Below are positions 1 through 64,000 of a DNA stretch of 64,000 nt, piece after piece (positions within the stretch are counted from its first letter, which is position 1; every line of letters begins with the position of its first letter). The position numbers were made by a program, and so were the translations under genes. The stretch is from sequence record LC592711.1; one strand, given 5' to 3'. The notes under the pieces were generated by a model. The model ran no database searches and had not been told where the DNA came from. It saw only the letters and a program-made list of their open reading frames with translations.

Positions 1-62
1 TTCAAGAGCGCTGGCGGTGTAGCTATTTTCTTTTTATAAAGGAGATTGGCACCTAGCATATG

Positions 63-671
63 TCACCACGCATTATAGCCAGAAGGAAGCGGATATGTCA
101 GTCCGGTTCCAGTCAGCAAGTTAGCCGAACTATTGCTACCAGTTGCAGCCGCTCCCGAGATCATCGGATAGAAAGTCGTAGCCGATGAATAAGGTGTATA
201 ATCAAACGAGTTAAACGCAACCCCGTTTTTATAAAACTTCATGGTCTTGGCCGTCAGATCCATAGCGACGCCAATGACGTCGTTGAGCCAGGCATAAGTA
301 CCATACGAAAAACGTTGTGCTGTTCCGTAAAGCAACGCAGATACGTTCGACGTGTAGCTATAGAGAAGCAGTTCACCGGGACCACCCTGGTTCCATGGAT
401 GAAAGAGTCCAGTCGTCGACGGAGCAACTCCAATGCCAGGAGTGTAGCCCCCACTACCAGATTCGATTCCAGTAATCTTGACTTCGAAATACCATTTTCC
501 TGAAGAACGAGCAATCGTTCCTCGTACCGATCCACCAATGGTCGAATCGAATGTAACTGTTTTATTTCCATTGGACAACGTTACGCCAGAAGCATACATG
601 TCGCTAGGATTCAGAGTCAGAGTCGATGACTGGACTACAGACTTCTTATAAAGAAGTAACGGGTCATGCAT
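63..671 (-). CDS. SPRY/B30.2-like beta-sandwich (lectin-like) protein, probable virion fibre/decoration tip
   Basis: SPRY-type motifs 'SGKWYFEVKI', 'IGVA', 'DVIGVAMDL...MKFYKNG', 'FYPMIS'. The ATG at 671 is preferred over the GTG at 683. N-terminal MHDPLLLYKKSV tag is shared with 686-1366 and 62341-63000. Confidence 0.65.
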   Translation of the reverse strand: MHDPLLLYKKSVVQSSTLTLNPSDMYASGVTLSNGNKTVTFDSTIGGSVRGTIARSSGKWYFEVKITGIESGSGGYTPGIGVAPSTTGLFHPWNQGGPGELLLYSYTSNVSALLYGTAQRFSYGTYAWLNDVIGVAMDLTAKTMKFYKNGVAFNSFDYTPYSSATTFYPMISGAAATGSNSSANLLTGTGLTYPLPSGYNAW

Positions 672-685
672 AATTTTCACCAAAC

Positions 686-1366
686 TTAAATCAGTCCACC
701 AACAGGCGGTGTAAAGTTAGCCGTAATGATTGCAGAATCCCAGAATCCCCATTCGGCCGTATAAACGTTTATACCAGACTGACCAACAATCATGCTGTTG
801 TTGTTTATGATAGACGTACTGTCTGAGAAGTTGGCATAGGTATAGGAAGAACCAGTGCCATTTGCTAGCATGATTGCAGTACCGTTTATGTAAACGGTAT
901 TTACATTGGCCTTTCGCATAAATGCGATATGGTACCACGCTGTCGACATCTGGCCTTCAGTCACACTGGCATCCCAGCATGTGGCGATGGTCGACATGGC
1001 ATAGCCGAACTGCAGTCGATTACCGAAACCGTTGTCGCCGGTTCGGATATTAAACGCACTGCTCATTATCGTTACATAGCCGGTTGCGCCGACCAGTAAT
1101 ACTCGAAGAATTGCAGTGAAGTCAGCAGTACTGGTCCGACTTCCATTAGCATAATTGATCGTATCAACGCCCTTCATCGCAGTCGTATAACCAGAGAGCG
1201 AAATAGGAGGCGTTACAATCGCACCTGCGGCAGCAGTGTGGTTCGTGGGAGTGATCTTTCCAGTCGACGAATTGCTGCTGTAATTATAACCCCACAGAGG
1301 CTGAATGGAGTTGAGACCACCGCCACCCGACACTGCTTTCTTTTTTAAAAGCATCGGTGATAACAT
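686..1366 (-). CDS. Concanavalin-A/LamG-like lectin domain protein, probable virion fibre/decoration tip
   Basis: LamG-like 'DFTAILRV', 'WYHIAFMRKANVNTVYING', terminal 'ANFTPP'. G/S/T/N-rich. Start at ATG 1366 gives MLSPMLLKKKAV. Confidence 0.65.
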   Translation of the reverse strand: MLSPMLLKKKAVSGGGGLNSIQPLWGYNYSSNSSTGKITPTNHTAAAGAIVTPPISLSGYTTAMKGVDTINYANGSRTSTADFTAILRVLLVGATGYVTIMSSAFNIRTGDNGFGNRLQFGYAMSTIATCWDASVTEGQMSTAWYHIAFMRKANVNTVYINGTAIMLANGTGSSYTYANFSDSTSIINNNSMIVGQSGINVYTAEWGFWDSAIITANFTPPVGGLI

Positions 1367-1410
1367 AGTTTTCTCGCAAATTTGATTTACGTAAGTCACA
1401 GTATCGACCC

Positions 1411-1436
1411 CCTACCTAGCCGAAAGGCTAGGTAGG
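1411..1436. terminator. 11-bp stem hairpin downstream of the DNA polymerase gene
   Basis: cctacctagcc-gaaa-ggctaggtagg; no U-tract. Confidence 0.6.
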
Positions 1437-1446
1437 AAGAGATCGA

Positions 1447-3597
1447 TCAATACGTATCGTAGATCATTCGCGTGTTTTTCTTGTTGCTCATGAAGATGCC
1501 CATGGTTTCCAAGATGTGGTAGTAAGCACCACAGCAATCTCGCACAATCTTGCGTGCGTTCGAACCAATCAGGATCTCATCCGGAATGCCAGACAGCTGG
1601 ATGATACTGACAGGAACGTAAATCGTTGTCATGTACTTACGACCGATGCGAGTACATTCGTCTTGAATATCCTTCACGAGATCCTTGTTCTGAATCTGAT
1701 CCAGATAGACTTGCCAATCCGACACGTTACCGATTTCCAGAGAAACCTTCAACGACGTATAGGGCGGCTCATCGACCATGCCATAGATCTTGCCAAACGT
1801 ACGGTTCCAGAAAGTATGGTTCCAGTACGGTGTGCGATCTGCATCTTTGATTTTGTACGCATCCGCCTTCTTCAGGTGAGCAGCGCGGAAGTATTCGGTA
1901 TTACCCGACTTCACGTCTTCATAGATCGACCATTCTTTCTCAGCGACCATGTCGACGATGTCGTTCAGGTTAAGACCTTTACCATCCACCACAGCTTTCA
2001 TGGATTCCAGCAGGAAGTCTTTCACTTCTGTCACAATCGCGCCAGGTGTAGCCGACGAGATCATGTTTGCTCCCTTTAGTTCCAGGTCAGGCTTACGGAA
2101 TACGTTACCTTCCTGTGCTGTCTTCATGGCGTAGTAATGCTTGGCCATCGAAGTCGGGCAGAAGATCTTGAACTTGTACTCGTTCTTCATCTGCACGTCG
2201 AACAGACGATCCGGATGGACGCCATAGTTCGCAGACATCATTGCATGCAGGTGAGATGACGTTTGTGCGGCGAGATACACCACGACGTCAGAAGTCGATT
2301 CCATTTCGTCCGTGAAACCGATTGTGCCGTAAACACGACCAACCCATTCCTGAACGGTAAACAGAGTCGAGTCAGTATCGCCACCGAGAACGGAACGACG
2401 AAGACTGGTCGGGAAGTTGCCCGTGGATGCAGGCATGTTGCCCGTGAGCCAGAAAGCATCGATCAACGGCTGCACTGAGCACAGCGTATTGTTGATGTTC
2501 TTGGCATTGGTTGCGAGTACGCCGTAGTTGTGCGGACTTTCTTTCAGAATTTCCTTCGGCTTTTTACCAACCGAGAAAGAACGACAGATCTGACGCGACA
2601 GGTTAACGGTATCTTCCGAAACTGTCTTGAGAACGAACTGAGCTTCATCTACCGGCATCGATTCGTCGATGAAACGCGACAACTGATTCAGCAGACCAAC
2701 CACAAAACCAGTATTGTGCTTGTACAGATGGTAGAAATCACCAACATACACGAATGCCGCACGCTCAAGCGGCTTCATCGTTTCGACGAAATCCCACACA
2801 GGTTGCATGTGCTGGTTCGACTGGAAGTACAGCTGACGGCTACGCTCGATACAATCGTTGACGTCTTGCACTGTCGGCCAATGCAACTGGAACATCTTCA
2901 TCGCTTCTTCGACCTTCTCCAGATCGGTGATAGCGCAGATCGACACGAGGTTGTTCAGGATCGTGTCGCGGTCCATGTAGTGGCGATTGCCTTCGATGAA
3001 CTTTTCGTTGTTTGCGTTTCCGTATGCGGTCGTGTTACGGCAGTTTGTCGTAAGCGACGAATGCGAAGTCGGATTAAATAGAGCCGTCGACGGAGTGAGT
3101 GATGCCCCGGAGAGCGAGTTATTCGTGGTCTTTGCATTGTTCTGTCCGAGATCCTTAAATACATAGAGAACCATGTCCCCTGCATTCTTGGCATCGAACA
3201 TCTGATCTTTGAGCACCGAACGCTTAACGATGTTATCCATCGTGTAAAGCGACAGCAGCGATTGCCGAACATCCGGCGAGCAATACGACGTAAACGTCGG
3301 CGACATCGATTCGTTGTTCTCGAATACGTCTGCGAGATAACGCGACATCGTGGTTTCTTTGAGAACGCGGTCTTCGAAATTCTCACGATGGAGATAGCGC
3401 ACCATCGGATCCCGGAATTCAAACAGACCACCGGGTTTCATGTTCTTGACGACGAATTCTCGTGCAGCTTGGATCGTGATTCCCTTTCTCTTGGAGAGAA
3501 AGAGCGATGCCTGGTCTACATAACCGTTGAGCACTTTCGTGTCACGGCGATAGTCCTCTCGTTCTTTACGGAAAGTTACAGGTCGCAACTGATGCAT
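1447..3597 (-). CDS. Split family-B DNA polymerase subunit (phiKZ gp50-like)
   Basis: Motif B-like 'AKTTNNSLSGA' and motif C 'GDTDS'; no exonuclease or motif A recognised, as expected for a split enzyme. RBS AAGGA before ATG 3597 (716 aa). Confidence 0.85.
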   Translation of the reverse strand: MHQLRPVTFRKEREDYRRDTKVLNGYVDQASLFLSKRKGITIQAAREFVVKNMKPGGLFEFRDPMVRYLHRENFEDRVLKETTMSRYLADVFENNESMSPTFTSYCSPDVRQSLLSLYTMDNIVKRSVLKDQMFDAKNAGDMVLYVFKDLGQNNAKTTNNSLSGASLTPSTALFNPTSHSSLTTNCRNTTAYGNANNEKFIEGNRHYMDRDTILNNLVSICAITDLEKVEEAMKMFQLHWPTVQDVNDCIERSRQLYFQSNQHMQPVWDFVETMKPLERAAFVYVGDFYHLYKHNTGFVVGLLNQLSRFIDESMPVDEAQFVLKTVSEDTVNLSRQICRSFSVGKKPKEILKESPHNYGVLATNAKNINNTLCSVQPLIDAFWLTGNMPASTGNFPTSLRRSVLGGDTDSTLFTVQEWVGRVYGTIGFTDEMESTSDVVVYLAAQTSSHLHAMMSANYGVHPDRLFDVQMKNEYKFKIFCPTSMAKHYYAMKTAQEGNVFRKPDLELKGANMISSATPGAIVTEVKDFLLESMKAVVDGKGLNLNDIVDMVAEKEWSIYEDVKSGNTEYFRAAHLKKADAYKIKDADRTPYWNHTFWNRTFGKIYGMVDEPPYTSLKVSLEIGNVSDWQVYLDQIQNKDLVKDIQDECTRIGRKYMTTIYVPVSIIQLSGIPDEILIGSNARKIVRDCCGAYYHILETMGIFMSNKKNTRMIYDTY

Positions 3598-3637
3598 TGT
3601 TTCCGTTCCTTGGGTTGACAGCAAAAAAAAGATAACA

Positions 3638-3672
3638 CCCCGTAAAGCAAATCCGAAGATCACTTTACGGGG
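3638..3672 (-). terminator. Stem-loop with U-tract just upstream of the DNA polymerase start
   Basis: ccccgtaaag...ctttacgggg with an A8 run at 3623-3630 (U-tract on the minus strand). Confidence 0.5.
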
Positions 3673-3708
3673 CGGATTCAAACTAGATGGTGACCTAACA
3701 AAAAAATA

Positions 3709-4134
3709 TCAGGTCGTGGTCGTATTGCCATTGAAGGTGATCTGGAAGTTGACGAAGCCAGCTTGCTTGAGCATCGTCGACAGGCGTACCAGATCCGACG
3801 TCGAGACGTTCGGAATGACGATACCGGCAACGCTGACCTGAACTTCCGAGATGGAAGTCGGGTCAATCCAGGGCTCACCGATGATGGTGATCGTGCCATC
3901 GATTTTCTTGATCCGGTAGTAGTTATACTGACGCGGATCGTTGGGGAAACCCGTCGGCAAGTTCCCGGACGAGACAACAGCTGCATGCACGGGCTGGATG
4001 TCGCCTTGGAGCATGACTGCAGTTTCGAACGGGAAGTAGCCGAGGATCTCGACACGTTTGAAAGAAGTACCCAGGACATTCGGAGCATACGTCTCGAAGT
4101 CATAGATCTTCTTATTGTCCATCGCTTGTGACAT
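3709..4134 (-). CDS. Conserved phiKZ-like protein adjacent to the DNA polymerase (gp49-like), SH3-like beta-rich
   Basis: 'YDFETYAPNVLG...YNYYRIKKIDG...IGEPWIDPTSI' resembles the core gene next to the polymerase in this family; synteny. Confidence 0.6.
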   Translation of the reverse strand: MSQAMDNKKIYDFETYAPNVLGTSFKRVEILGYFPFETAVMLQGDIQPVHAAVVSSGNLPTGFPNDPRQYNYYRIKKIDGTITIIGEPWIDPTSISEVQVSVAGIVIPNVSTSDLVRLSTMLKQAGFVNFQITFNGNTTTT

Positions 4135-4146
4135 GGATGTTCACCT

Positions 4147-4527
4147 TTAATCGTCGAACGGAGTTTCGAATCTTTTCACCACAATAGAGCGGTTATTCCG
4201 GTTCGACTCAGGTGCGTACTCGAATCCATCGCCAGCGTACAGACCGTGCGCCCGTAATTGCGACGCAATGTTTTTTACGAGAAGAAAAAAAGATTCCAGG
4301 AACCGTTGGAGGAATCTTGGATCGGGCTCCAGATGTTCACGATAGAAATTCCCCAACTTGGACAGTTGAGGTTCCTCGTGAACATCTTCGAGCTCGAAGA
4401 TGATGACGTCGAACACCATCAGGACGACGTCACTCAAAACGTATTCAGGTAGTTTCTTCTCCGGACCCACATCGCGACAGAATTCACGAAGCGCGTGTCG
4501 GAGGTCGACAATTATCCGCTCAGACAT
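4147..4527 (-). CDS. Hypothetical protein (paralogue-array member 6)
   Basis: 126 aa, GAAGG RBS, overlaps the upstream gene. Confidence 0.75.
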   Translation of the reverse strand: MSERIIVDLRHALREFCRDVGPEKKLPEYVLSDVVLMVFDVIIFELEDVHEEPQLSKLGNFYREHLEPDPRFLQRFLESFFLLVKNIASQLRAHGLYAGDGFEYAPESNRNNRSIVVKRFETPFDD

Positions 4528-4940
4528 TCCCCTTCACCATGTTGGTCGATTTCATGTTCAGAAAAGATCTTGATGATCATATCCATACCCACAAACCCTT
4601 CAAATTTCAAAATGCTTGGAACTTGTGAGTTCAGAAGTTCAAGCTCTTTCATGTAACTAAAAAGTGTCGTCACGAATTCGTACGCCATCTGGGCAACGTC
4701 ATCCGTGTACAACTCTTCGAGGATCCCCGTATCCGTGAGTTCCACGGCCATCTTCATCGTAGCTTCCAGGAGCTCGATATGTTGATTGGTCTTAGCGTTC
4801 TGAGAATGATGCAACCACATCACCATCGTGATCAGCATCTGCATCAGAACAAACTGATGTTCATCCTCTCGGAAATATTCCTCGAAGACGCTCTTCCATT
4901 TCTGGATCCGATCTTTCGTCGGAATAATGAATTTTTGCAT
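4512..4940 (-). CDS. Hypothetical protein (paralogue-array member 5)
   Basis: 142 aa, packed operon, acidic. Confidence 0.75.
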   Translation of the reverse strand: MQKFIIPTKDRIQKWKSVFEEYFREDEHQFVLMQMLITMVMWLHHSQNAKTNQHIELLEATMKMAVELTDTGILEELYTDDVAQMAYEFVTTLFSYMKELELLNSQVPSILKFEGFVGMDMIIKIFSEHEIDQHGEGECLSG

Positions 4941-4995
4941 GTTAACGATTCGCCGATAGGTGTCTCATAACCATTGCCGAACGATCGATGTATTT

Positions 4996-5352
4996 TTATT
5001 CGATCACCTCAAACTTCAACGACATAAAACTGTCGCTGGGAATGAAGCTAACGTGCTGATGAATGAATCCTGCACGCTGCAACTCGCGGAGAATGTGCGC
5101 ACGGATCCTCATAAAGAAATCCATGATTCGCATCTGCTGCCCAACAGTAAATGGCTTGACTTCCTGATGACCCTGAAACCAGTAGTCACCATAAACCATT
5201 CTCCTGATGTACGCGCGATCTTCTTTATCTCCACGTATGCCTTCACACAGGTTGTCTAGGGTCTCGGAATAATCGATTAATCCAAACTCCAGTGTAAAGA
5301 ATTCCCGGAACATTTTCAGAATTTGGATCTTATCGATCAAGACCAGTTTCAT
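4996..5352 (-). CDS. Hypothetical protein (paralogue-array member 4)
   Basis: ATG 5352 overlaps the upstream stop (translational coupling) and follows a GAGG RBS; 118 aa. Confidence 0.7.
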   Translation of the reverse strand: MKLVLIDKIQILKMFREFFTLEFGLIDYSETLDNLCEGIRGDKEDRAYIRRMVYGDYWFQGHQEVKPFTVGQQMRIMDFFMRIRAHILRELQRAGFIHQHVSFIPSDSFMSLKFEVIE

Positions 5353-5939
5353 CAGAACCTCAATCGCATTTTCAAAGCGTGAGCGCTGGACCACTGAAGG
5401 CTGCGTTCATCGATGGCATAATCGCCGTGCACATCGCGAATTAACGACATCGTCGCGCGAACCATATCGTCTATGATTGCACCGACTTTTGTTGCTTCAC
5501 GAATCTCGTACTCTTCAACCGAGTAATTCCGATTGAAGGTGGCGTTGGAGAAATAGGTTGCTTCTTCTTCCTTTTTCGTCCACTCAGCCATCGCATCGTT
5601 CATCTCCCGAAAGATCTGAACGTCACGTGCACTTATATCTACTTCTCGCTGGGTCGCCATCACACACGACTCGATAAAACCCTCCAGTTCATGCGGATAG
5701 AAATACAACAGATCCTCGGCAGGACCCACCTTTTCGAATACGTGACGGAAATCCACCAGGTAGGTTCGCTCACCCATGTAACGATCCTCCTTTAGCACTT
5801 CAATCATCCTCGGGTATTGCGTTGTGAAAAGATTCCGATTACGGAACGACTCATCTCTCAAAGCCAGCCCCGGTTTCGTTTCCACCTGGATCAGCCTAGA
5901 AGAAGTAGCCTCGTTGTTCTTCGTAACGTTCTGGAACAT
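5352..5939 (-). CDS. Hypothetical protein (paralogue-array member 3)
   Basis: 195 aa, coupled to its neighbours. Confidence 0.75.
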   Translation of the reverse strand: MFQNVTKNNEATSSRLIQVETKPGLALRDESFRNRNLFTTQYPRMIEVLKEDRYMGERTYLVDFRHVFEKVGPAEDLLYFYPHELEGFIESCVMATQREVDISARDVQIFREMNDAMAEWTKKEEEATYFSNATFNRNYSVEEYEIREATKVGAIIDDMVRATMSLIRDVHGDYAIDERSLQWSSAHALKMRLRF

Positions 5940-6321
5940 TGATAATCAGCTCCAATCTTTCGGTCAGCCAGTACATGTCCTCAGGTAGCTCGGCAGCGAT
6001 ATTCGGAAACCACGCCAAGACTTCACCCAGTACCAGATGTTCGAGTTCTTGTTTTACAAAGTCCGCCTCACCATTGATCATGCAATCGAGGTTCAGCGCC
6101 AGATCGAGTTCTTCCTGCATCTCGGTATGATCCGAAGTCAGATCAAAAACCTTCTCCACGATCAAAGGAAGAATCTCCTTGATGTGGCAGGTCGAATACG
6201 TTTTGCCTTTTTCTGTAGCCCTTCTGACGTACCAGTTAATGGGACGATGCAGATCGACTAGATATCTACCACCTTTGTACGGTGGCTTTGGATAGACGGG
6301 ATCATCGTCAAATGGTCTCAT
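5896..6321 (-). CDS. Hypothetical protein (paralogue-array member 2)
   Basis: ATG 6321 (MRPFDDD) overlaps the end of the upstream gene; acidic. Confidence 0.7.
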   Translation of the reverse strand: MRPFDDDPVYPKPPYKGGRYLVDLHRPINWYVRRATEKGKTYSTCHIKEILPLIVEKVFDLTSDHTEMQEELDLALNLDCMINGEADFVKQELEHLVLGEVLAWFPNIAAELPEDMYWLTERLELIINVPERYEEQRGYFF

Positions 6322-6883
6322 GCCGGTTAGCAATCTTTTCTTGTTCCGCTTTCGTCCACTGGATGACTCGCCAGTCTGCATACTCTTCGATCATCAGAGT
6401 GCGCAGATCACGACCTTGTGTGAGGCGATGCAAGACGAAACGGTTCGGATTCATGTGCTCGGTCGTCAGAGCCAGCAATTGCTTGAGGACATCATCCAGC
6501 ATGTCCGCAGCTTTCTTGTTTGCCGGATCGTTCAGATCGTAACGCAATTCTTCACGCAGTTCTGCTTCGATGTCGAAACCGATCAGCTCACGAAGATTCA
6601 TGAGGTGGATATGCCAGTCACAGTCTTCGCCATAAACCCAGGCGCGCCGACGATTGACGATAGCTTCCATGATCGTGATAACGACCTTGCGAACGAGATG
6701 CGTGAGAGCCGGTTTTGTAAAGTCGTATTCCTGGATGCTCGGCAGCATCTCGAAGATGTTCATGATGGCAGCAATGTGCTGCTGCGGATCGATAATGGTA
6801 ATCTTGAACGGACGATCGGAGATAACCGAAGTATCCATCCAGACTACACCATCCGATGCTTTTGTGAATTCGGGTTCTTTCAC
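6308..6883 (-). CDS. Hypothetical protein (paralogue-array member 1)
   Basis: 191 aa, GTG start with an AAGGACGGAG RBS region. Confidence 0.75.
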   Translation of the reverse strand: MKEPEFTKASDGVVWMDTSVISDRPFKITIIDPQQHIAAIMNIFEMLPSIQEYDFTKPALTHLVRKVVITIMEAIVNRRRAWVYGEDCDWHIHLMNLRELIGFDIEAELREELRYDLNDPANKKAADMLDDVLKQLLALTTEHMNPNRFVLHRLTQGRDLRTLMIEEYADWRVIQWTKAEQEKIANRHETI

Positions 6884-7037
6884 CTAAACTCCGTCCTTGT
6901 AAAATGCCTCTAAAAGCTGCAGAATGACCCCGTAGTGCATTTGATTAGTGTCGGATATAAGAATATACTTACAACCATTCCAAAGCCTTCAGAGAGCCTA
7001 AAATTTAAATATAAAAATTTGGCGGCATAAGTGGAAG

Positions 7038-7067
7038 ACTCCAGAACCCCCGAAGGAGTTCTGGAGT
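7038..7067 (-). terminator. Hairpin after phuZ (cUUCGg loop on the minus strand), followed by TTATG
   Basis: actccagaac-ccccgaagga-gttctggagt; CATAA at 7026-7030. Confidence 0.65.
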
Positions 7068-7077
7068 TCACCCAGCT

Positions 7078-8073
7078 TTAGAACACCAGGCCGTTGCTGG
7101 CCTTCTTGGTATTGCCTTCCGACAGCTTGTTGCGAACGACACGCGCGCCTTCACGTGTTTCGTAATCCGCCAACTGCTTGCGCAGGTTCTTCATGACGCC
7201 GTCGAGGAAACCATCAGCCACCACGAAGTGCAGCGGGAACTTCATGTCCTTGTCTGCATCCGGATGAACCGGAACGCCGACGCGCTGGAACTCGACCGGA
7301 CGATCGAGCTTCGTGTTGTTCAGGTCGTTGTTCAACGTTGCCACCGTCATCAGGTTGGCATCCGAACCGAGGTTCAGCTTTTCCCGATGAATCGACAGCA
7401 CGCCGACCTGCGGCGCAAACGACGTGACATTTTCCGGATGGAAAACGTTGATCAGGTCGCGAGCATCCAGGTTCTTGTTCTGGCCGCTGAACAGAACGGT
7501 CAAACACGATACTGCCAGATGCACCTTCGCGTCGACTTCTTCGATCGTGCCGTCGATGCCGTTTTGCAGATACTGCAACACGATCGACTTCTCGCGCGTT
7601 TCGACGATCCCTTCGTAGGACTCCATCGTACCGATGGTGTTCAGGATGTAGTTCTTGGTGTCGTCACCGCCGATCGAGAACACGATTGCAGTCTTGCCCT
7701 GAGCGAGTGCTTCCGATGCGATCGACGGACCCATCACCGAACCAGAACCACCGGTCGTGGAATGGATGATGATGTTGACGTCGGCCAGCGGGAATTTCTG
7801 GAGCATTTCGCCGGTGTACTTGATGATGTCCGGGCCATTGTAGCGGCGAACACCGCCCGAGCCGTTTGCTTCCGGCAGCTGATAGAAGTGCTCCGACGGC
7901 ACACCGAAGGTAGATGCTTTGGAGGTGTCCATGTACACCGGATCGAGTTCTGCATAGCCGGTATTGCGATTGCCGCGTTCCGGTTCGAAATACTTGCCGA
8001 TTCCGATGCCTGCGCCGCCGCAAGCGTAAATGCGAAGTTTGCCCAGCGTGTTGGTATTGTTCAGTTCCGACAT
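7078..8073 (-). CDS. phuZ: PhuZ phage tubulin (spindle protein)
   Basis: Tubulin/FtsZ motifs 'YACGGAGIGIG', 'MDTS', 'GSGG', T4-loop 'STTGGSGS', T7-like 'NLDARDLIN'; jumbo-phage context. Confidence 0.92.
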   Translation of the reverse strand: MSELNNTNTLGKLRIYACGGAGIGIGKYFEPERGNRNTGYAELDPVYMDTSKASTFGVPSEHFYQLPEANGSGGVRRYNGPDIIKYTGEMLQKFPLADVNIIIHSTTGGSGSVMGPSIASEALAQGKTAIVFSIGGDDTKNYILNTIGTMESYEGIVETREKSIVLQYLQNGIDGTIEEVDAKVHLAVSCLTVLFSGQNKNLDARDLINVFHPENVTSFAPQVGVLSIHREKLNLGSDANLMTVATLNNDLNNTKLDRPVEFQRVGVPVHPDADKDMKFPLHFVVADGFLDGVMKNLRKQLADYETREGARVVRNKLSEGNTKKASNGLVF

Positions 8074-8143
8074 GTTCAGTTCTCACTGTGAAATTTTAAA
8101 AGATGAGCCAGCGTCGAATTGATTTCGATACTGATTCACGTTT

Positions 8144-8159
8144 GTAATATATCGCTGAA
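8144..8159 (-). promoter_or_regulatory. Early (virion RNAP) promoter motif upstream of phuZ
   Basis: Minus strand TTCAGCGATATATTAC contains the phiKZ early consensus TATATTAC. Confidence 0.7.
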
Positions 8160-8182
8160 TTTCGTTTAAACAAGGACTCCCT

Positions 8183-8995
8183 ATGCATTCAGGATCGGCC
8201 GTTGAGAAGGCCATCACGGAGATCAAGTACATCATCCCTGAGGAGATTCTTGATCTCGTCTTTCTCAAGAAAGCTTACTTCTTTCGTGACAGGCCGACCA
8301 ACCTGGATCGAGAAATAATCAAGAAGGTCATCGCACCACGCGTGATGGTCGACTGCAGTCTCATCGGAGGTACAGACTATATCGTACCCCTGATGGATAT
8401 TTATCGCGAGCTTACCGAGGAGTGGATGGCTGTTTACCGCATCCCGAAAGAGTTCACCGATAACCGCAGCGTCATGTCGATTCTCGGCGTGATGTATATC
8501 AATCCGTACATGGTATCGGCGCCCGCGGGTAACAACATTACTGGCTGGTCGCACATCATGGCGACTACTCAGGCAGTGCTGGAAGCGATGTCTCCGATTC
8601 CGAACTTCAGTTCGTCGGATGTTTCGCTTGAAGGTGAGAACGTGATTGTCATTCGTGACGCTCGAGTTCTGCCCTCCTTCAGTTATGCTCGTGTCATTCT
8701 GTCTTACGACGAGTACATGAGCAACATCAATCCGCGTTCGTATCTCGCGTTTGCCAAGATGTGTGAACTCGCAGTCAAGTCATACATCTGGAAGAACCGC
8801 GTGATTCCTCTGGATCGTGGTGAACTGACTGCTGGCGTGACACTTGGCGCCATCAAGGAAGTCATCGACGAGTACAAGGATGCGGAACAGATGTACCAGG
8901 ATTATCGCAAAGATACCATGCGAAAAGTCCTGTTGATGAACGACGAAGGACGCAAACGTCGTCATCTCACGCGCATTATTGGCGGCTATAAATAA
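8183..8995 (+). CDS. Conserved phiKZ-like virion structural protein
   Basis: 270 aa; 'AITEIKYIIPEEILDLVF', 'LAVKSYIWKN...GVTLGAIKEVIDEYKDAEQMY' recall a conserved family protein; divergent from phuZ. Confidence 0.6.
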   Translation: MHSGSAVEKAITEIKYIIPEEILDLVFLKKAYFFRDRPTNLDREIIKKVIAPRVMVDCSLIGGTDYIVPLMDIYRELTEEWMAVYRIPKEFTDNRSVMSILGVMYINPYMVSAPAGNNITGWSHIMATTQAVLEAMSPIPNFSSSDVSLEGENVIVIRDARVLPSFSYARVILSYDEYMSNINPRSYLAFAKMCELAVKSYIWKNRVIPLDRGELTAGVTLGAIKEVIDEYKDAEQMYQDYRKDTMRKVLLMNDEGRKRRHLTRIIGGYK

Positions 8996-9003
8996 TGTGG
9001 ACT

Positions 9004-9031
9004 CCTACTCTACCCGAAAGGGTAGAGTAGG
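9004..9031. terminator. 12-bp hairpin at a convergent gene junction
   Basis: cctactctaccc-gaaa-gggtagagtagg. Confidence 0.7.
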
Positions 9032-9037
9032 TAGACC

Positions 9038-9523
9038 TTATGCTGTCGGCGAGGAATCCGTGTAATCGTGATGCTTGAAGCCGTTGAGTCTGTCTTCGGC
9101 CTTGGCATCTTTGTACTTGTCGTTATTGATCACGACCGTCACGTGAGTATCGTCAAGCCAACCTTCACGACTGACTTCGGAAATGTTTTTCAACATTTCG
9201 TCACTACCGTCGGGAAGTTCACCTGCGACATGTTTGTTCTGGACATCTTGCCAGATGACGTGGTTGTAGCCCAAAAAGAAAATAGCCCACATCGCTGCAA
9301 GACATAACCACGCTCCCGCATCACGAGGCATGTGATACACGAAGAATGCTGCGGAAACGACGAACAGCCAGAACGTCATCATGATCGCGAAGACCCAGTA
9401 ACCGATTGCCTGCTGAGACCAGTTGAAGAGGATCGAATCCTCCTGATACATCAGCTGGTTCACCATCATGAAAAACGTGAACGCGAATAACAGCCAAAAC
9501 AGAACACCCACAGCGGTATACAT
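9038..9523 (-). CDS. Membrane protein with about 3 TM helices
   Basis: Hydrophobic segments at about aa 4-22, 40-62 and 70-88; GAGG RBS. Confidence 0.75.
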   Translation of the reverse strand: MYTAVGVLFWLLFAFTFFMMVNQLMYQEDSILFNWSQQAIGYWVFAIMMTFWLFVVSAAFFVYHMPRDAGAWLCLAAMWAIFFLGYNHVIWQDVQNKHVAGELPDGSDEMLKNISEVSREGWLDDTHVTVVINNDKYKDAKAEDRLNGFKHHDYTDSSPTA

Positions 9524-9626
9524 GGCCTACCTCACTTGTTATTAAAAAACGACCAAAAAAAATCCCAGGATAAACTCTGGGATTGAAAAGCCCATCTCGG
9601 GGAGACCGGATGGGCTGGGCTACTGT

Positions 9627-9911
9627 TTAAACCGCTTCGAGCTTGAGGCTGTTACGCAGCACCACACCATTCATGGCACGTTCGATAGCTGCTTCAGCTT
9701 TCTTTGCTGCGAAGTCGGCTTCGCGCATTGCCATGCGTTGTGCGTGGACATATTCGCGCACTTGCTTTTCTTCGCGAACCGTGAGGTTCTGGCGTTCGAG
9801 GCGATTGTTGACTTCGTCCCATTCGACTTCTTCAAACTTCTTGCCATCCATGTACTTGTCCGACAGGAAGAGGCAGAATTCGAGGACGGTGACTTGATAG
9901 AGGTTGTTCAT
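9627..9911 (-). CDS. Hypothetical helical protein
   Basis: 94 aa, CAGGAG RBS, coiled-coil-like C-half. Confidence 0.7.
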   Translation of the reverse strand: MNNLYQVTVLEFCLFLSDKYMDGKKFEEVEWDEVNNRLERQNLTVREEKQVREYVHAQRMAMREADFAAKKAEAAIERAMNGVVLRNSLKLEAV

Positions 9912-9957
9912 GATGATGCTCCTGAGAAAGGGAAAATTACACAGACGGTAGAGGAAG

Positions 9958-10104
9958 TTACTTGGCCAGCTTGTCGGTCATGTACGCGACCAAGGGGACG
10001 ACGACCAGCAGAAGGAAGCCGACGTACAGAACGACGTCTTTCCGTTTTGCTTTGACCGTATCGTTGCTGCGGTTTGCTGCTGCGAGAAATTGTTGCTTAG
10101 TCAT
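9958..10104 (-). CDS. Small single-TM membrane protein (48 aa, not in ORF track)
   Basis: MTKQQFLAAANRSNDTVKAKRKDVVLYVGFLLLVVVPLVAYMTDKLAK*; AGGA RBS; fills the gap between two genes. Confidence 0.7.
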   Translation of the reverse strand: MTKQQFLAAANRSNDTVKAKRKDVVLYVGFLLLVVVPLVAYMTDKLAK

Positions 10105-10148
10105 GACTTATTCCTGTTGTTTGACTGTACTGAATTTTGGTTAATCGA

Positions 10149-10610
10149 TTACTGCAGGGGAACACGCTTGCGGAAGGTATCGAACTGGATGACGACGTAT
10201 CCGTTTTCGATCGTCACACTCTCCACCCTCGCATTGCAGGTTCCGAAATCTTTGGCTTGGCGGACATCGCCATTTGCCAGGAACCAGTAAAGCTGATAGT
10301 CCGTTTTGCATTCGAACCCTTGATTGCCTGAGATCAGGATCAGGGGCTGATTGCTGTACGTACCATGCCAGGCGACTTTGATGTCGTCGAAGTTCTCTTC
10401 CATGTCAGTGACATAGTCGCGATACTTCATGTACCAGGTACGAGCGTCCGTATCCTGGTAGAACTGCACCGTGTCCACCGTTTTGCGGAGAACCGGTTTT
10501 GCATCCGCGTCACCTATACCACCCAACACCAGAACTGCGATCGCTCCAACGATCGCCAGGATCCAGAACTTCCAGTTATCGTTGACATAGTTGCGAACTA
10601 CTTGTGCCAT
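10149..10610 (-). CDS. N-terminally membrane-anchored or exported protein
   Basis: 'WKFWILAIVGAIAVLVLGGIG' TM/signal followed by a beta-rich domain; GGAG RBS. Confidence 0.75.
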   Translation of the reverse strand: MAQVVRNYVNDNWKFWILAIVGAIAVLVLGGIGDADAKPVLRKTVDTVQFYQDTDARTWYMKYRDYVTDMEENFDDIKVAWHGTYSNQPLILISGNQGFECKTDYQLYWFLANGDVRQAKDFGTCNARVESVTIENGYVVIQFDTFRKRVPLQ

Positions 10611-10642
10611 TGCATCATCTCCAGTTACTGCATTGTAAAAAG

Positions 10643-10828
10643 TTACCTGTGGCGGATATTCGTCATCAGGCGTTGGACTTCATTCCGAACCACCATCTCG
10701 AAGGTATTCGGAAGTTCGCGGAATTCGACATCGATGATGTCAGGCTCGGTGATGACCTTGGGTACTTCGGGCTGAAGCGCGTTGTACATCTTTAAAGCCT
10801 GTGAAACGTATTGCTGACTGTGTGCCAT
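10643..10828 (-). CDS. Small hypothetical protein (61 aa)
   Basis: GGAGG RBS before ATG 10828; directly downstream of an early-promoter motif. Confidence 0.7.
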   Translation of the reverse strand: MAHSQQYVSQALKMYNALQPEVPKVITEPDIIDVEFRELPNTFEMVVRNEVQRLMTNIRHR

Positions 10829-10879
10829 GATACGCCTCCGTTGAAAAGAATACAAAGTTCTTTATCCAACTTCACCGCA

Positions 10880-10895
10880 GTTATATGTTTCTGAA
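10880..10895 (-). promoter_or_regulatory. Early promoter motif
   Basis: Minus strand TTCAGAAACATATAAC, identical over 16 nt to 13116-13131. Confidence 0.7.
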
Positions 10896-10929
10896 TTATT
10901 CTGGGATTCGATATTTGACGGCATAAGCC

Positions 10930-10953
10930 GGGGATGGGTTTTACCCCATCCCC
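10930..10953 (-). terminator. Hairpin after the AAA ATPase gene, followed by TTATG
   Basis: ggggatggg-ttttac-cccatcccc; CATAA at 10922-10926. Confidence 0.6.
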
Positions 10954-10958
10954 TAGCT

Positions 10959-12266
10959 TTACGCGACCAGTTTCAAACGTTTTGCATTCGAGCGACGACA
11001 GAGCTCCGTCAGGAATGCATCCGGATCTTCCGGGTTTTCCTTGAATGCGAGTTCTACTTCGCAACCAGGTAGCAACCATTCTTCCGAATGACACGACAGA
11101 ATAAACCGTCGTACTTCTTCATCTGTGAGATCGTACATCAGCGCCATGTAAGGCTCGATCTCTTTGCTCGTGAGTTCGCCGATCAGGTAATCCTTATCGA
11201 CCCGACCTGCGCGCTTGATAGCTTCATCGAGATCTTCCGGATGATTGGTCGTCATGATGACGATCAGGTTATCCAATCCGATTACTCCATCAAACGCATT
11301 GAGTACACCAGACATGGTGAGGAAGCTCAGGTCCGCTACTGCCTCGACCAGTTCCTTTTTCTTTTTGCGATCCTTCACTGCACTGCCTGACTGATCGACA
11401 TCCTCAATGAGAACGATCGAACCAGGTTTGATGGTCGCCAATGCTTCCATGAGCGAAGCATTTGAATGCTGCGACAGATCGAGCAAATACAGATCTTTCT
11501 TGAAACGAGCAGAAAGCAGCTTCGACAGCGTCGTCTTGCCAGTACCCGGGGGTCCGTAAAAGAGGAACGAAATTTTGTATGTCAGTCCTTTTTTACGATA
11601 CCACTCTCGACGATTTGAGAATTCTTCAATCCTTCCCAAGATGTCGGCCTTCAGGTCTGCGTTCATGCAAAACGTTTCGATGTCTCGCATGGGAACCTTA
11701 CCAACCTGCTCCCAGCTTTTATCGCCACCGTACTTGTGGATGAATACTTCGTCGGAAGCACCTCGCTTTTCATTGAAGAGATCGACCAGTTGCAGGAATG
11801 AACTTTGATTCCATCCAAACGTGCGGATGGTGATTTCTTCTTTCTGTTTTTCAGATCCGCCAGATTCCAGAGAACCTTTATCGAACCAGAAGAACTTTCG
11901 TTTGTACCAGAAAACATGAACGCCTTTGCCGATACCCAAGCGGTAAGGCTTGAATACGGTTTCATCCGAAAACATGTCTTCCTTGTATTGCCGGAACATG
12001 AAGAAGCTACGACTGAATTTCGCGTAGCCGGACATCATGAACCATTTGTCAAACATGTTGTACGCATCTGCATTGCCGTCCCAACCAGCATTGTTCAGAC
12101 GCATCGTAACTGTCGTGTAGCGAACGACCAGATCCCAGAACTTCTTGGGTAGGTCCTTCAGGTAAAACATGATACCGCCAACCAACGGCAGTACCAGCGT
12201 CGCTAAGAGAGGGTTAGCTTTCGTTGCTGCATCGTAGTGGCCAAAGAGCCCATAGATCCAGTCCAT
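10959..12266 (-). CDS. BCS1-like membrane-anchored AAA+ ATPase
   Basis: Walker A GPPGTGKT, Walker B IVLIED, 'MSGVLNAFDG', SRH 'MTTNHPEDLDEAIKRAGRVD', BCS1-type pre-Walker 'EEF...REWYRKKGLTYK'; N-terminal TM 'LLATLVLPLVGGIMFYL'. Start at ATG 12266 (GGGGA RBS). Confidence 0.8.
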   Translation of the reverse strand: MDWIYGLFGHYDAATKANPLLATLVLPLVGGIMFYLKDLPKKFWDLVVRYTTVTMRLNNAGWDGNADAYNMFDKWFMMSGYAKFSRSFFMFRQYKEDMFSDETVFKPYRLGIGKGVHVFWYKRKFFWFDKGSLESGGSEKQKEEITIRTFGWNQSSFLQLVDLFNEKRGASDEVFIHKYGGDKSWEQVGKVPMRDIETFCMNADLKADILGRIEEFSNRREWYRKKGLTYKISFLFYGPPGTGKTTLSKLLSARFKKDLYLLDLSQHSNASLMEALATIKPGSIVLIEDVDQSGSAVKDRKKKKELVEAVADLSFLTMSGVLNAFDGVIGLDNLIVIMTTNHPEDLDEAIKRAGRVDKDYLIGELTSKEIEPYMALMYDLTDEEVRRFILSCHSEEWLLPGCEVELAFKENPEDPDAFLTELCRRSNAKRLKLVA

Positions 12267-12345
12267 GTTGTTATTCCCCGAAAGAGTATTGTCAAAATAA
12301 ACGTTGGCCAAATAAAAAAAGATTCAAACCTAGGCCGACAGAGAT

Positions 12346-12373
12346 CCTAGTACCTCCTCACGGAGGTACTAGG
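12346..12373 (-). terminator. 12-bp hairpin between 12384-13058 and the AAA gene
   Basis: cctagtacctcc-tcac-ggaggtactagg. Confidence 0.6.
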
Positions 12374-12383
12374 TCACCGCTTC

Positions 12384-13058
12384 TTATTTGATTTTTGAAA
12401 GATCGAGATAGAACATCATCTCGTTATCGGTCTTCGGAAAGAATGCCTTGATCTTCCCGAGATAGTCTTTCTTGTCGTTGCCGATTACCCTGGAGTAGAA
12501 ACCTACTTCCAGAAGAACACCACTGAACGGTTCTTCCTCGATGTTCACAAGATTCTTGCGATCCATCTTCATCCGGTAAACCATTGGGTGGAGTTTCTCC
12601 AGAACGATAACGTTCTCTTCCAGGTTGTTCTTGACGATCAAGGGCAGACTGATCTTGCCACCATGCAGCTGGTGTCCATTGGCATACCCCATGCCAAGGC
12701 AGATCTGGTTGTTTGCTGTGTTGTAGCCGAACTCAGCAATGATCTCACGATCATCCTGGATGAAACGACTCATCACATCCATACAACCACTCAGATCGCG
12801 GCGAAGCGTTTCCGAGAATTTCTTGATTCCTACATCGTACGGCTTTTTCTCGACTACGTGCTTCTCCCCAGGGATTGGGGTGTAATCGATACCAGGCTCT
12901 ACAGCAGGCTTCATGACGCTGGCAGGGGGTAGGCTTGGACGCGCCGTCACGAGCGGGCTGGTGAGCCCTCCAGTGACTGTGAGCACCATTCCCTCATCGT
13001 CTTCACGATCCCCGGCTTGCGCCATTCTGAAATCCGCATAGCGGTTGGTCTTCTTCAC
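12384..13058 (-). CDS. Hypothetical protein
   Basis: 224 aa, GTG start with AGGAG RBS; disordered N-third, beta-rich C-part. Confidence 0.75.
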   Translation of the reverse strand: MKKTNRYADFRMAQAGDREDDEGMVLTVTGGLTSPLVTARPSLPPASVMKPAVEPGIDYTPIPGEKHVVEKKPYDVGIKKFSETLRRDLSGCMDVMSRFIQDDREIIAEFGYNTANNQICLGMGYANGHQLHGGKISLPLIVKNNLEENVIVLEKLHPMVYRMKMDRKNLVNIEEEPFSGVLLEVGFYSRVIGNDKKDYLGKIKAFFPKTDNEMMFYLDLSKIK

Positions 13059-13115
13059 GGATGTAACTCCTTGTGGTACAACATTTTAAAAGGTTTACAG
13101 CGGAAACTCACAATC

Positions 13116-13131
13116 GTTATATGTTTCTGAA
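13116..13131 (-). promoter_or_regulatory. Early promoter motif
   Basis: Minus strand TTCAGAAACATATAAC, 58 nt upstream of GTG 13058. Confidence 0.7.
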
Positions 13132-13299
13132 ACAATCTAGAGTTCCAACCTTTCAAAGAATCAAAGAGCATAGCTTTGAAAGACCGAAACGCCCTTTCGG
13201 ACGTCTCGGTTCTCTCTGGGGGGATGAATGTGGTTGTGTATCCCTCCAGATCATGGAGGGATCATAGTTTCTTTTTATACGCCTTCCACAGGCGTATCA

Positions 13300-13445
13300 C
13301 TTTTTTCTTTTCTTTCTTTCAAAAACTTTAGACTTATTATTCTTATTATTGTAAATACGTTAGTATTTACAATACTAACGTTTATAACTAATTCTAAAAT
13401 TCTCTCTACAAGGTTCTGGTCACATTTAGAAAAATATATGTTTAT
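13300..13445. other. Strongly AT-rich intergenic tract with overlapping inverted repeats (origin or regulatory candidate)
   Basis: T-runs and TTATTAT repeats; 12-bp IR at 13347-13374 overlaps an 11-bp IR at 13357-13381. Confidence 0.5.
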
Positions 13446-13542
13446 GCCTGTTAAGGCAGCAAAACTGTCCGGTAAAAATTCGGCAAGAAGCACAGATCAT
13501 CTGACATCCGTTCCACTATCAAACGCAAAGGACGAAACGAAC

Positions 13543-14190
13543 ATGGGCCTCGTAGGCACTCTGCGCGAGATCGAAAAAACCTCGCCCGAAGAACTCAACC
13601 GCTATTCCGAAAACCGTCCCGTCATGGTCGACGGTTCCCTGTCCGAACTCGTGACTCAGGCACTGAATGTCGCCTACACGAAAAAAGACATGACATCGGG
13701 TAAACCGTACTACGGTCATCAAAACGCAACGGGCGAACCGCCTCCTGGCGCAGGCAACATTCCCGACATCCTGAACCCGGATACTCCGCGTCAGGATCCG
13801 AACATCGTCAAGCCTTCGCTTGAAGGCATGCAGCAAATGGGCGCAGATGCAATTGCGACGGCAGCTGCTGTGCTCGAAGAAGCCGTCAACGTGAACGACG
13901 GCCACGAACACCGCGTGGGTGAAGATCCGCTCATGGTTTACGCCATTCCGGAAGACGGTAAGGTCACGGAAGAAATGAACGCGAACATCGACATGTACGG
14001 CGACTCCGGTGCCATGGATCCGTCGAACTTCGTGTTTGTTTTCACCGACAAGAACGATACTGTTGGAAGCATCGACTATCGTTGCGTCGATCTGAGCCAG
14101 AAAGTGAAGGACTACGAGAGCAAGGGCGCCAAGGTGTACCAGTCGCTCGAATCGTTCTTCCGCGACTACGACAACCTGCGTAAGAAGTAA
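13543..14190 (+). CDS. Conserved phiKZ-like (probable virion head) protein
   Basis: ATG 13543 with AAGGA RBS (215 aa); 'PSLEG' matches the S/A/G-x-E head-protease cleavage consensus; coupled to the next gene. Confidence 0.65.
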   Translation: MGLVGTLREIEKTSPEELNRYSENRPVMVDGSLSELVTQALNVAYTKKDMTSGKPYYGHQNATGEPPPGAGNIPDILNPDTPRQDPNIVKPSLEGMQQMGADAIATAAAVLEEAVNVNDGHEHRVGEDPLMVYAIPEDGKVTEEMNANIDMYGDSGAMDPSNFVFVFTDKNDTVGSIDYRCVDLSQKVKDYESKGAKVYQSLESFFRDYDNLRKK

Positions 14191-15437
14191 TGGACGGCCA
14201 GATCAAGAAAGTCCTGGATGCCGAATTCGATCACTTGCCGATCGACAAACGGCTCCTGGACAAAGTCCTGAAATACGAAAAGGATTTCATCAACAAGAAC
14301 GAAGACCATATCACCTTCTTCGGTGGTCACCTCATGGGGGTGCAGGTGGTTCGTTTCGATCCCCGAGATCGACAGTACTGGTTCGATGAAATCCTCGAAA
14401 TCAATGAGCAGGCTCTCGAAGAACCTCTCTACGCTCTGCGTGATCCGCATCATCCGAAAGATCCGCTGATCGACCCAGACTTCAATGTCCGCTCGGATGT
14501 CATGAACATCACCTGCGGATATCTCATCCATCGATTCCTCACCGCAAACCACCTTCCGCACGACAAGCAAAAGGAAGGCGCCGAATGTGTGGTGCGAATC
14601 ATGCTGTACAAGTTCCTGACTTCACTGCTCTGGAACTACTTCAAGTACCCGGCCAATCCTGCGGTAGCGGAAGCTACCTATAACGCTTTGTCGCTGAAGT
14701 TCGGCTTGAAGAAAAACGGCAACTGGAAAAAATACCTGGACGAACGCGCTCACATCACTGTCGAGCCTGGTTCGATCCACTACAAGACGCTTGTCAACAT
14801 GAAAGACGACGAGCAGTTCCTGTACTTCATCGGCGATACGCAGGGTCGTATTCGCGGCACGGTGAAATCGATCTATGCGATCTTCGACCAGATGAACAAG
14901 GCTGGTATCAAGATCGTCTCCGCCTCCTCTGTCATGGAGTACGATGGCGAAATGATCCTGAAGGACAAGTCGAGAACCTACCAGTCGGAAATCCGTTACA
15001 TCTCCGATGTGATTGGTGACCGCGGTTCGTTCATCAAGCCTGAACTTCTGAAGATCATTGAGAAGTCGGTGCCGACCGCCAACCCCGACATGTTGTTGAA
15101 GACTCTCCAGTGGATGTCTGACAACGCAGGTTATGGTAAGGACGACATCGTGAACCAGCTGACGACCAAGACGGTTATCTACTCGTTCAACTATCTCGCC
15201 CAGAATCCTGGACTCATCAAAGGCAAGCGCGACATCTCCGGCGTACTCTTCCGTTTGCGTGGTTCGTTTATGGCATCCCGTTCTTCGGACGAGGATCTCA
15301 TGCAACTGCGAGAAATGGCTGAGCAGATTGCTGGGTTCGCAACTGGCTCTCGCAACGACACGGTAAAGAAGTCGATCCGCACGGCGGTTCTGCTTTACAT
15401 CATCGGTCGGATCATGGCGAAGGACTACTACTCATGA
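14190..15437 (+). CDS. Conserved phiKZ-like virion structural protein (gp32-like)
   Basis: 415 aa; 'KNEDHITFFGGHLMGV' motif recalled from this family; synteny near terL. Confidence 0.65.
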   Translation: MDGQIKKVLDAEFDHLPIDKRLLDKVLKYEKDFINKNEDHITFFGGHLMGVQVVRFDPRDRQYWFDEILEINEQALEEPLYALRDPHHPKDPLIDPDFNVRSDVMNITCGYLIHRFLTANHLPHDKQKEGAECVVRIMLYKFLTSLLWNYFKYPANPAVAEATYNALSLKFGLKKNGNWKKYLDERAHITVEPGSIHYKTLVNMKDDEQFLYFIGDTQGRIRGTVKSIYAIFDQMNKAGIKIVSASSVMEYDGEMILKDKSRTYQSEIRYISDVIGDRGSFIKPELLKIIEKSVPTANPDMLLKTLQWMSDNAGYGKDDIVNQLTTKTVIYSFNYLAQNPGLIKGKRDISGVLFRLRGSFMASRSSDEDLMQLREMAEQIAGFATGSRNDTVKKSIRTAVLLYIIGRIMAKDYYS

Positions 15438-15856
15438 CGCGTGAAACCGTCACCGTCGATGAACTGAATCCCCTCCAGCTTGAGCAGTATCATGCCTTGC
15501 TGGAGGAGTCTGATAGTGAACCGATGTTCTACGGTAAGCCGTTAGACCGCAAAGCTAAACGTCAGATCGTCCTTGATGACGATGACAATGTCGTAGGGGC
15601 CTTTGAGTACACCCGCACCCTTTGGGAAGGTACGTACTACTGGCGAGCCAACCGTCCGTATGTCATGAAAGCGCATCGTGGCAAAGGACTGTTGTATCCT
15701 GCTCTTCGACTCTGGTTCTTAAATCGACGCCCGGCTCTTGCCTGGATCGATGACGAAAACCTTGCATCGATTCGCCTTTTCTTCTCGCTTGGCTTTTCGA
15801 GAGAATATGCGTACACGATGCACGGCAAGCTGGGACATTTTTACGTCCTTCATTAA
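15434..15856 (+). CDS. GNAT-family acetyltransferase
   Basis: Acetyl-CoA motif A 'YVMKAHRGKGL' and motif B 'NLASIRLFFSLGF'; ATGA overlap with the upstream gene. Confidence 0.8.
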   Translation: MTRETVTVDELNPLQLEQYHALLEESDSEPMFYGKPLDRKAKRQIVLDDDDNVVGAFEYTRTLWEGTYYWRANRPYVMKAHRGKGLLYPALRLWFLNRRPALAWIDDENLASIRLFFSLGFSREYAYTMHGKLGHFYVLH

Positions 15857-15886
15857 ACGCCATCAACTTAAGGTTAGGCACCCAAA

Positions 15887-16063
15887 ATGGCACCGCGCAC
15901 CAAGCTTCAGAAGTCAATGACCAATAACTCCAAGATTCGTGATGCTGTCACGAATTCGGCTGCAACCATTTCGGTGGGTGAGCCAAGCCTCATGTCTCGC
16001 CAAGGTGCCCCGAAGAGCATTAAAGTGCAAATCGGAAAAGGCGGGCTGGGGAAAGCAAAATAA
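15887..16063 (+). CDS. Small basic protein A (58 aa, not in ORF track)
   Basis: MAPRTKLQKSMTNNSKIRDAVTNSAATISVGEPSLMSRQGAPKSIKVQIGKGGLGKAK*; 11 K/R against 2 D/E. Confidence 0.7.
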   Translation: MAPRTKLQKSMTNNSKIRDAVTNSAATISVGEPSLMSRQGAPKSIKVQIGKGGLGKAK

Positions 16064-16117
16064 CAAAACGCAGTAGTCCTGGTCGTAATCTTTTGGATTA
16101 TTCACCGGGATTTGAAA

Positions 16118-16291
16118 ATGTCGAACCGACACCTCAAGCAGCACCTGATGCAGGCTACCTTGAAGCAGCACAAAGAGCATCACGTCAAGGATCTTTACAT
16201 CGTCACGGAATCGGAACATCGCGGCAAGCATGTCACGAGCACGGTTCATGTGAAGGTGGGTCGTGGCGGGCTGGAGCACGTCAAGAAGTAA
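16118..16291 (+). CDS. Small basic His-rich protein B (57 aa, not in ORF track), paralogue of A
   Basis: MSNRHLKQHLMQATLKQHKEHHVKDLYIVTESEHRGKHVTSTVHVKVGRGGLEHVKK*; 9 His; C-terminal V-x-[IV]-G-[KR]-GGL shared with A. Confidence 0.7.
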   Translation: MSNRHLKQHLMQATLKQHKEHHVKDLYIVTESEHRGKHVTSTVHVKVGRGGLEHVKK

Positions 16292-16303
16292 TCAGCATAA
16301 GTA

Positions 16304-16333
16304 CCTACTCCTACCCGCAAGGGTAGGAGTAGG
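16304..16333. terminator. 13-bp hairpin at a convergent junction
   Basis: cctactcctaccc-gcaa-gggtaggagtagg. Confidence 0.7.
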
Positions 16334-16344
16334 GCCTATGTCCG

Positions 16345-18525
16345 TCAATAAATGGTAGAACCAGAATCGACGACTCGACGATGTACCGTGTCGAGTAGAT
16401 TCTTGTCCCCGCCTTTTTGATAGCCGATACGTTTCTCTTCACGGGTCTTCTTGATCATGTCCGTAACAGAGAACGTTTCGCCTTCCTCTTCAACAACGCG
16501 CGATGCCAGGGCACCGATCTCGGCTTCGAGACGCATTTGTACGAAGTGGTCTTGCGCTCCACCCAATTTCTGAACCAGAGCCTGGATGTCTTCGCGCAAC
16601 TGACGTTGCTGGATTTCGAAGTGAGACATTTCACGCAGCGACTTCTTGGCCAGCGTGGAACTCATCACAGTCGTGTGGTCGATACCGTAGTAAGACAAGT
16701 TCTGACCGAACATTGCCAGGTAGCAAGCCAGCAGCCATGCCACACAGCCGTCGTCGTGCTGTCCCTTCGGGTGATCGACTCGACCATTCTTGACTTCGAG
16801 AGCCAGAATCTGATCGATGGTCTTGATATCGTTAACGCGGTCCATGCCGTGACGAACAGCATTTTGCAGAACCTGACCGTAGAGGATCGAACGTGCGTTC
16901 TCGCCAGAACCCGACGTGTTGTAACCGAAGTAGGACTTGTACTTGGTGTACAGATCACCCAGCACATACTTGTCGGCACGTTTGATTTCTTCCAGAACCT
17001 CCTTGTACTTCTCGGGATCCTGAACCAGACGGTTAAAGAGTCGCTTGAATGCATTCTGACCAGTCATGCGGAACTTCAGACACAGCTGGTCGATAATCGC
17101 AGGACCCATGTTCTTGCATTCGATGATCGCTACAAGCTTAGGCCACTTCATCAGGATGTCGTAGAGCCAGAGCGAATAGTCGATCACGTTAGCCATGTTC
17201 ACATAGCACGTGCCAATGACTTCAAGTGTTGTCAGGTCGACATATTGCATGCCGATCTCGTCCTTACCCTGAGCTTGGGAAGGATCAATACCGAGTGCGA
17301 TGTTGCCTTCTTCCATGAGTTGGTCACGGACTTTCAGGCTAACATACCACTTCGTCAAGAAGCGAGTCTTCGGATCGATTTCAGCAACGAAATCTTCACG
17401 CTGGTTTTCACGAAGCGTGTTCAGTTGTTCGGTAGACAGAGGAGATCCGCGGCCACCAGAAGTCCAGATGTTGAAGTAATCTCGATCGGCTTCTTCGCCG
17501 CTAATCATTGCCTTCTTGATGTTCTCGTAATGTTGCTTATCCGAGATACCAAGCATGCGGTGACCGAAAGTACAGTTGATTGCAAAGCCGTTGCTCGACG
17601 ATGCCTCAACCATCACCTTCAGGTCGTCCCAGTTACGCGCATCATAGATCTTGTCCGTAAACGGGAACGAGTTCGTCAGGATCTGATAAGCGTAGGAGCC
17701 ATCACGGTCATCTTTCTTACCGGCGGTAGTTGCCAGGATAATGCCGTGGTGTGCATTGTTTTCACGGGCAGAAACGAATGCCGCGTTGGTTGTCGACAGA
17801 ATCGTCGTCAGTGTAGCTTTCAGCCAGGAGATGTACGCAAATTCGTCAATCCGGATGTTGGCAGAAGTAAAGCCTCGGCCCACCTTGTAGGCACCCTTCT
17901 CATCCATCCGAGGAACGTGCGTCTCGTACTTGTTTTCCAGTGCAGACAAGTAGATGTATTCCTGGTTGTTTGGATCTTTCTTCGGTATCGATCTTCGTAG
18001 ATACGGAGGTAAGACTTCTTCATATTCCTTCAGACGCTCGATGTCGTTACGACGCAGCTGGTCTTCTTTCGTCAACAAGTGAATGGACGAGTGAACCAGA
18101 CCGAAGTTAAGCAGGTAGCGGTCAAGTGAAGCGATGTTCACAGACTTACCAGTCTGACGAGGCTGAATCAGGAATGTCGTGATGTGGTTGAAGTAACTCC
18201 ACCACAGAGCCAGGTTCCCGCGGTTGGCTAGAACAGGACTCGGTTGCATTGCGCCCTGAACAGGAATGCGCGCAATCTCACGGAAGTAGTACCAGGGGTT
18301 ATCGAAACACTCCTGGGTAATCATGCCCTTGTATTCGAAGGACAGATTCGGATCGAAGGGATCTACCCCGACCAGATATTTGTTGTGTAACGCCAGGGGC
18401 CAGAGGTTATTCTGGATGCCCATGTCGTCAAGAATGTAGCAAATGTCAACGAAGGACTTGTTTCGGGTTTCCAGATCGATGGTTGCATCCGGATACCGAT
18501 TCCAGTCTTCTTGGAAAAGAATCAT
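16345..18525 (-). CDS. terL: Terminase large subunit (phiKZ gp25-like)
   Basis: Walker A 'PRQTGKS', Walker B 'IRIDEF', nuclease 'GIDPS' and 'HDD'; 726 aa. Confidence 0.92.
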   Translation of the reverse strand: MILFQEDWNRYPDATIDLETRNKSFVDICYILDDMGIQNNLWPLALHNKYLVGVDPFDPNLSFEYKGMITQECFDNPWYYFREIARIPVQGAMQPSPVLANRGNLALWWSYFNHITTFLIQPRQTGKSVNIASLDRYLLNFGLVHSSIHLLTKEDQLRRNDIERLKEYEEVLPPYLRRSIPKKDPNNQEYIYLSALENKYETHVPRMDEKGAYKVGRGFTSANIRIDEFAYISWLKATLTTILSTTNAAFVSARENNAHHGIILATTAGKKDDRDGSYAYQILTNSFPFTDKIYDARNWDDLKVMVEASSSNGFAINCTFGHRMLGISDKQHYENIKKAMISGEEADRDYFNIWTSGGRGSPLSTEQLNTLRENQREDFVAEIDPKTRFLTKWYVSLKVRDQLMEEGNIALGIDPSQAQGKDEIGMQYVDLTTLEVIGTCYVNMANVIDYSLWLYDILMKWPKLVAIIECKNMGPAIIDQLCLKFRMTGQNAFKRLFNRLVQDPEKYKEVLEEIKRADKYVLGDLYTKYKSYFGYNTSGSGENARSILYGQVLQNAVRHGMDRVNDIKTIDQILALEVKNGRVDHPKGQHDDGCVAWLLACYLAMFGQNLSYYGIDHTTVMSSTLAKKSLREMSHFEIQQRQLREDIQALVQKLGGAQDHFVQMRLEAEIGALASRVVEEEGETFSVTDMIKKTREEKRIGYQKGGDKNLLDTVHRRVVDSGSTIY

Positions 18526-18558
18526 AGAGGAATCCTAGCACAGGGTCATAAGGTTAGT

Positions 18559-18586
18559 GACTGACTGGGCTTTCGCCCAGTCAGTC
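18559..18586 (-). terminator. 12-bp hairpin followed by TTATG (late-promoter core) upstream of terL
   Basis: gactgactgggc-tttc-gcccagtcagtc; CATAA at 18547-18551. Confidence 0.65.
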
Positions 18587-18596
18587 TATCGCTTAA

Positions 18597-20315
18597 TTAC
18601 CAGGTAGAGACCTGTTGAATCGGCACGCCGGCCTGGCCGAGGATGATGTCATCCGTCGGACCTTGCTTGACGAACGTGAGGAACCACGTCTGGTCTTGCA
18701 GTACCGGGAAGTTGACCGTGAACTTCGCATTCCAGTAATCCGCGATCGCCAGACGAATCGAATTCGTCGTGCCACCATCACTGAAGATGACGTGATCGGG
18801 TACCGGTGCATCTTCTTCCAACTGCGGGTTGGTCAGAGGACGCGTGTTGGTGTAGAACGCAGTGAGCCAGTTCTCCAGCGAGCCGTAGCCCGACTGCATG
18901 TTGACTTCGCACAGGTTCTGGTTGATGAACTTGGACTTGACCACGTTCAGATCTCCGTATTCCGGGGTTTGGTTCGGATCGAAGGCGATCTTCCACAGCG
19001 TGCTCGCACCATCGAAGTTTGCACCGCCCTTGAGCAGCGTGATTCCGACAGTTTGTACGAAGCGGTAAGCGCGCCAGCTGCCATTGACCTTCGAGAGGTC
19101 GATAGCCATCGTGAGCTGTTGCTTGACGCCGTAGAGCGTCGGCGAGAATGCGGGGCTATTCGCACCCAACTCGACGATACCCGTGACGTCGTAGCAGATA
19201 TTCCGATCGAGGTTGAGCATGAACCAACGCAGGCGGTAGCCATTGATCGGATCTTGCCAGACCGGGAACGGATAGAGCTTGACGGTGAGCTGGTTCTCGA
19301 CGTCCACGACCACCACATCCACATCTTGCATGATGAAGCGGTTCGTGCCCACAGCACCACCGACGTAGCTGACTTCGCCACCGAGCAGGTTGTACTTGAG
19401 CTTGAACGTTGCGTGCTCGCCTGCCTGAGTCGGCGCGAACTCGCGCATGCCCAGCAGTTCGAAACGCGTACCGTCGACGTTGTATTGCTTGGATGCGCCA
19501 CTGTTGTAGTTGACGAGACCCAGCAGGTTCATCGAGTTCAGCGTCAGGTTCAGCGGCACTTCCAGGCGGTTCGGAACCAGTTTGGAAACCAGCGGACCTT
19601 GCAAAGCGATGCCTGTCACAGCAGCAATCGACTGATCGGTCGAAGCCGTGAACGACGTCACTGTTGCGCGCAGTTCCTTGGACGAGAGCACGGCACCCGT
19701 ATCGTCGAAGAGCACCACGTACAGGAATTCGCCGTTAGCGACGTCCGTGTTCGTGTATGCGGTCGGGATGTAGTACTGAGCCTTGTTGATGCCGTTGGGC
19801 ATGACGCCCAGTTGCAGAGGAATCTGCGTGCCGATCGGTTGACCCGATTGGTCCAACACCAGGCTGACGATTTCTTCGACGCCGTTGATGGGGTTGCCAC
19901 GATACACGCGAGCCGTGGAGGCATTGCGAGCATTCACGTAACAACGCGCATCGACTTGCAAGCGGAAAGGCTTGGTCGTCTTGTCGATGAAGCAGCGGAA
20001 CGCGTCCTTGGTTTGACCCAGGAGCACGTCTTCCGAGTCCATGTCGGCAATCGGCTTCGGTGTGACACGCGTGAGAGTAGGTACCCACAGATCCGACAGG
20101 GCTGTCACTTTGTAAGTGATGCCATAGTCGTAATCTTCCACGTAGTCGTTGATTTTCGGGATGTAGCGACCGGCTGCGTCACCACCGAGGAAAACTTCGG
20201 CTTTCGCCCAGGTCTTCCAAAGCGGAGCAACGTCCCAGTTCTTGATCGGCAGCTGACCGTCAGTCCCCCAGGGAATGGGGGTCTGCGGGACCGCGACCGT
20301 TGTCGTATCGGCCAT
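18597..20315 (-). CDS. Virion structural protein (phiKZ gp26-like)
   Basis: 572 aa, beta-rich; synteny in the terL-sheath block. Confidence 0.7.
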   Translation of the reverse strand: MADTTTVAVPQTPIPWGTDGQLPIKNWDVAPLWKTWAKAEVFLGGDAAGRYIPKINDYVEDYDYGITYKVTALSDLWVPTLTRVTPKPIADMDSEDVLLGQTKDAFRCFIDKTTKPFRLQVDARCYVNARNASTARVYRGNPINGVEEIVSLVLDQSGQPIGTQIPLQLGVMPNGINKAQYYIPTAYTNTDVANGEFLYVVLFDDTGAVLSSKELRATVTSFTASTDQSIAAVTGIALQGPLVSKLVPNRLEVPLNLTLNSMNLLGLVNYNSGASKQYNVDGTRFELLGMREFAPTQAGEHATFKLKYNLLGGEVSYVGGAVGTNRFIMQDVDVVVVDVENQLTVKLYPFPVWQDPINGYRLRWFMLNLDRNICYDVTGIVELGANSPAFSPTLYGVKQQLTMAIDLSKVNGSWRAYRFVQTVGITLLKGGANFDGASTLWKIAFDPNQTPEYGDLNVVKSKFINQNLCEVNMQSGYGSLENWLTAFYTNTRPLTNPQLEEDAPVPDHVIFSDGGTTNSIRLAIADYWNAKFTVNFPVLQDQTWFLTFVKQGPTDDIILGQAGVPIQQVSTW

Positions 20316-20327
20316 GGAACTTTACCT

Positions 20328-22928
20328 TTAGGTGATAGCTTTCAAACGGAGGAAGTGGTTGAGCACAACCTTGCCCTTCATGTAAACCTGAATCACGTAG
20401 GACAGGAAGTTGTAGTAGTAGATGTCGATGTCGATCACGTTCTCCAGGAAATGCGGAGTGATGAGAACGTAATTCGGATCAACAGCCGTTGCAGTCTGTG
20501 TCGGGTCAAATGCCAACAGCCATTCGTAAGGCGCGCAGAGCTGCTTCACGAAGTCCATGTTGTATTGAACCTTCAACTGATTGATGTCAATCGTCCCCGC
20601 CAGGCAGTCATACATGATTTTGCACAGGAACGGAGAGAAGACCGGATACAGATCCGGAATGACATCGGGACCACTCGGAGTAGGCTCCGGCAGTTTTGCA
20701 GAGAGGTAATCGCTTACCGCTTTGTCGATTACACGCGCATCATCACGCCAGCTGTACGTGTCACCATTCGTGAGAGAGCGCATCGGAACGATCATGTCAC
20801 GCACCGAATACGGTTCACCGTTGTTGCCATCGGGAACAGCCACAAGCGCATCGTTTTCCGAGAAGAGCAGATCATCGCGATGACGCAGTCGACCATCCAC
20901 GAGAATACGCATGACGCGATCGTCTCGCAGATTGAAGATCGAGTTGCGCGAAAGCAAGTCGTACTTCAGGAAGCCATTGTCTTCAGGAAGCTGGCGCGTC
21001 AGATCGCTCTTGCAGAAGCCCGAGAAGCGAACAGCGATTTGCTGAGGCTGGTTAGCCGGATCCACGAGATACTTCTTGTTACAGATCACAACCTTCGGCC
21101 ATTGAACGAAGTAGTCCAGCTTTTCAGTCAGACCACGAGCATTCAGCATGATGTCCAGTTCGCCCATCGGCACATCCATTGCCTGGCTGCCGCTTACGCC
21201 GTTCTTCGTCACGATCTTGATCAGATCGAATTCGATAACGCCATCGGGGAACATCTGGGTGATCATGTACCCGAGCGAGTTCTTATCCGAACGAACCAGT
21301 GTCGAGTAGTTATTCATGTTGATGAGCCAGGTCAGCTGGTTGTTGATAACCGAGTACTGACCGGATCCAGTTACGTCCTTCCAGTTGTTCTGAAGAACAC
21401 CGCCGATCTTGTCGCAGACGTACATGCGATAGTTCAGCGTCGGATCCAACGTTTGATTCTTGGTGTCGTAGACTTCGTCGATCGACTGAGCCGTATGACC
21501 GTAGATGGCTTCCACGAGCGCGCAGGACTGGTTCTGTACCACGTATTGGTCGCCCACGTCATGCAGGTACCAACCGAGCAACAGACCGTCGCTATCGTAC
21601 TCATAGCACGTTGCGTTCTCGTACATGCCTTGTGGCAGATTCACCATCTTCACGCCGTTAACCGTCACGACCTTCAGAGGCGTATCGCCCAGCACCTTCG
21701 ACACAGCGTTGTAACCCAGTGCCGACTGAACCATGTCACGTGTGATCAGCTGATCGTTCGGTTGACCATTTTGCGTACTGTTGGTCAGACGCATGATCTT
21801 CGTGTAGTCGGAAGCTTCGAGAACAGCTGCTTGCCAGTTCGACACAGTGGCGTTATCGCCAATCATTGCAGGCAGGAAGTCACTCTCGTGCAACTTGTAC
21901 AGTTCGTGGATCCGGTTCTTCTCATAAACGAGAGGGCGGTTATAACCACTCTCACGAATCAGAGCAAGAACACGGCATTGCTGGGGATCGGTCCAACCCG
22001 GCTTCCCATCCACGAATGCATTGATGAGCTGAACGCTCATCGAGTAGTCTTTGTGCGTCACCATTCGCATGGCCGCTGCGGTGTTCTTGTGGTGATACAC
22101 CCCGTTCGGTTTGGCAGGAGAAGCCGGCCGCTGGATCAGGAAGAGATCCACGTCATCCTGATATTCGATCCTGGTCATCGCATCGGAATAGTGGAGCAGA
22201 TACTTACGCTCACTATCCAGAGTGGAATCGAATGTAGGCAGGCTCGATACGGGATACTCGACAACCTTGGTCACCGATGCATCGTAGAACCATTCCACCA
22301 GGTCGCCTACTTTGCAGGTAATCGGGCTGATTTCTTCTGCCCAGTAGCCGTTGATGATCGCGTAAGCGTAACCAGCTTTCGCGCGGTACTGGTTGAACCT
22401 CGTCTGCATCGCGAGAATGTCAGTCATCATCAAAGGCGACTTACCATCAGCCACGATCGATTCAGTGTAGCCTTGGCTACGAGCCGATTGCCAGAACGCA
22501 TTCGTGTAAACGCGGAAAAAAATATCTTCCGTGTTGTAGTCCACGTTCAGCAGCTTGTCTTCTTTCTTGGTTGCGATGATGAGGTTCTTCGACTTCGTCA
22601 CCATGTAGTAGGTTTCGAACTTCGGAAGCAGCACACCCTTTTCAGTGTAAGCCTCAGCAACCATCCCCATCTTGTTGCACACGTCCAGGAAGCTGACCCA
22701 CTGGTTCTGCACCGGGAACAACCCGAAGTAGTCCGGATGAATCTGCCCAACCTGATAGACGTGGTAGTAATGCGTGTTGTCGGGAAGGTAGATCTGGAGC
22801 CAGTCCAGTTCCAGCTTCACGTACTCACCGCCAAATTGGCTGATCCGCTTGGGACGGGCACGGAACTGTTTGTCCTGCCTCGGTGAGCACCAAAAATTCT
22901 TCAGTGCATAATCGACAAGGTAATCCAT
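20328..22928 (-). CDS. Virion structural protein (phiKZ gp27-like)
   Basis: 866 aa; 'MDYLVDYALKNFWCSPRQDKQ' start typical of the family; synteny. Confidence 0.75.
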   Translation of the reverse strand: MDYLVDYALKNFWCSPRQDKQFRARPKRISQFGGEYVKLELDWLQIYLPDNTHYYHVYQVGQIHPDYFGLFPVQNQWVSFLDVCNKMGMVAEAYTEKGVLLPKFETYYMVTKSKNLIIATKKEDKLLNVDYNTEDIFFRVYTNAFWQSARSQGYTESIVADGKSPLMMTDILAMQTRFNQYRAKAGYAYAIINGYWAEEISPITCKVGDLVEWFYDASVTKVVEYPVSSLPTFDSTLDSERKYLLHYSDAMTRIEYQDDVDLFLIQRPASPAKPNGVYHHKNTAAAMRMVTHKDYSMSVQLINAFVDGKPGWTDPQQCRVLALIRESGYNRPLVYEKNRIHELYKLHESDFLPAMIGDNATVSNWQAAVLEASDYTKIMRLTNSTQNGQPNDQLITRDMVQSALGYNAVSKVLGDTPLKVVTVNGVKMVNLPQGMYENATCYEYDSDGLLLGWYLHDVGDQYVVQNQSCALVEAIYGHTAQSIDEVYDTKNQTLDPTLNYRMYVCDKIGGVLQNNWKDVTGSGQYSVINNQLTWLINMNNYSTLVRSDKNSLGYMITQMFPDGVIEFDLIKIVTKNGVSGSQAMDVPMGELDIMLNARGLTEKLDYFVQWPKVVICNKKYLVDPANQPQQIAVRFSGFCKSDLTRQLPEDNGFLKYDLLSRNSIFNLRDDRVMRILVDGRLRHRDDLLFSENDALVAVPDGNNGEPYSVRDMIVPMRSLTNGDTYSWRDDARVIDKAVSDYLSAKLPEPTPSGPDVIPDLYPVFSPFLCKIMYDCLAGTIDINQLKVQYNMDFVKQLCAPYEWLLAFDPTQTATAVDPNYVLITPHFLENVIDIDIYYYNFLSYVIQVYMKGKVVLNHFLRLKAIT

Positions 22929-22953
22929 TTTTCGACGCCATAAAAAGAGGTTT

Positions 22954-22984
22954 CCCTACCCACCGGGATTGCCGGCAGGTAGGG
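22954..22984 (-). terminator. Imperfect hairpin followed by TTATG
   Basis: ccctacc...ccgg...ccgg...ggtaggg; CATAA at 22939-22943. Confidence 0.5.
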
Positions 22985-22997
22985 TATCGAGCTTGTC

Positions 22998-23897
22998 TTA
23001 CGACTTCAGCGTTGCGGTGATTTGCAGCAGGAAGTCGTCAGCCGAGTTCTTCGCCGGTACCCGTTCGATCATCCTGGAAAGCTGCGAACGGTGATACGCA
23101 CGCTCCGACATCGCAGCCGTGATCATGGCCAGGAATGTCGGTACGTGTTCGACGGAACACGCTACGATCTCGTGTCCATTGGCGCTGAACCAAGTCGAGT
23201 TGAGAATCGGATACAACACGATGGAGCTGAAGTTCTTCAGACGGATGTTGCCAACCACGTCTTCAGCACGCTCGCAAAAGTCCGTGATGTCCTTCACGTA
23301 GTCCTGACCATCCAGGACCTGCATGATCGCATCGGCGCCGATTCGCGTCGCTTTTGCAATACCCTGACAGATCTTAAGATAGTCACGTTCGTCCGGCTTT
23401 TCGCTGTTATCGAACAGCGAATAGTAGAACCACGCCGAGAAGATCGTCAGCTTGTACTGATCCTCTGGCTCCAGGCCGAAACGTCGACTGATGTTTTCGC
23501 TCAGCCAGGAGGAATAAACACTTGCCGGAAGAGGGCTCATCGCGCGGAAAAGCGTCGGGGGTTCCGAGCGCCACACCGCTTCCAGACCGGCGCGCGCCAA
23601 AAGCAGATTGTAGTCCGCCTGCGAATTGATCTTCAATTCACCACTCTGACGGTTCTTCGTAACGAAGTGCCGAGCGTCGACATACAGACCATCGTATGGA
23701 TGCTTTTCGACGTACAGAGGGTGTGAAAATGCAGGGATGTCGACCGGCCATTCCGAACTGTCTTCGATGACAGTATAGCCAGCGTCATTTTTTGCAAGAT
23801 AATTTGATACCGTTGCTTTTACGAGTGCCGCTTGAGTCGGCTCGGTGTGGTATCGGCGGCCGAAAGTGGTGTCGTACGCTGAAAGAAAAACAGGCAT
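22998..23897 (-). CDS. Virion structural protein (phiKZ gp28-like)
   Basis: 299 aa; divergent from the sheath gene as in phiKZ. Confidence 0.7.
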   Translation of the reverse strand: MPVFLSAYDTTFGRRYHTEPTQAALVKATVSNYLAKNDAGYTVIEDSSEWPVDIPAFSHPLYVEKHPYDGLYVDARHFVTKNRQSGELKINSQADYNLLLARAGLEAVWRSEPPTLFRAMSPLPASVYSSWLSENISRRFGLEPEDQYKLTIFSAWFYYSLFDNSEKPDERDYLKICQGIAKATRIGADAIMQVLDGQDYVKDITDFCERAEDVVGNIRLKNFSSIVLYPILNSTWFSANGHEIVACSVEHVPTFLAMITAAMSERAYHRSQLSRMIERVPAKNSADDFLLQITATLKS

Positions 23898-24007
23898 TTT
23901 TTGCCACCTCTAAACATGTATTTTTTTATTGCCGTAGCCCGACAATAAAGGAATTGGTTTCGAAATAAACGTCATATCATGAACTCATTTTCTAAGGAAG
24001 GCTGACG

Positions 24008-26119
24008 ATGGCAACTGCCAACTTCAACTCGATGCCTCAGAACGTTACTTACGGGGCACGAGACAAATCCGTTCCGGATCCGATCCTGACCGCGAAGCAG
24101 TATGCCACGCATCTGCCGTTGTGGTTCATCTTCGCCCAAAAGGGTCCGCTGACGCGAGTCGTTGCGGATGGTCCGACCCGTGAACAACTGTTCGGAGCTT
24201 CTTCGTTCGATCCGAGCTCGCCGTACTTCACCCACGCTACTCAATTCGCGAACCAGGCGAACAGCAAGGGCAACCAGAGCATTTATCAGCGTGTCGTCCC
24301 GGCAGATGCCAAGACGGCGATGATGCGTCTCTGGCTGGACCTCTTGCCGATGCAGGTTCCCGAATACAAGCGTGGTACGGACGGCAAGTACCTGCTCGAC
24401 CAATCGGGCAACCCGCAAACGACGGGCACGAAAGTCGCTGGTTACCAGCTGAAGATCGTGAAGACGCCTATCGACGGCACGCTGCCCAATGGCGGTGCAT
24501 TCGGTCAAGCGTCGCAAATGGTCGGCGACCAGGTCGACGCTACGAGCAACACTCAGTCGCAGCGTTATCCGTTCATGGACATTCCGGTTTCGTTCGCCGG
24601 CCTGTACGGCGACGACCTGGGCTTCCGTGCATGGGCGCCTGTTGCTGGTTCGCGCGTCACTCCCGACGCAGAACTGCTCGAAACGAACAAGTGCTATCCG
24701 TACGTGTTCGCCTGCCTGGATCGTTCGACGGATTCCATCCAGAACGTCCAGACGACTGCTGGCACGCAAGAAGTCACCTGCGTGTTCCGCCGTGGTCAGG
24801 TGAAGGCTTCGGTTGGCAACCAGGACGTCTCGTTCGAAACGCGTTTCTACGACGCGTACAACGATCGCGAACGTACCGGTCTCGCACCGCTGTATGGTCC
24901 GTTCGACAACGTGCATCTGTACTACGACAACCTCGTCACGGTACTCAAGCTGCTGTACACCGCAGAACAGCCGTTCATCGACTCGTTCAGCGACTTCGAT
25001 GGCTCGGGCTTCACGGCTACCGACGAAGGCGAAATCTTCCGTTTCAACTTCCTCGGCGGCAAGACCTCGGGCGGCGTGCCGTACCATTCGTTCCTCATCA
25101 ACCGCAACGACGCGAACGCTGAAGCAATGAGCGACATCTCGACGGTGTGGGCTGAAGGTGGTGCAGACGGCGACATCTCGCTGGACAACCTCAACCGTCT
25201 GGTTCAGACGGAAATGGAGAAGTACGGCGACATCAACCAGGAAGTCACGGACGACCGTCTGGGCAACCCGCAAAGCATTTTCTGGGATTCGGGCTTCGAC
25301 TCCGATTGCAAGATGGCTATGGCCAACTTCATCGCCGTTCGCAAGGACACCCAGATCGTCTGGTGCTTGCAGGATGCTCAAGCAGCACAACCGCTGACCG
25401 CCGACGAAGAATCGTCGATGGCAATCGCGCTGTTCACGCGCGCTCAGCAGATGCCGGAATCTTCGGAATACGGTACGTCTGCAATCCGTGCGATGATCGT
25501 CGCATCGGACGGCATCCTGATCGGTTCCACGAACCGCAAGCGTCTGCCGCTGTCGCTGGAACTGCTGTCGAAGTCCGCTGAATACATGGGCGCTGGTAAC
25601 GGCCTGTGGAAGTCGGCGTTCAGCTTCTCGCACGGTGCTCGTGCAGAAGTGACGTTGTTCCGCGATGTCAACGTCGTGTGGCGTCCGATCGCTGCTCGTC
25701 AGCGTGACTGGGCAAACGGCATGGTCTACGTCCAGAAGAAGGACATGGATACGCTGTTCTTCCCGGGCCTGCGCACGGTGTACGCTGTGGATCAATCGAT
25801 CTTCACGTCGTTCATCACCTCCTGCGTTCTCGTCGACCTGCAAAAGGTTGCGGATCGCGTGTGGGCGAACTTCTCGGGTGCGGACGAGTACACGAACGAG
25901 CAGTTCAAGAAGTACGTGGAGCAGGAATTCTCCAAGGCGATCGAAGGCAAGTACGACAACCGCGTCACTGTGGTTCCGACTGTCTCGTTCACCGCCGTGG
26001 ACGAATACAACGGCTTCTCGTGGACTCTCAACGTCGACATGGGTGCCGACAACATGAAGACCGTCCAGTACACTGTGCTGACGGGCTACCGTAAAGAATC
26101 GATGCCCAGCGCCAACTAA
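24008..26119 (+). CDS. Contractile tail sheath protein (phiKZ gp29-like)
   Basis: 703 aa; 'HLPLWFIFAQKGP', 'FWDSGF', C-terminal 'GKYDNRVTVVP'; strong high-expression codon bias; upstream of the tube gene. Confidence 0.88.
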   Translation: MATANFNSMPQNVTYGARDKSVPDPILTAKQYATHLPLWFIFAQKGPLTRVVADGPTREQLFGASSFDPSSPYFTHATQFANQANSKGNQSIYQRVVPADAKTAMMRLWLDLLPMQVPEYKRGTDGKYLLDQSGNPQTTGTKVAGYQLKIVKTPIDGTLPNGGAFGQASQMVGDQVDATSNTQSQRYPFMDIPVSFAGLYGDDLGFRAWAPVAGSRVTPDAELLETNKCYPYVFACLDRSTDSIQNVQTTAGTQEVTCVFRRGQVKASVGNQDVSFETRFYDAYNDRERTGLAPLYGPFDNVHLYYDNLVTVLKLLYTAEQPFIDSFSDFDGSGFTATDEGEIFRFNFLGGKTSGGVPYHSFLINRNDANAEAMSDISTVWAEGGADGDISLDNLNRLVQTEMEKYGDINQEVTDDRLGNPQSIFWDSGFDSDCKMAMANFIAVRKDTQIVWCLQDAQAAQPLTADEESSMAIALFTRAQQMPESSEYGTSAIRAMIVASDGILIGSTNRKRLPLSLELLSKSAEYMGAGNGLWKSAFSFSHGARAEVTLFRDVNVVWRPIAARQRDWANGMVYVQKKDMDTLFFPGLRTVYAVDQSIFTSFITSCVLVDLQKVADRVWANFSGADEYTNEQFKKYVEQEFSKAIEGKYDNRVTVVPTVSFTAVDEYNGFSWTLNVDMGADNMKTVQYTVLTGYRKESMPSAN

Positions 26120-26135
26120 AGCGAGGAACTAAAAC

Positions 26136-27002
26136 ATGAGCCGCATGTCCGATTCGATGGTCCTGCCGGGGGTAGGTATCTCCAGCAACGTGGGCCGTCG
26201 CATGAGCAACCCGAACTACGGTGGCGTGATGGGCTGGTCGCCCAATCCGACACAGTGGGTCAACAAAACCGGTTACGTTCGTCGTAACCTCATCCCGATC
26301 GTCCTGCGTGCGCCGGCTGGCTTTGCCTACCTGCCCAATCCGGACGACTGGTACGCAGCCACGCGTTCGATTTTCGAAACGCATCCGATCAGCATCGAAG
26401 GTCTGAACTCGACGCTGACGGTGGCTGCATCCGACACCCCGTACGGTGGTGCTGGTGAACAGTTCCAGGATCCGACCAACGTGACTCGCGAGCGTACCTC
26501 GCCCTCGTTCACGCTGCCGGATATCTACGGTGCGCCGATCAACGCGTACCTGGAATCGTGGATCCAGTACCTCATCATGGATCCGGAAACGAAGACGGCC
26601 CTCGTGAATACGCTGGGTGGTCAAGTTCCTCCGGACATGATGGCGGACATTTACACGATGGACATGCTCTTCATCGAGCCGGATCCGCAACAGTCCACGG
26701 TTATCCGTGCCTGGATCGTGTACAACATGTTCCCGCTCTCGGGTGGCGAAACCACTGGTCGTCGTGACATCACGACCGACATGGAACAGATCCGCTACAC
26801 CATCCAGATGGCCGGCTTCGCGCAGGTCGGTACGGGGGTGAAGGCGTTCGCGCAATCCGTCCTCGACGGCATGCGTATCGCTGGTGCGAATCCGTTCCAC
26901 CGTCGTACGTACCTGGAAGGTATCGATGCGGACATCCTCCGTGCTCGTACCGGCTTCGGCAACCAGATCCAGGAACTGTCCGACAACCAAGTCGTGGTCT
27001 AA
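26136..27002 (+). CDS. Tail tube protein (phiKZ gp30-like)
   Basis: 288 aa; 'YVRRNLIPIVLRAPAGF', 'LFIEPDP', 'NMFPLSGGE'; GAGG RBS; follows the sheath. Confidence 0.85.
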   Translation: MSRMSDSMVLPGVGISSNVGRRMSNPNYGGVMGWSPNPTQWVNKTGYVRRNLIPIVLRAPAGFAYLPNPDDWYAATRSIFETHPISIEGLNSTLTVAASDTPYGGAGEQFQDPTNVTRERTSPSFTLPDIYGAPINAYLESWIQYLIMDPETKTALVNTLGGQVPPDMMADIYTMDMLFIEPDPQQSTVIRAWIVYNMFPLSGGETTGRRDITTDMEQIRYTIQMAGFAQVGTGVKAFAQSVLDGMRIAGANPFHRRTYLEGIDADILRARTGFGNQIQELSDNQVVV

Positions 27003-27017
27003 ACGACATCCAGAAGC

Positions 27018-27062
27018 AAAAAAAAATACCACCGGTCCCTTGCGGGGCTGGTGGTATTTTTG
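27018..27062. terminator. Bidirectional intrinsic terminator
   Basis: A-tract-ataccaccggtccc-ttgc-ggggctggtggtat-T-tract at a convergent junction. Confidence 0.8.
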
Positions 27063-27073
27063 CCGTCAACTAC

Positions 27074-28363
27074 TTACGAAGGCTGGCGCATCACGCCGAC
27101 CATCACGTAGTTGTTGTTGCCATCGATGATGGCTTGGTTCGTACCGAGCTGGTTCGACACGAGGACATAGGCGTAGACCAGTTGGCCATTGACCGTGCCC
27201 TTGTAAGCCTTGTAGTGAACCACGCCACCGTCAACAGGCTTGCCTGCCGAGGTGAATGCCGGGAACAGAGCCGTATCGTTTTCGCCGTTCGAATACTGGA
27301 CATTGCCCGAAGCGTCCCACGTAGCGACGTCCTTCGTTGCGCAGTCTTGGTATTCGTCGAATTGCTTGCCGGCGAGTTCCGTCGGGTCGGTGACTTCCGT
27401 CAGGTCGCTGGATGCGAACACGTACTGACCCATCGACTTACCAGCGTTCGAAGCGCACAGCATGCCCACACGGTTGCCCAGAGTGGAGATGACGCCCGTG
27501 AACGAACCCGCATCGGTGAACGACGTCACATTGCCGTTTGCGTCGATGCTGGCCTTAGCCGACAGCGAACCGCGATTCGGGTCAGTGATAGCGATGCCGA
27601 ACGTGTTGTCCAGGTTGATTGCCGAACCGATGTTGAACGAAGTCATGTTCGGGGTGGTGAATGCCGCAGCCGTGAACGCTTGCTTGGTGAGAGCCGTGTC
27701 CGCAGTTGCAACCTTCGCCGACACATCTGCCTGAGTCAGACCGGCGGCTTTCAAAGCCGTCGCGTACTGGTCGAGCAGCGCGTCGTTTGCGTCACCCTTC
27801 ACAGCACCGAAGGTGGAGTTGATGGGGTTGAAGTCCGAAGCCAGTTGCAGCTGGCCCGGCAGCGTAGCGATTGCAGCCTTGACCTTCGTGAGCGAAGTAG
27901 CGAGCTTGTCCGCGGTGATGTTACCCGAGAGCGAGCCTGCCGTTGCGCTGTTGAAGAAGGTTGCCGGGTCCTGACCTGCCATCGCGCCGACCATCGCATC
28001 CGTCAGCGGAGTGATGTTCGAAGTACCCGGAGCCGGAGCTACCGAATACAATGCGTTTTGAAGGGCCTGGCCGTTCGCCTGACCGCCTGCGACCTGCAAG
28101 GCACACGGATAGTCGTCCGCGCTTGCCGTGACCGTGTAGAGGCCGTTTGCGTCGGTCGTAGCGGTATGCGTATCGCCCGTCACGCACTTGAACGTGACGG
28201 TGCCGCCCACGATGGGCGCGCCGATTGCAGCCGTACCACGAGTGACGACTTGAGGTTGTTGATTAGCAGTGCTCGAAGGGCTGTTCGAACCACCACCACC
28301 GCCGCCACAGGCGGACAGAACGAGTGCCGATGCGATGATAGCGGCGATTTGAATCTTTTTCAT
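27074..28363 (-). CDS. Host-like outer-membrane lipoprotein (lipobox LSAC, Gly/Ser linker, carboxypeptidase-regulatory-like beta domain)
   Basis: MKKIQIAAIIASALVLSA|CGGGGGGSNSPSS; 'RGTAAIGAPIVGGTVTFKC...ATTDANGLYT'; AAGGA RBS. Confidence 0.8.
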   Translation of the reverse strand: MKKIQIAAIIASALVLSACGGGGGGSNSPSSTANQQPQVVTRGTAAIGAPIVGGTVTFKCVTGDTHTATTDANGLYTVTASADDYPCALQVAGGQANGQALQNALYSVAPAPGTSNITPLTDAMVGAMAGQDPATFFNSATAGSLSGNITADKLATSLTKVKAAIATLPGQLQLASDFNPINSTFGAVKGDANDALLDQYATALKAAGLTQADVSAKVATADTALTKQAFTAAAFTTPNMTSFNIGSAINLDNTFGIAITDPNRGSLSAKASIDANGNVTSFTDAGSFTGVISTLGNRVGMLCASNAGKSMGQYVFASSDLTEVTDPTELAGKQFDEYQDCATKDVATWDASGNVQYSNGENDTALFPAFTSAGKPVDGGVVHYKAYKGTVNGQLVYAYVLVSNQLGTNQAIIDGNNNYVMVGVMRQPS

Positions 28364-28447
28364 TTTCTACGGTCCTTTTCTTATTACGAAAAAAGCGGGC
28401 CTACCCTCGCAGGCCCTGTTGTCAAAAAGTTTTACTGCTACTGCTAG

Positions 28448-29215
28448 TTACGACGACTTCTTGTCATCGGGCTGATTCAGTTCATGAGCCCGACGTTCTG
28501 CATGACGACGTTCCTGACGACGGCTTTGATGGCCGGTAACACCTGCCGATTGAAACGCCTTCTGCATCTGGTTGCTACCCATCTCGACTTCACGACCCGG
28601 TTCGCCAACAGAACCAGCCGCTTCGACGATATGGCTCGGCGCCAATACTTCAGCCGTCGGCGATTCGACTTCGCGGTCTTGCTGCTTGCGCTCCGCCGCA
28701 CGAGTACCCGAATGCCACATCCAGTGCATCTGGTTGTCGCTCTTGTTGACCACAGCCGTTGCCGGCGTGTGATCGTCTTCCTTCGGGTCGATCGGGCGGA
28801 AGCCGAAGATACGATCGATGACCTTCAGGTCGGTCGTCGTAGGCGTGAGGATGTTCAGTTCACGAAGGATGTCTTCGCTGGTGGCCTTGACGCCATGAAC
28901 ATTGAGCCACGGACCGATCGAGTAGTACACTGCGATCAGATCCTGGCCGAACGCCTTGACCCAGTACCACTTGTTGAAGTCCGGATCGTTGATGATCACG
29001 AACTTGTCCTGCATGAGCTTCTCGGCGAGATGCGTGGCCAGAGCCGGCACCTTCATCGAGATGCGTTTGTCGTTGCCTGCGGCGCCGTCGAGATACAGAC
29101 TCGCGTAGGCGGTCATCAGCATGTCGAGGCTGAGGTCTTTCGGTTCCAGCTGCGTGACACGCATGACTTGTTTCGTGCGGTTGATCAGATAGCCGGATTT
29201 GTTTGCGCTTTGCAT
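28448..29215 (-). CDS. Hypothetical protein with a disordered C-terminal tail
   Basis: AAGGAG RBS before ATG 29215. Confidence 0.75.
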   Translation of the reverse strand: MQSANKSGYLINRTKQVMRVTQLEPKDLSLDMLMTAYASLYLDGAAGNDKRISMKVPALATHLAEKLMQDKFVIINDPDFNKWYWVKAFGQDLIAVYYSIGPWLNVHGVKATSEDILRELNILTPTTTDLKVIDRIFGFRPIDPKEDDHTPATAVVNKSDNQMHWMWHSGTRAAERKQQDREVESPTAEVLAPSHIVEAAGSVGEPGREVEMGSNQMQKAFQSAGVTGHQSRRQERRHAERRAHELNQPDDKKSS

Positions 29216-29289
29216 GTTGTTCTCCTTGAACAATTTTTGCCAAAAAAGATTTGATTGTAGAGCCGAGGCCGGTAAAACAGAAACCCATA

Positions 29290-29323
29290 CATAGCTCCTG
29301 AGCCCGAAGGCTCAGGAGCTATG
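29290..29323 (-). terminator. 15-bp hairpin (cUUCGg loop on the minus strand) followed by TATG
   Basis: catagctcctgagcc-cgaa-ggctcaggagctatg; CATA at 29286-29289. Confidence 0.75.
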
Positions 29324-29348
29324 CTGGGGGTGCTTCTAACGGACCGAA

Positions 29349-29858
29349 TTACTTCGAGCCGAACGCCGACGTGAACGTCGTGTTGATGGTGTCGCGCAGC
29401 TTGCTGAGATCGCCGCGGCTGTTCTTCGCGCCGTAGGTCGCGAACTTGATGTTGGTCTGGCCGTAGACGTCCTTCTCGCCGTCGACGACGAAGTTGCCCG
29501 TTTCCTTGTCGAGGACGCGGTTCGGGACACGCTTGTGACGCTCGAACGAAACGTCGAGCACGCTGCGGCCGAGTTCGAACGACAGTGCTGCCGTGCCGAG
29601 ATCCTTCGTTTCCTTGAAGCGGCGTTCGACGGCTTTCGCGCCGGCGTCGGTCGAACCGAGGATGAAGTCGCTCACGTAGTTCTGGTCGTCGATCATCTGA
29701 TCGACATTGCGACCGTCTTCGGTCGCGATTTCGCGGAACACGGACTTCTGCAGATCCTTGTCGAGATTGCCCGACGTGTCGACCTTGCCGTCGATCTTGG
29801 CGAAGAGGCGATCCGAGATCGATTGTGCACGCGTGTTCAGCTTGAATTGTTCGCTCAT
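29349..29858 (-). CDS. Conserved, probably highly expressed early protein
   Basis: 169 aa, AAAGGA RBS, extreme C/G-ending codon bias; second gene downstream of the early motif at 30490. Confidence 0.75.
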   Translation of the reverse strand: MSEQFKLNTRAQSISDRLFAKIDGKVDTSGNLDKDLQKSVFREIATEDGRNVDQMIDDQNYVSDFILGSTDAGAKAVERRFKETKDLGTAALSFELGRSVLDVSFERHKRVPNRVLDKETGNFVVDGEKDVYGQTNIKFATYGAKNSRGDLSKLRDTINTTFTSAFGSK

Positions 29859-29924
29859 CGCGATGATTCCTTTTTAGAAAGAAGAGTTACTACGTTTAAA
29901 AGAGACTACGTTTTCAGCCGCTAG

Positions 29925-30374
29925 TTAATACGAGCGACCACCGGGCTTGCGGTTGTTATTGTTATAACCACCACTGCCTTGATACTTCGGCCGATCCCCG
30001 TAAGACTTCGGAGGATACGACCGCACTTCTTGCACCGGCACCGAAATGGGTTGCGGCGGCGGAGCAACGTACGGCTTGGCTTGGTTCAGGTTGTACTTCG
30101 TGATGAACTTCGCCTTGAAACCTTGTGACAGCACCGGACCGTTTTCCGGCATGAACACGAGAACGTACTTGCCTTCGCGTTGCGTCACGATCGGCTTCTT
30201 GTACTTCTCGTGCCAGTCAGCAGGCAGCTGCGACTGATCGAACGTCGTGTCATGGAACGCCGAATTGGGTTCGATGTACGTATCGTTCGATTTACCGACG
30301 GCCTTTTCGAGACCTTCGATTGTGTATTCGTTGTCCAGGAATTTGATAGTCCTGGAGTTCGCACCATTGGTCAT
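29925..30374 (-). CDS. Hypothetical protein with a Gly/Tyr/Asn/Arg-rich C-terminal tail
   Basis: 149 aa, GAGGA RBS. Confidence 0.75.
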   Translation of the reverse strand: MTNGANSRTIKFLDNEYTIEGLEKAVGKSNDTYIEPNSAFHDTTFDQSQLPADWHEKYKKPIVTQREGKYVLVFMPENGPVLSQGFKAKFITKYNLNQAKPYVAPPPQPISVPVQEVRSYPPKSYGDRPKYQGSGGYNNNNRKPGGRSY

Positions 30375-30489
30375 TTGATCCTCAATTGTAAAATTGACCT
30401 GTGACTCATCTCTAAATCAGAGAGAGCGCTAGTAACTTTTTATAAGTTTGAAGCAGGATTATCAAAGTTTACTCAGGAAACTCATGTGT

Positions 30490-30505
30490 GTAATATGTGG
30501 TTGAA
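30490..30505 (-). promoter_or_regulatory. Early promoter motif
   Basis: Minus strand TTCAACCACATATTAC. Confidence 0.6.
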
Positions 30506-30520
30506 AATAAATAGAAAGCA

Positions 30521-30553
30521 TAATTCACAGGGGCTTGTGGCCCCTGTGAATTA
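30521..30553 (-). terminator. 14-bp hairpin after the head protease gene
   Basis: taattcacaggggc-ttgtg-gcccctgtgaatta; CATAA at 30519-30523. Confidence 0.7.
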
Positions 30554-30562
30554 GCGGTCTGA

Positions 30563-31345
30563 TTACAACTTCTTGGTGTTGATCAGTTCGAAGAAGTTAC
30601 GCTTCGCTTGTGGCGTGTCGCGCACTTCCCAACCCAATGCACCCATGAGTGCATCGAGCGGAACGGATACCGATTCGTTCGAACCGGGACGTTGACGGAT
30701 GTTGCGTGCCGATTGACGAACCGCGCCTTCCGTGAAGATCTTGCTGGAGTGAGCTTCCAGCGACGGCGAGTCGTACTTCGTGGCCATGGCGATGCCAGGC
30801 TCGTTCACGTAGTCGAACGTGACGACGTGTTTCATCTCCTTGATGATCCGGCCACCGACGCGATGAGGCATCGAGAAGCAACGAATCGAGAAGCACACGT
30901 TTTCACTGCCGTTGTTGATCTGCTTGTCCAGTGCATCACCATACGGACCGGACGGAGCCACCGCAGACATGATGCCCACGATAGGACGGCCTTGACCATC
31001 CTTGTAGTGATCGAAGTCCAGGTAGATCTTCTTGTGATGACAGCAAGCCGACTTTTCGTCGATGCGCAGGAGACGTTCAACGAACTTGTCGTCCGATTGA
31101 CCCGTTTCCTGATTGGGGTGGCCATACTCACCACGCAATACGCCCTTCGATGCCATGCGAACGAGATCGCTCGCTTCGGTGAAGAACTTCTTGCCGTAGT
31201 TGTAGTCGTAGAACTCACCCTTGTTGTTTGTCATGTTCAGGGCGCCCACGATCATGTCGTAGTACCCGTCACTGTTTTTCTTGAGCGTGCCGGCAGCGTT
31301 CCGACCATTCAGAACCTGACAGCTAAACTCCACGGCGCCTTGCAT
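30563..31345 (-). CDS. Prohead (head maturation) protease (phiKZ gp175-like)
   Basis: 'LRGEYGHP' (catalytic His), 'CFSIR' (Ser), 'TFDYVNEPG'; C-terminal 'PSLE' self-cleavage-type site. Confidence 0.88.
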   Translation of the reverse strand: MQGAVEFSCQVLNGRNAAGTLKKNSDGYYDMIVGALNMTNNKGEFYDYNYGKKFFTEASDLVRMASKGVLRGEYGHPNQETGQSDDKFVERLLRIDEKSACCHHKKIYLDFDHYKDGQGRPIVGIMSAVAPSGPYGDALDKQINNGSENVCFSIRCFSMPHRVGGRIIKEMKHVVTFDYVNEPGIAMATKYDSPSLEAHSSKIFTEGAVRQSARNIRQRPGSNESVSVPLDALMGALGWEVRDTPQAKRNFFELINTKKL

Positions 31346-31366
31346 CTTTAACCTCTTTGCGAAAAA

Positions 31367-32089
31367 TTACATACGGAGATATTCTTCGATTTGCTCGACA
31401 CGCTCCGAGGGATTATTCAGCGCAGCGATAATACCCCGTTGCTGATACGAACCCGCGATACGGGTAAGTGTCGAGCTGGCCGAGTACTCGATGGTACGAA
31501 TCGAAGTCGGCACAGATTCTTTTTCGGTGAGGTCGGCTACCGTCTTGACTTCATGGCGGAAGTACTTCGACCGGTCTTTCGCAAGACGCGTGTTCGTTGC
31601 CACAATCAGTTCAGTAATTTCACACTGTTCCGTGATGTTCGTGCCGGCGTGTTTCACAGCCGAATCGAACACCTTGCAGCGGTCCAGGTAATTCATGAAC
31701 CAGGGCACACGAGCCTTAGCGATGATCTCGGTAAAGATGTGGTAAACGAGACCACTGTTCTTCACGAGGTCCATGCTCGGACACACAACCGTGTTTTTGT
31801 CGAAGTTGTAGAGGACATAGATGTCCCCATCGACGTCAACTTCCGAAATGGATGTCGGCGTCAGCGGAATGAACGCATTCGTCATGGTGATGAAGTAGCG
31901 GTTGCCCACAATCCATGCACAAATGCCGATGGTCTTGTTCTCGGAACCAACAGTCGCAAGCTTCACTTCGACGAAACGTTTGGGGATCATGATCGAGCAA
32001 GCATCTGCTGCCATGAGAGCCCCAGTCTTCGTCGTAACGAAACTACGCTTCGCGACTTCCGGGTCACGAGTGAGTTTCGTGACGTCCAT
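31367..32089 (-). CDS. Conserved phiKZ-like protein (gp176-like)
   Basis: 240 aa; synteny between vRNAP beta and the protease. Confidence 0.7.
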   Translation of the reverse strand: MDVTKLTRDPEVAKRSFVTTKTGALMAADACSIMIPKRFVEVKLATVGSENKTIGICAWIVGNRYFITMTNAFIPLTPTSISEVDVDGDIYVLYNFDKNTVVCPSMDLVKNSGLVYHIFTEIIAKARVPWFMNYLDRCKVFDSAVKHAGTNITEQCEITELIVATNTRLAKDRSKYFRHEVKTVADLTEKESVPTSIRTIEYSASSTLTRIAGSYQQRGIIAALNNPSERVEQIEEYLRM

Positions 32090-33522
32090 CAGGCGATTTC
32101 GATCTGGTCAGCGAACCAGTCCGCGACGTAGTCGACCACAGCCAGGTTCAGCGCGTCTTCCGTCGAGATGTCGCTATTCGCAGCCATCGCTTCGTTCACG
32201 CCGCGCAGGATACAGATTGCGTCGGTGTGATTGAACATCGTCAGGCACACGGCCTTCATCGCGAGGATGTCGATGTCCTTCAGTTCCGGATTGTAGACGC
32301 GGGAGATGAACTCTTCTGCGTTGTCCAGAATGCGGTTGACGTTGGCGCGAATGACTTCGTCATCCGTCGTACGAACGTAATGACGGATGTATTCGCCGAT
32401 AGCACGACGCACGGAGATCAGCATACCGCTTTCCGTGTTCTGCTTGGCGAGCGTGACCTGGTAGGCCCACGCCTGCTTGTACTTTTCCGTACCAGCGACG
32501 ATGTCTTCGAGATAGGTCTTGCGGTCGCCCGAGATTGCAGCACCCAGAACCGTCTCGACGTCGCCACCTTCTTCCATGTAGCGATCGTACACCGACTTGT
32601 TGACGAACACGGTCTTGTTGTCGACCTTTTCGATCAGCTTGCCGTGCTTCATCTGCTGGTTGTTGTACTCCATCGCGATGTAGAGCGCCGAGCCCGTGAC
32701 TTCCACGAGGTTCTTCAGAGCGTAGGTGTACTTCGAGCTCGACAGCCCGTTCACGCCCGTACCCGTCGGAACGCCTTCACCACCAGCGAGCAGGCGATCT
32801 GCGAACAGGAAGGTCGCGAAGTTGCGAGCCGTACCCTTGACGCGATCGACACGGAATTCGTCGTACGTCTTGAACGTGGTCGCTTGATGAGCGAACACGA
32901 CGTTCCAGACTTCGCGGATGAGTTCGATACCTTCGTTGGCCACGAACTGGTCGACAGCCGTGTCGTAAGCTTCCGCGCCGATCTTCAGCAGACCGAGCAA
33001 CTGCTCGTCCGTGAGTTCCGGATAGTCCAGTACCAGCACCTGGTTGTCTTGCGGCTTGATCGAGGCAAACTCTTCGAGCTTGTTCACAATAGCCGGAACG
33101 TCGAACAGGGGCGAGCCCGTGACCATTTCGATCGTGTAGCTGCGAACGCCCGTACGCTCGTCGATGTCCAGGACTTCTTTGAGCTTGTTGTGCAGTTCAT
33201 GCACAGCCGGAATGACGACGGTCGTAGCAAATGCCACGTGACCTGCCAGAGCCGTACCCAGCGCCGCGGACGCCGATTCCATGTAGCAGTCGTGCACGTG
33301 TTCCTGCACTTCGCCATTGACGATCTGCGTTTCGTTGCCGTTGTAGATCTGTGCCGGCAGGCCGTCGATCTCGCTCAGGCAGCTGATTGCGCTACCCCAG
33401 ATGTGGGTGGCAGCCAGTGCTTCTTCGATCGGCGAACCGGCTTTCGGACGCAACGACACGCCCTTGTCGGCGAGAACCGCCACGAGGTCTTTCGAGGAGT
33501 TCAGTGCTTCGAGAGTCAGCAT
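32089..33522 (-). CDS. Conserved phiKZ-like virion protein (gp177-like)
   Basis: 477 aa; N-terminal 'LTLEALNS'; strong codon bias; synteny. Confidence 0.7.
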   Translation of the reverse strand: MLTLEALNSSKDLVAVLADKGVSLRPKAGSPIEEALAATHIWGSAISCLSEIDGLPAQIYNGNETQIVNGEVQEHVHDCYMESASAALGTALAGHVAFATTVVIPAVHELHNKLKEVLDIDERTGVRSYTIEMVTGSPLFDVPAIVNKLEEFASIKPQDNQVLVLDYPELTDEQLLGLLKIGAEAYDTAVDQFVANEGIELIREVWNVVFAHQATTFKTYDEFRVDRVKGTARNFATFLFADRLLAGGEGVPTGTGVNGLSSSKYTYALKNLVEVTGSALYIAMEYNNQQMKHGKLIEKVDNKTVFVNKSVYDRYMEEGGDVETVLGAAISGDRKTYLEDIVAGTEKYKQAWAYQVTLAKQNTESGMLISVRRAIGEYIRHYVRTTDDEVIRANVNRILDNAEEFISRVYNPELKDIDILAMKAVCLTMFNHTDAICILRGVNEAMAANSDISTEDALNLAVVDYVADWFADQIEIA

Positions 33523-33535
33523 GATTTTTGATTCC

Positions 33536-33808
33536 TTACTTGGCGATGACGTTGGGGTTCACGGCACCGCTTTGGTGTTCGCCAGTACGCACCGACTTGT
33601 TGAACTGACCGCTCGGCATGTTACGCAGAGCGCCTTCGAGCTTCTTGTGGACCTTCATCATGAAGACGCGGTACACGGTGTCACGTGCTGCCGGCTGGCC
33701 GAAGAAGTTGCGCACGTTCTCGTTGGTCATCATCGATGCCACGGTGTTACGCGTCAACTCGGCGCCGTTGGCCAGAATGGCCATGTTGGTTTGCGGAGCG
33801 GATTGCAT
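33536..33808 (-). CDS. Small hypothetical protein (90 aa)
   Basis: CAGGA RBS before ATG 33808. Confidence 0.7.
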   Translation of the reverse strand: MQSAPQTNMAILANGAELTRNTVASMMTNENVRNFFGQPAARDTVYRVFMMKVHKKLEGALRNMPSGQFNKSVRTGEHQSGAVNPNVIAK

Positions 33809-33850
33809 AGTTGTTCCTGTTAAAAAAGATGCTGATTTCTCGACAGACAT

Positions 33851-33879
33851 AAATGGGTGAGGACTCGCCTCACCCATTT
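33851..33879 (-). terminator. 12-bp hairpin after vRNAP beta, overlapping TTATG
   Basis: aaatgggtgagg-actcg-cctcacccattt; CATAA at 33848-33852. Confidence 0.7.
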
Positions 33880-33890
33880 TTCGTTTCAGA

Positions 33891-36800
33891 TTACGAGTCG
33901 TATGCAGCCACTACAAGCTCTGCGCCCTTCATCAGAATGGCAGTGGTCGTGCCAACGATGTCAGGCGAATTCACAATACGACGTGCAATCGACGTGTAGC
34001 TGAACCGACCGAGGATCTTCGTGCCATCCTCAGCCTTCATGGGTTCCTTGATGACCTTGCCGATAATCGACTTCAGCTGGTTAACCAGCACGATCTTGTC
34101 GCCCACGCCAGCAGGTTCCGGCCCAGTAATGTAGATTCGGATTGCAACAGAATCCAGAGGAATCGAATTCCCCTTGACCTTGAAGCCCTCATCCACTTCA
34201 CCGGTAACAACCTTCTTCCCGGCCGACTTCCGACGGTGGCCAATCTCGCGGTCAGACGCAGCAACAATCTTCTTGATGCTGTCGGACATGTCCTCTTTGT
34301 CGCCGCGATAGAACACCTCGATGCGTTCAACAACGCCGTCGTATTTCGCTTTCGGAGCTTGAGAGCCGAGGGCTTTCAAACTATCAATGTCCGCCTCATC
34401 ATAGAGATCGAGACCGGAAGTGATCTCGTCCTGAATGATCATCAGAACATCGTCGTATTTGACTGCTTCACCGACTTTGATCAGGCGAGCAATCGCCTGT
34501 TTGAACGACACGATAATCGTCCGCTGTTTTGTCTGTTCCGTCATCAGCATGTCCGCAAGTTCTTGCGAGATCACGCTAGCATCTTCAATCACGTCAGCAG
34601 GTTCGCACAGAGCGAAGTGAGCGTAGGTGCCATTGCACCACACCACCTGACGGGGGTTCAGAGTGTCGGGTTTGAAGAAGCCCTTGTTGAAGGTAATTGC
34701 ATCGCCTTCAATGAACTTCGTACCAACTTTGAGATTGGTTACCAGGGTATGCGGAATCGTCATACCGGCGTTTTCGCCGTATTGTCGTCCCAGCGGATAA
34801 CCCTTGGTTGTTCCGTCTTCGTACTGGACAGTAATGCCGTGATCGGTAACTTCCGTCACCTTGCCTTTTTGCTTGGCAGTCACTGCAAAGAGTTCGCTCG
34901 CACGATGAGGAATCACGCGATCGTATCCAGTTGACAGGATGTTTTCCATCTGACCAGTCACTGCCACACCGTGCTCATGTTGAATGGAAATAAAACCCAT
35001 CCGCTTCATGTCGTCACGAGTAGCACCAGGAGACGCCAGAACACTCGACGAGAAGATGGAACTCATGGCGAGATCCTTCTTGTCGGGTTCAACCGGCATA
35101 CCCAGCGTGTTGGTCAGTTGAGGATTCGGTGCGAGATAAGTATTGATACCCACTTCACCAGAGTCCTTCGTAGCTTCAGAGATGATGCCGATGTCGTTCT
35201 TCCCGTATTCACGGGTAGCGGCTGTCATGGTGTCTTTCGAGCGACCACCAGCGCCTGTGAACGTAACTTCCTCGCGCATCTTCAGGTTTGCGATCGGATT
35301 GATGTCCTTCACCACGACGATTGACGGATCTTCCGCCAATGCTTGCCAGATGGCAAAAGGTTTCATCTCAATCGGATAACGGCTTTTGCCCGGACGACCG
35401 TTGTGAGCTCGCATGGAGCGCACCAGTTCCTGATAAACCGCACCTGCGATTCGTTCGTAACCCTTGATGCGCATTTCGCTCATGTCGAGTTCCGGACGAT
35501 GCATGTCGTCCAGGAGCAGTTCCGTCGCAAAGACCAGAATGCCCATGAAGTCAGTCGGTTCTTTCAGGTGGAGCAGCACATCCTTGGTAATCGGATCGAC
35601 AAACATGTCGCGAGCCAAGGTGATCTCACGCAAAACGCGAGTGCCGCCACCCGTCGTATCCAGAACGTTCTGATAAACGCCCGGATGATCGAAGTCCGTG
35701 ATCGAGAAACCACGAATGATCCGACGGAATTCCTGGAAGCCGCCCAAGAGCAGGCAGGCAAGACGATCGTTCTTGGAGAAGAGCAACGTTTCGTCACTGA
35801 ACACCAGAGCGACTTCGTCAGGCTGTTGTTGAGTACGCGTACCAACCGGCACACGACGGGTCTTGATCTTCAGACGCTTGATGAGTTCAGTCAGACCGTA
35901 ATCCCAAGCGAGAATCATGCCGATCGGCACGTATTTCCCAGCTATCTTGATCTCGACGAATTCAGCAGGCATACCGGACATATCGAGCCCGAGTATTTCT
36001 TCCATCTCGCCCAGAGGTTTAACCGTTTCACCTTGAATCAGGTAGAACGAATCGCCTTCGTAGTAGATGATCTTGCGTTTGTCGGAGATGGCGATCGGAA
36101 CAAAACCCTTCTTGATCCAGGGACCGACCACTTCCATGTTGAAGTTATCTTCGATCTTCGAGAGATCGAGATGGAAAACAAACTTTTCCTTCTCCACATT
36201 CTGCAACGTGAACTCTTTGATCTGGTGCGCAAGCGCCGACACAGAGCGAGGAGCCTTGATGTTCATGTGGAAGACGTTTGCAGTCTTGATATCCGTCACC
36301 ACGTCGATCGAGTTATCGAAACCCAAGGACATGACTTCATTGATCAGCCATTGCTGGTAATCATTGACGGCTTTGCGGCTACGGTAGATGAAGAACTTGC
36401 CGTAGTAGCTCGTGATCGCAACACGGTTCGGTGCCACCTTACGGATCGGGAAGTCGCCGCGCTGATTACGCATTGCATACTTCACGCCGTTGGCGGTGTA
36501 AGTACCGTCTTCGTTGATTTCCGGGATAGGGAAACGCAGCGTGGTCGGTGCGCCTTCAACAGGCACGATACGAGCCACGAAGTTCTGGTTCGTACCCTGA
36601 ATCGTCTCAGTCTTTTCGACTTCGAGATGATCCAGCATAACGTTCGCACTCTGAACGTGGGTGATCATCCTGAGGATGTGTTTGGGCAGCGTGTGCTTGA
36701 TGTACTTCTGCTGACTCACTTCAATCGAGGAGTGCAGCATCGAACCATCGACGACCACTGCATTGGGGGCAGCGATGTGTTTGGTGTCAACATGAAGCTC

Positions 36801-38342
36801 ATGCGGCTCGATATGCATTGCATCAACGAGCGTGCCCTTCCCGCCGAACGGATGGGGAATCGTTTTGTACTTTTCAGTGAGGTTCGACAGACGACGATAC
36901 TCGGCAGCAGTCAGAAGACCAGCCTCAGCGAGAACGCCAATGCGATCTTTCGTCTTGTGTTCGTAAGGACGCGTGTCATCGACAGCCAAAGGCAAGACTT
37001 CACCAGTAACCGGATTCACGATGTCCCGTGACTCTTCACTACTGTTGAGCTTTTCGAGCTCAGCGAGATCAGCGTCGATCATCGCGTTGATGTCGTCCGT
37101 GATTTCGAACCTGGAGGAATCTTCATCCTCGTGCTCAGTGAGCTTGGCTGCATTGCGAAGAAGTTCTTCGCTAGATTTCACCTCGGGCCCTTTTAAGCTC
37201 TTGGATGAGACCGTCGAGTCCGCCAGGTCTACGTCTTTTTTTACGGCGATTTCCTCCTCGTCCGCAGCACGCGGGAGTCCTTCATCGTCGTGTTCCGGTT
37301 CTTCTTCCGGAGTTTCTTTACCGAGCAGTGCTTCTGCTTCCTGCTTGGCGATGTCCTTCGGAGAAACCAGCTTGTCTGCTGCCGCAGCATTCGCATCGAT
37401 TGCAGTAACCGAGCGCGCGGACATGAGCACCATGTACATGCGCAGAATGTACTTCTGCAGCTGCTTGTTGTTGTACGAAACGCTATCGATCTTGCGAACG
37501 TCCTTGGCCTGCATCTTGCCAGTCTTGACGTCCTGCTTCACCTGGTCGTGGTACGCTTCGTTGACGCTCTTTTGCCAGTAGTACAGGCGCTCCAGGTTCA
37601 CCGAGATCCACGAGTTCGCATCTTCAATGATGAAGTTGATGAACCGGTAGTTCTTTGGCTCGATACGATCGAAAATGTTTGCAGGCTTCTTGCCTTCGTC
37701 ATCAGGCTCCATCAGGAACTTCCACAACTCCAACAGGAAACGAGCACCATCGGAATGGAAGATCTTGAGTGAGTTCTGATCCATGTTCTTGCTGGCAGTG
37801 TTCAGGCGACTGATTGCCGGCAGGACTTCAGGAGTCTTGACGATGAGGAACTGATTGCGCTGCGAAGCGTTCGCCGCAATGTTCATCTCGCTGGTGACCG
37901 TATACATCAGGTCGACCCAGGCATTGTAATCCGCATAGAGCGAACGGATATACTTGTAGTTGTGGTGGACGACAGCGTAGTTGGTTACGACCATCGTCTT
38001 CGGATCTTTCGGCATCTTCTCCAGATCCAGCAACTTGCGGAATCGGCGATTGCGAACGAAGTAGCCGCGCAGAATCGGATTCGAGTCAAACGTCACCCGA
38101 CGGGGTTCGTGAGGCGGATCGATGAGTCTGAGCGGCGTGTAGATCAGGATGGGTTTGGTGATGCCCTTAAAGAGCGGATGATCCGAACCCGGCCCGACAT
38201 CGATCTTACTTTCTGCAACGTAATGCAAGAGCGAGTTCTGAGGGAGCTCCATATCCTGAAGCGTCGAAACGATAGGGGCAACCAATTGGCCGCCCTTACG
38301 AATCATCCTCGCTCTCTCAAAGTTCTGATAAAGAAGGTTCAT
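33891..38342 (-). CDS. rpoB: Virion RNA polymerase beta subunit, N-terminal part (phiKZ gp178-like)
   Basis: 1483 aa; 'EEVTFTGAGGRS', 'ATKDSGEVG', 'RMGFISIQHEH', 'EDASVIS', 'GVGDKIVLVNQLKSII' correspond to conserved beta regions. Confidence 0.9.
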   Translation of the reverse strand: MNLLYQNFERARMIRKGGQLVAPIVSTLQDMELPQNSLLHYVAESKIDVGPGSDHPLFKGITKPILIYTPLRLIDPPHEPRRVTFDSNPILRGYFVRNRRFRKLLDLEKMPKDPKTMVVTNYAVVHHNYKYIRSLYADYNAWVDLMYTVTSEMNIAANASQRNQFLIVKTPEVLPAISRLNTASKNMDQNSLKIFHSDGARFLLELWKFLMEPDDEGKKPANIFDRIEPKNYRFINFIIEDANSWISVNLERLYYWQKSVNEAYHDQVKQDVKTGKMQAKDVRKIDSVSYNNKQLQKYILRMYMVLMSARSVTAIDANAAAADKLVSPKDIAKQEAEALLGKETPEEEPEHDDEGLPRAADEEEIAVKKDVDLADSTVSSKSLKGPEVKSSEELLRNAAKLTEHEDEDSSRFEITDDINAMIDADLAELEKLNSSEESRDIVNPVTGEVLPLAVDDTRPYEHKTKDRIGVLAEAGLLTAAEYRRLSNLTEKYKTIPHPFGGKGTLVDAMHIEPHELHVDTKHIAAPNAVVVDGSMLHSSIEVSQQKYIKHTLPKHILRMITHVQSANVMLDHLEVEKTETIQGTNQNFVARIVPVEGAPTTLRFPIPEINEDGTYTANGVKYAMRNQRGDFPIRKVAPNRVAITSYYGKFFIYRSRKAVNDYQQWLINEVMSLGFDNSIDVVTDIKTANVFHMNIKAPRSVSALAHQIKEFTLQNVEKEKFVFHLDLSKIEDNFNMEVVGPWIKKGFVPIAISDKRKIIYYEGDSFYLIQGETVKPLGEMEEILGLDMSGMPAEFVEIKIAGKYVPIGMILAWDYGLTELIKRLKIKTRRVPVGTRTQQQPDEVALVFSDETLLFSKNDRLACLLLGGFQEFRRIIRGFSITDFDHPGVYQNVLDTTGGGTRVLREITLARDMFVDPITKDVLLHLKEPTDFMGILVFATELLLDDMHRPELDMSEMRIKGYERIAGAVYQELVRSMRAHNGRPGKSRYPIEMKPFAIWQALAEDPSIVVVKDINPIANLKMREEVTFTGAGGRSKDTMTAATREYGKNDIGIISEATKDSGEVGINTYLAPNPQLTNTLGMPVEPDKKDLAMSSIFSSSVLASPGATRDDMKRMGFISIQHEHGVAVTGQMENILSTGYDRVIPHRASELFAVTAKQKGKVTEVTDHGITVQYEDGTTKGYPLGRQYGENAGMTIPHTLVTNLKVGTKFIEGDAITFNKGFFKPDTLNPRQVVWCNGTYAHFALCEPADVIEDASVISQELADMLMTEQTKQRTIIVSFKQAIARLIKVGEAVKYDDVLMIIQDEITSGLDLYDEADIDSLKALGSQAPKAKYDGVVERIEVFYRGDKEDMSDSIKKIVAASDREIGHRRKSAGKKVVTGEVDEGFKVKGNSIPLDSVAIRIYITGPEPAGVGDKIVLVNQLKSIIGKVIKEPMKAEDGTKILGRFSYTSIARRIVNSPDIVGTTTAILMKGAELVVAAYDS

Positions 38343-38353
38343 GAAAAGTCCTG

Positions 38354-39970
38354 TTAACGGGTCAGGTTGAAGCAGACGAGTTTCGCCGTATCAACCACCG
38401 CAGAAGCGATGAGTCGACCCTTCGGATCAACATAGGCAATTTTCTTTTTGAAGAGATCGTTGACCTCTTTAACGCCCTCGTCAGTGTAGAGCGCGTTGGC
38501 CGAAGACGTGTCGCCGTCGAAGTCTGCATTGAGCAGCGCGAGGCGAATCATGTTCGGACAGATGGTGTTGATGAAGGCTTCGCCACGGATCGGGAAGGAC
38601 ATCACGTAGTCGTCTTCGTGACGTTCCCAATTGTCGTCCAACACCCAACGCTTTTCGCTGTTGGTGGTCGTTTTGATATACCCGATAGACGGGTAGATCG
38701 AGCCCAGAGATGCGACGGGGTAACGCGTCACAAACAATGGGAGGGTACTCAATTTTTTTACAACAGACAGATAGATCAGTTCTGCGTAAGTCGCAGGGCT
38801 GACATTGTTCTTGTCCAGATTGTCGGGCAGCTCGCCGATGTCTTGCAGCAGACGAACGGTATTATCCGGGCCACGATAGACCAATGCCAGATAGTGGTTA
38901 CCCACCATGGCAGGCTTGTGACGCATCTCCACGTTCTGAAAGAGCGAGAAGAGTTTGTCGATGCCTTCGTCACTGAAGAACTTATCCCAGTCGTCCGGCT
39001 TCAGTTGCACGTTCTCCTGCTTGAACGTGTTCTTGTTTACCAGTTTGACAGGCGAGCCCGGTCCGTTGTGAACTTTCGAGAGGAAGTTGTTTTTGAACTC
39101 GAAGATAGCCACTGGACGACAGGCGCGGATTGCCTGGTAGAGTCCGTAGACCGTGTGGTTCGGTCCGACGTTGCCAGGGTCGCCGAGTTCGGTGATGCCT
39201 TCATCCAGAGGCGAGATAACATTTCGCGTACCGTCCGCAATGTGTCGTGAAGCCCACTTGCCGAGCACCAGCTTCCGTTTACCGGAGATCAGGTTCTTCA
39301 GGCTTTCGTAGATTTCGTTAAACGTCATCTGCAGCTTAAAGCGTGCAGCGTCCGATACGTCGCGATCCGATGCCTTACCGTCGCCAGGAATGGTGTTAGC
39401 CACCATCAGCAAGCGTCGATAGATCTTGTTGATTTCGTCTTCTTCACTACGGCCATCGTCACCCATTTGCAGGTCACGCATGGCAGCAGGAATCACCATG
39501 ACCTTATCGGTCAAGGCAACATGCTTGTAGTTGACGATAAGCTTCTGAGCTTCCATCTTCTCAGGAGACTTGGTCGGCTGCAACTTGATGTCTTTCCAGT
39601 GCTGCATGAAGAACCGGAAACCAGTTTTCCCGTTGATGGGATCGCTGGGCATGAAGTCGCCTTCCTTGTCGTCCCAAACGGCATAACCCTTACCGGACAC
39701 GATGTCCATGTAAAGATGTTTGTTGCCCACCAGCGCGTTGAAAATGGCCGGGTGGAACACTTGCGTTTTGACGTTGATGTAGCTGAATTTCTCGGCCCGC
39801 ATTTCTTCGCCGACCTTACCGAAGATCAGCGCAGAAAACAAACCATCGGGGTGGAAGTTGATCCCGGAGTTGTCGAAGATATCCAATGCCGATACGGGCC
39901 GGAGGTTCTTCAGACGTTCATCCTTTGGATCAAGAATCTTGATATTAAAAGGTACATTGATAGGCTTCAC
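38354..39970 (-). CDS. rpoC: Virion RNA polymerase beta' subunit, catalytic N-terminal part (phiKZ gp180-like)
   Basis: Catalytic 'NADFDGD'; 'GLFSALIFG', 'VLGKWASRHIADGTRNVI', 'VTRYP'. Confidence 0.93.
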   Translation of the reverse strand: MKPINVPFNIKILDPKDERLKNLRPVSALDIFDNSGINFHPDGLFSALIFGKVGEEMRAEKFSYINVKTQVFHPAIFNALVGNKHLYMDIVSGKGYAVWDDKEGDFMPSDPINGKTGFRFFMQHWKDIKLQPTKSPEKMEAQKLIVNYKHVALTDKVMVIPAAMRDLQMGDDGRSEEDEINKIYRRLLMVANTIPGDGKASDRDVSDAARFKLQMTFNEIYESLKNLISGKRKLVLGKWASRHIADGTRNVISPLDEGITELGDPGNVGPNHTVYGLYQAIRACRPVAIFEFKNNFLSKVHNGPGSPVKLVNKNTFKQENVQLKPDDWDKFFSDEGIDKLFSLFQNVEMRHKPAMVGNHYLALVYRGPDNTVRLLQDIGELPDNLDKNNVSPATYAELIYLSVVKKLSTLPLFVTRYPVASLGSIYPSIGYIKTTTNSEKRWVLDDNWERHEDDYVMSFPIRGEAFINTICPNMIRLALLNADFDGDTSSANALYTDEGVKEVNDLFKKKIAYVDPKGRLIASAVVDTAKLVCFNLTR

Positions 39971-39998
39971 ACTGAATCCTTAACGGAGTAATCGAGGT

Positions 39999-42900
39999 AT
40001 GGCGTCTAAAAAGAAACGCGGCGGGCGCGATGATTTCGATTTCGATAGCGACTTGGACTTTGACATTCCTGACTTCGGGGGCGATAACCCCGAAGCCACG
40101 AGTAAGAGTCGTAAACCGATTTCTGTTGGCCTTAAGTCAGCAGCGGCAGGGTTTGGCAAGACGTTCGCCAATGAGGCACGTCTGCGTAAAACTCTGACGA
40201 AATCACTGCCCAAAGAGTACGAAGAACCGATCTCGAAAGCATTCGAGATCAAAGATGGGTTTCGGGATCTATACAATACCAGTTCGTCCCAAGCCAGCGA
40301 AATCGTTCGTGAGACCAAACGTTCAGTCGGGCGGATCACGAGAAACCTGGAGTCTGCACTTCCCAAAAAGCTGGCTGAAAAGCTCAAAGCGTGGGGCGAC
40401 TCTGCTGATTCGGATACCGTAGGTAACCTGTCGAAAAGTGAAGTAGAGCAAGGCACGATCGATTCGGCCTTTGCATCCATCTTCGCCCAGACTCAGCAGG
40501 CTCAGGCTGATAACGAAAAGAAGCGCGACGCACGTCAGGTCATTCAGGACCAGATCGATCAAAAGCGTCATAAGGACATGACGTCTATCCTGGGGTCGAT
40601 TGACAACTCGCTTTTGCAGTTGGCAACATTCCAGGATAAGATCCAGACCAACTACATGAAGAAGTCGTTGGAGCTTCAGTTCCGTTCGTACTTTGTACAG
40701 AACGACATGCTGGCGCTTCAGACGAAGTTCTTTGACGAATTCAAGAAAGACCTTCAGGCGATCACGAAGAACACAGGGCTTCCTGATTACGTCAAGAAGG
40801 CGCCGAAAGAAGCTCTCATGGAGCTCATGCGGCAAAAGACCTTCGATTCGCTTTCGAACACCATTTCCAAAAAGCGTAACCAGTGGCTCTCCGGCGTTTT
40901 CAAGAAAGCGCAGGGTAAGATCTCCGAGACACTCGGTAACGTCAAGGACGGCCTGGGAATGGTTCTCGACGGGGTTGAAACCGGCTCCAGTATGTATGGT
41001 TCTGGTTTCGGTCCGTCGGGTGAAGAACTTGTCGGCGATCTCGCTGGCGGTTTCGCGGGGAACAAAGCACAAGACTGGTTGGCTAAGAAGATTCGGGCCC
41101 AGATGGTCAAGAATCCGAAAGCAGTCAAGTTCGGGAACAAAGCCAATCAAGTCTTATCAAATCTGCCGCAGTGGATGGGCAACCAGCTGGAAAACGGCAA
41201 GTACGCTGACAAGATTCCTGAATGGCTGAAGGATATCCTCAAGCCCGATACGGAGTCCTCTGGCGTCAATCTGAGCCGTGAAGTCGATCTCGATCGTGCA
41301 GCACGTTGGTCGGATAAGAATTCGCGTTCTCTGAATGTCGTGATTCCGGAACTGCTCTCGAAGATCCATCACGAGCTCTACGTTACCCGCACGGGCGACG
41401 TAAGCGCTAAGCCTTTGGCGTACGACTACGAAAAGGGCAAGTTCGTCACATCGAAAGAACGTCAAGCTCAACTAGCGGACACGATTGTTTCGAACCGTAC
41501 GAAAGAATCGACGAAGCACCAGGTCGACAACATCTTCAAGGAAATCGATCCGAAGGGTGAGATCGATCCGAAAACTCGTAAGGCGATTGCAGCACGCATT
41601 TATGGTGCTAACAAACGCAATGTCTATTTCGACAAAGATAACATCCTGTCGCATGAAGTACTGGGCGATCACGATGATGCACGTCGCAAGTTCGAAGAGT
41701 ATCTCGAAAACGACGAGCAGGGCCACAAAGAACGACGTCTCACGAACATGTTCGGTCGTGTCGGCGGAGACAATGGTGAAGTCAAGGATGTGATTCAGGA
41801 TCTCATTGACCAAGGGCGCCACGGCGAACTGGCCGATATGGGATTGCTGGATCTGAAGACTGGCCGCATCAACATGGAAAAAGTTCGCGAGATGGAACTG
41901 AGCCATGTTGGTAAAACTGTGAAGTCTGCAAATGGTAACATCTTCTCGGGCGGTAACGTCCAGATGTTTGCCAAGGGCGGTGCATTCACGAACAAGATCG
42001 TACGTCGTCCTACCGCTTTCCCGATGAAGGGTGGAAAGACCGGTATCATGGGCGAAGCAGGTCCCGAAGCGATCATGCCTTTGTCGCGGGACAAGGATGG
42101 TCGTCTGGGCGTTAAAGTCCAGAAGGGCAAAACGGAACAAGCCGTTGAGGAAATCCTCGGCATCCTGAAACGCTTCGAAGCGAAAGGCTTTGGTGGCGGT
42201 ATGATGGATCCTGAAATGCTCGAAGCTTATCTGTCTGGCAAGATGGATGATGCCAAGGGTTATTTCGGTAAGGGCGGTGCAGCCCTCAAGAAGCTGGGTC
42301 TGGGTGCGGCAGGTTCCATTTGGGGCGGCGCCAAGAACTCCTATCGTCGCAGCCGCATCATGGCTCGTAAAGCCAAGAAGATGGTTTTCGGCGGTGGTGC
42401 CTCCGCTCTTGACTGGCTGGGTAAACAGAAAGACAAATTCGATCTGTATATCGGTAACGAAGTCGAGCCTCGTCTGTCAAAGATGAAACTCGAAGCTGGC
42501 CGATACGTCGATGCGAAGACCGGCAAGGTCATCGAGAAGTACGAAGATATCAAAGGCGACATTAAAGATCTTGATACGGATGAGATCGTTCTCAGGGCCA
42601 CTGAGATCAAGGACGGTATTCTCAAAAACTTCGAGACAGGTAAGTCGGTGTTGTTGCGACTGACTGGCTGGGGTAAATCTGCGATCAAGCAAGCATACGA
42701 AAAAACCAAAGCGACCATTGCGAAAGCGACGGGTCTTTCCAAGCTTCTCTCTAGCACGGCTTACAACAGCGTGAAGAAAGCTTATGAATTTTACACGGAC
42801 GGGCCACAAGACGTGTATCTGAAGGACCAGTACGAAACACCGGTTCTTCTCAAGCGCATCATGGCGCAAGGATTGTATTTCGATAAAGCAACTCTCGATC

Positions 42901-45900
42901 CGATCTCGAAGGTGAGTCAGATCAAGGGTCCTGTTGTCGATAACGAAGAAAATGTCCTTATCACCAAGGAAGACTTGGCTAACGGCCTGTACGACAAGGA
43001 AGGTAAGGAAATCAAGACCGGCTTTGACAAGATTGCATCCTTCGTAGGTGCGTCTATCAAGGGCGCGATTGGAACCTACAAGAAGCTGTTGGGTAAGGGT
43101 AAAGACATGGGGATGCGAGCAATGGCTTGGCTCAAGAATCTCTTTGGCTTTGATTCGCCCTTCACGGTCTTCAGCAGCCGTACGAATGACATTCTGACGG
43201 CAATGTATGCCATGCTCAATGATCGCTTGCCTGGCGAGCGCTCACCTGACCTGGATTCCATGATTGGCAAGGGTTCGTCTGGTTCTACCAAGGACGCCGT
43301 CAATAAAGCCGGTAAGGCTGCGGGAGCTTTCAAAGAAGGCTTCATGAAACGCTGGAATAAGGGCAAGGATCAGGCACAGGCTAAAGCCGATGAACTCAAG
43401 GCGCGTTTGCCGGGAGACATCGAGAATGCCAAACAGAAAGCACGCGACCTCCATGGTCAGGCTTCTGACAAACTGAACGAATGGAAAGACGAGCATTGGG
43501 ATAAGGCAGAGCAGCAGGTTCGTGAAAAGCTTGGTCGAGGGAAGGACCGAGTTGTAGACGGACTGCATGCTGTTGTCGACACCCTACGCGCACGTCTGCC
43601 CGAACAGAAAGCCAAGGTTGAAGGCGATAGCAACGGCGACGGTGTTCGCGATGGTTCCATCGATGACCTCCGCGCCAAACGTGCTAAAGCCAAGGAAGAA
43701 AAAGAGAAGGAAAAGAAGGAAGCCGAACAGTCTGCTGAAAAGGGCAGTACCAAGGGCGCCTGGGCGGCATTGTCCGCATTCTTCAAAAAGAATAAAGGCG
43801 AGGACGAAGAGAAGGGTGGTCACTCTCTCCTCGAAGACGCCGAGGATCTCGTAGGCGGCGGTAATGGCGGCAAGGCTGAGAAAGCCGGTAAGGGCCTGAA
43901 GAAGGCTAGCCGTTGGGAAAGGATGATGCCTAAGGGCAAAGGCTTGGGTTCCAAGCTGCTGCGTGGTGGCATGAAAGCAATCGGTGGTATTGGCAAGCTC
44001 GGCCTGAAGTTTGGCGGCGCTCTCCTGGGCGGTGGTTTGCTTAGCGCGGAAACGCTGCTGGGCGGGTTGTCGCTCGTGGGTTCTGCTCTAGGCATGACTG
44101 CCACTGCAATCGGTGCAATCATTTCGTCTCCCGTTACCGTTCCGCTCCTGGTAGCTGCTGGTGTTGGTGCCGCAGGGTACTTCGCCTATAAGTGGCTTAC
44201 CAAGCCGGATCCTCAACCAATCGAAAAGGTACGACTCGTGCAGTATGGCTTTAAAGCCAACGACATCGAAGCGTACAAGAAGATGAAGAGTCTGGAGCAA
44301 CAACTTGCCCCAGCAGTAGTCTTCAAGGGTGAGAAGGCAGAATTCGATCCCAAGAAAGTTGATCTGAAGCAGGCGATGAAGCTTTACGGCTTGAACCCGG
44401 AAAGCAAGGACGATGCGGAGAAGTTCGTGTCGTGGTTCGCTGATCGCTTCCGTCCGGTCTACCTCCAACACAGAGCGTTGATCGTGACATCGAAGTCTCC
44501 GAAGCCTCTGGAAGACGTTGACGATAACAAGCCTGATTTCAAGCAGTCCTATCTGGATCAGTGTTTGTTCCCGGGTGGTCATTACAACGTCACGACCAAT
44601 CCCTTCAAGGGCAAGGACTATCTGCCTACCGCGCAGTATTCGGTGGAACAGCAGATCAAGGCCGCGAAGGAAGAAGTCGAGAAAGAAGGCTCCAAGAAAC
44701 AAGATACCAACAAGGCTGATGCTCCGAAGCCTGCTGGAGGTGTAGCTGCCGCCGCTCTCGCTAAAAACGAAGCGGATAAGAAAGCACACGAAGCTGATCA
44801 AAAGAAGAATGATACGACCTTGACTCCTGCCCAGAAAGATCCGAGGCACGATTCCGACAAGGTCATGGCGCAAAATCGCCTGGCTGCTGCAACCGTTGGT
44901 GCTAACGAGGGCCCCGGAGGCCCCGGCCGTCAACCTGGAGATCCGATTACCGGACCTTCTGGCCCTGACGGATCTGCTAAACCGGCAAAGTCCAAACCTG
45001 GCGTTAAGCCGATGAGCGGTGCCGCAGCACTGGTGAAAGAAACACTTCTGAAAGACATGCCGAAGTACGGGATTACTTCCCCGAACCAGCAAGCTGCCCT
45101 CCTGGGCAATATCGAACACGAATCCGGCTTCATGCCGATTTCTGAGAATCTGAATTACAAACCCACCCAGCTGATGAAGTTGTGGCCTAACCGTTTCCCT
45201 GATTCGGGTAAGGCTCAGCAAGTCGCGTCGCAAGGCCCTCAAGGCATTGCGAACAACATCTACGGCGGTCGGATGGGCAACACGGATGCCAACGATGGTT
45301 GGGATTACCGTGGCCGCGGCCCTCTCCAGATTACTGGTAAGAGTAACTACGCGGCTGTCGGTAAGGCGATGGGCAAAGACATCGTCAATGATCCGGACAA
45401 GCTTATCACCGATCCTCAGACCGCAGCTGACTCTGCTCTGGCCTACTGGAAACTCAACCCTGCGCTCGGTAAAAACGCAGACGCTGGGAATTTCCAGAAA
45501 GTTCGACAGATGATCAACGGTGGTGGTATCGGAGCGGATGACGCAAATGCACGCGTGCAGAGTTATCTGGACAAAATCAAGAATGGCGAACTGCAAGTAG
45601 GTGGTTCGTCGTCTGGCCCTGGCGGTACGGTCACTCCTACGGGAACGGTCGATTCGCCTAAGCCTTCTACAGCTAACGTGGCGTCGAATCCGAATTCGGG
45701 TCCGGCACCTGATGCTTACCGACAAGCGTCCAAGGCTGAACCGACTGCGACGACTCCGTCTCAATTGGTTAGCTCTCCGCGACCGACGTATGATCCGAGC
45801 TCTGGTGGTGGTGCTGCCATGAGTTCGAGCTCCGCGCCTTCGCAGAACGCTTACGTACAACGCAATACCCAACTGAATGCTGGTGACTCCCTTGACATCA

Positions 45901-46118
45901 TGAAGCAAGGTCTCAAGGAATCGCAAACTCAGACTGGGCTTCTCCAACGCATCGCAGATGGTATCGACAAACTCAACTCCAGGTTCGATAAGAACATGGG
46001 CGGGGGTGATAGTCAGGCACCAGCTGCTGGTAGCGACGAGAAGAGTAACTACGGCAAGCCTCCCGCTCCGATGACGGCGCCGTCATTGGGATTCCGCCGA
46101 CAACTTGCTAACGTTTAA
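39999..46118 (+). CDS. Giant virion tail-associated peptidoglycan hydrolase / tape-measure-like protein (phiKZ gp181-like) with a C-terminal GH19 domain
   Basis: 2039 aa divergent from vRNAP beta' as in phiKZ; GH19 motifs 'LLGNIEHES', 'ENLNY', 'GGRMGN', 'YRGRGPLQITGKSNY', 'INGG'. Confidence 0.85.
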   Translation: MASKKKRGGRDDFDFDSDLDFDIPDFGGDNPEATSKSRKPISVGLKSAAAGFGKTFANEARLRKTLTKSLPKEYEEPISKAFEIKDGFRDLYNTSSSQASEIVRETKRSVGRITRNLESALPKKLAEKLKAWGDSADSDTVGNLSKSEVEQGTIDSAFASIFAQTQQAQADNEKKRDARQVIQDQIDQKRHKDMTSILGSIDNSLLQLATFQDKIQTNYMKKSLELQFRSYFVQNDMLALQTKFFDEFKKDLQAITKNTGLPDYVKKAPKEALMELMRQKTFDSLSNTISKKRNQWLSGVFKKAQGKISETLGNVKDGLGMVLDGVETGSSMYGSGFGPSGEELVGDLAGGFAGNKAQDWLAKKIRAQMVKNPKAVKFGNKANQVLSNLPQWMGNQLENGKYADKIPEWLKDILKPDTESSGVNLSREVDLDRAARWSDKNSRSLNVVIPELLSKIHHELYVTRTGDVSAKPLAYDYEKGKFVTSKERQAQLADTIVSNRTKESTKHQVDNIFKEIDPKGEIDPKTRKAIAARIYGANKRNVYFDKDNILSHEVLGDHDDARRKFEEYLENDEQGHKERRLTNMFGRVGGDNGEVKDVIQDLIDQGRHGELADMGLLDLKTGRINMEKVREMELSHVGKTVKSANGNIFSGGNVQMFAKGGAFTNKIVRRPTAFPMKGGKTGIMGEAGPEAIMPLSRDKDGRLGVKVQKGKTEQAVEEILGILKRFEAKGFGGGMMDPEMLEAYLSGKMDDAKGYFGKGGAALKKLGLGAAGSIWGGAKNSYRRSRIMARKAKKMVFGGGASALDWLGKQKDKFDLYIGNEVEPRLSKMKLEAGRYVDAKTGKVIEKYEDIKGDIKDLDTDEIVLRATEIKDGILKNFETGKSVLLRLTGWGKSAIKQAYEKTKATIAKATGLSKLLSSTAYNSVKKAYEFYTDGPQDVYLKDQYETPVLLKRIMAQGLYFDKATLDPISKVSQIKGPVVDNEENVLITKEDLANGLYDKEGKEIKTGFDKIASFVGASIKGAIGTYKKLLGKGKDMGMRAMAWLKNLFGFDSPFTVFSSRTNDILTAMYAMLNDRLPGERSPDLDSMIGKGSSGSTKDAVNKAGKAAGAFKEGFMKRWNKGKDQAQAKADELKARLPGDIENAKQKARDLHGQASDKLNEWKDEHWDKAEQQVREKLGRGKDRVVDGLHAVVDTLRARLPEQKAKVEGDSNGDGVRDGSIDDLRAKRAKAKEEKEKEKKEAEQSAEKGSTKGAWAALSAFFKKNKGEDEEKGGHSLLEDAEDLVGGGNGGKAEKAGKGLKKASRWERMMPKGKGLGSKLLRGGMKAIGGIGKLGLKFGGALLGGGLLSAETLLGGLSLVGSALGMTATAIGAIISSPVTVPLLVAAGVGAAGYFAYKWLTKPDPQPIEKVRLVQYGFKANDIEAYKKMKSLEQQLAPAVVFKGEKAEFDPKKVDLKQAMKLYGLNPESKDDAEKFVSWFADRFRPVYLQHRALIVTSKSPKPLEDVDDNKPDFKQSYLDQCLFPGGHYNVTTNPFKGKDYLPTAQYSVEQQIKAAKEEVEKEGSKKQDTNKADAPKPAGGVAAAALAKNEADKKAHEADQKKNDTTLTPAQKDPRHDSDKVMAQNRLAAATVGANEGPGGPGRQPGDPITGPSGPDGSAKPAKSKPGVKPMSGAAALVKETLLKDMPKYGITSPNQQAALLGNIEHESGFMPISENLNYKPTQLMKLWPNRFPDSGKAQQVASQGPQGIANNIYGGRMGNTDANDGWDYRGRGPLQITGKSNYAAVGKAMGKDIVNDPDKLITDPQTAADSALAYWKLNPALGKNADAGNFQKVRQMINGGGIGADDANARVQSYLDKIKNGELQVGGSSSGPGGTVTPTGTVDSPKPSTANVASNPNSGPAPDAYRQASKAEPTATTPSQLVSSPRPTYDPSSGGGAAMSSSSAPSQNAYVQRNTQLNAGDSLDIMKQGLKESQTQTGLLQRIADGIDKLNSRFDKNMGGGDSQAPAAGSDEKSNYGKPPAPMTAPSLGFRRQLANV

Positions 46119-46125
46119 ACGAAAG

Positions 46126-46159
46126 AATACACAGGTGGCCCGTCGGCCACCTGTGTATT
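46126..46159 (+). terminator. 15-bp hairpin followed by TATG
   Basis: aatacacaggtggcc-cgtc-ggccacctgtgtatt; TATG at 46163-46166. Confidence 0.7.
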
Positions 46160-46195
46160 TAATATGATTCGACGTAATTTCTAACAGGAGTAGCG

Positions 46196-48091
46196 ATGGG
46201 TGTAACCTCTCGCGACGTACAATGGTTGCGTAAGTCTTTCCTGCTCGCTACTGATAATCTCGATGATCAGTCGCTGCAAGAGTTCGGCTATACCGACACC
46301 ATTGCACGTCCTTTCGACACAAGTCCTGGCGGCAATGAGGTAATCAACCCTCTGCCCCAATTCACCCGGCATTGCGACATCAAAGTCAAAACGCCACTCA
46401 TGAACACGTTTGGTATTGGTCGCTGGTACGATGAGACGTACGGCCAGTACTCGCAGAAAATCTACCTGCGCTTCGGTGTGCCCGAGTTCACCCCGATGTC
46501 TCAGTTCTTTACGGGGTTCTACAGCTATGAGGCTTCCCTTCTGGCCCGCACTGGCCGTGCTTCCGCTGGTATTGCTTATTACCTTGGTCGTGGGGTTGGT
46601 CTGGCTGTAACGATCTTCAACATCCCGCTGTTGTTGACGACCGTTGCTCTTGAAGCTTATCGCTTCTTCACGCAAAAACAAAGCTCGAAGTTTTACTACT
46701 TCAAGCCCGCTATGCATCTGTACTGGAATGCGGTCACCACGCTTGTGAATCACTACTGCGTGAACCGAGGCATCATTCCGCGGATGTTTACGTCTGACCA
46801 GAACCAGACGATGGCGGCTGAGAACACATACACGTCCGATGACCTCAAGCGCTTCGCTCAGGTGCTCGAAGTGTTCGATGAGAACGGCCAGGTCGACATG
46901 TACCGTTATGCTTCGTTCGCACAACGCCGCAAGAAAGCGTTCATGGACAAGCTGAAGGATATGCTCGATGTTTCGAACCTGGACTTCTCGGCATTGCACA
47001 ACAACTTCCGTTCTGCTCTGAATCAGCAAACACAGCCCGTACAAGGCCGTGCATTCAAAGAGTACATGGACCTATGGCTCAACAGTCCGGAAGGCAATGC
47101 GAACTCATCTAGCGGTTCTACGGATGGCTCCCAAGGCGAGTCGGTTGCCGACACTCAGGTGAACACGATCGATAAGCCCGATCGCGATGGTCTGTGGAAG
47201 CTCCTGCAATCTGAATGGAACGACGGTACGGCTTTCGTTTGCTTCCGCGTGAATTCCACTGGTGAAGTTTCGGAGTCCTTTTCCAGTTCCACTGCCAAGT
47301 CGGAAATCGAAGACAAGATCAACGGTCTCGCTTCGCAGGCTCGTAAGACCAGTTTCAACTTCTCTGGTGGCAATTTGACCGGAGCGTTGAGTGGTGCTCT
47401 GGGTGCTGTGGGTGACTTCGTAGGCGGCGTGGCTGACCAGTTCAACATCTCGGGTCTGGCTGTGTTGGGTGGTGCAGCATTCGTGGATATTCCGGAACAC
47501 TGGGAATCTTCGACAGCATCTCTGCCTCAGCAATCGTACACGATCCAGCTGATTGCGCCTTATGGCAATGCACTCAGTCAGCTGTTCAACATGTACATCC
47601 CACTCTTCATGATTCTGGCTGGCGCACTCCCCCGCTCCACCGGTAAGCAGTCGTATACGGCTCCGCCTCTCGTGCAGCTGTTCGACAAGGGCAAGCAACA
47701 AACGCGTCTGGGCATCATCGACTCGGTCTCAGTTCGTCGAGGCACAACCAACCTGCCGTTTAACAAACACATGCAAGCGATGGGTATCGAGGTTACGTTC
47801 TCGATCAAGGATCTCTCCTCCATCATGCACATGCCGATCTCGCAAGGCTTCTCGTTGAATCCGACGAAAGGCATCTTCGACGAAGACACGGTATTCTCGG
47901 ACTACATGGGCGTGCTGGCTGGTCTCGATCTCGATGATCAGATCTACTCGTTCCGTAAGTTCGCTCTGAACATGACTCGTTACGCAACCAACTGGCGTAG
48001 CTGGACGTCGTCATCTCACATGGCGTCGTTCCTCGCTAACGGCACTCCGCTGCGTTTCGTGTCGATGTTCTACAAGGGTATCGATCCATAA
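46196..48091 (+). CDS. Virion structural (baseplate/tail) protein (phiKZ gp182-like)
   Basis: 631 aa, CAGGAG RBS; 'INPLPQFTRHCDI', 'PYGN', 'RGTTNLPF'; synteny. Confidence 0.7.
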   Translation: MGVTSRDVQWLRKSFLLATDNLDDQSLQEFGYTDTIARPFDTSPGGNEVINPLPQFTRHCDIKVKTPLMNTFGIGRWYDETYGQYSQKIYLRFGVPEFTPMSQFFTGFYSYEASLLARTGRASAGIAYYLGRGVGLAVTIFNIPLLLTTVALEAYRFFTQKQSSKFYYFKPAMHLYWNAVTTLVNHYCVNRGIIPRMFTSDQNQTMAAENTYTSDDLKRFAQVLEVFDENGQVDMYRYASFAQRRKKAFMDKLKDMLDVSNLDFSALHNNFRSALNQQTQPVQGRAFKEYMDLWLNSPEGNANSSSGSTDGSQGESVADTQVNTIDKPDRDGLWKLLQSEWNDGTAFVCFRVNSTGEVSESFSSSTAKSEIEDKINGLASQARKTSFNFSGGNLTGALSGALGAVGDFVGGVADQFNISGLAVLGGAAFVDIPEHWESSTASLPQQSYTIQLIAPYGNALSQLFNMYIPLFMILAGALPRSTGKQSYTAPPLVQLFDKGKQQTRLGIIDSVSVRRGTTNLPFNKHMQAMGIEVTFSIKDLSSIMHMPISQGFSLNPTKGIFDEDTVFSDYMGVLAGLDLDDQIYSFRKFALNMTRYATNWRSWTSSSHMASFLANGTPLRFVSMFYKGIDP

Positions 48092-48100
48092 AGCAAAAGC

Positions 48101-48134
48101 CATATACCACCTGGCGCAAGCCAGGTGGTATATG
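48101..48134. terminator. 15-bp hairpin at a convergent junction
   Basis: catataccacctggc-gcaa-gccaggtggtatatg. Confidence 0.75.
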
Positions 48135-48142
48135 TTCGTCTA

Positions 48143-49345
48143 TTAACCGCCAGGAATGGTGGTGGACTTGCCGGCAATCAGATCATCCAGCCACTGGATG
48201 TTGCGAGGAGCACCCAGGTCTTCTTGCGGCGGCTGAACGCGAGGATCCGTGTCACGCACCACCTGGTTCGAACCAGTCGAAACCGATTGGGGGAAACGCT
48301 TCGAGATCTCTTCGTTAACCGACAGAGGCTTGTCGAACACTTGCAGTGCTGCGTACGTTTTGTCGATGGAGTTGGTGGAAGTCAAACCACCCGTAGTGAA
48401 GATGTTCTTTACTTGAACCGACGCGCCCAACAAAGAAGTCAGGTCACGCAGTGGCGCTGTCGAGCCTTGAGGCTTGAAGTCCGATGTGTTCCAGTTCGGA
48501 TCGACTTTCTGATAGGCGCCCTGATACTGAACGAATTGACCGTTCGAACCAGAGATGTCGGAAGGCGTATAAGACGTCTTGTCATTCTTGGCCAGCTGAG
48601 ACACGGCGTTCGGCTGAAGCATGCCCACCGCACCATTGCCGATATAATCGGTCATCGCTGCAACAGAAGCCAGATCCCCACGAGCCAAAGCACCAGGCAA
48701 TGAGCCAGTTGCGACCGTGTAAAGGATCGAACCTTTGTTTACGAGCGTGGTGGAAGACTGGATGGTGTCAGCAATGACTCCAAAAGCCCCCTGAATGCCC
48801 TGTGCGCCTGCCTCTCCGACTAGAGCGGTGAAGACTCCTCCGAGAGCGCCGTTGGCACTGAGAGCGATTCCGGCCTTCCCAGCCACGGCGTTGATTGTGT
48901 TCGCGATTCCACGAATGTCGGAAAAATTACCAGTCTGAACCGCACGAACGATTCCATTGACCGTCGTGTAGACTCGGTTGGCTTCCTTGATCAGACCAGT
49001 GACTTCGTTGACGCCACTCTTGACAGCAGCAATAGCCGACTGACTACCCGAGACCACATCGCTTACGAGCGACTTGGCTTTCGAATATTCGTCCGAAAAA
49101 GCTGCAGAGATTTTGTCTGTGAGGGATTCAGGATTCAATCCCAGTACGCCATCTGTGGCGCTCTTCAGCAGATTGCCTGAAGTGAATTTGCTCAGGAACC
49201 CGAACTTGTCGGACAGATCGAATCCGGTCAGATTCAGATCCTGAAAACTGTTAACGACCGAGGAGTCTGTCTTTTTGTAGACGTCCTCGACTACGGTTTT
49301 CTCGTCCGGTGTCCGGCTTAGAATACTGGAAGCTAAGGTCGGCAT
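48143..49345 (-). CDS. Virion structural protein
   Basis: 400 aa, Ser/Gly/Ala-rich; start follows hairpin+TTATG. Confidence 0.65.
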   Translation of the reverse strand: MPTLASSILSRTPDEKTVVEDVYKKTDSSVVNSFQDLNLTGFDLSDKFGFLSKFTSGNLLKSATDGVLGLNPESLTDKISAAFSDEYSKAKSLVSDVVSGSQSAIAAVKSGVNEVTGLIKEANRVYTTVNGIVRAVQTGNFSDIRGIANTINAVAGKAGIALSANGALGGVFTALVGEAGAQGIQGAFGVIADTIQSSTTLVNKGSILYTVATGSLPGALARGDLASVAAMTDYIGNGAVGMLQPNAVSQLAKNDKTSYTPSDISGSNGQFVQYQGAYQKVDPNWNTSDFKPQGSTAPLRDLTSLLGASVQVKNIFTTGGLTSTNSIDKTYAALQVFDKPLSVNEEISKRFPQSVSTGSNQVVRDTDPRVQPPQEDLGAPRNIQWLDDLIAGKSTTIPGG

Positions 49346-49388
49346 TTTTTCACCAGAAAAAAATATAGGTCACAACATAAGCAGATTC

Positions 49389-49420
49389 CTGACAGTGTAG
49401 CCCGAAGGCTACACTGTCAG
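49389..49420 (-). terminator. 14-bp hairpin (UUCG loop on the minus strand) followed by TTATG
   Basis: ctgacagtgtagcc-cgaa-ggctacactgtcag; CATAA at 49376-49380. Confidence 0.7.
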
Positions 49421-49431
49421 TATCCATAGAA

Positions 49432-49998
49432 TTACTTCTCCTGAATCAGCGTAAAGTTCATGTCCCGGAAGTTCACAAACTCGTGAGGTTTCTCACCGCG
49501 AAGGATATCGCGCACGTCATTCAGAACGCCAATGTACAGACTGCTGTGACTCGGACGAATCGGAAGACGGTCCGGGCCTTGCAGGTAATAATGATCGAAA
49601 GGCAAATCGTTTTCGACCATCATCTGTGCATAATGGCTATTCGTTTGCAACTTGAGAATGGTTGCATCGAGGATCAGTTCACGAAACTTATCGCACGAGT
49701 ACTTCGGCGACAGTCGCATGAAATTGATTGCCTGATGCGGCTCCATATTTCGAATTGCATCACGTGTGCCACCGGTGTTCAGGTAGCAGAACATGTTCTG
49801 CACGGTCCGGAAATGCCCGAGCAGAGGATGGTGGATCGGCTCACCAACGTTGTACGACAATGCAAGCAGACGACCGAGCTTGGTCTTCGCCTTCATTTGC
49901 GTGTTGATGTGGGTGTAACCATCTTCATGCGGATTGGGACGAACAGTCAAGTCACTCATTGCTTTCTCCGGAATCTTTCTTCTTGTTCTTGTGACCAA
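49432..49998 (-). CDS. Divergent NADAR/T4 gp30.3-like protein (tentative)
   Basis: 'HINTQMKAKTKLGRLL...HHPLLGHFRTVQNMFCYL' resembles the jumbo-phage 'HIN...LGRLLSNF...G.F.SVEG' family; key positions diverge. Confidence 0.4.
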   Translation of the reverse strand: MVTRTRRKIPEKAMSDLTVRPNPHEDGYTHINTQMKAKTKLGRLLALSYNVGEPIHHPLLGHFRTVQNMFCYLNTGGTRDAIRNMEPHQAINFMRLSPKYSCDKFRELILDATILKLQTNSHYAQMMVENDLPFDHYYLQGPDRLPIRPSHSSLYIGVLNDVRDILRGEKPHEFVNFRDMNFTLIQEK

Positions 49999-50524
49999 TC
50001 AGCTTACGCATCAAAGCCTTAAGAGGGCTGCCTTCTTTTTTCGATTGAAGGAAATCGTTTACTTGCGCGATGAGTTCCGATTCCTCATCCTCCTCGCTCA
50101 GACTAAGCAGAACATCGGGAGTAAGCGGATACCGAACCTTGCCGACAAGACGACGACCATCTTTCATCTTCCAGATAGCCAGCAGTTCGATCTCTTCGAC
50201 ATTGGCGACAACAGCTGCCTTGACGAAGGTTGAGACCGACATACTTTCATCTTCAGAGAACACCTGGTTCGTGATGTTGCCGCGCGCACTGGTGCGATGT
50301 GCTGGCGTTTGCGGGATCCCGTTTGCGGGATCGTTCACATAACGCTTAAGCAGGGCGTCCCAAGTTTCCAGGCGTGTTATGCCCAGTCCTTTGAACAGAA
50401 ATCGGTGAGTCAGATACCAAAGAACATTCTTCGGCCTTGAGGGGAAATTGAATATTCCCCGAGCAGTCAGGTCCATCTGACTGTTGACTCGTCGTGTGAC
50501 GAGACTATCTTCTTTTCGTGCCAT
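49952..50524 (-). CDS. Conserved phiKZ-like hypothetical protein (possible DNA binding)
   Basis: 190 aa; 'RGNITNQV...MSVSTFVKA' motif. Confidence 0.65.
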   Translation of the reverse strand: MARKEDSLVTRRVNSQMDLTARGIFNFPSRPKNVLWYLTHRFLFKGLGITRLETWDALLKRYVNDPANGIPQTPAHRTSARGNITNQVFSEDESMSVSTFVKAAVVANVEEIELLAIWKMKDGRRLVGKVRYPLTPDVLLSLSEEDEESELIAQVNDFLQSKKEGSPLKALMRKLIGHKNKKKDSGESNE

Positions 50525-50578
50525 TTGATAGGCTCCAAACAGTGATATGGTTTTCCATACCGGTTAAGATGACTTTGG

Positions 50579-51094
50579 TCATTCGCCAAAGTGTTCAAGT
50601 AAAGCATTGATAAACCCAGTCAACGTCTGCGTGTATTTGTACAGCTGACGATGGTTGTGTTCCATAGCACCATGCAGTTCCATGTCTGCGAACTTCATGT
50701 ACTCGTAGTAAGTGTCGATCAACTCTACTGCTCGTTGGATCTTCACCGCCGTGTCGTCCACGTAGTAGCCATCGTGAACAAAGAGGAAGTCGTCAAATCT
50801 CGGATTCTTCAATTCCCTCACAGAGAAGATTCCGCGTTCAATATGTTGCTTATCTTTCAGATAGTCATTTACCTCCAGGAGTGACTTAATGAAGTCCGGC
50901 AAGTTCTCGGAGAAACATTCGATTCTTCCGAGAGAGGCCGGCGACTTGGTAAGAGTCAATTGCGTGATACCGATGCGACCCAGTGCAATCTGGAGTTGCA
51001 TATAGATGCTGTCGGGATCAGCTTTCTTCTCTTCTACCGCAACGGGTTCAGGAGTATTCCTTCTCCGCAGATAGTCGAACAGTCGCTGTATCAT
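50579..51094 (-). CDS. Hypothetical helical protein
   Basis: GAAGG RBS before ATG 51094; early motif 43 nt upstream. Confidence 0.7.
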   Translation of the reverse strand: MIQRLFDYLRRRNTPEPVAVEEKKADPDSIYMQLQIALGRIGITQLTLTKSPASLGRIECFSENLPDFIKSLLEVNDYLKDKQHIERGIFSVRELKNPRFDDFLFVHDGYYVDDTAVKIQRAVELIDTYYEYMKFADMELHGAMEHNHRQLYKYTQTLTGFINALLEHFGE

Positions 51095-51136
51095 GTGACC
51101 TTCATTCAATGGATTTTCCAGACATAGATCCAAATA

Positions 51137-51152
51137 GTAATATATGTCTGAG
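51137..51152 (-). promoter_or_regulatory. Early promoter motif
   Basis: Minus strand CTCAGACATATATTAC contains TATATTAC. Confidence 0.7.
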
Positions 51153-51173
51153 CTGTTTTAAAGGAGAAACATC

Positions 51174-51611
51174 GTGTCCTCATTGACACCTGAAAAGATC
51201 GAGGAAAGTTTTCAGGACCTCGACTACACCACGGGAATCCGCAAACAGATCGTGACTGCTCTGCTTCCGGATGCGCTAGGGAGCAAAGATCCTGAGCTTG
51301 CTCGAACTGTCATGCAGGGGCTCGACGGCATTGATAAAGTTGCCCTTGGTCGTCTCAAACTCAATGAGAAAGCCAAGGAAAACGAAACCCGTGCTGACGA
51401 AGCCGCGGCAATGGCACAGTATCTGGTTACTTTGTCTGACCGCCGTCAAAAGGAAGGCAAGCCGGAAGTCAGCCACAACGAAACAGTCGGACGCAAGCTG
51501 CCGGAAGACCGTCGGCCGGCCTACGATCCGTCTGTTCGTGACTCTGCAGCGGGTAGCGAAAACACGTCGGAATTCACCGAACGCATCGAAGGTGAGAACG
51601 GAAAGCGTTAA
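51174..51611 (+). CDS. Hypothetical protein
   Basis: 145 aa, GTG start with AAGGAG RBS. Confidence 0.75.
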   Translation: MSSLTPEKIEESFQDLDYTTGIRKQIVTALLPDALGSKDPELARTVMQGLDGIDKVALGRLKLNEKAKENETRADEAAAMAQYLVTLSDRRQKEGKPEVSHNETVGRKLPEDRRPAYDPSVRDSAAGSENTSEFTERIEGENGKR

Positions 51612-52402
51612 TCCGCTTTGTTCTGTTCCACCAGTTTCTTATCGAGTTCATCGATAGAAAGATGCTTCGAAACGTCGACGTCTTCGATCGCAGCCAGACG
51701 TTCATCTGGGTAGATGATCGAAAAGTGTTCAACGTTAATGAACTTCAAGTGAATCCTGGGAGCCACTGCGGCTTCCAGGACCGCTAGGCTATTTATGCCG
51801 CGTTTCATCTGCTCGATAACTTCTTCGTCCTTATCCGGATCGGAGTTGAAGTACACCATCGGAGCCACCAGCAACAGGAACGGCTTCGGATTTTTGATGA
51901 GCGAATTGGCATGTGCGTTGAGGTAGTGGTGGTAGTCGTACATCACCATCATCACGTAATTCTCAGCACACAAAGCGGGCGTCATTTCCTTGATGTCTTT
52001 GCTGATGACATTCACGCCAATGCGACCCTGGAACTTCAGATAGATGATACTGCGCAGTGCAGCCATCTCGTCAGGCTGGAACGGATACGGCCAGACGTTC
52101 ACATCCAGCTGAGGCTTCTGATTGTCCGGCAGTTCGTGAGCAATCGTTTCCTTCATCAGTTCGGCAATCTGGGGAGCCAGAAAGACGAAGATGTTGGTCA
52201 TGAGTGCTTCTTGCAAAGTCTCGACCTCGAACTTGTTGTAAAGCTCGTCGTAGGCTTTCTTATCGATACCTTCGAAGAAGTCACCCTTACGAACGTGATA
52301 GCCGTTCTTAATGAGGCTATGAGCGGCTTCCGGGTTCAGGCGCTTCACTACCCCATAGCGCGCATCCAGGAGAGCGCCAATCTCTACGTAGATGCCTTTC
52401 AT
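51608..52402 (-). CDS. Degenerate HAD-fold protein (tentative)
   Basis: 'IYVEIGALLDARYG' sits where the HAD DxD motif is expected, followed by 'LDVNVWPY'. Confidence 0.45.
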   Translation of the reverse strand: MKGIYVEIGALLDARYGVVKRLNPEAAHSLIKNGYHVRKGDFFEGIDKKAYDELYNKFEVETLQEALMTNIFVFLAPQIAELMKETIAHELPDNQKPQLDVNVWPYPFQPDEMAALRSIIYLKFQGRIGVNVISKDIKEMTPALCAENYVMMVMYDYHHYLNAHANSLIKNPKPFLLLVAPMVYFNSDPDKDEEVIEQMKRGINSLAVLEAAVAPRIHLKFINVEHFSIIYPDERLAAIEDVDVSKHLSIDELDKKLVEQNKAD

Positions 52403-52887
52403 TATGCGACTACCTCCGCAATGATTTCAGGATTACCGTACGTGAAGAGAACAGCAAACATCACGAGGTAGCGGTTGTTCTGAAGGATCTTGATAATGCC
52501 GTCCGGATCAGGAATACGATCACGATATTCCGTACCCATAAACGAAAGTTTCGGATCCGCTGCTTCTTTCGTGTTGAAGGCTTGAGCCAGATGGACGATC
52601 AGTGCCTGATAATCCTGCTCGGGCAAAGTGAAACGAGTGCGGAACAACGCCGTCAACGTGTAGACCAGGTTGATGTGTAGTGTGTCCTTGTAGATCATGT
52701 CGTAGAGATTCTGCATCGAATCTTCCGTGAACACGAGCCAGCCTTGCGTTTGCAAGAGAACTTCGGCGAGAAAAGTTGCTTCATTCTGACGATTCTCGCC
52801 CTTGATCGTCAGGTTATGGAAATAATGCGACAGCGCACTGTTGATTGCGTTCTGTGCGGTTTCCGTGATTTCTGCAAGTGTAGACAT
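52402..52887 (-). CDS. Conserved phiKZ-like hypothetical protein
   Basis: GGAG RBS before ATG 52887; 161 aa, helical. Confidence 0.7.
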   Translation of the reverse strand: MSTLAEITETAQNAINSALSHYFHNLTIKGENRQNEATFLAEVLLQTQGWLVFTEDSMQNLYDMIYKDTLHINLVYTLTALFRTRFTLPEQDYQALIVHLAQAFNTKEAADPKLSFMGTEYRDRIPDPDGIIKILQNNRYLVMFAVLFTYGNPEIIAEVVA

Positions 52888-52913
52888 AAAGACTCCGAAC
52901 AAAAGATACGACA

Positions 52914-52939
52914 GAGTACCTGGCCGAAGCCAGGTACTC
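52914..52939 (-). terminator. 11-bp hairpin (UUCG loop on the minus strand) after vRNAP beta-C
   Basis: gagtacctggc-cgaa-gccaggtactc. Confidence 0.65.
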
Positions 52940-52951
52940 ACACAGGATGGC

Positions 52952-53635
52952 TCACAGCGTGTTGTCGTAGTGCATGCCAAGAAGGATGTTACGAAGCGAA
53001 CGGGTCGATCCGACCTCACCCGCATAGGGTTCGAGTGCTTTCATGGAGGCCCCGCCAGTCTTCATGATCGCTTGATTCATGAGACGATTGCCTTTCACGT
53101 CGCCCCCGCGCCAGTGCATGAATTCTTCAATGGTCTTCTTCAGACCGAAAGCCTTCAGCAGTGACAGTTCGGGGTAACTGATCTTCGATCCCTTGCTATC
53201 GCCAGTGACCTGACCAGTAAAGTCGTCGATCGAGTGGTTGTTTTCCGGAATGGAAATCTTCTCCACCAGCAGCTGCGCCTGACGTCGTACCGGGAACGGT
53301 AGAATCAGATACGCATTGGGCGTCAGGAACCAGTCGCCTGATTCATCCTGATACCAGAGATGCTGGAAGAATTGAATTCCAAACTTCGGTCCAAGGACGT
53401 TGATGTTTCGCATCGTGTCCAAGGGGAACTTGCCGCCTGGTGGATCGATATACACCAGCGCGCCTTCCTTGTTTCGCATGCGCTCGATCCAGTTATGGAA
53501 CTGAGCGTCATTCAGGTACTTCGGGCTTTTCGGATCGAAGAGTGCCTGGTAAAGAGCCACGTTCGGATTGCCAGGGGCAATCGCGTCAATGATCTCCAGA
53601 CACATCTTCTCAGCCGCCTTGCGGTTACGTGGCAT
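52952..53635 (-). CDS. Virion RNA polymerase beta subunit, C-terminal part (phiKZ gp149-like)
   Basis: 'VRRQAQLLVEKIS...DDFTGQVTGDSKGSKISYPE...EFMHWRGGD' corresponds to the beta C-terminal GQRFGEME and KSDD region. Confidence 0.8.
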   Translation of the reverse strand: MPRNRKAAEKMCLEIIDAIAPGNPNVALYQALFDPKSPKYLNDAQFHNWIERMRNKEGALVYIDPPGGKFPLDTMRNINVLGPKFGIQFFQHLWYQDESGDWFLTPNAYLILPFPVRRQAQLLVEKISIPENNHSIDDFTGQVTGDSKGSKISYPELSLLKAFGLKKTIEEFMHWRGGDVKGNRLMNQAIMKTGGASMKALEPYAGEVGSTRSLRNILLGMHYDNTL

Positions 53636-54173
53636 CGGGTTCGTCCTTGAGGCGAATCAGTCGCAACTTGATCTGCTTGTCTTTGCATCGCTCCAACATA
53701 TCTTTGGTTCCGGGAGAATGACCGTCCCAGAAGCCAAGACCATGGCTCGATACATTAGCCATATCCTGGTTGCGCATGAAGCCAGCCAAAGCGTTGTACT
53801 GCTTGCCTTGAGCATTGGTCTTAATCTTCGCACCAGGAACGTCGATGTTGTTCCAATCAGCCGGGAACTCACTCCAGCGCCAGCCTTTAGCTTTTGCCCA
53901 ATCGACGATCTGTTTGTCGGCACCTTCTTTCGCCATGCCAGACACAAACACTGTGTTTTCGGGGATAAAAGACCAGTCACGAATGAAGCCTTCCAAACAA
54001 GCTTCAAAGATTTCCTGGTCTACATTTTTCCGACTGCCAAAAACGACTACTACGTTTTTGAACTTTCTCAATTCGTCACGTCGGATCGGACGAACCGGCT
54101 TGCCATCGCTCATGATTCTGCAATCCTGGTTAAGCCCCGAAAATTGATAGTTCTTCTCAATATATCGAGGCAT
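53625..54173 (-). CDS. SLOG-superfamily protein (YspA/DUF2493-like)
   Basis: 'VVFGSRK', 'VSGMAKEGAD', 'FPADW', 'AGFMRNQDMA', 'FWDGHSPGTKDM'. Confidence 0.8.
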   Translation of the reverse strand: MPRYIEKNYQFSGLNQDCRIMSDGKPVRPIRRDELRKFKNVVVVFGSRKNVDQEIFEACLEGFIRDWSFIPENTVFVSGMAKEGADKQIVDWAKAKGWRWSEFPADWNNIDVPGAKIKTNAQGKQYNALAGFMRNQDMANVSSHGLGFWDGHSPGTKDMLERCKDKQIKLRLIRLKDEPDAT

Positions 54174-54179
54174 AAAAAG

Positions 54180-54202
54180 GAGAGCGGAATCAATCCGCTC
54201 TC
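54180..54202 (-). terminator. 9-bp hairpin after uvsX
   Basis: gagagcgga-atcaa-tccgctctc; CATAA at 54171-54175. Confidence 0.55.
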
Positions 54203-54207
54203 ACGTT

Positions 54208-55617
54208 TTACTTCCAATAAGGCTTGTACTTGTCAATACGCATGCGCATCAAGTCCAGCGTCGAGAGGTAAGGAATGGGGTGATCGTCGTTGTTCAACGT
54301 CCACCAGCCACGAGTATTGCCCAGGATTTCATCCCAGTCGTAACCCTTTTCCTTGATGCCGTCGAACAGTTCCTTCGGCGTGCACAACAGACCCTGATTG
54401 CGAAGCTCGGGCATCAGACGGCTCATTTGCATGAGTTCCATCGTGATGTTGAGCGCGCGTTGCAGCATGGGGTCGGTGTCGATCTTCGAACGAACCTTCG
54501 TACGGCTCAGCTTGGCATCAGGGCGAAGAGTCAGGTAGTAATTCTGATCGTTGCCCTCCAGACCGAAAGAGTCCGGATGATCCCACAGATTATAGAACTC
54601 GGTCATCGCCGGCAGAATGCCTTGCTTCTGCGAAACGATCAGACGAATGGGCACACCCGACGGACCCGACTTGCCTCGCAACTCAACCGCGTGCAATACG
54701 TTCAGGTCGGTATCGCCTTCAGCGTTGTCGAACTCGTCACGCGGGAATTGCGGCAGCTTCGTCTGACGATGGATCAGCTTCTCCAGATTGTAGAACTGGA
54801 CGATCGAGTTCATGATGTACGTGAACTTGTCCGTCACGCCCTTCATCTTGACGTTGCCCTGGATGTTCGACAGCTTCTTCTTTTCCGGATTGTATTGATC
54901 CAGATTGAAGATGGGGCCGACCTGAGCGGTCATGGAGAAGTAGTGAGAAGCCTTGTGAAGCAGCGGCGGCAGTTCCGAGAGCAGACGCAGCTTGTTGATA
55001 CCCTGCTTCATGAACATCGTCTCGGCGCCCTTCTCGCCAAGACCCGTATCGGAGTTCATCTTCGACACGTCTTTGGTCACGAAGTCCGTGAACGAGTCCA
55101 GACCACCGAACGTCGGGATGATCATGTCCATCAGTTCGTTGGTCGTGCCCAGCTTCACGAAAGGAAGCGGTGCGCGATACTCTTTCTTCTTGCCGAGATC
55201 GCACTTCGTTTCCAGGAATTCCTTGGTCTTGTCGTACCACTCTTCACCGCCATAGACCTTGCGGTTGGTAACGACGAAGCGTTCGGATTCGATCGGGTCC
55301 ACTCCGTCGAACTCAGGAAGCTGTGCGGCGAGATCGCCAACGCGCGTACCCTGTGTGTTCATTTCGGTTTCGAACATGGAGCCTGTCGATTCGCCATGAA
55401 TGCGATACATTGCTCGCAGGTTCTTGTACAGCATCGAGGTGGTCTTGAAGAGGTTACCGCCACCTACGTAACCGCTCAGCTGAGCATGCCCGCCATTGAG
55501 CAATGCTTCGCCATGTTGGCCGTAATACCAGCGGCCGGTGATGATGTCGAGACCGGCTCCCACGTTGATCATGGGTGCAAGATGTTCGGCCTTTTGGTAA
55601 GGTTGTTTAAACAGCAT
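54208..55617 (-). CDS. uvsX: UvsX/RecA-like recombinase (phiKZ gp152-like)
   Basis: UvsX-type Walker A 'GGGNLFKT', 'FETE', 'LDSF', 'KGVTDKF', 'RGKSGPSG'; GGAG RBS before ATG 55617. Confidence 0.8.
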   Translation of the reverse strand: MLFKQPYQKAEHLAPMINVGAGLDIITGRWYYGQHGEALLNGGHAQLSGYVGGGNLFKTTSMLYKNLRAMYRIHGESTGSMFETEMNTQGTRVGDLAAQLPEFDGVDPIESERFVVTNRKVYGGEEWYDKTKEFLETKCDLGKKKEYRAPLPFVKLGTTNELMDMIIPTFGGLDSFTDFVTKDVSKMNSDTGLGEKGAETMFMKQGINKLRLLSELPPLLHKASHYFSMTAQVGPIFNLDQYNPEKKKLSNIQGNVKMKGVTDKFTYIMNSIVQFYNLEKLIHRQTKLPQFPRDEFDNAEGDTDLNVLHAVELRGKSGPSGVPIRLIVSQKQGILPAMTEFYNLWDHPDSFGLEGNDQNYYLTLRPDAKLSRTKVRSKIDTDPMLQRALNITMELMQMSRLMPELRNQGLLCTPKELFDGIKEKGYDWDEILGNTRGWWTLNNDDHPIPYLSTLDLMRMRIDKYKPYWK

Positions 55618-55722
55618 GTGAATGCTCTCCAATCATTTGAAATGAAGAATGCGTGAGTCAAACTATGGGGTTTTTCACTAAAAATATAGTTTGGCGTCTT
55701 TGATTACCTTAGCGAGATACCC

Positions 55723-56604
55723 ATGGACCACATTTTCCAGTCGAACATTTACTCGGATCGGGATCCGGATCAGAACATGGTCCAGATGAACGGACTGTTC
55801 CTCGACCTGATCTCGACCTCTGCCACAGCAGACTGCCAGTCGATGCCGCTCAAGCAGTTCTTTGGCGACTTCTACACGAAGGCACGTTTCTCGGTGGAGA
55901 ACACGTTCGACAAGTTCCTCTCCTCGGCTCCGATCGAACTGCGTCCCGCGAAGATCTTCGAGCGTTTCGTGGATACGCGTCCGTATGCGGACATCATGCA
56001 ATACCGCGCTGAGATCCCCGAAGGTCTCATCGTTACGTATCTCGATTACCTGAAGGTTCTCATGCCTGCTCAGGAATCGGCCAACAACATCGTGAAGGAC
56101 GTCATCGATCCGTTCACGACTTTCGTCTCGAAGATGATCTCGGACGAAATCTTCCGTAATCAGGCTGGCCATCAGATCAAGGAGTTCGCTAAACTTGAAC
56201 CTGAATACGTGAAGATCAACAAGGAATTCGCCAAGTGCTTCGGCAAGAACGATTTTAGTGCTTCCGCTGCATTCGGTGAAGTCGTCAAGCGCAATGGCGA
56301 TTGGCGTACCGTCTTCTCGGAAACGGCGGAACTGAAGAAGCTCTATCAGGACTTCCCGGCTCAGGAACTCACGAAGAAGCTGAATCGCCTCTACGAGATG
56401 CTCGACGAGCTCGTCGATCAGATCAAGCTCGATCACTACGCGCAAGTGGAAAAGGAAGTCACGCAGCTGCTGGGCAACGGCATGTACTTCGTGGCGAAGA
56501 TGGTGGAGCTCTCGGCTCTGACCACGTTCCGCAGCCGTACGTTCATCGAGACGATCAACACCACGATCAAGAACGTCGAAGAGTTGCCGAACGTGAAGAA
56601 TTAA
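55723..56604 (+). CDS. Conserved helical (probable virion) protein
   Basis: 293 aa, strong codon bias, all-alpha. Confidence 0.65.
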   Translation: MDHIFQSNIYSDRDPDQNMVQMNGLFLDLISTSATADCQSMPLKQFFGDFYTKARFSVENTFDKFLSSAPIELRPAKIFERFVDTRPYADIMQYRAEIPEGLIVTYLDYLKVLMPAQESANNIVKDVIDPFTTFVSKMISDEIFRNQAGHQIKEFAKLEPEYVKINKEFAKCFGKNDFSASAAFGEVVKRNGDWRTVFSETAELKKLYQDFPAQELTKKLNRLYEMLDELVDQIKLDHYAQVEKEVTQLLGNGMYFVAKMVELSALTTFRSRTFIETINTTIKNVEELPNVKN

Positions 56605-56642
56605 AACGCAGTTAAGAAACAAAAAAAAATAATGACGCTTAT

Positions 56643-56672
56643 CTACTCCTGGGGCCTAGGCCCCAGGAGTAG
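56643..56672. terminator. Perfect 30-bp palindrome at a convergent junction
   Basis: ctactcctggggcctaggccccaggagtag is its own reverse complement; A-tract to the left. Confidence 0.7.
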
Positions 56673-56683
56673 TTTGTCTCTTT

Positions 56684-57142
56684 TTATTCTGCGGCAAGTT
56701 CCAGCGGCCGGTTGTGCGTGAAGTCGGCCAATAACCGTTCACGACGAATCTGCGCCTTTGCTGTGTTTACCTTAGAGAGATACCGTCGGTCGCCTGGGTT
56801 GTACATGGCGATGGCGCGGTCACGGGTCTTGTAACGGTCAAGGTTACGAGAAAGAAGAGTAGCACCGAAACCCACGTTCGTGCATGACTTGTAAAGATCT
56901 TTCGCGAATACTTTCTTTTTCCTTAGTTCGGGAAGGTGAATGGAATTGATTTGCATGAGACCGTAACTGGTTGAACCGTTACGATCATGGTGGACGGCTT
57001 TCGGATTACCGCCGCTTTCGACCTTGATGATGGCACGGACGTCCATCTCATTGAGGCCGTTCTGTTTAGCGATGTCGCTGACGCAATCTGCAAGGGCCAA
57101 GTTGCAGAGGGAGAAGAGTAGCGCGAGTAAGAATAAACGCAT
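56684..57142 (-). CDS. Secreted lytic transglycosylase (SLT/GH23; IagB/VirB1-like)
   Basis: Catalytic 'IIKVES', 'GLMQIN', 'YNPG'; signal peptide MRLFLLALLFSLCNLALA; AAGGA RBS before ATG 57142. Confidence 0.85.
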   Translation of the reverse strand: MRLFLLALLFSLCNLALADCVSDIAKQNGLNEMDVRAIIKVESGGNPKAVHHDRNGSTSYGLMQINSIHLPELRKKKVFAKDLYKSCTNVGFGATLLSRNLDRYKTRDRAIAMYNPGDRRYLSKVNTAKAQIRRERLLADFTHNRPLELAAE

Positions 57143-57189
57143 TATTTTCCTTGTTAGACTACCAGTTGTAAAAAAGCGAGACACAAACT

Positions 57190-57218
57190 CACTCTACACC
57201 CTTGTGGGGCGTAGAGTG
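57190..57218 (-). terminator. Imperfect hairpin upstream of the SLT gene
   Basis: cactctacaccc-ttgt-ggggcgtagagtg. Confidence 0.5.
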
Positions 57219-57237
57219 GTTTATGGGAGTTCTTCGA

Positions 57238-57654
57238 TCACTGGACAAACAACTGATCACGAGCTTCGAGGAGCTGACGAACTTCGATGACCACACGGAA
57301 GATCTCATCGTAGACCAACCAGCACGGCATCATCACAACGATTTGTCGCGCAATTCGCGTCAGGTCGTGATCCGATTTTTGATGAAGGAAGACTGGACAG
57401 ACAAGGTCTTCGACAGGACGTTTGCCCCAGATCTTGTCTGTGCAGGCGATCGGGAGTTCCATTGCGTGAGGATCGACTTTGGTCAGACCAAATTCTTTCT
57501 GAATTCGCAATAGTGTCTCTCGATCCAGTTCACTCTTCCCTGCGAGCTTACCTGACAGGGAGGAAATGAACATGAGTCGTTTCATGCGCGAGGGTAAGAG
57601 GTGGAACAAAACCCGCAACGTGCGGGTCTGGAATCTCTTATTCGACAGTTTCAT
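57238..57654 (-). CDS. Conserved phiKZ-like hypothetical protein
   Basis: About 138 aa downstream of RNase H; start uncertain. Confidence 0.55.
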   Translation of the reverse strand: MKLSNKRFQTRTLRVLFHLLPSRMKRLMFISSLSGKLAGKSELDRETLLRIQKEFGLTKVDPHAMELPIACTDKIWGKRPVEDLVCPVFLHQKSDHDLTRIARQIVVMMPCWLVYDEIFRVVIEVRQLLEARDQLFVQ

Positions 57655-57691
57655 AGTTGAATAACCTGCGAACAATAAAGTTGATCATCCC

Positions 57692-59281
57692 CTATGCGGC
57701 CTTTTTCAACTTCGATTGCTTCGCCTTGTTCAGGCGTACATTCGAGTAGTAACCACAATAGGCACCGGCGTCATCACCTGCTTCGATGACGGTGAAATAA
57801 CGGAACACACCAGGAGACTCTTCCCAAGTAAGAAGCGTAACCTTTGGATTCGTCTCTTCGATCCTCTTAAGACCATTACGGTCTGCCATGTCGATTCCGA
57901 ATGTGAGGATCGTGGGAAGCGTGATCTCCACGCCATTGGAGTCCCGGTAGAGGGCGTCTACCTCGATCGAAGCTACCCCAGGCTTGATCGACGCCTTCAG
58001 TTTCGTTACAGGAATTTCCTTGTTCTTCTTCTTCGTAATCGACGTCTCATATAAATGAGGCGTCAGATCCGTCACCGCATACCGTTTGGACGATTCGTCT
58101 TTGTTCAACCATTCGTCAAGACGGCTGGCCAGAGTGTTCACGGCCATTACGGCTTCCAAGGCTTTCTTCGGTGGATCGACTACTTCGGTGACGACCTGTT
58201 TGTCTACCGACTGAAGATTGTTGTTGTAGGAGTTGGGCTGATACAAAGACCAGTTACCATACTCGGTGAACATCTTGAAAACGTTCGACTTGAAAAACGC
58301 GCCCAGATGTCCGATGACCATCTCGTTCTTATAGCCTCCCAACTTGCAATGGTAGGCTATAAGGGCCTCCAACGATTCGATCGGTTCTTTCGTTTGAATG
58401 ACTGAGTAGGAGGTATCGCTCAGTCGCTTGCCGAAGAGACCCAAGTCCTTGTCGATGGCGCCCATGTAGTAGCGGCCCTTCTCGGTCCCGGTCATCTCTC
58501 CGTTGAAGAAGAGCTTCTGATGGCAGATAAGCGGATGCTTGTCGACTTCTGCTGCCTTCCAGTAACCCTGAGCAGGCTCCTTATGGAAAGCATCGTCGGT
58601 CAGACCAGCCAAGGTCATGTTCTTACCCAGGTTGGCATTGTTATCTGCCAGCTGGTTGCCCAGGAAGATCGAGTGACCCGGCATCCAGTCGCACTTGATG
58701 TCGTAGTCCTTCATCTCGTTCTTGAGCTTCCAGAGATGCTGCCAGAGCGGCTTGTTCTTGATTTCATTGCCATCGCGGCGACGCCAGTTGTTCTTCGCCC
58801 AGAGGGGAAGGACTTTGGTGTAACCGTCGAGAGTGTATTCGCTATCCAGCCACAGGCGGATTGTGCGAATGTTTTCACGCTGGCAGTATTCGAGTGCCTT
58901 GATGAGGGCGGTGATTTCTGCAGCGTTGTTGGTCGAACGACCTTTCTCGTCAACGATCGGCGAAGGGCCGAACGCATCGAGATAGAAGATGGGAGTAATT
59001 TCCATCGACTCCATGTGGCGGTCGAGGATGGACATCGTGCCTTCTTTCAGCTTCGATTCGTCCAGGTTTGCGTAAGGATCTTCACCCTTACGGAATGCGT
59101 CGAGCATTGCTTTGTCGACGTAGCCTTCGTTGGTCAGGTAGAAGTCGGCGTTGCCGCTTCCTTTCTTGGGTGCTTCGTTCGAATAGGCGTAACCGTGAAT
59201 ACCCCAGCCGCCTTCGCCGGGGTTAGGCACGCACGATCCGTCCGTATGCAGGATGATTGCATCGATTTTAAGGTCGCTCAT
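57692..59281 (-). CDS. rnhA: RNase HI with a long C-terminal extension (phiKZ gp155-like)
   Basis: 'HTDGSCVPNPGEGGWG', 'TNNAAEITAL', 'LDSEY', 'GHS...GNQLAD'. Confidence 0.88.
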   Translation of the reverse strand: MSDLKIDAIILHTDGSCVPNPGEGGWGIHGYAYSNEAPKKGSGNADFYLTNEGYVDKAMLDAFRKGEDPYANLDESKLKEGTMSILDRHMESMEITPIFYLDAFGPSPIVDEKGRSTNNAAEITALIKALEYCQRENIRTIRLWLDSEYTLDGYTKVLPLWAKNNWRRRDGNEIKNKPLWQHLWKLKNEMKDYDIKCDWMPGHSIFLGNQLADNNANLGKNMTLAGLTDDAFHKEPAQGYWKAAEVDKHPLICHQKLFFNGEMTGTEKGRYYMGAIDKDLGLFGKRLSDTSYSVIQTKEPIESLEALIAYHCKLGGYKNEMVIGHLGAFFKSNVFKMFTEYGNWSLYQPNSYNNNLQSVDKQVVTEVVDPPKKALEAVMAVNTLASRLDEWLNKDESSKRYAVTDLTPHLYETSITKKKNKEIPVTKLKASIKPGVASIEVDALYRDSNGVEITLPTILTFGIDMADRNGLKRIEETNPKVTLLTWEESPGVFRYFTVIEAGDDAGAYCGYYSNVRLNKAKQSKLKKAA

Positions 59282-59333
59282 GTTTTATCTCTACGTTGGC
59301 ATTAGACACTGTATCAGAGTCTAGCCTAAGTTT

Positions 59334-59669
59334 TTATCGACACTGTTCTACCCGCTGACGAGTCTTGGTGATCACGTACAGGAGTTGGTCGATGTATTTG
59401 TTTTGCTTGTCCATGTAGTCTTGCAAGAAGGCATCCATGGTTCCGTTTTTGATATCGTCATCGGTGAAGCTTTGAAACTTCTTCCGATCGAACTGAGGAC
59501 GACGTGTGTAACGAGGCATGTTCTCCTGTTCACACAAGTCAACCATCATTCTATTCTGTTTGGTAATATATTCCTGATTTTTGTCTATCTGTGGAGGATC
59601 AGGTTGTTTCGGTTCTTGCGCGCATGCAGCCAGGAACGCGAAGAGAACCCCCGTCAAAATTTTCTTCAT
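59334..59669 (-). CDS. Lipoprotein, probable o-spanin
   Basis: MKKILTGVLFAFLAA|C lipobox, Pro-rich linker, 111 aa; downstream of a TM plus coiled-coil gene. Confidence 0.6.
   Translation of the reverse strand: MKKILTGVLFAFLAACAQEPKQPDPPQIDKNQEYITKQNRMMVDLCEQENMPRYTRRPQFDRKKFQSFTDDDIKNGTMDAFLQDYMDKQNKYIDQLLYVITKTRQRVEQCR
59563..59578 (-). promoter_or_regulatory. Early promoter motif embedded in the lipoprotein CDS, upstream of RNase H
   Basis: Minus strand ATCAGGAATATATTAC matches the TCAG-nn-A-Y-ATAT-W-AC consensus. Confidence 0.5.
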
Positions 59670-59728
59670 CTCTTCAATCCGGCAAAATGACCCCGGGAAC
59701 GGAGCTCTGTTTAGGAGCCCCGTTTTCC

Positions 59729-60226
59729 CTAATCGTCGTACTTATCAAAGAAATCCGAATAGGACTTCTTCCGTCTAGCGGCTACTGATTCAGAAGCGAC
59801 CTGGTCCTGGTCTGACTGCTCCTGAGTGCGCGCTTTGCGGTGCTGCTCGGCCTTCGTTTTAAAAGCTGCCACGACGTTGTGTTCGGGTGGTTCTGGAAGT
59901 CGTCCAGGGATTTCCGCGGGATTCACACACGTGACAGAGTTCAAAGTTGGTCGCGCTGCCAACTTGTCTTCTAACTCTTTGATACGTAATTCCATCCGGT
60001 GAACGTTAGCAGCTTCAACGGACTTCTCTAGCTTGATGTGTTCCTGCGACAACTGGTAGAATTTGGGAATGATCAGGAAGAGCGCGAAGATCAATCCCGA
60101 AACAAAGAAAAGCAGGAACACTTTCTTTCTTTGAGTCCTCATCCCCTCTTTCAGGGTAATCCCACCTAGAACCAATTCTTTTAAGAACGGCCAGATGAGC
60201 CTGAAGATGTAAAATGCTGATGACAT
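59729..60226 (-). CDS. Inner-membrane protein with a coiled coil, probable i-spanin
   Basis: TM 'VFLLFFVSGLIFALFLII' followed by heptads 'HIKLEKSVE...LRIKELEDKL'. Confidence 0.5.
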   Translation of the reverse strand: MSSAFYIFRLIWPFLKELVLGGITLKEGMRTQRKKVFLLFFVSGLIFALFLIIPKFYQLSQEHIKLEKSVEAANVHRMELRIKELEDKLAARPTLNSVTCVNPAEIPGRLPEPPEHNVVAAFKTKAEQHRKARTQEQSDQDQVASESVAARRKKSYSDFFDKYDD

Positions 60227-60335
60227 GCCGAGGACCTCTTATCCATTTTATGACGGTTCCGTGTTCCTCATGTATTTTACCACTTTTGGTGGGAAAATTC
60301 TAACAATTTTTTTGAACTGCTGTATAAGGTGAGCC

Positions 60336-61637
60336 ATGAATACCATCAAAGGCTTTGCTCTCAATCGCAACTTCGTCAACAACGCTCCAGGCGTCGTTGC
60401 TGATATCGGCGAGCTTTCACAGCTGGGTTATACCTTCGCCAAGGAACCCAGGGTGTACTCCTCGCAGACATATCCCACATTATCACTGGTCCACATGCCG
60501 ACCAAGGGTAGTGGCGTGGGTTTCTCTGCTGCCATTCCGGACGATCAGGTCGCACACATCCTGAACGTCATCAACAACATTTACACGAAGTCGCTCAGCA
60601 ATACGAATCCGATTGCTCCGGGTGAATTCGTGACCTACCTCCAGAACCAGATGGGCGCCGCTGTGGCAAACATCACGGTCGGTGGTCAGGTGATTTCGGG
60701 CAACCGCTCCATCGTCGAATGGATCCAGTGGAACAACCCCGCAGTCGACAACACCAACATCAACAAGGTCTGGTTCGTCAACTCGTCTTTCGAAGGTCAG
60801 TTCGACGAATACGACTTTACAGTCATTCCGCCGTTCACGCCCGTCAGCCAGTTCTTCGGCCAACCCGCTGACGTGAAAGCACTTCTCGCTTCGCGCAACT
60901 ACAATCAGCAAACGCAGGCTATCGAAGATGCGCGTGGTGGTACGAACGAGTCGTTCGTCTGGGGTAACGAATACAACTACGTGAACCCGGTGAACGCCAA
61001 CGACAAGACGCCTGCGAAGTTTGCTGTGCTCGGTTATGGCGAAGCTGCGAACAACATCGACCTGATCAAGCAAGCGATCGTCGATTACCTGCTCACCAAC
61101 TCCACGCAAACGCGAGATCAGTGGAAGGCAATTTTGCCTGACCTTTTTTTGCGTACGGAGGTGATGCTGTTCCCCCAGTGGGGGTCGTTCGCGATTGAGA
61201 ATGTGGTCGGTGGCAACAACGGCATCTATTCGCCGATTCAGTTGCTCTCGTCGATCCTGACTCAGATCACGAACGACGCAACGGGTTACGACCCAACCTT
61301 CGTGCAGAACAACGCACAGATCTTCACGTTCCCGTATATGTCGATTGCAATCGGCTCGTGCGGCAATGCAGAAAACCGTGACGGCAAGACGAAGCTCTCG
61401 GACTGGTTCCCGGATTACTTCTTCACCCCCAACACGTCGGCGGACTTCAACCGCATGTCTCTCGACACGCAGGGCTGGTTCCAGATGATGATGGCGATGC
61501 TACCGATTGCCCGTGACATGACTTCGGGCTCCACGGTTCCCAACGGTTATACGCGAGTGATTCGCGGCACGAAGATGTATCTCGCTAAGAGCTACGACGA
61601 CGTGCAGTTCCTCGTGCAAGCACAGGCGACTCCGTAA
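60336..61637 (+). CDS. Virion structural protein
   Basis: 433 aa; 'GELSQLGYTFAKE', 'WKAILPDLFLRTE', 'DFNRMS' recall a conserved family protein near sbcC. Confidence 0.65.
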   Translation: MNTIKGFALNRNFVNNAPGVVADIGELSQLGYTFAKEPRVYSSQTYPTLSLVHMPTKGSGVGFSAAIPDDQVAHILNVINNIYTKSLSNTNPIAPGEFVTYLQNQMGAAVANITVGGQVISGNRSIVEWIQWNNPAVDNTNINKVWFVNSSFEGQFDEYDFTVIPPFTPVSQFFGQPADVKALLASRNYNQQTQAIEDARGGTNESFVWGNEYNYVNPVNANDKTPAKFAVLGYGEAANNIDLIKQAIVDYLLTNSTQTRDQWKAILPDLFLRTEVMLFPQWGSFAIENVVGGNNGIYSPIQLLSSILTQITNDATGYDPTFVQNNAQIFTFPYMSIAIGSCGNAENRDGKTKLSDWFPDYFFTPNTSADFNRMSLDTQGWFQMMMAMLPIARDMTSGSTVPNGYTRVIRGTKMYLAKSYDDVQFLVQAQATP

Positions 61638-62272
61638 TGGCAACTGAACTCCTACCTGGCATTGGGGCTTCGGGGGATTGGACCCTCAAGCCTCCTTACG
61701 ATTCCAAGTACACCGCTGGTCTCGCTTACAGCTGTCGGGCGATCAACAAGATCAGTTCCATGGTGGCCACGGGTATTGACGTTCTGAATACCCTTTTCAT
61801 CCCGGCCGGCTTGGCGGAAGCCGATTACGATGCGGCAGTGGTGGCGGACCTTTCGATGGTTACGCTGCAATCCGCAGCGGGTCAGCTGATCATCCTGCCT
61901 TCGACGTATCTGGCAGGATGGCCCAGTGGGGACTCCGTACCTTACGCTGTCGTGGGTATGGTGATCAATCTCGGTCCGATTCCGAACACGATCGATCCGA
62001 CCTTCCTCACGGCGAAGGTTGAGCCTGTCATCAAGAACGCTCTGGGCCTGGACCCCGAGATCCATTACGTTACGTTGTCGGAGACGACCAACAAGACGTG
62101 GGACGATCACGTGGCTCAGGAGAACACACGCACTGCTGCAATCACGGATGGCAATTCGGATTACATCAAGCGTCTGAATGCCGAGGCTGCTTTGACGGCA
62201 GCACAAGCCCAGATCGCAGCACTACAGCAAGTCATCATCGATGCTGGTTTGACCATCCCGACAAGCTCATAA
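61637..62272 (+). CDS. Virion structural protein
   Basis: 211 aa, coupled (TAATG); C-terminal coiled coil. Confidence 0.65.
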   Translation: MATELLPGIGASGDWTLKPPYDSKYTAGLAYSCRAINKISSMVATGIDVLNTLFIPAGLAEADYDAAVVADLSMVTLQSAAGQLIILPSTYLAGWPSGDSVPYAVVGMVINLGPIPNTIDPTFLTAKVEPVIKNALGLDPEIHYVTLSETTNKTWDDHVAQENTRTAAITDGNSDYIKRLNAEAALTAAQAQIAALQQVIIDAGLTIPTSS

Positions 62273-62284
62273 ACGAAAAAGACT

Positions 62285-62310
62285 CTACTGCTGGCTTCGG
62301 CCAGCAGTAG
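62285..62310 (+). terminator. 11-bp hairpin with a cUUCGg loop
   Basis: ctactgctggc-ttcg-gccagcagtag. Confidence 0.7.
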
Positions 62311-62340
62311 TGATCTTGTGAATTTAGAATAGAGGCGTAT

Positions 62341-63000
62341 ATGCAAACCGCGATGCTTTTAAAAAAGAAAGCAGCTATAGGGGTGCTGACCAATCTGTTA
62401 ATGCCGTTTGACGGAAATTTCACAGATCTGGCAGGTAATACTGGCATCACCCAAGCCAACTATAGTTTCTTGACAAACCAGAAGTTCGGACAACAGGCAG
62501 TCAAGTTCGGATCGAATGGCGGCGTGACTGTTCCGCTAACATCGAAAATCACTTATGCTGGCGATTTCACAATCGAGACATGGGTATCGATGGGATCGCT
62601 AACCGGCGAGCAGATGCTGATTACTGCTGGGGCTGGGTGTTACATCGACTGCTATACGGGCGGTGCCTATAACGGAGGCGCTCCATGTTTTATTGTTTCG
62701 ATCAATCCGACGAATAGTCATGCGTCAATGATTGTCGTTGGCAATAGCTGGACAGTTGGGACACTCCATCACCTGGCACTTTGTCGCTCGGGCTCAACCG
62801 TAACTTTGTACGGCGACGGGGCGGTGAAGGGAACAGTGACCAATACCAACGTGTGGGCGAATTCAAACTGGACGATCGGCAACTACACGTCGTCTCCGCT
62901 CTACGGTTTCTCTGGCGGTGTTCAGCAAGTTCGAGCATCGAATGTCTGCCGCTATACCGGACCATTCACGCCGCCGTCTAGCCCGTTCGTTCTCGATTAA
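62341..63000 (+). CDS. Concanavalin-A/LamG-like lectin domain protein, probable fibre/decoration tip
   Basis: 'GDFTIETWV', 'LHHLALCRSGSTVTLYGDG', 'QQVRASNVCRYTGPFTPP'; MQTAMLLKKKAA tag. Confidence 0.75.
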   Translation: MQTAMLLKKKAAIGVLTNLLMPFDGNFTDLAGNTGITQANYSFLTNQKFGQQAVKFGSNGGVTVPLTSKITYAGDFTIETWVSMGSLTGEQMLITAGAGCYIDCYTGGAYNGGAPCFIVSINPTNSHASMIVVGNSWTVGTLHHLALCRSGSTVTLYGDGAVKGTVTNTNVWANSNWTIGNYTSSPLYGFSGGVQQVRASNVCRYTGPFTPPSSPFVLD

Positions 63001-63013
63001 GTGAAGGCAGAAT

Positions 63014-63544
63014 ATGCAAGCACTCGCAAAGATATCCGGCACTTGGAAAATTGTTAGACAGATCTTCGTCAAACAAGGCGGAGTCTGGAAAACAGTCAAG
63101 CAGGGCTACATCAAAAGTGGAGGAGTCTGGAAACTCTTCTTCACACTGGGTTTTACCGCTCAGCCACAAACCTTCGTTCTCAGTAGTCATGCGGCTAGTA
63201 CCGATCTTGCTGAAATTAGTTTAACCGGCATGGGGGTTACGGATCACGGAGCGCTTCTCTCCGATCTGTTCATGTCGCAAAATTACGATAGTGGCGATGA
63301 GAACAGTGTAACGTCGTGGACATATCGAATGATGTACGATTCTTCGTCTGCGCCGCCTAGTTGGAGTGGGAATCTGAAAGTAACCAACCTGAGCTCAGGT
63401 ATTTCTGTAACGCTGTCGCCCACAGCGGACCCCAGAACGTGGTTGCTTCAAATTCCCAGCGATGGTAGTCAGACGTATCCGGTTAGTCCTTACGACAAAT
63501 GGATACGTGATTCGATGGATACCTATTCAATCAGTGAAGCATAA
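63014..63544 (+). CDS. Tail-fibre-associated protein with three N-terminal K-x-G-x-WK repeats
   Basis: 'KISGTWK', 'KQGGVWK', 'KSGGVWK' with 14-aa spacing. Confidence 0.6.
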   Translation: MQALAKISGTWKIVRQIFVKQGGVWKTVKQGYIKSGGVWKLFFTLGFTAQPQTFVLSSHAASTDLAEISLTGMGVTDHGALLSDLFMSQNYDSGDENSVTSWTYRMMYDSSSAPPSWSGNLKVTNLSSGISVTLSPTADPRTWLLQIPSDGSQTYPVSPYDKWIRDSMDTYSISEA

Positions 63545-63551
63545 AGACATA

Positions 63552-63579
63552 GACTACTCTCCCGTAAGGGAGAGTAGTC
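63552..63579. terminator. 12-bp hairpin at a convergent junction
   Basis: gactactctccc-gtaa-gggagagtagtc. Confidence 0.7.
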
Positions 63580-63585
63580 GTATGT

Positions 63586-64000
63586 TTAACTGATTACCAC
63601 ATGTTCGTTGTAAACGATATTCGTCGGCAACAACACGTTGTCCTTACTCAGCACGCAGGTCTGAGCGAGGTTCGACAAAGCACCGTGGTTAGATTCATAG
63701 TGAGACACCATGTAGATCTGACCAAAGGCTTGTTCGTCCAACAACTTCTTAACGAAGTAGATAGCTGCTTGACGATGAGTATCGTCGAACGCTGCTTCGA
63801 ACTCGTCCAAGAAGAGGGGCAAGTGTCCAAGCCCAAGTTGCCTCAGCGCACACATCCGGAAAGCGAAATTGAAAATCGCTAGCATCGAAGCAGAGCCCTC
63901 CGCTACATCCTTGTTGGGCTTCCCAGTGCGTTCCTTCCAGAAAGGGAACTTGTAGTCCATCTCCGCCGTACCATCTTCCATTGTGAAAGGCAGGAGTTCG
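63586..64000 (-). CDS. sbcC: SbcC/Rad50-like ABC ATPase, C-terminal end (partial; runs off the window)
   Basis: Signature-like 'AEGSASMLAIFNFAF', Walker B and D-loop 'LFLDEFEAAFD', H-loop 'MVSH'; frame open to 64000. Confidence 0.85.
   Translation of the reverse strand, partial: ELLPFTMEDGTAEMDYKFPFWKERTGKPNKDVAEGSASMLAIFNFAFRMCALRQLGLGHLPLFLDEFEAAFDDTHRQAAIYFVKKLLDEQAFGQIYMVSHYESNHGALSNLAQTCVLSKDNVLLPTNIVYNEHVVIS

What the first reader, a model, noticed from the sequence alone, without database searches (positions are those of the whole stretch)
63..1366. Three lectin-like proteins at two loci about 61 kb apart share a 12-residue N-terminal tag (modular receptor-binding cassette?)
Seen: MHDPLLLYKKSV (SPRY-like, 63-671), MLSPMLLKKKAV (LamG-like, 686-1366) and MQTAMLLKKKAA (LamG-like, 62341-63000). 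The consensus M-x-x-[PA]-[ML]-L-L-[KY]-K-K-[AS]-[VA] is fused to different beta-sandwich bodies of about 200-225 aa. These genes also look more AT-rich than the core structural genes. Inference: the tag docks interchangeable carbohydrate-binding heads onto a common virion scaffold, giving a plug-and-play host-range system. More members probably lie left of position 1.
Basis: partly seen in the sequence, partly recalled or inferred. Interest (0 to 1): 0.7.

Follow-up and report, generated by a model that had tools for sequence, protein, structure and literature searches.

The report
Shared N-terminal tag on phage lectins
A giant bacteriophage of plant-pathogenic Burkholderia and Ralstonia encodes at least ten small sugar-binding-type proteins of several different folds that all begin with the same loose 12-residue peptide, which most likely fixes them to one site on the phage's baseplate, although this has not been shown.

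Summary
The window is bases 1-64000 of Burkholderia phage FLC6, a phiKZ-like jumbo phage of genus Chiangmaivirus.

- **Extent.** The window holds four tags, not three. The fourth starts at base 59 on the minus strand; its body lies at the other end of the record. The whole genome holds at least ten tagged genes, perhaps twelve, at five or six loci.
- **Translation.** The tag is translated. Orthologues change its codons but keep its residues.
- **Position.** It occurs only at N-termini. The strict core is found 6 times, all at N-termini, against 0.06 expected.
- **Structure.** It lies outside the fold as a low-confidence arm in AlphaFold2 models. It heads LamG, SPRY and discoidin bodies and, in a weaker form, a glycine-rich one.
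- **Variability.** Cassette content differs in every relative examined.
- **Neighbours.** Two loci adjoin baseplate genes (homologues of phiKZ gp157/gp161 and gp139/gp128). Distant SPRY relatives sit in tail-fibre clusters.

A docking address for interchangeable heads is the best reading (about 0.45). No proteomic or structural evidence places these proteins in virions. I rate it a new variant of a known kind, namely receptor-binding paralogues that share an N-terminal anchor.

The parts
1..59 (-). N-terminal piece of a fourth tagged gene, annotated as FLC6 gp241. The ATG is at 59, the tag occupies 24-59, and the ORF runs off position 1. The LamG body lies at record positions 226463-227105, outside the window. 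The gene is split only by the record's linearisation point.
   Evidence: The intact 234-aa orthologue SURPRISE13_001 matches this piece over residues 1-15 (11/15 identical). It matches the record-end piece over residues 22-234 at 70% identity. Pfam calls the body Laminin_G_3, E 6.8e-13.
63..671 (-). gp1, a 202-aa SPRY-domain protein. The tag is at 636-671.
   Evidence: phrog_10080 aligned from residue 6. AlphaFold2 mean pLDDT is 90.3, with residues 1-3 and 5-8 below 50. Orthologues keep the tag.
686..1366 (-). gp2, 226 aa, weakly LamG-like. The tag is at 1331-1366. The deposited annotation starts at GTG 1333, inside the tag.
   Evidence: Five orthologues all begin at the same ATG, with synonymous changes in the Leu and Lys codons.
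1411..1436 (-). GC-rich hairpin with an 11-bp stem and a TTTC loop. It lies between the stop of the DNA polymerase gene and gp2, so the tagged block looks like a separate transcription unit.
   Evidence: Read directly. The terminator scan did not flag it because no T-run follows.
60336..62272 (+). Neighbours gp59 and gp60. They are homologues of phiKZ gp157 (outer baseplate ring) and gp161 (inner baseplate 'horn').
   Evidence: PDB 9xqd_J, E 3.3e-56; 9xqs_E, E 1.4e-21; 11lx_n 'Inner Baseplate Protein gp187'. The roles are described in PMC13250141.
62285..62310 (.). Hairpin with an 11-bp stem between gp60 and gp61.
62341..63000 (+). gp61, a 219-aa LamG (Laminin_G_3) protein. The tag is at 62341-62376. 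The deposited annotation starts at ATG 62401, 20 codons downstream.
   Evidence: Twelve homologues at about 40-67% identity keep the tag. AGAGG lies 5 nt upstream of the ATG. LamG-repeat proteins align only from residue 9 at the earliest, mostly 12-17, onward.
63014..63544 (+). gp62, the partner gene of gp61. It has a different N-terminal module (three G-x-W-K repeats of about 14 aa) on a globular body, and it recurs beside tagged LamG genes.
   Evidence: phrog_25859; gp87 beside gp88; RsoM3USA, RSL2, RSF1.

Best explanation
FLC6 carries a dispersed family of small single-domain proteins of about 160-250 aa. Their bodies have carbohydrate-binding-type folds: LamG/ConA-like, SPRY, discoidin and, in a weaker member, glycine-rich. 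All begin with the same roughly 12-residue peptide, which is unstructured on its own.

The peptide is most likely an assembly address. It would bind one kind of site on the virion, probably in the peripheral baseplate or fibre network, as an extended peptide that becomes ordered on a partner. Many different heads could then hang on a common scaffold. Gain, loss and exchange of whole head genes would vary what the particle can bind.

**Shown:**
- the tag exists and is translated;
- it is found only at N-termini, at a fixed distance from Met1;
- it lies outside the fold;
- it heads at least three unrelated folds;
- cassette content varies between relatives;
- some loci adjoin baseplate genes.

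**Inferred:** incorporation into virions, the docking site, sugar binding, and any role in host recognition.
For: **1. The constraint is on the protein.**
- Within orthologue sets the Leu and Lys codons of the core vary synonymously while the residues stay the same.
- Paralogous tags use different codons.
- Among 30 tags: L at position 6 in 29, L at 7 in 27, K or Y at 8 in 27, K at 9 in 29, K at 10 in 25.

**2. The tag is only N-terminal.**
- A position-weight scan of 4863 candidate starts puts the six family members that the matrix was built from at the top.
- Members that were not used to build the matrix score next: gp88 24.7, gp198 19.0, gp89 14.3, gp199 7.0, against a background of -28.5 +/- 8.2.
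- No internal site scores above 8.8, apart from off-by-one re-reads of N-terminal members.

**3. The tag lies outside the fold.**
- In the gp1 model (mean pLDDT 90.3), residues 1-3 and 5-8 are below 50 and the first strand starts at residue 20.
- The gp61 tag has pLDDT 24-31.
- Multi-LamG proteins align from residue 9 at the earliest, mostly 12-17.

**4. The bodies differ.** They are SPRY, Laminin_G_3, F5/8 type C and, in a weak member, glycine-rich.

**5. Gene neighbourhood.**
- gp61 follows homologues of phiKZ gp157 and gp161.
- gp100-102 follow homologues of phiKZ gp139, gp128 and the portal. phiKZ itself has its fibre paralogues near that position.
- gp65 follows a spike-domain protein.

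**6. Cassette turnover between gp60 and the SbcC gene**:
- FLC6 has one tagged LamG plus one G-x-W-K protein.
- SURPRISE13 has three tagged LamG genes.
- A metagenomic relative has four.
- RSF1 has two G-x-W-K proteins and no tagged gene.
- RSL2 has a tagged gene on the opposite strand.

**7. Relatives elsewhere.**
- Distant small SPRY relatives sit between tailspike, collagen-like fibre and pectate-lyase genes in three of three contexts read.
- The SPRY fold recurs at the ends of annotated tail-fibre and minor-tail proteins.

**8. Precedent in the same phage group.**
- The phiKZ fibre paralogues gp131, gp133, gp134 and gp135 share N-terminal segments that dock at the baseplate (PMC13250141).
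- In Goslar, a disordered peptide is predicted to dock on a neighbouring subunit by extending a beta-sheet, building baseplate filaments that carry carbohydrate-binding domains (PMC13742148).
Against: - No virion proteomics or cryo-EM density for any tagged protein was found. The RSL2/RSF1 proteomics paper is not held, and the FLC6 and SURPRISE13 papers report none.
- Three loci lie beside the DNA polymerase, a radical-SAM/oxygenase block and the thymidylate kinase gene, not beside structural genes.
- No docking partner was identified.
- phiKZ has no detectable homologue of the tagged proteins, so its structural atlas says nothing about them directly.
- Twelve residues is very short for a stable anchor.
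- SPRY domains are also protein-binding modules, so an intracellular role is possible.
Confidence: 0.45

Rival explanations
1. The tag addresses the proteins to a shared partner that is not part of the virion. Candidates are a phage or host protein in the infected cell, such as a chaperone, an oligomerisation partner, or a site such as the phage-nucleus surface. The beta-sandwich heads would then act inside the cell or at lysis.
For: - Three of the five or six loci adjoin replication or nucleotide-metabolism genes.
- Similar small LamG genes lie in the replication module of Salmonella phage SPLA5a and at the genome start of the nucleus-forming Serratia phage PCH45.
- SPRY domains are classic protein-binding modules.
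- The fixed distance of the core from Met1 suits recognition of a nascent or free N-terminus.
Against: - LamG_3, discoidin and glycine-rich domains in phages are mostly found in tail and baseplate proteins (PMC7824862).
- Two loci adjoin baseplate genes.
- Distant SPRY relatives lie in fibre clusters.
Confidence: 0.2
2. The peptide has no address function. It would be an inherited 5' gene segment spread by duplication and by recombination between cassettes, kept partly because an A-rich, Lys-coding start favours translation initiation.
For: - The gp2 and gp61 tags share 23 identical bases, with nothing alike elsewhere in the window. That is enough to serve as a recombination joint.
- AAA/AAG codons dominate the core.
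- Four of twelve tagged starts have the same TATG context, against 5.8% of starts genome-wide.
Against: - All other tag pairs use different codons.
- The hydrophobic Leu-Leu pair, which has no obvious role in initiation, is the most conserved part.
- The tag survives down to about 40-50% body identity, and across unrelated folds that cannot share ancestry in their bodies.
Confidence: 0.15
3. The tag is a packaging signal that sends the proteins into the capsid for ejection into the host, like the capsid targeting sequence of the T4 internal proteins.
For: The formal pattern is the same: a short N-terminal peptide shared by small, variable proteins scattered over plastic regions of a large phage genome. 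This comparison rests on my knowledge of T4 and was not tested here. The phage has a phiKZ-type prohead protease (Peptidase_S80) and internal head proteins.
Against: - By inspection the tags are not followed by the small-residue-x-Glu cleavage motif known for phiKZ-type prohead proteases (from my knowledge of that family).
- Lectin-type folds fit an exposed location better.
- The tagged proteins gave no match to the phiKZ internal-head-protein family.
Confidence: 0.08
4. The deposited starts are right. The tags of gp2 and gp61 would then be untranslated, and the similarity would be a DNA or RNA signal.
For: The FLC6 record starts gp2 at 1333 and gp61 at 62401. The 23-base identity is noted above.
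Against: - The upstream ATG is conserved in every orthologue and in independent gene calls.
- Substitutions in the tag are synonymous at the core.
- In RsoM3USA and SURPRISE13 the tagged ATG abuts or overlaps the preceding stop codon, so it is the only plausible start.
- AGAGG lies 5 nt before ATG 62341, and no such site precedes 62401.
Confidence: 0.02

Closest known systems
phiKZ tail-fibre paralogues gp131, gp133, gp134 and gp135 (PMC13250141)
   Same: Same phage group. Several paralogues share an N-terminal part that docks at the peripheral baseplate, and they differ in the distal part thought to bind the host.
   Different: There the shared part is a folded N-terminal domain plus a helix that forms a six-helix bundle. 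Here it is about 12 loose residues. No sequence relation was found. Here the genes are scattered over five or six loci and have at least three unrelated folds.
Goslar DUF7941 baseplate filaments (PMC13742148)
   Same: Specific to chimalliviruses. Carbohydrate-binding domains are hung on a baseplate-anchored network, and docking is predicted to occur when a disordered peptide extends a neighbour's beta-sheet.
   Different: The docking peptide there is an internal linker of a DUF7941 protein. In FLC6 nothing like the tag occurs internally, and no DUF7941 match was obtained. The Pfam copy used may lack that model.
Capsid targeting sequence of the T4 internal proteins (from my knowledge of T4; not tested here)
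   Same: A portable N-terminal peptide of about 10 residues shared by small, variable proteins. The genes lie in plastic regions.
   Different: The T4 signal sends proteins inside the head and is cut off by the prohead protease. Here no cleavage motif follows the tag, and the folds suggest an exposed, binding role.
Separately encoded fibre-tip adhesins and branched tailspike sets, such as T2/S16 gp38 and the tailspikes of Ackermannviridae (from my knowledge)
   Same: Receptor-binding heads are encoded as separate genes and attach through their N-terminal parts. Exchange of heads changes what is bound.
   Different: Those anchors are folded domains of tens to hundreds of residues, and the genes are clustered.

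Membership tests
Pfam SPRY (PF00622) | The profile match reaches the gathering score. | tested here: met
   gp1 scores 35.5 bits against a cut-off of 26.3. The AlphaFold2 beta-sandwich has pLDDT 90. A profile of the family matches solved SPRY domains at E 3.5e-26. gp199 passes (32.6 bits). gp198 is just below (25.3 bits).
Pfam Laminin_G_3 (PF13385), ConA-like | The profile match reaches the gathering score. | tested here: met
   gp61 57.2 bits, gp88 49.1 and the gp241 body 49.5, against a cut-off of 27.6. The fold search returns ConA-like, pentraxin and CBM sandwiches.
Pfam Laminin_G_3 (PF13385): gp2, gp101 and gp102 | The profile match reaches the gathering score. | tested here: inconclusive
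   gp2 scores 20.8 bits and gp101 22.1 bits, both below the cut-off. gp102 has no match. hhalign probabilities are 39% and 19%. PHROG 3545 matches gp2 (7e-8) and gp101 (3e-19).
phiKZ gp131-type fibre paralogues | A shared folded N-terminal domain homologous to that of gp131. | tested here: not met
   Profiles of the gp61 and gp1 families find no phiKZ fibre chain in the PDB. Only about 12-20 residues precede the lectin fold.
Chimallivirus DUF7941 proteins | A DUF7941 module, made of an N-terminal globular domain plus a docking linker. | tested here: inconclusive
   No such Pfam match in the tagged proteins or in 30 neighbouring proteins. The model may not be in the Pfam copy used.
T4-type capsid targeting sequence | An N-terminal peptide followed by a prohead-protease cleavage site, with the protein found inside heads. 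| tested here: not met
   By inspection, no Glu-containing cleavage motif follows the tag. Location in heads cannot be tested with these tools.
Sec, Tat or lipoprotein signal peptides | A basic n-region, a hydrophobic core of 10 or more residues, and a cleavage site or lipobox Cys. | tested here: not met
   By inspection, only 2-3 hydrophobic residues come before K-K-K. Polar or Gly-rich sequence follows, and there is no Cys.
   No accessible proteomic data cover these proteins.

The most novel reading that the evidence does not exclude
The tag is a minimal, portable address of about 12 residues. A nucleus-forming jumbo phage would use it to mount proteins of any fold on the outside of its baseplate or fibre network. 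It would be an external counterpart of the T4 capsid targeting sequence, recognised by one still unidentified receptor pocket that co-evolves with it across Chiangmaivirus and its relatives.
Probability: 0.3. Interest if true: 0.75.

Novelty: new variant of a known kind. Interest (0 to 1): 0.55.

Why it matters
If the tag is an assembly address, it defines a very small peptide-receptor pair in the still poorly resolved outer baseplate of chimalliviruses. It would explain how these phages carry many sugar-binding modules without long fibre genes. It would also give a simple sequence marker for finding such accessory heads in jumbo-phage genomes, where they are now annotated as hypothetical, truncated or missed.

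There is a practical result whatever the mechanism. Several deposited gene starts and products in FLC6, RSL2 and RsoM3USA need correction.

Tried and rejected
**Readings tested and rejected.**
- *DNA or RNA element.* The 23-base identity between the gp2 and gp61 tags is unique to that pair. Other tags use other codons.
- *Programmed -1 frameshift.* TT-A-AAA-AAG is in phase in gp2, gp61 and gp198. RSL2, gp1, gp101 and gp102 lack the heptamer, and by my own reading the -1 frame stops after about 20 codons. It is a by-product of the Lys codons.
- *Signal peptide or lipobox.* There is no hydrophobic core and no Cys.
- *Prohead-protease propeptide.* No cleavage motif follows the tag.
- *Copy of an internal docking linker.* No internal tag-like site exists anywhere in the phage.

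**Searches that led nowhere.**
- *A DUF7941 partner.* Pfam scans of 30 neighbouring and structural proteins found none.
- *PDB sequence search with the LamG family.* No hit. The fold search gave only generic ConA-like sandwiches.
- *FLC9 as a second tagged lineage.* Its LamG is the C-terminal domain of a 562-aa protein and has no tag.
- *Virion proteomics.* The RP31 data concern a phage without these genes. The RSL2/RSF1 paper is not held.
- *Sigma-70 promoter and terminator scan.* Nothing useful beyond the hairpins.

- The AlphaFold2 model of gp61 is only moderate (pLDDT 61, nine sequences).
I record it here.
Full report
**Identity of the window.** The window is identical to positions 1-64000 of Burkholderia phage FLC6 (LC592711.1, 227,105 bp, genus Chiangmaivirus). 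This is a phiKZ-like jumbo phage. Its close relatives are FLC8, FLC4-4C/5C/11C, RSL2, RSF1, RsoM3USA and SURPRISE13. It has the marks of a nucleus-forming phage:
- a divergent family-B DNA polymerase with its SH3 partner;
- split multisubunit RNA polymerases;
- a chimallin homologue, outside the window.

To scan beyond the window I read the rest of the record.

**The observation.**
- gp1 (63-671, minus strand) is a SPRY protein.
- gp61 (62341-63000, plus strand) is a Laminin_G_3 protein.
- gp2 (686-1366, minus strand) matches Laminin_G_3 only below Pfam's cut-off.
- Apart from the tag, the three proteins have no significant pairwise similarity. The tag is the top local alignment in every pair.

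**The deposited record differs on two starts.** It begins gp2 at GTG 1333 and gp61 at ATG 62401, so two of the three tags are not annotated as coding. The longer reading is right, for four reasons.
- All orthologues begin at the same ATG.
- The Leu and Lys codons of the core vary synonymously while the residues stay the same.
- In RsoM3USA and SURPRISE13 the tagged ATG abuts or overlaps the preceding stop codon.
- Independent gene calls in metagenomes start at the tag.

**The family is larger than reported.** A fourth tag lies in the window. An ATG at base 59 on the minus strand, three bases after the stop of gp1, opens an ORF that runs off position 1. The far end of the record carries a LamG body whose reading frame is open to the last base. 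The intact 234-aa orthologue in SURPRISE13 matches both pieces, compared apart. The gene is therefore whole in the phage and is split only by where the record was cut.

Genome-wide scans add these members:
- gp101 and gp102;
- gp198 and gp199, both SPRY, with the gp199 start again annotated too far downstream;
- gp88, a LamG protein;
- gp89, a discoidin (F5/8 type C) protein;
- weaker variants on gp100 (glycine-rich domain) and gp65 (fold unknown).

That makes at least ten members, perhaps twelve, at five or six loci. The bodies have at least three unrelated folds.

**Statistics.**
- The strict core occurs 6 times in 94,934 residues of long ORF products, always within the first 12 residues. 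Shuffles give 0.06.
- In a weight-matrix scan of 4863 candidate starts, members not used to build the matrix score 7 to 25, against a background of -28.5 +/- 8.2.
- No internal site in any long ORF scores above 8.8, apart from off-by-one re-reads of N-terminal members.

Shares by column among 30 tags from FLC6, four relatives and metagenomic homologues:

| Position | Shares |
|---|---|
| 1 | M 30 |
| 2 | Q 14, L 11, H 4 |
| 3 | E 12, D 6, A 6 |
| 4 | A 14, P 7, S 6 |
| 5 | M 10, L 9, N 6 |
| 6 | L 29 |
| 7 | L 27 |
| 8 | K 18, Y 9 |
| 9 | K 29 |
| 10 | K 25 |
| 11 | A 10, S 6 |
| 12 | V 9, A 8, I 4, S 4 |

**Where the tag sits in the protein.**
- The AlphaFold2 model of gp1 is confident (mean pLDDT 90.3). 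Residues 1-3 and 5-8 are below 50, and the first strand starts at residue 20.
- The gp61 model is moderate (mean 60.8), with the tag at 24-31.
- A profile search of 1.84 billion representatives found thousands of LamG-repeat proteins. These align to gp61 from residue 9 at the earliest, mostly from 12-17 onward. The few single-domain relatives align from residue 1 or 3 and keep a tag variant.

The tag is thus a free arm outside the fold, in two different folds.

**Surroundings.**
- gp61 follows gp59 and gp60. These are homologues of phiKZ gp157 (a ring of 18 dimers in the outer baseplate, the platform for fibre attachment) and gp161 (the 'horn' of the inner baseplate).
- gp100-102 follow homologues of phiKZ gp139, gp128 and the portal gp129.
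- gp65 follows a spike-domain protein.
- The other loci adjoin the DNA polymerase (gp2, gp1, gp241), a radical-SAM/oxygenase block (gp88, gp89) and the true thymidylate kinase (gp198, gp199).
- GC-rich hairpins separate the tagged blocks from the genes upstream.

**Turnover between relatives.** The slot between gp60 and the SbcC-like gene holds different contents in each phage:

| Phage | Contents of the slot |
|---|---|
| FLC6, RsoM3USA | one tagged LamG plus one G-x-W-K-repeat protein |
| SURPRISE13 | three tagged LamG genes |
| a metagenomic relative | four tagged LamG genes |
| RSF1 | two G-x-W-K proteins, no tagged gene |
| RSL2 | a tagged gene on the opposite strand plus a G-x-W-K protein |

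Downstream of the polymerase, RsoM3USA has four tagged genes in a row and SURPRISE13 has two.

**Relatives further away.**
- Small LamG proteins with a degenerate version of the tag (the hydrophobic pair kept, the lysines lost) occur in Serratia phage PCH45 and Salmonella phage SPLA5a.
- Small SPRY proteins from metagenomes carry other short hydrophobic N-terminal arms. In the three contexts read they lie among tailspike, collagen-like fibre and pectate-lyase genes, and their start abuts or overlaps the stop of the upstream gene.
- Structure comparison finds the same fold at the ends of annotated tail-fibre and minor-tail proteins.

**Interpretation.** The best reading is that the tag is an assembly address that mounts interchangeable binding heads on a common site of the virion, probably the peripheral baseplate or fibre network. 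The logic has precedent in the same phage group.
- The phiKZ fibre paralogues share N-terminal segments that dock under gp130 (PMC13250141).
- Goslar is proposed to build baseplate filaments that carry carbohydrate-binding domains, with a disordered peptide docking on the next subunit (PMC13742148).

Three things are unusual here. The shared part is only about 12 residues. It sits at the very N-terminus. It serves at least three folds encoded at scattered loci.

I could find no proteomic or structural evidence that these proteins are in particles. I identified no partner, and three loci are not near structural genes. I therefore put this reading at about 0.45. The rivals are:
- an address to a partner that is not part of the virion (0.2);
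- a functionless inherited 5' segment that doubles as a recombination joint and an initiation context (0.15);
- a head-packaging signal of the T4 kind (0.08);
- non-translation (0.02).

**Novelty.** The published accounts of FLC6 and SURPRISE13 list some of these genes only as concanavalin A-like proteins. The passages I read do not mention the shared N-terminus, and the comparative jumbo-phage survey notes LamG and SPRY lectin domains in general terms. The principle of a shared anchor with variable heads is known. This form of it appears not to have been described, so I rate it a new variant of a known kind.

- The same protein was later included in a PHROG scan. I record this as a possible slip.
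The two pieces of the gene that spans the record ends were compared apart.

Noticed in passing
window 63014-63544 (+); also FLC6 86686-87375 (-), L018 2536-3624, L019 3288-3839, L020 5204-5731: This is a second kind of N-terminal module: three tandem units of about 14 residues with G-x-W-K. It heads small proteins (gp62, gp87; phrog_25859 and phrog_36019), and the gp87 body has a weak ILEI (lectin-like) match. These genes sit next to tagged LamG genes. RSF1 has two of them in the slot where FLC6 has a tagged gene.
   Followed up: partly
window 1333-1355 (-) and 62352-62374 (+): The gp2 and gp61 tags share 23 identical bases, although the genes are otherwise unalignable. This could mark a recent exchange or a recombination joint. 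No other tag pair shows it.
   Followed up: yes
window 56-59, 668-671, 1363-1366 (all minus strand) and 62338-62341 (plus strand): All four tagged starts in the window read TATG, against 5.8% of 207 starts genome-wide. The eight tagged or tag-like genes outside the window do not. TATG overlapping the transcription start is the only conserved element of phiKZ late promoters (PMC7598289), but a transcript starting at its G would lack the AUG. Unexplained.
   Followed up: partly
window 686-1366, 62341-63000; FLC6 185972-186574; FLC6 185398-185970 and 186643-187338: These look like annotation errors in the deposited record. The starts of gp2, gp61 and gp199 are set downstream of the tag. 'Putative thymidylate kinase' is attached to the SPRY protein gp198, while the protein with the thymidylate kinase domain is gp200.
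   Followed up: yes
L007 1451-2104 (-); L019 2519-3205 (-); L008 66-674 and 688-1359 (-): Tagged genes are missed or truncated in relatives' records. RsoM3USA annotates a 258-nt ORF on the opposite strand instead of a 217-aa tagged gene. RSL2 annotates fragments of 129, 273 and 108 nt where intact ORFs of 228, 202 and 223 aa are present.
   Followed up: partly
window 10959-12266 (-): gp18 is a BCS1-like AAA ATPase (BCS1_N plus AAA domains). BCS1 moves folded proteins across a membrane in mitochondria, so its role in a nucleus-forming phage would be worth a look.
   Followed up: no
window 1411-1436, 62285-62310, 63552-63579: Perfect GC-rich hairpins of 11-12 bp with four-base loops (TTTC, TTCG/CGAA, GTAA/TTAC) lie between genes. 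Only some are followed by a T-run. They are likely the phage's own terminators or RNA-stability elements.
   Followed up: partly
window 22998-23897 (-), 30563-31345 (-), 20328-22928 (-): These are clear homologues of the phiKZ vertex-binding protein gp28, the S80 prohead protease, and DUF7193 (the phiKZ gp27-type baseplate scaffold). All are annotated only as hypothetical or virion structural proteins.
   Followed up: no
L012 10001-11345: In a temperate phage contig, the small SPRY protein and the next gene begin with loosely similar arms of hydrophobic, basic, then hydrophobic residues, just after a pectate-lyase-type tailspike gene. This hints that short shared N-terminal arms on fibre-associated proteins may be more widespread.
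   Followed up: no

Follow-up and report, generated by a model that had tools for sequence, protein, structure and literature searches.

Folded proteins are exported from the bacterial cytoplasm by the Tat system, which is also the bacterial route for the Rieske protein and has been replaced in this role by Bcs1 in mitochondria. Outside Tat, the established example of a machine that takes a folded protein through an energy-coupling membrane is Bcs1, and work on it has been confined to mitochondria. Tat consists of unrelated proteins, uses the proton-motive force rather than ATP and depends on signal peptides, and it is a functional analogue only of the Bcs1-like protein discussed here. In large phages, the family itself is already known. 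Namely, BCS1 orthologues have been reported in all jumbo-phage groups and proposed to translocate folded proteins (Iyer et al. 2021), and the first-pass annotation of the present locus, which treated its BCS1-like ATPase as new, had been anticipated by this publication.

The protein in question is FLC6_gp18, annotated as "hypothetical protein" in GenBank LC592711.1, of which we analyzed a window of 64,000 nucleotides (this term standing for the whole stretch). The source is the Burkholderia jumbo phage FLC6 (genus Chiangmaivirus, 227 kb), whose PhuZ tubulin, encoded four genes from gp18, and split RNA polymerase subunits mark it as a phiKZ-like jumbo phage. With the results below, gp18 goes from a hypothetical protein to a confident Bcs1-family assignment, without constituting a new kind of system. 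What is added is a predicted membrane anchor with an N-out/C-in charge bias, both conserved across the aligned relatives, as well as the missing aromatic pore loop, the phage clade, an early-type promoter motif and a downstream cluster of membrane-protein genes. In a few hundred relatives from phages and bacteria, anchor, Bcs1-specific domain and catalytic site are all retained, and the client of any such relative would show if the mechanism works in bacteria, and also what large phages need to insert into the host membrane or send across it early in infection.

Assignment to the Bcs1 family

Read from its ATG, gp18 has 435 aa and ends with the stop codon at 10959-10961 (Table 1). A longer reading from a TTG at 12311 is unlikely, because homologues begin at the same MDW/MEW/MQW N-terminus and because a Shine-Dalgarno-like stretch, GGGGA, lies ahead of the ATG. 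Directly N-terminal to the ATPase lies a BCS1_N domain that spans positions 1-181 of the 182 in the Pfam profile (48.0 bits, E 1.8e-12, with the gathering cut-off at 28.1 bits), and the protein matches PHROG 7485 at full length (residues 1-432, E 1.8e-149). When searched by sequence against solved structures, gp18 gave yeast Bcs1 as the best match (6sh3, E 1.1e-29), together with mouse Bcs1, the next being Cdc48, ten orders of magnitude weaker. What is more, an AF2 monomer model (pLDDT 86.2), with five rows from GenBank loci left out of the underlying alignment, could be superposed on full-length Bcs1 (8tp1_A) over 430 columns (E 2.5e-29, TM-score 0.70). The Pfam matches, the solved-structure matches and the predicted fold thus bear out the middle domain and BCS1-type AAA module that had been proposed for this gene, and the three strings then quoted as BCS1 hallmarks are all present. 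Judged by sequence and model, gp18 belongs to the phage clade within the Bcs1 family of AAA+ ATPases.

The likeness to mitochondrial Bcs1/BCS1L (yeast 6sh3, mouse 6uko and 8tp1) comprises the anchor, the Bcs1-specific domain, a classical AAA module and the predicted topology, and extends to intact Walker A and B motifs, sensor 1, the two arginines, the lack of an aromatic pore loop, the LTxSGxLNAxDG stretch and the full-length fold. The two differ, however, in that structural alignments give only 22-23% identity, in that the phage clade stands apart on a branch with 99% support, and in that the lid of gp18, unlike that of Bcs1, does not match Pfam AAA_lid_BCS1 (PF25426), which was not found in gp18 at E <= 1. 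Among the listed homologues, this lid family occurs in more distant ones only, and those present in our tree sit in the bacterial and eukaryotic clade.

Other relatives were compared in the same way. B. subtilis YjoB (7w42) shows full-length structural likeness to gp18, including the N-terminal domain, although it is a weaker match than Bcs1 (E 1.5e-16 versus 2.5e-29). The "BCS1" AAA ATPases of giant viruses (Medusavirus, Clandestinovirus, Klosneuvirinae) give full-length predicted-structure matches with E of 1e-22 to 1e-30, but these belong to viruses of eukaryotes, and many of them exceed gp18 in length. Bacterial cellular proteins with BCS1_N and AAA (e.g. P0063, P0065) share the architecture of gp18 and an N-terminal hydrophobic segment; unlike gp18, they are found in chromosomal, non-phage contexts and group with eukaryotic Bcs1.

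Some candidate identities were rejected. FtsH is recognized by two transmembrane helices, an AAA module and a C-terminal zinc protease; gp18 has no peptidase domain, and the NCBIfam FtsH models, which have cut-offs of 600-1008 bits, give it 32-36 bits. Profile matches to IetA, the ATPase of the IetAS defence system, are limited to residues about 190-260 of gp18, the NCBIfam IteA model gives 27.8 bits with a cut-off of 510, and a PADLOC search for defence-system membership returned partial matches only.

Table 1. Features of gp18 and its surroundings (positions in the window; residues are those of gp18).
Feature	Coordinates	Strand	Basis or remark
FLC6_gp18, Bcs1-like AAA+ ATPase, 435 aa	10959..12266	-	ORF, GenBank CDS, Pfam BCS1_N + AAA, PHROG 7485, AF2 model
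Predicted single membrane-spanning helix, residues 18-36	12159..12215	-	Kyte-Doolittle mean 1.72; helix 19-36 in model
BCS1_N (Bcs1-specific) domain, residues 29-198	11673..12182	-	Pfam PF08740; mixed beta/alpha fold in model, aligned to Bcs1 chains
AAA ATPase core, residues 235-362	11181..11564	-	Pfam PF00004, E 2.9e-16
Walker A GPPGTGKT, residues 238-245	11532..11555	-	G238, G241, G243, K244, T245 invariant in 48 relatives
Walker B strand ending IEDVD, residues 283-291	11394..11420	-	E288, D289 invariant
LTMSGVLNAFDG, residues 316-327	11286..11321	-	aligned to yeast Bcs1 VTFSGLLNALDG; N323, G327 invariant
Sensor 1 and second region of homology (TTN...RAGRVD), residues 339-357, two arginines	11196..11252	-	N341, R352, R355 invariant
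Helical lid, residues 365-435	10962..11174	-	four helices in model
gp19, 224 aa, directly upstream of gp18	12384..13058	-	homologues upstream of ATPase gene in RSF1, L014, L015
Hairpin between gp19 and gp18, 12-bp stem, 4-nt loop	12346..12373	-	read from sequence
Early-type promoter-like motif TCAGAAACATATAAC	13116..13130	-	58 nt upstream of gp19 start
Second copy of promoter motif, upstream of gp17	10880..10894	-	same pattern
gp16, gp15, gp14, gp13	9038..10610	-	strongly hydrophobic segments in three of four

Predicted membrane anchor, catalytic site and phylogeny

The N-terminal transmembrane helix noted in the first-pass annotation holds up as a prediction. Although its Kyte-Doolittle 19-residue mean represents a moderate and not a strong transmembrane signal, the equivalent segment is kept in position in 195 relatives, beginning near residue 19 with a median hydropathy of 1.72. 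In these relatives, the flanks carry a net charge of -0.13 before the segment and +2.37 after it, and positive charge is higher after the anchor than before in 182 of the 195. Judged from hydropathy and charge alone, the predicted topology has a short N-terminus outside and the bulk of the protein in the cytoplasm.

The catalytic residues are all intact, with K244, E288, D289, N341, R352 and R355 invariant, and the conserved (V/L)T(F/M)SGxLNAxDG stretch is present as in the Bcs1 family. The loop just before LTMSGVLNAFDG differs in length among homologues; in particular, those of phiKZ and PhiPA3, unlike gp18, carry an insertion of about 85 residues at this place, which is located between Walker B and the LTxSG stretch. 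Column counts at positions 256-275 and the alignment to yeast Bcs1 show that an aromatic-hydrophobic-Gly pore loop 1 is absent in the family, and gp18 is therefore unlikely to thread unfolded chains.

A quick maximum-likelihood tree was calculated from 76 hand-picked rows, with the root not inferred and giant-virus BCS1 proteins left out. It splits a phage clade (48 rows) from fungal Bcs1 and bacterial homologues (28 rows) with an SH-aLRT of 99. Of the proposed kinship with Bcs1, what stands is a phage Bcs1-like clade, with FtsH identity rejected, whereas gp18 does not group with eukaryotic Bcs1. The family is widespread in large phages, with a patchy distribution: homologues of gp18 occur in phages of Salmonella, Klebsiella, Erwinia and Serratia, and the combination of anchor, BCS1_N and AAA is also found in phages that are not phiKZ-like, namely the Caulobacter siphovirus CcrColossus and the 91-kb Shewanella phage KASIA. 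The enterobacterial hosts of homologue-carrying phages are not known to have a bc1 complex, and for this reason the Rieske protein probably cannot generally be the client of the phage homologues. An IMG/VR scan with the full-length alignment keyed on generic Walker A/B motifs, returned 67 loci, mostly other AAA proteins, and was set aside.

The explanation that we favor, albeit tentatively and with somewhat less than even confidence, is that gp18 is an accessory, early Bcs1-type ring of the inner membrane, where it would move or assemble folded proteins. In this explanation, one N-terminal helix would tether gp18 to the inner membrane of the host and leave the short N-terminus outside, while the Bcs1-specific domain and the ATPase would be cytoplasmic, the same topology that Bcs1 has in the mitochondrial inner membrane. 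By analogy with the heptameric Bcs1, the subunits would form a ring with a large cavity, and an ATP-driven rearrangement would let a folded protein or domain enter the membrane from the cytoplasm or cross it, or would assemble a membrane complex. Phage envelope proteins would be the likeliest clients, for example the small membrane proteins encoded alongside. The promoter motif and the transcript data of the phiKZ homologue, both discussed below, suggest that the protein is produced early in infection, and its function would be accessory and not essential for laboratory growth. The translocase or extractase activity put forward in the first-pass annotation is something that we infer from homology. 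A bolder and rather unlikely extension is that phage Bcs1-like rings are ATP-driven, Tat-independent exporters, which within minutes of infection carry phage proteins in folded form through the inner membrane (or the early-vesicle membrane in phiKZ-like phages). If this were true, the bacterial and phage relatives would bear on the origin of mitochondrial Bcs1.

Could gp18 be a membrane-tethered remodeller and not a translocase? It might then serve as a chaperone, disassembly or counter-defence factor that acts on host or phage complexes at the inner membrane face, in the manner of YjoB, which ranks next after Bcs1 among the full-length structural matches. While YjoB is described as soluble, the gp18 family has the conserved hydrophobic N-terminal segment, and this anchor, along with the Bcs1-specific domain, favors work at or through the membrane. 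A non-essential, non-core and patchily distributed gene is typical of host-interaction genes, and the weak partial matches to the defence ATPase IetA point in the same direction, but the latter span only about 60 residues around Walker A. All in all, we consider such a role unlikely.

Promoter motif and genomic neighborhood

Taking as a starting point the phiKZ promoter octamer TATATTAC, one arrives in FLC6 at the longer motif TCAGNNNYATATWAC, which has 6 matches, all on the minus strand, against 0.37 expected. One of these lies ahead of gp19 and, together with the mRNA peak of the phiKZ homologue at 5-10 min, agrees with the earlier placement of the gene just downstream of an early-promoter operon. 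The motif TCAGAAACATATAAC also stands, with one change, upstream of the gp19 homologue in RSF1, and in the relative L015 the motif directly precedes the ATPase gene; around phiKZ gp286, TATATTAC is not enriched. The hairpin between gp19 and gp18, with a T-run about 25 nt further on, occupies the same position in RSF1, L014 and L015, and it is a possible terminator or attenuator, which may end early transcripts in FLC6.

As to gp19 itself, it is kept next to the Bcs1-like gene in the RSF1-like clade only and has 15 homologues, all close. It matched no Pfam family and no PHROG, and its AF2 model (pLDDT 57) gave nothing below E 0.38 in Foldseek. The loci of phiKZ and PhiPA3, unlike that of gp18, have another upstream gene (gp285, without detectable similarity to gp19, E 0.37). 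A BLASTP comparison of FLC6 gp10-gp22 with the ORFs near the homologues in phiKZ, PhiPA3, Munch, Phobos and Noxifer returned the ATPase only, and in the loci compared, conservation of a partner gene is limited to the RSF1-like clade.

Downstream, gp17 is the first gene of the membrane-protein cluster. Hydrophobic segments are found in gp16 (one, N-terminal), gp15 (one) and gp13 (several), with Kyte-Doolittle means of 2.51, 2.65 and 2.42, respectively; a mean of at least 1.9 is reached by 7 of the 62 annotated proteins of the window, three of which belong to gp16-gp13. Among other phage or phage-like loci, 7 of the 10 tabulated have at least one hydrophobic segment in a listed neighbor at a lenient threshold (19-residue mean >= 1.6), and in CcrColossus a UPF0114 protein and a lipobox protein are encoded 2-3 genes downstream of the ATPase gene. 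Membrane-protein neighbors are absent at the phiKZ, PhiPA3, Noxifer and KASIA loci, and their association with the ATPase gene is not statistically secure.

Published data on the phiKZ homologue

The functional data behind our model all come from the phiKZ homologue, gp286. It belongs to the same PHROG 7485 as gp18 (E 8.9e-184), is about 32-41% identical to it over the aligned parts and, like PhiPA3 gp347, shares its domain order, tree clade and early-gene context.

PhiKZ286 has been reported to sediment in high-molecular-weight fractions, data which do not give the number of subunits, to co-fractionate with 70S ribosomes and to cross-link to the stalk proteins rplL, rplK and rplJ. The cross-links are not accounted for by the main model of gp18. 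One could read these data as signs of a ribosome-linked factor, which would dock on the GTPase-associated stalk and alter or localize translation, for instance by tethering ribosomes to the membrane. That said, co-migration with ribosomes would in any case be expected of a ring of about 50-58 kDa subunits, or of membrane fragments bearing it. Stalk proteins, moreover, are flexible and present in large amounts, and ribosomal proteins turn up in unrelated proximity labelling. As the Bcs1 fold gives no hint of ribosome binding, and the supporting data are all from phiKZ, we regard this role as improbable.

Another alternative places the ring in the early-vesicle membrane, where it would move folded proteins between cytoplasm and lumen or help in forming the phage nucleus. 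The gp286 transcript is still high under ChmA knock-down, such that early expression persists when infection is arrested before nucleus formation; knock-down of 286 lowered the ChmA level ("++"); and with the topology predicted here, the N-terminus would face a lumen that originates from the periplasmic side. However, 286 is listed under "Non-core genome" of Chimalliviridae, its antisense knock-down had no plaque effect, and it tolerates transposon insertions (20 and 55 sites in two TnSeq tables). Moreover, the vesicle preprint and the core-genome paper make no mention of the Bcs1-like protein and, like the Avs5/TurboID paper, report no data on it. Since the gene lies outside the core genome, can be dispensed with in phiKZ and occurs with its full architecture beyond the phiKZ-like group, in CcrColossus and KASIA, a dedicated vesicle or nucleus role is distinctly unlikely, and the link to the early vesicle and selective import that the first-pass annotation had drawn is weakened.

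Finally, it has been proposed that the ring binds folded proteins and moves them into proheads at the membrane (Iyer et al. 2021). The published assembly of phiKZ-like capsids at the membrane and the wide occurrence of the family in large phages would fit such a role in head assembly, to which we nevertheless give little credence: in addition to being dispensable in phiKZ, the gene lies in FLC6 behind an early-type promoter motif, with no TATG in its upstream spacer. The time course in phiKZ points the same way, with about 3500, 4800, 1600, 950 and 1000 reads of gp286 at 5, 10, 15, 20 and 30 min, that is, a peak at 5-10 min and a 4-7 fold drop by 20-30 min, while the transcript of the major head protein climbs.

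Assignment of gp18 to the Bcs1 family

The FLC6 gene gp18 is a hitherto unannotated member of a phage family that has already been described, and our finding is this naming. Each of the three jumbo-phage groups is reported to include several members with BCS1 orthologues (Iyer, Anantharaman, Krishnan, Burroughs, Aravind, Viruses 2021, PMC7824862), several GenBank entries already name homologues "mitochondrial chaperone BCS1" or similar, and gp18 belongs to PHROG 7485, as does the phiKZ homologue PHIKZ286. In Pfam, residues 29-198 match the whole profile of the Bcs1-specific domain BCS1_N (48.0 bits, at a curated cut-off of 28.1), and residues 235-362 match the ATPase domain AAA. Among solved structures, yeast Bcs1 comes first by sequence (E 1.1e-29) and mouse Bcs1 second (E 5e-24), with Cdc48 and p97 next at E 1e-19 or weaker. 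Likewise, for an AlphaFold2 model built from 48 homologues (mean pLDDT 86.2), the top seventeen PDB chains in Foldseek are all Bcs1, the best being 8tp1_A (E 2.5e-29, 430 aligned columns, TM-score 0.70), followed by Bacillus subtilis YjoB and then generic AAA proteins. We regard the assignment as very secure. The first-pass annotation of a membrane-anchored BCS1-like AAA+ ATPase is thus borne out, and the alternative, an FtsH- or SpoVK-type protein or one lacking a BCS1_N fold, can be set aside because Pfam, the solved-structure sequence matches and Foldseek all point to Bcs1.

The ATPase site is intact. Namely, G238, G241, G243, K244 and T245 of Walker A, E288 and D289 of Walker B, N341 of sensor 1, and R352 and R355 of the second region of homology are invariant in the relatives. 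Between strand 2 and the next helix, most threading AAA unfoldases have a pore loop of the aromatic-hydrophobic-glycine type; no such loop was found in the gp18 family, which has D/N-L-S...T/S-N/D...L at that place, and in this it resembles Bcs1, which is also without an aromatic pore loop. The gp18 stretch LTMSGVLNAFDG aligns to VTFSGLLNALDG of yeast Bcs1, and the loop leading to it from Walker B varies in length across the family. The jumbo-phage homologues phiKZ gp286 and PhiPA3 gp347 differ from gp18 in having about 85 extra residues, inserted inside AAA between Walker B and LTxSGxLNAxDG.

Residues 18-36 form a helix in the model, with a Kyte-Doolittle 19-residue mean of 1.72, and this anchor is conserved. 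In 195 relatives of 380-560 aa, taken from two database searches, the median for the N-terminal window that scores highest is 1.72 and its median start position is 19, and it reaches at least 1.6 in 141 and at least 1.2 in 191 of them. What is more, the net charge is -0.13 in the 15 residues preceding this window and +2.37 in the 15 following, the charge behind exceeding that ahead in 182 of the 195. By the positive-inside rule, such a bias predicts, on these crude measures, that the N-terminus is out and the ATPase cytoplasmic, a topology that would correspond to that of Bcs1, whose ATPase faces the matrix.

By tblastn, a gp18-type protein is present in 168 phage records, among them phiKZ, PhiPA3, Noxifer and Erwinia, Serratia, Klebsiella, Salmonella and Vibrio jumbo phages. 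Homologues are not confined to phiKZ-like phages; gp235 of the Caulobacter siphovirus CcrColossus has BCS1_N (82.8 bits) and AAA, and p094 of the 91-kb Shewanella phage KASIA has BCS1_N (45 bits) and AAA together with a strongly hydrophobic segment at the N-terminus. With the first 200 residues of gp18 as query, 351 cluster representatives among 1.8 billion matched at E <= 1e-3, and most of the 150 listed matches are about 400-470 aa long and aligned at their own N-terminus. Cellular bacteria encode homologues as well, two examples being those of a 799-kb contig and of a Casimicrobiaceae genome, and predicted structures of giant-virus "BCS1" proteins match gp18 too. A maximum-likelihood tree, built quickly from 76 rows picked by hand, midpoint-rooted with no outgroup and leaving out most retrieved proteins, has two clades split at SH-aLRT 99: one of 48 rows, containing all isolate-phage sequences, and one of 28 rows, made up of fungal Bcs1 and bacterial homologues. 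The Pfam profile AAA_lid_BCS1 is not matched by gp18; among the listed homologues only more distant ones carry it, and the carriers placed in the tree sit in the bacterial and eukaryotic clade.

Genome context and transcription

FLC6 (227 kb, genus Chiangmaivirus; the window is the opening 64 kb of LC592711.1) has as close relatives the Ralstonia phages RSF1 and FLC4 series and Burkholderia phage SURPRISE13, and is phiKZ-like, since a PhuZ tubulin and split RNA polymerase subunits are present. The 1353-nt stretch from 10959 to 12311 agrees with the FLC6 record at 100% identity and with unchanged coordinates. The start codon of gp18 is likely the ATG at 12266, because homologues share those first residues and a purine-rich GGGGA precedes it; the TTG at 12311 proposed by the ORF finder has neither.

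Features discussed in the text (window coordinates unless another record is named)
Feature	Record	Position	Strand	Remarks
gp18 ORF	window	10959-12266	-	FLC6_gp18, GenBank label "hypothetical protein"
gp11, PhuZ tubulin	window	7078-8073	-	PHROG 4733, E 6.9e-108; weak Pfam Tubulin and TubZ_C_2; GenBank label "hypothetical protein"
gp12	window	8183-8995	+	DUF7484; adjoins PhuZ also in RSF1, L014, L015
Split RNA polymerase subunits	window	33.9-40 kb and 53 kb		
gp41	window	39999-46118	+	2039 aa, annotated lytic transglycosylase; window maximum of AT skew (+0.15) and GC skew (+0.15)
TCAGNNNYATATWAC sites	window	8144-8158, 10880-10894, 13116-13130, 30490-30504, 51137-51151, 59563-59577	-	preceding minus-strand PhuZ (gp11), gp17, gp19, gp34, gp46; sixth within gp57, upstream of gp56
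Hairpin, 12-bp stem	window	12346-12373		gp19-gp18 interval
Spacer, hairpin to gp18	window	12267-12345		
gp19-gp20 divergent spacer	window	13059-13542		484 nt
Terminator-like hairpins	window	13240-13262, 13277-13297		resembling plus-strand terminators
Possible transcript or ORF	window	13073-13267	+	
Hairpin-TTATG examples	window	10829-10958, 18526-18596, 22929-22997		
phiKZ gp286	L002	4887-6413		
PhiPA3 gp347	L004	4893-6419		
UPF0114 and lipobox genes	L085 (CcrColossus)	4166-5265		gp237, gp238
P0063 and TROVE genes	L009	8001-10771		bacterial contig
P0063 and TROVE genes	L010	419-3189		bacterial contig

On the minus strand, genes gp19 to gp13 form a run that starts at the gp19-gp20 divergent spacer and has gp18 in second place. 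A motif spotted by eye ahead of genes was formalised as TCAGNNNYATATWAC. The window has six copies of it where 0.37 would be expected, all of them on the minus strand, and RTGAR often stands 4 nt beyond the motif. RSF1 keeps it at corresponding places, and the metagenomic relative L015, in which its conservation is partial, has it directly upstream of the Bcs1-like gene. According to the published description, early promoters of RNA-polymerase-encoding jumbo phages have, near -10, a conserved and bioinformatically detectable AT-rich element about 10 nt long, and TCAGNNNYATATWAC, as a candidate early promoter motif, fits this description. With a copy upstream of gp19, the gene before gp18, the earlier placement of gp18 just downstream of an early-promoter operon fits. 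The spacer from the intervening hairpin to gp18 shows about 90% identity to its RSF1 counterpart and could act as a promoter that escaped recognition or as a 5' UTR element; TATG, the published late-promoter core of phiKZ, was not found between gp19 and gp18. Given this hairpin and the TATG-free spacer, transcripts of gp18 probably arise early, either by read-through or at some promoter not yet recognised.

Elsewhere, the pairing of a terminator-like hairpin with TTATG no more than about 5-20 nt further on is repeated, by eye, upstream of gp10, gp17, gp25, gp27, gp38, gp43 and gp51; structural genes are among those downstream, and the hairpin-linked TTATG resembles the phiKZ late core. Part of the divergent spacer is very AT-rich and contains palindromes; the spacer also has two hairpins with no annotated plus-strand gene upstream of either, and a small unannotated transcript or ORF there is possible.

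Possible roles

Bcs1, according to its structure entries and the relevant passage of PMC7824862, is heptameric and carries the Rieske domain, in its folded state, across the membrane, starting on the matrix side. By analogy, gp18 may carry a folded protein out of the cytoplasm to the periplasmic side, or insert or assemble one at the inner membrane. The Rieske protein itself is an unlikely client, because phages with homologues infect many genera that are not known to have a bc1 complex.

As for timing, normalised RNA-seq reads of PhiKZ286 are about 3540, 4780, 1560, 960 and 1010 at 5, 10, 15, 20 and 30 min (second replicate: 4150, 4390, 2120, 770 and 590) and remain at 3100-5700 under chmA knock-down, whereas the major head protein transcript climbs until 20-30 min (Gerovac et al. 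2025). It has been proposed that phage BCS1 binds and translocates folded proteins in membrane-proximal head assembly (PMC7824862), which this early timing disfavours, at least for phiKZ-like phages.

The general translocase reading of the first-pass annotation is reasonable; its specific form, a dedicated role in early vesicle or nucleus import, is weak. Namely, PhiKZ286 is in the "Non-core genome" list, its antisense knock-down leaves plaques and colonies unaffected (both Gerovac et al. 2025), and homologues occur outside the phiKZ-like group, all of which speaks against such a role. That said, the same knock-down reduced ChmA ("++"), and a contributory part may exist. In a phiKZ transposon-sequencing preprint, whose authors take insertion-free genes as essential, PHIKZ286 has 20 and 55 insertion sites in two tables, at a density like that of its neighbours, and this dispensability too speaks against a dedicated vesicle or nucleus role.

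PhiKZ286 is also among the ATPases sedimenting in high-molecular-weight fractions (Gerovac et al. 2024), and it co-fractionates with 70S ribosomes and cross-links to rplL, rplK and rplJ (Fossati et al. 2023). A Bcs1-type translocation mechanism leaves these cross-links unexplained. The start of phiKZ gp286 overlaps the stop of gp285, likewise reported as ribosome-associated.

Neighbouring genes

RSF1, L014 and L015 each have a homologue of gp19 (224 aa) directly ahead of the ATPase gene; in this comparison the identity of gp19 drops to 32% and 25%, against 52% and 43% for the ATPase. The gp19 model reached pLDDT 57, and Foldseek gave no match to it below E 0.38. Downstream of gp18, gp16, gp15 and gp13 have strongly hydrophobic segments, a property of only seven of the 62 annotated window proteins, these three included; this makes three of the five genes after gp18 against four of the 56 others (hypergeometric tail about 0.009, the five-gene choice being post hoc). 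At seven of ten other phage or phage-like loci, the exceptions being phiKZ, PhiPA3 and Noxifer, a listed neighbour has at least one hydrophobic segment by a lenient threshold (19-residue mean of at least 1.6). Two genes downstream of its Bcs1-like gene CcrColossus encodes a UPF0114 inner-membrane protein, and three genes downstream a lipobox protein (…LSGC); near the Bcs1-like gene of KASIA no membrane neighbour of these types was found. We take this as a hint that Bcs1-like genes are associated with membrane-protein neighbours. On two independent bacterial contigs, the chromosomal Bcs1-like gene P0063 is followed by one for a Ro60-like TROVE protein that matches vWA faintly, and the two could be a conserved bacterial pair.

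Follow-up and report, generated by a model that had tools for sequence, protein, structure and literature searches.

Small basic DNA binders whose affinity is lowered by a GNAT acetyltransferase are exemplified by archaeal Alba, which is paired with Pat, and by the eukaryotic histone H4 tail, which is paired with histone acetyltransferases (HATs) or with NatD, the acetyltransferase for the N-terminus of histones H4 and H2A. In the GNAT/RHH pairs TacAT, AtaRT and KacAT, a GNAT toxin of about 160-175 aa is combined with an RHH antitoxin of roughly 90 aa that is normally encoded upstream. The phage proteins Rac and AcrVA5 act on host RNA polymerase or Cas12a, and we know of no report in which either of them is accompanied by two genes for small basic partners. 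The internal proteins IPI, IPII and IPIII of phage T4 are dispensable and possess an N-terminal capsid-targeting propeptide that is cut by the prohead protease. Here, a locus of Burkholderia phage FLC6 is described in which a GNAT-fold gene, gp22, is followed by the genes of two small basic proteins, gp23 and gp24. These three genes are best explained as an accessory cassette of about 0.86 kb that is specific to Chiangmaivirus phages and was inserted between gp21 and the convergent terminase gene.

Organization of the locus

The analyzed window, a stretch of 64,000 nucleotides, is the left end of the FLC6 genome (LC592711; 100% identity, with equal coordinates). FLC6, of the genus Chiangmaivirus (Chimalliviridae), is a jumbo phage of plant-pathogenic Burkholderia and Ralstonia. 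Chiangmaivirus phages are being investigated for the biocontrol of rice and tomato pathogens. In the FLC6 record, gp22, gp23 and gp24 are each annotated as "hypothetical protein". The features of the locus are collected in Table 1.

Table 1. Features of the FLC6 gp21-gp25 region (positions in the window).
Feature	Position	Strand	Support
gp21, phiKZ gp32 homologue (structural head protein)	14190..15437	+	phrog_2921, E 9e-151
gp22, compact 140-aa GNAT-fold acetyltransferase ("GNAT2"; predicted)	15434..15856	+	family profile and predicted fold
Shine-Dalgarno-like AAGGTTAGG 5' of gp23 ATG	15870..15878	+	conserved
gp23, 58-aa protein	15887..16063	+	annotated CDS; intact in all relatives
gp23 C-terminal module, residues 43-58, [ST]x[VIL]KVQ[IVL]GK[GR]G[LMI][GE]..K(K)	16013..16060	+	common to gp24
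gp24, 57-aa His- and Lys-rich protein	16118..16291	+	phrog_33880, E 9e-40
gp24 C-terminal module, residues 41-57, [ST]x[VT]HVK[VI]GRxG[LVI]E[HQ]V..KK	16238..16288	+	common to gp23
13-bp perfect hairpin, stem 16304-16316 / 16321-16333, GCAA loop	16304..16333		-31.8 kcal/mol, z -6.6
terminase large subunit gene, FLC6 gp25 (annotated "hypothetical")	16345..18525	-	phrog_2, E 6e-55

The upstream gene of the operon, gp21, is the sole family-wide core gene of this plus-strand island. Its homologues were found by tblastn in at least 284 phage records (284-291 phiKZ-like records), including PHIKZ032 of phiKZ, which is annotated as "structural head protein", and its dN/dS is 0.02-0.055. An earlier sequence-only reading of this DNA had proposed that the GNAT gene is translationally coupled to a core virion gene and that the unit ends at a 13-bp hairpin, and both proposals held. 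The stop codon of gp21 and the start codon of gp22 overlap as ATGA (15434-15437), no terminator was detected between gp21 and gp22-gp24, and these three genes close the head-gene operon and adjoin the terminase gene. The hairpin is located between the convergent gp24 and terminase genes, and a stem of 12-14 bp is present in all nine relatives checked (9/9), with stem sequences that differ through compensatory changes. It has no U-tract on the plus strand and is not listed by a simple terminator scan; it is probably the terminator for both directions. No relevant match to Rfam was obtained. In RSL2, RSF1 and SURPRISE13, the gp25 orthologue carries the annotation terminase large subunit, and this convergent neighbour marks the right edge of the insertion.

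The three cassette members are real genes under purifying selection (dN/dS 0.09-0.24 for gp22, 0.06-0.30 for gp23 and 0.03-0.19 for gp24). The lengths of the two small ORFs and their counts of Lys, Arg, His and acidic residues, as first listed, were exact on recount, and their conservation (dN/dS 0.03-0.30, kept by every relative) establishes both as genes. The 20 nt 5' of the gp23 ATG are near-invariant across five genomes. For gp24, the ATG at 16118 is conserved and the TTG at 16112 is not. The RefSeq annotation of RSL2 omits two ORFs, among them that of gp23, which is intact in this phage as well.

The predicted GNAT fold of gp22

The assignment of gp22 as a GNAT, made in the earlier reading, is supported by the family profile and the predicted fold and not by the Pfam score of the protein itself, since FLC6 gp22 alone reaches only 18.4 bits against PF00583, below the cut-off of 20.7. 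All ten aligned family members (10/10) match PF00583 and PF13508, the best at about 3e-9, and a search of the family profile against the PDB gave 48 matches, nearly all of them named acetyltransferases, with YncA (3dr6, 5e-8) as the best. The AF2 model (pLDDT 86.5) has an order of elements that fits a GNAT (beta1-alpha1-alpha2-beta2-4-alpha3-beta5-alpha4-beta6), and Foldseek returned 218 PDB and 53 viral matches at E <= 1e-3; those that are named are nearly all acetyltransferases, as are all of the best 50 of the 218 PDB matches. By model and profile, a GNAT fold for gp22 is clear. The nearest solved GNATs are YncA, phosphinothricin acetyltransferase, SpeG and NatD, which are small-molecule or N-terminal acetyltransferases.

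The motif A loop of gp22 reads R82-G-K-G85-L-L. Its Arg and central Gly are invariant and its last position is Leu or Met, not Gly or Ala, in all close orthologues. The pyrophosphate of acetyl-CoA is bound by this loop of GNATs (Q/R-x-x-G-x-G/A) via backbone amides, so acetyltransferase activity of gp22 is plausible despite the Leu or Met residue. The N-terminal third of GNATs usually lines the acceptor site; it is acidic in gp22, which suggests a cationic acceptor. No cellular relative of gp22 was found by a pattern scan of 185,579 cellular species genomes, and the same kind of scan of IMG/VR detected the protein in RSL2 and RSF1 only.

Two small basic proteins with a common C-terminal module

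gp23 contains 8 Lys, 3 Arg, 2 acidic residues and no His (pI 11.2, net charge about +8.5), and gp24 contains 9 His, 8 Lys, 3 Arg and 5 acidic residues (pI 10.1, net charge about +6). Overall, the pI of these proteins of about 58 aa ranges from 9.9 to 11.2 and the net charge from +5 to +8.5. Both proteins lack Cys, and their tails are not rich in Ser or Thr. In the AF2 model of gp24, which is of low confidence (pLDDT 61), residues 1-25 form a disordered arm and residues 26-54 a three-strand beta-meander with predicted strands at 26-34, 37-48 and 51-54. Searches of Pfam, PHROGs, NCBIfam and PADLOC with gp23 and gp24 gave nothing beyond phrog_33880 for gp24 itself and a chance DnaA fragment, and their profiles gave only chance matches against all PDB sequences at E <= 10, neither histone nor Alba. 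None of gp22-24 is among the 16 gene products that the FLC6 paper lists as seemingly structural for the virion, and the accessible literature holds no expression, proteomic, binding or localization data on them.

The two proteins share a C-terminal module. BLASTP aligned gp23 with gp24 of FLC6 at E 7e-4 and the two RSF1 proteins at 2e-5, the score was matched by 21 of 20000 shuffles for FLC6 and by 0 of 20000 for both RSF1 and SURPRISE13, and profile-profile comparison (hhalign) gave E 3.3e-5 over 22 columns. The alignment of the C-termini noticed earlier is thus beyond chance; it spans about 15-22 residues, and no second copy of the motif in this form is present in any of the six reading frames of the 64-kb window. 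The term paralogues, which had been applied to the pair, is justified for the C-terminal 18-22 residues only. A global alignment without the last 20 residues was no better than shuffles (p 0.35-0.75). A likeness at the N-terminus, M[AS]xRxKxQxxM, was noticed post hoc and is seen for some pairs (p 0.0002-0.01) and not for others. A G-x-E near both C-termini resembles A-X-E, the protease motif of phage SPN3US (PMC10052503). As a protease site it was rejected, since cleavage would take off only 4 residues and it is absent from FLC6 gp23.

The tails had been described as ending in G[KR]GGL, with a resemblance to the acetylatable H4 tail that was itself judged to be short and probably convergent. 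The "GGL" proved to be specific to FLC6 and not a feature of the family, whose motif is G[KR]xG[LIVM]; seven of the 11 gp23 variants read GKRG[MIL]E[KA][VA]KK. The H4-like string GKGGLGK is confined to gp23 of the subclade of FLC6, RSL2 and RsoM3USA, and the caution about convergence was well placed. The tails do not classify as H4-like, with the string unconserved, Arg in gp24 and no histone among the profile matches. At the motif position, an invariant Lys in gp23 corresponds to an invariant Arg in gp24, so that charge and not an acetylatable Lys is conserved there, which speaks mildly against a link to acetylation. In the C-terminal KK, the Lys is invariant in gp23 and the KK is invariant in gp24.

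Distribution of the cassette and a hotspot at the gp21/terminase junction

Relatives were sought by tblastn of 50,697 phage records, pattern scans of IMG/VR, a word search of 5.8 billion proteins and a HMMER search of all 1.84 billion representatives. The genes gp22, gp23 and gp24 were restricted to Chiangmaivirus records and close relatives from metagenomes, and these searches detected no relatives of gp23 or gp24 outside the Chiangmaivirus clade, which makes them orphan families. Each of the 11 phage records with matches (11/11) and each metagenome contig that was examined has both genes intact. Six giant repeat proteins from the search of representatives were rejected as artefacts; they scored 1-12 bits per repeat, summed over up to 32 repeats, and match the beta stretch of gp24 through the strand-turn-strand motif of Ig/cadherin-like repeats. 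EL gp12 (98 aa), encoded at the same position in phage EL, was likewise dismissed as a counterpart for want of any visible likeness.

In the sister phages RP12 and FLC1-1B, the gp21 homologue is directly followed by the convergent terminase gene, and in phiKZ and Noxifer gp32 is not followed by genes of this kind. The core genome of Chimalliviridae has been defined as those genes that more than 90% of chimallin-encoding phages possess (PMC10299810). In contrast to gp21, gp22-gp24 are not core genes of this family. Because it is absent from all other Chimalliviridae examined, the cassette cannot be needed for the packaging of large genomes or for the phage nucleus as such. Its G+C content equals that of its flanks and gave no signal of horizontal transfer.

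The junction between gp21 and the terminase gene is a hotspot of insertion and allele exchange in Chiangmaivirus phages. Most relatives carry a second, unrelated GNAT gene (GNAT1) upstream of gp21, which FLC6 has lost by deletion, and extra ORFs of 64 aa and 182 aa lie between gp21 and GNAT2 in metagenome relatives. Despite these indels all around, GNAT2, gp23 and gp24 were never found apart in about 15 genomes or contigs. Co-occurrence had been put forward as a check on a functional link, and the pairing is indeed perfect, with no relative that has the peptides and lacks the GNAT. Nevertheless, it represents a single evolutionary event and not independent evidence because it is confined to one genus with a fixed gene order. 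The GNAT of RSL2 is strongly diverged (70% nucleotide and 71% amino acid identity) compared with the peptides (94-95% and 98%, respectively). The enzyme and the peptides are thus exchanged independently of each other, which argues mildly against an acetylation link between them.

Possible roles of the cassette

Tentatively, gp23 and gp24 are taken to be late-made small putative nucleic-acid-binding proteins that consist of a disordered basic arm and a beta-meander and are encoded beside a fast-evolving GNAT; we regard this as a possible reading that falls clearly short of being probable. The cassette would be read together with the head gene gp21 and would for this reason probably be expressed late, a timing that is taken from the neighbour gene only. 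Each small protein would combine a disordered arm rich in Lys and Arg, and in gp24 also in His, with a subsequent amphipathic beta-meander terminating in KK, as in the low-confidence model available for gp24 only. The meander may allow gp23 and gp24 to pair, to oligomerize or to dock on a partner, and the arms and tails may neutralize or bind nucleic acid during head filling or inside the head, a role comparable to that of the T4 internal proteins, which are likewise small and basic. The GNAT would be a separately evolving enzyme for a cationic acceptor, linked to the peptides by position only. Basic charge alone is no proof of nucleic-acid binding.

A different division of labour, which is somewhat unlikely, is that the GNAT targets a host protein, a polyamine or amino-acid-like amine, or a phage protein such as gp21, and that gp23 and gp24 are independent accessories sharing the same slot, for example as binders of host RNA, ribosomes or defence proteins. 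Consistent with this, gp22 diverges much more quickly than the genes around it (dN up to 0.46 versus 0.02 for gp21) and forms an island of divergence, a pattern common in host-interaction genes, and it lies in an insertion hotspot (GNAT1 and the two extra ORFs). Phage GNATs with host targets exist, such as Rac of phiKMV-like phages (PMC7552054), and the solved relatives nearest to gp22 are YncA, phosphinothricin acetyltransferase and SpeG. However, the three genes have stayed together through nearby indels, no match to a defence or anti-defence family was obtained, and the sequence names no target.

Acetylation of Lys residues in the gp23 and gp24 tails by gp22, which would tune DNA binding as in an acetylation-controlled "mini-histone" module, is improbable. 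The enzyme and the peptides are strictly adjacent in every genome that has them, at the end of a head-gene operon and beside the terminase gene; the two peptides are strongly basic, with an invariant Lys at the gp23 motif position and the C-terminal Lys residues described above, gp24 has a predicted disordered N-terminal arm (at low confidence) and the acidity of the GNAT in its N-terminal third points to a cationic acceptor. NatD is among the fold matches, but it is level with many unrelated GNATs, and the best sequence relatives are small-molecule acetyltransferases. Further points against this proposal are the unconserved GKGGLGK string, the Arg at the motif position of all gp24 sequences, the profile search without histone similarity, the replacement of the GNAT allele but not of the peptides in RSL2, the single phylogenetic event behind the co-occurrence, and the distant GNAT homologues of FLC1-1B and FLC9, which have no such peptides adjoining. 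A scheme in which gp23 and gp24 coat or condense the DNA of the phage and the neighbouring GNAT switches their charge by acetylating Lys residues or the N-terminus is decidedly unlikely.

The chances are equally slim that gp22 is an N-alpha acetyltransferase of the RimI/Nat type that, once Met has been removed, caps gp23 and gp24 at their conserved Met-Ala or Met-Ser starts. All 11 gp23 variants in public data start with MA and all eight gp24 variants with MS or MA, and RimI, NatA, NatC and NatD are among the profile and fold matches; however, proteins of any proteome often have a small residue behind Met, SpeG and PAT are matched at least as well as the Nat and RimI proteins, and the NCBIfam rimI model matches GNAT1 and not gp22. 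Hardly credible are the readings of the GNAT as a toxin accompanied by small antitoxins, or as a RiPP-like enzyme accompanied by two precursor peptides. The gene sizes and tandem small ORFs recall both kinds of system, and the conserved segment at the C-terminus might be taken for a core or recognition sequence. Against these readings, the small genes lie downstream of the GNAT, gp24 is predicted (at low confidence) to be all-beta, PADLOC, NCBIfam and Pfam gave no matches, the cassette has no class-defining RiPP enzyme, protease or exporter, and the peptides have neither Cys nor Ser/Thr-rich tails.

If gp23 and gp24 are packaged or act at packaging, the cassette would show in compact form how one jumbo-phage lineage supplements a conserved module of head and terminase genes with counter-ions or DNA-handling proteins of its own. 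Modification of gp23 and gp24 by the GNAT would be a first case of a phage-encoded enzyme-substrate pair of that kind, and control of their DNA binding by acetylation would provide a viral analogue, from the bacterial world, of acetylation-controlled chromatin in a nucleus-forming jumbo phage. The present value is more modest and lies in a clean annotation of three "hypothetical" genes, the recognition of the gp23/gp24 module and of two ORFs absent from the RSL2 RefSeq annotation, and the identification of the hotspot at the gp21/terminase junction.

Comparison with known systems

gp22 resembles the small-molecule N-acetyltransferases YncA/MnaT (3dr6), phosphinothricin acetyltransferase (1yr0) and SpeG, its best profile and fold matches, in fold and order of secondary structure elements, in the R-G-x-G acetyl-CoA loop and in an N..S/A..LGF segment. 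It differs from them in its length of 140 aa, being shorter at both ends than the references of 165-175 aa, and in the Leu or Met at the last position of the loop, with 12-21% identity and TM scores of 0.5-0.6. With Rac (PMC7552054) and AcrVA5 it has in common that all are small, quick-evolving phage accessory proteins of GNAT fold, with no detectable sequence relation. The cassette resembles TacAT, AtaRT and KacAT in having a small GNAT beside small genes, but it does not belong to the GNAT/RHH toxin-antitoxin systems, as the gene order is reversed and neither an RHH signature nor a family match is present. Alba with Pat and H4 with its HATs supply the functional picture for an acetylation-controlled DNA binder, and the beta-meander predicted for gp24 at low confidence is unlike the Alba or the histone fold. 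T4 IPI, IPII and IPIII have no sequence similarity to gp23 and gp24, for which no capsid-targeting propeptide signal could be shown, and the likeness is one of proposed role only, that of small, basic, lineage-specific accessories made together with the head proteins.

Locus and gene neighbourhood

The genes gp22, gp23 and gp24 are a real, conserved and genus-restricted three-gene cassette. Positions 14000-17000 of the window match Burkholderia phage FLC6 (LC592711) with 100% identity and no shift in coordinates. This jumbo phage has a 227-kb genome and belongs to Chiangmaivirus, a genus of the nucleus-forming Chimalliviridae (PMC11898562). The cassette forms the last genes of a short plus-strand island, gp20-gp24, beyond which the convergent terminase large-subunit gene gp25 is located; in FLC6 the latter carries the label 'hypothetical protein' though it encodes the terminase large subunit. 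The neighbouring gp21 is homologous to phiKZ gp32 ('structural head protein' by annotation) and present in 284-291 phiKZ-like phage records, and by sequence comparison it is the only member of the island that belongs to the family-wide core. The sequence-only reading described the GNAT gene as coupled to a core virion gene, and the gp22 start and gp21 stop codons do overlap as ATGA; its descriptive statements on the locus all hold.

Upstream of the island, an AT-rich gap at 13059-13542 (G+C 0.34-0.36) separates the divergent genes gp19 (-) and gp20 (+) and contains two terminator-like plus-strand hairpins at 13240-13262 and 13277-13297. This gap probably serves gp20-gp24 as promoter and regulatory region. 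A mechanically called ORF at 13228-14190 is too long for gp20, whose start is annotated at 13543. At the other end, the 13-bp hairpin said to close the unit was located. A perfect stem of 12-14 bp with a 4-nt loop is kept in nine of nine relatives examined, and as several different stem sequences occur among them, the hairpin has undergone compensatory change.

Coordinates of genes and other features at the gp20-gp25 locus and in relatives
Feature	Position	Strand	Remarks
gp20	13543-14190	+	215 aa; genus-specific at BLAST level, only 11 records
gp22 (GNAT2)	15434-15856	+	'hypothetical' in FLC6 annotation
gp23	15887-16063	+	'hypothetical' in FLC6 annotation
gp24	16118-16291	+	'hypothetical' in FLC6 annotation
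Hairpin	stem 16304-16316 / 16321-16333		-31.8 kcal/mol, z -6.6
gp25, terminase large subunit	16345-18525	-	phrog_2, E 6e-55; so named in relatives
GNAT2 divergence island	15438-15856		against L003:2894-3310 (RSL2)
Second GNAT	L002:1192-1646 (FLC8); L003:1192-1644 (RSL2)		compare window 14188-14192
Extra ORFs between gp21 and GNAT2	L018:3356-3550; L021:3008-3556		64 aa; 182 aa; two metagenome relatives
RSL2 gp22 orthologue	L003:2894-3310		138 aa; unannotated in RefSeq; one feature over match in GenBank copy
RSL2 gp23 orthologue	L003:3340-3516		58 aa; no feature in RefSeq or GenBank copy

gp23 and gp24 are genuine genes

Both small genes are genuine. Each of the 11 matching phage records (FLC6, FLC8, three FLC4 isolates, RsoM3USA and SURPRISE13, with RSL2 and RSF1 each counted twice, from GenBank and RefSeq) contains them as intact reading frames, as do the metagenome contigs examined. 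Pairwise dN/dS ranged from 0.06 to 0.30 for gp23 and from 0.03 to 0.19 for gp24 (dS up to 0.97). The approximately 20 nt upstream of the gp23 ATG, which include AAGGTTAGG, show almost no variation; the ATG at 16118 is the conserved start of gp24 and the upstream TTG of the RSL2 record is not conserved. In the RSL2 RefSeq record (NC_028950) the interval between ORF021 and ORF022 has no annotation, yet intact gp22 and gp23 orthologues are present. The residue counts first given for both peptides were exact, and their pI values are 11.2 (gp23) and 10.1 (gp24).

The two peptides had been called paralogues with aligning C-termini, which is shown for a C-terminal module only. BLASTP between them gave an E-value of 7e-4 in FLC6 and of 2e-5 in RSF1, the observed score was equalled by 21 of 20000 shuffles for FLC6 and by none for RSF1 and SURPRISE13, and profile-profile comparison gave an E-value of 3.3e-5 over 22 columns. 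Outside this module no significant likeness of gp23 to gp24 was detected, and an N-terminal M[AS]xRxKxQxxM resemblance is only suggestive. Members of the family share the motif [VIL]x[VIL]G[KR]xG[LIVM][EG]..K(K), which across the six frames of the 64-kb window occurs only in the gp23 and gp24 ORFs. The proposed G[KR]GGL tail has to be abandoned in its 'GGL' part, which is not conserved: seven of the 11 gp23 variants have GKRG[MIL]E[KA][VA]KK at this place, and the form seen in gp24 is GR[GHN]G[LVI]E. Five histidines are invariant in gp24 and none occurs in gp23. The structural model of gp24 is weak (pLDDT 61), with residues 1-25 lacking predicted structure and three predicted strands (26-34, 37-48, 51-54) that agree with alternating polar and hydrophobic residues there.

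Distribution and evolution of the cassette

No relative of gp23 or gp24 beyond the Chiangmaivirus clade was detected in phage records, IMG/VR or 5.8 billion proteins, or when 1.84 billion representative sequences were searched in full with HMMER. Large repeat proteins (P0025-P0030, from the search of representative proteins) were rejected as gp24 relatives. These giant proteins of up to 3669 aa carry repeats of approximately 92 aa with the strand-turn-strand motif 'FxVTxSDGxGGxTTSTV', and their E-value of 7e-44 against the 59-position gp24 profile is a summation artefact, arising only because scores of 1-12 bits from as many as 32 individual repeats are added together. The case calls for caution over whole-sequence E-values with short profiles.

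The distribution of gp22 is nearly as restricted; its sole other relatives are 28%-identical proteins in FLC1-1B, FLC4-3B and FLC9, encoded elsewhere in the genome without such peptides alongside. In RP12 and FLC1-1B, the closest outgroups that share this gene order, the gp21 homologue is directly followed by the convergent terminase gene, and in phiKZ, Noxifer and EL neither a GNAT nor similar peptides were found at the corresponding position. The clade-only distribution and the outgroup gene order thus identify gp22-gp24 as a lineage-specific insertion outside the family core. Within the clade the three genes always stay together, yet their surroundings are fluid.

Most relatives (FLC8, FLC4-11C, RSL2, RSF1, RsoM3USA, SURPRISE13 and metagenome relatives) carry a second GNAT of 127-144 aa with weak RimI-like matches between gp20 and gp21, which has no detectable relationship to GNAT2 (E 0.92). 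A clean deletion of approximately 456 bp has removed it from FLC6, FLC4-4C and FLC4-5C, and in FLC6 the gp20 stop and gp21 start overlap as TAATG (14188-14192) where it is missing. The extra ORFs in two metagenome relatives, neither of which has a Pfam match, show that the gp21-GNAT2 junction accepts insertions. FLC6 and RSL2 are 93% identical at the nucleotide level in gp21, 70% in GNAT2 and 94-95% in gp23 and gp24, a sequence pattern suggesting that recombination within the cassette replaced the GNAT2 allele. As GNAT2 is an island of divergence beside nearly unchanged peptide genes, enzyme and peptides are exchanged independently.

Possible functions of the cassette

The FLC6 gp22 sequence alone scored 18.4 bits against PF00583, under the threshold of 20.7. 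A profile of ten relatives matched 48 PDB sequences, named acetyltransferases nearly throughout, headed by YncA (5e-8) and phosphinothricin acetyltransferase (6e-7), and all ten family members matched PF00583 and PF13508. The AlphaFold model (pLDDT 86.5) has the GNAT order of elements, and Foldseek returned 218 PDB matches at E<=1e-3, with SpeG first and NatD, NatA and PAT included; it also returned viral GNATs, some from other Chimalliviridae. Together, the family profile, Pfam, AlphaFold and Foldseek results establish gp22 as a GNAT by fold and family, with a putative enzyme activity.

The papers examined contain no report of expression, virion presence or modification for gp22, gp23 or gp24. 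The reading ranked first, held tentatively, is that gp23 and gp24 would be small, late-made proteins that bind nucleic acid or neutralise charge, using a basic arm and a beta-meander that may serve pairing or docking, and that the adjoining GNAT would evolve independently of them. Ranked second, and only slightly less likely, is a GNAT directed at a host target or a small molecule, with the peptides as unrelated accessory proteins. The lysine-acetylation switch proposed earlier, in which the GNAT modifies the peptides, comes third and is improbable. It drew on an H4-like tail, but this string is not conserved and is no family feature; the motif lysine of gp23 is an invariant arginine in gp24, the GNAT allele was swapped and the peptides were not, the best relatives of the GNAT are small-molecule enzymes, and the co-occurrence amounts to one event. 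These sequence-level tests argue mildly against the switch, none of them decisively. N-terminal acetylation at the conserved Met-Ala or Met-Ser starts is less probable again, and a toxin-antitoxin or RiPP-like system is hardly credible.

Compared with the GNAT signature Q/R-x-x-G-x-G/A, the acetyl-CoA loop of gp22, R-G-K-G-L-L, deviates at the last position.
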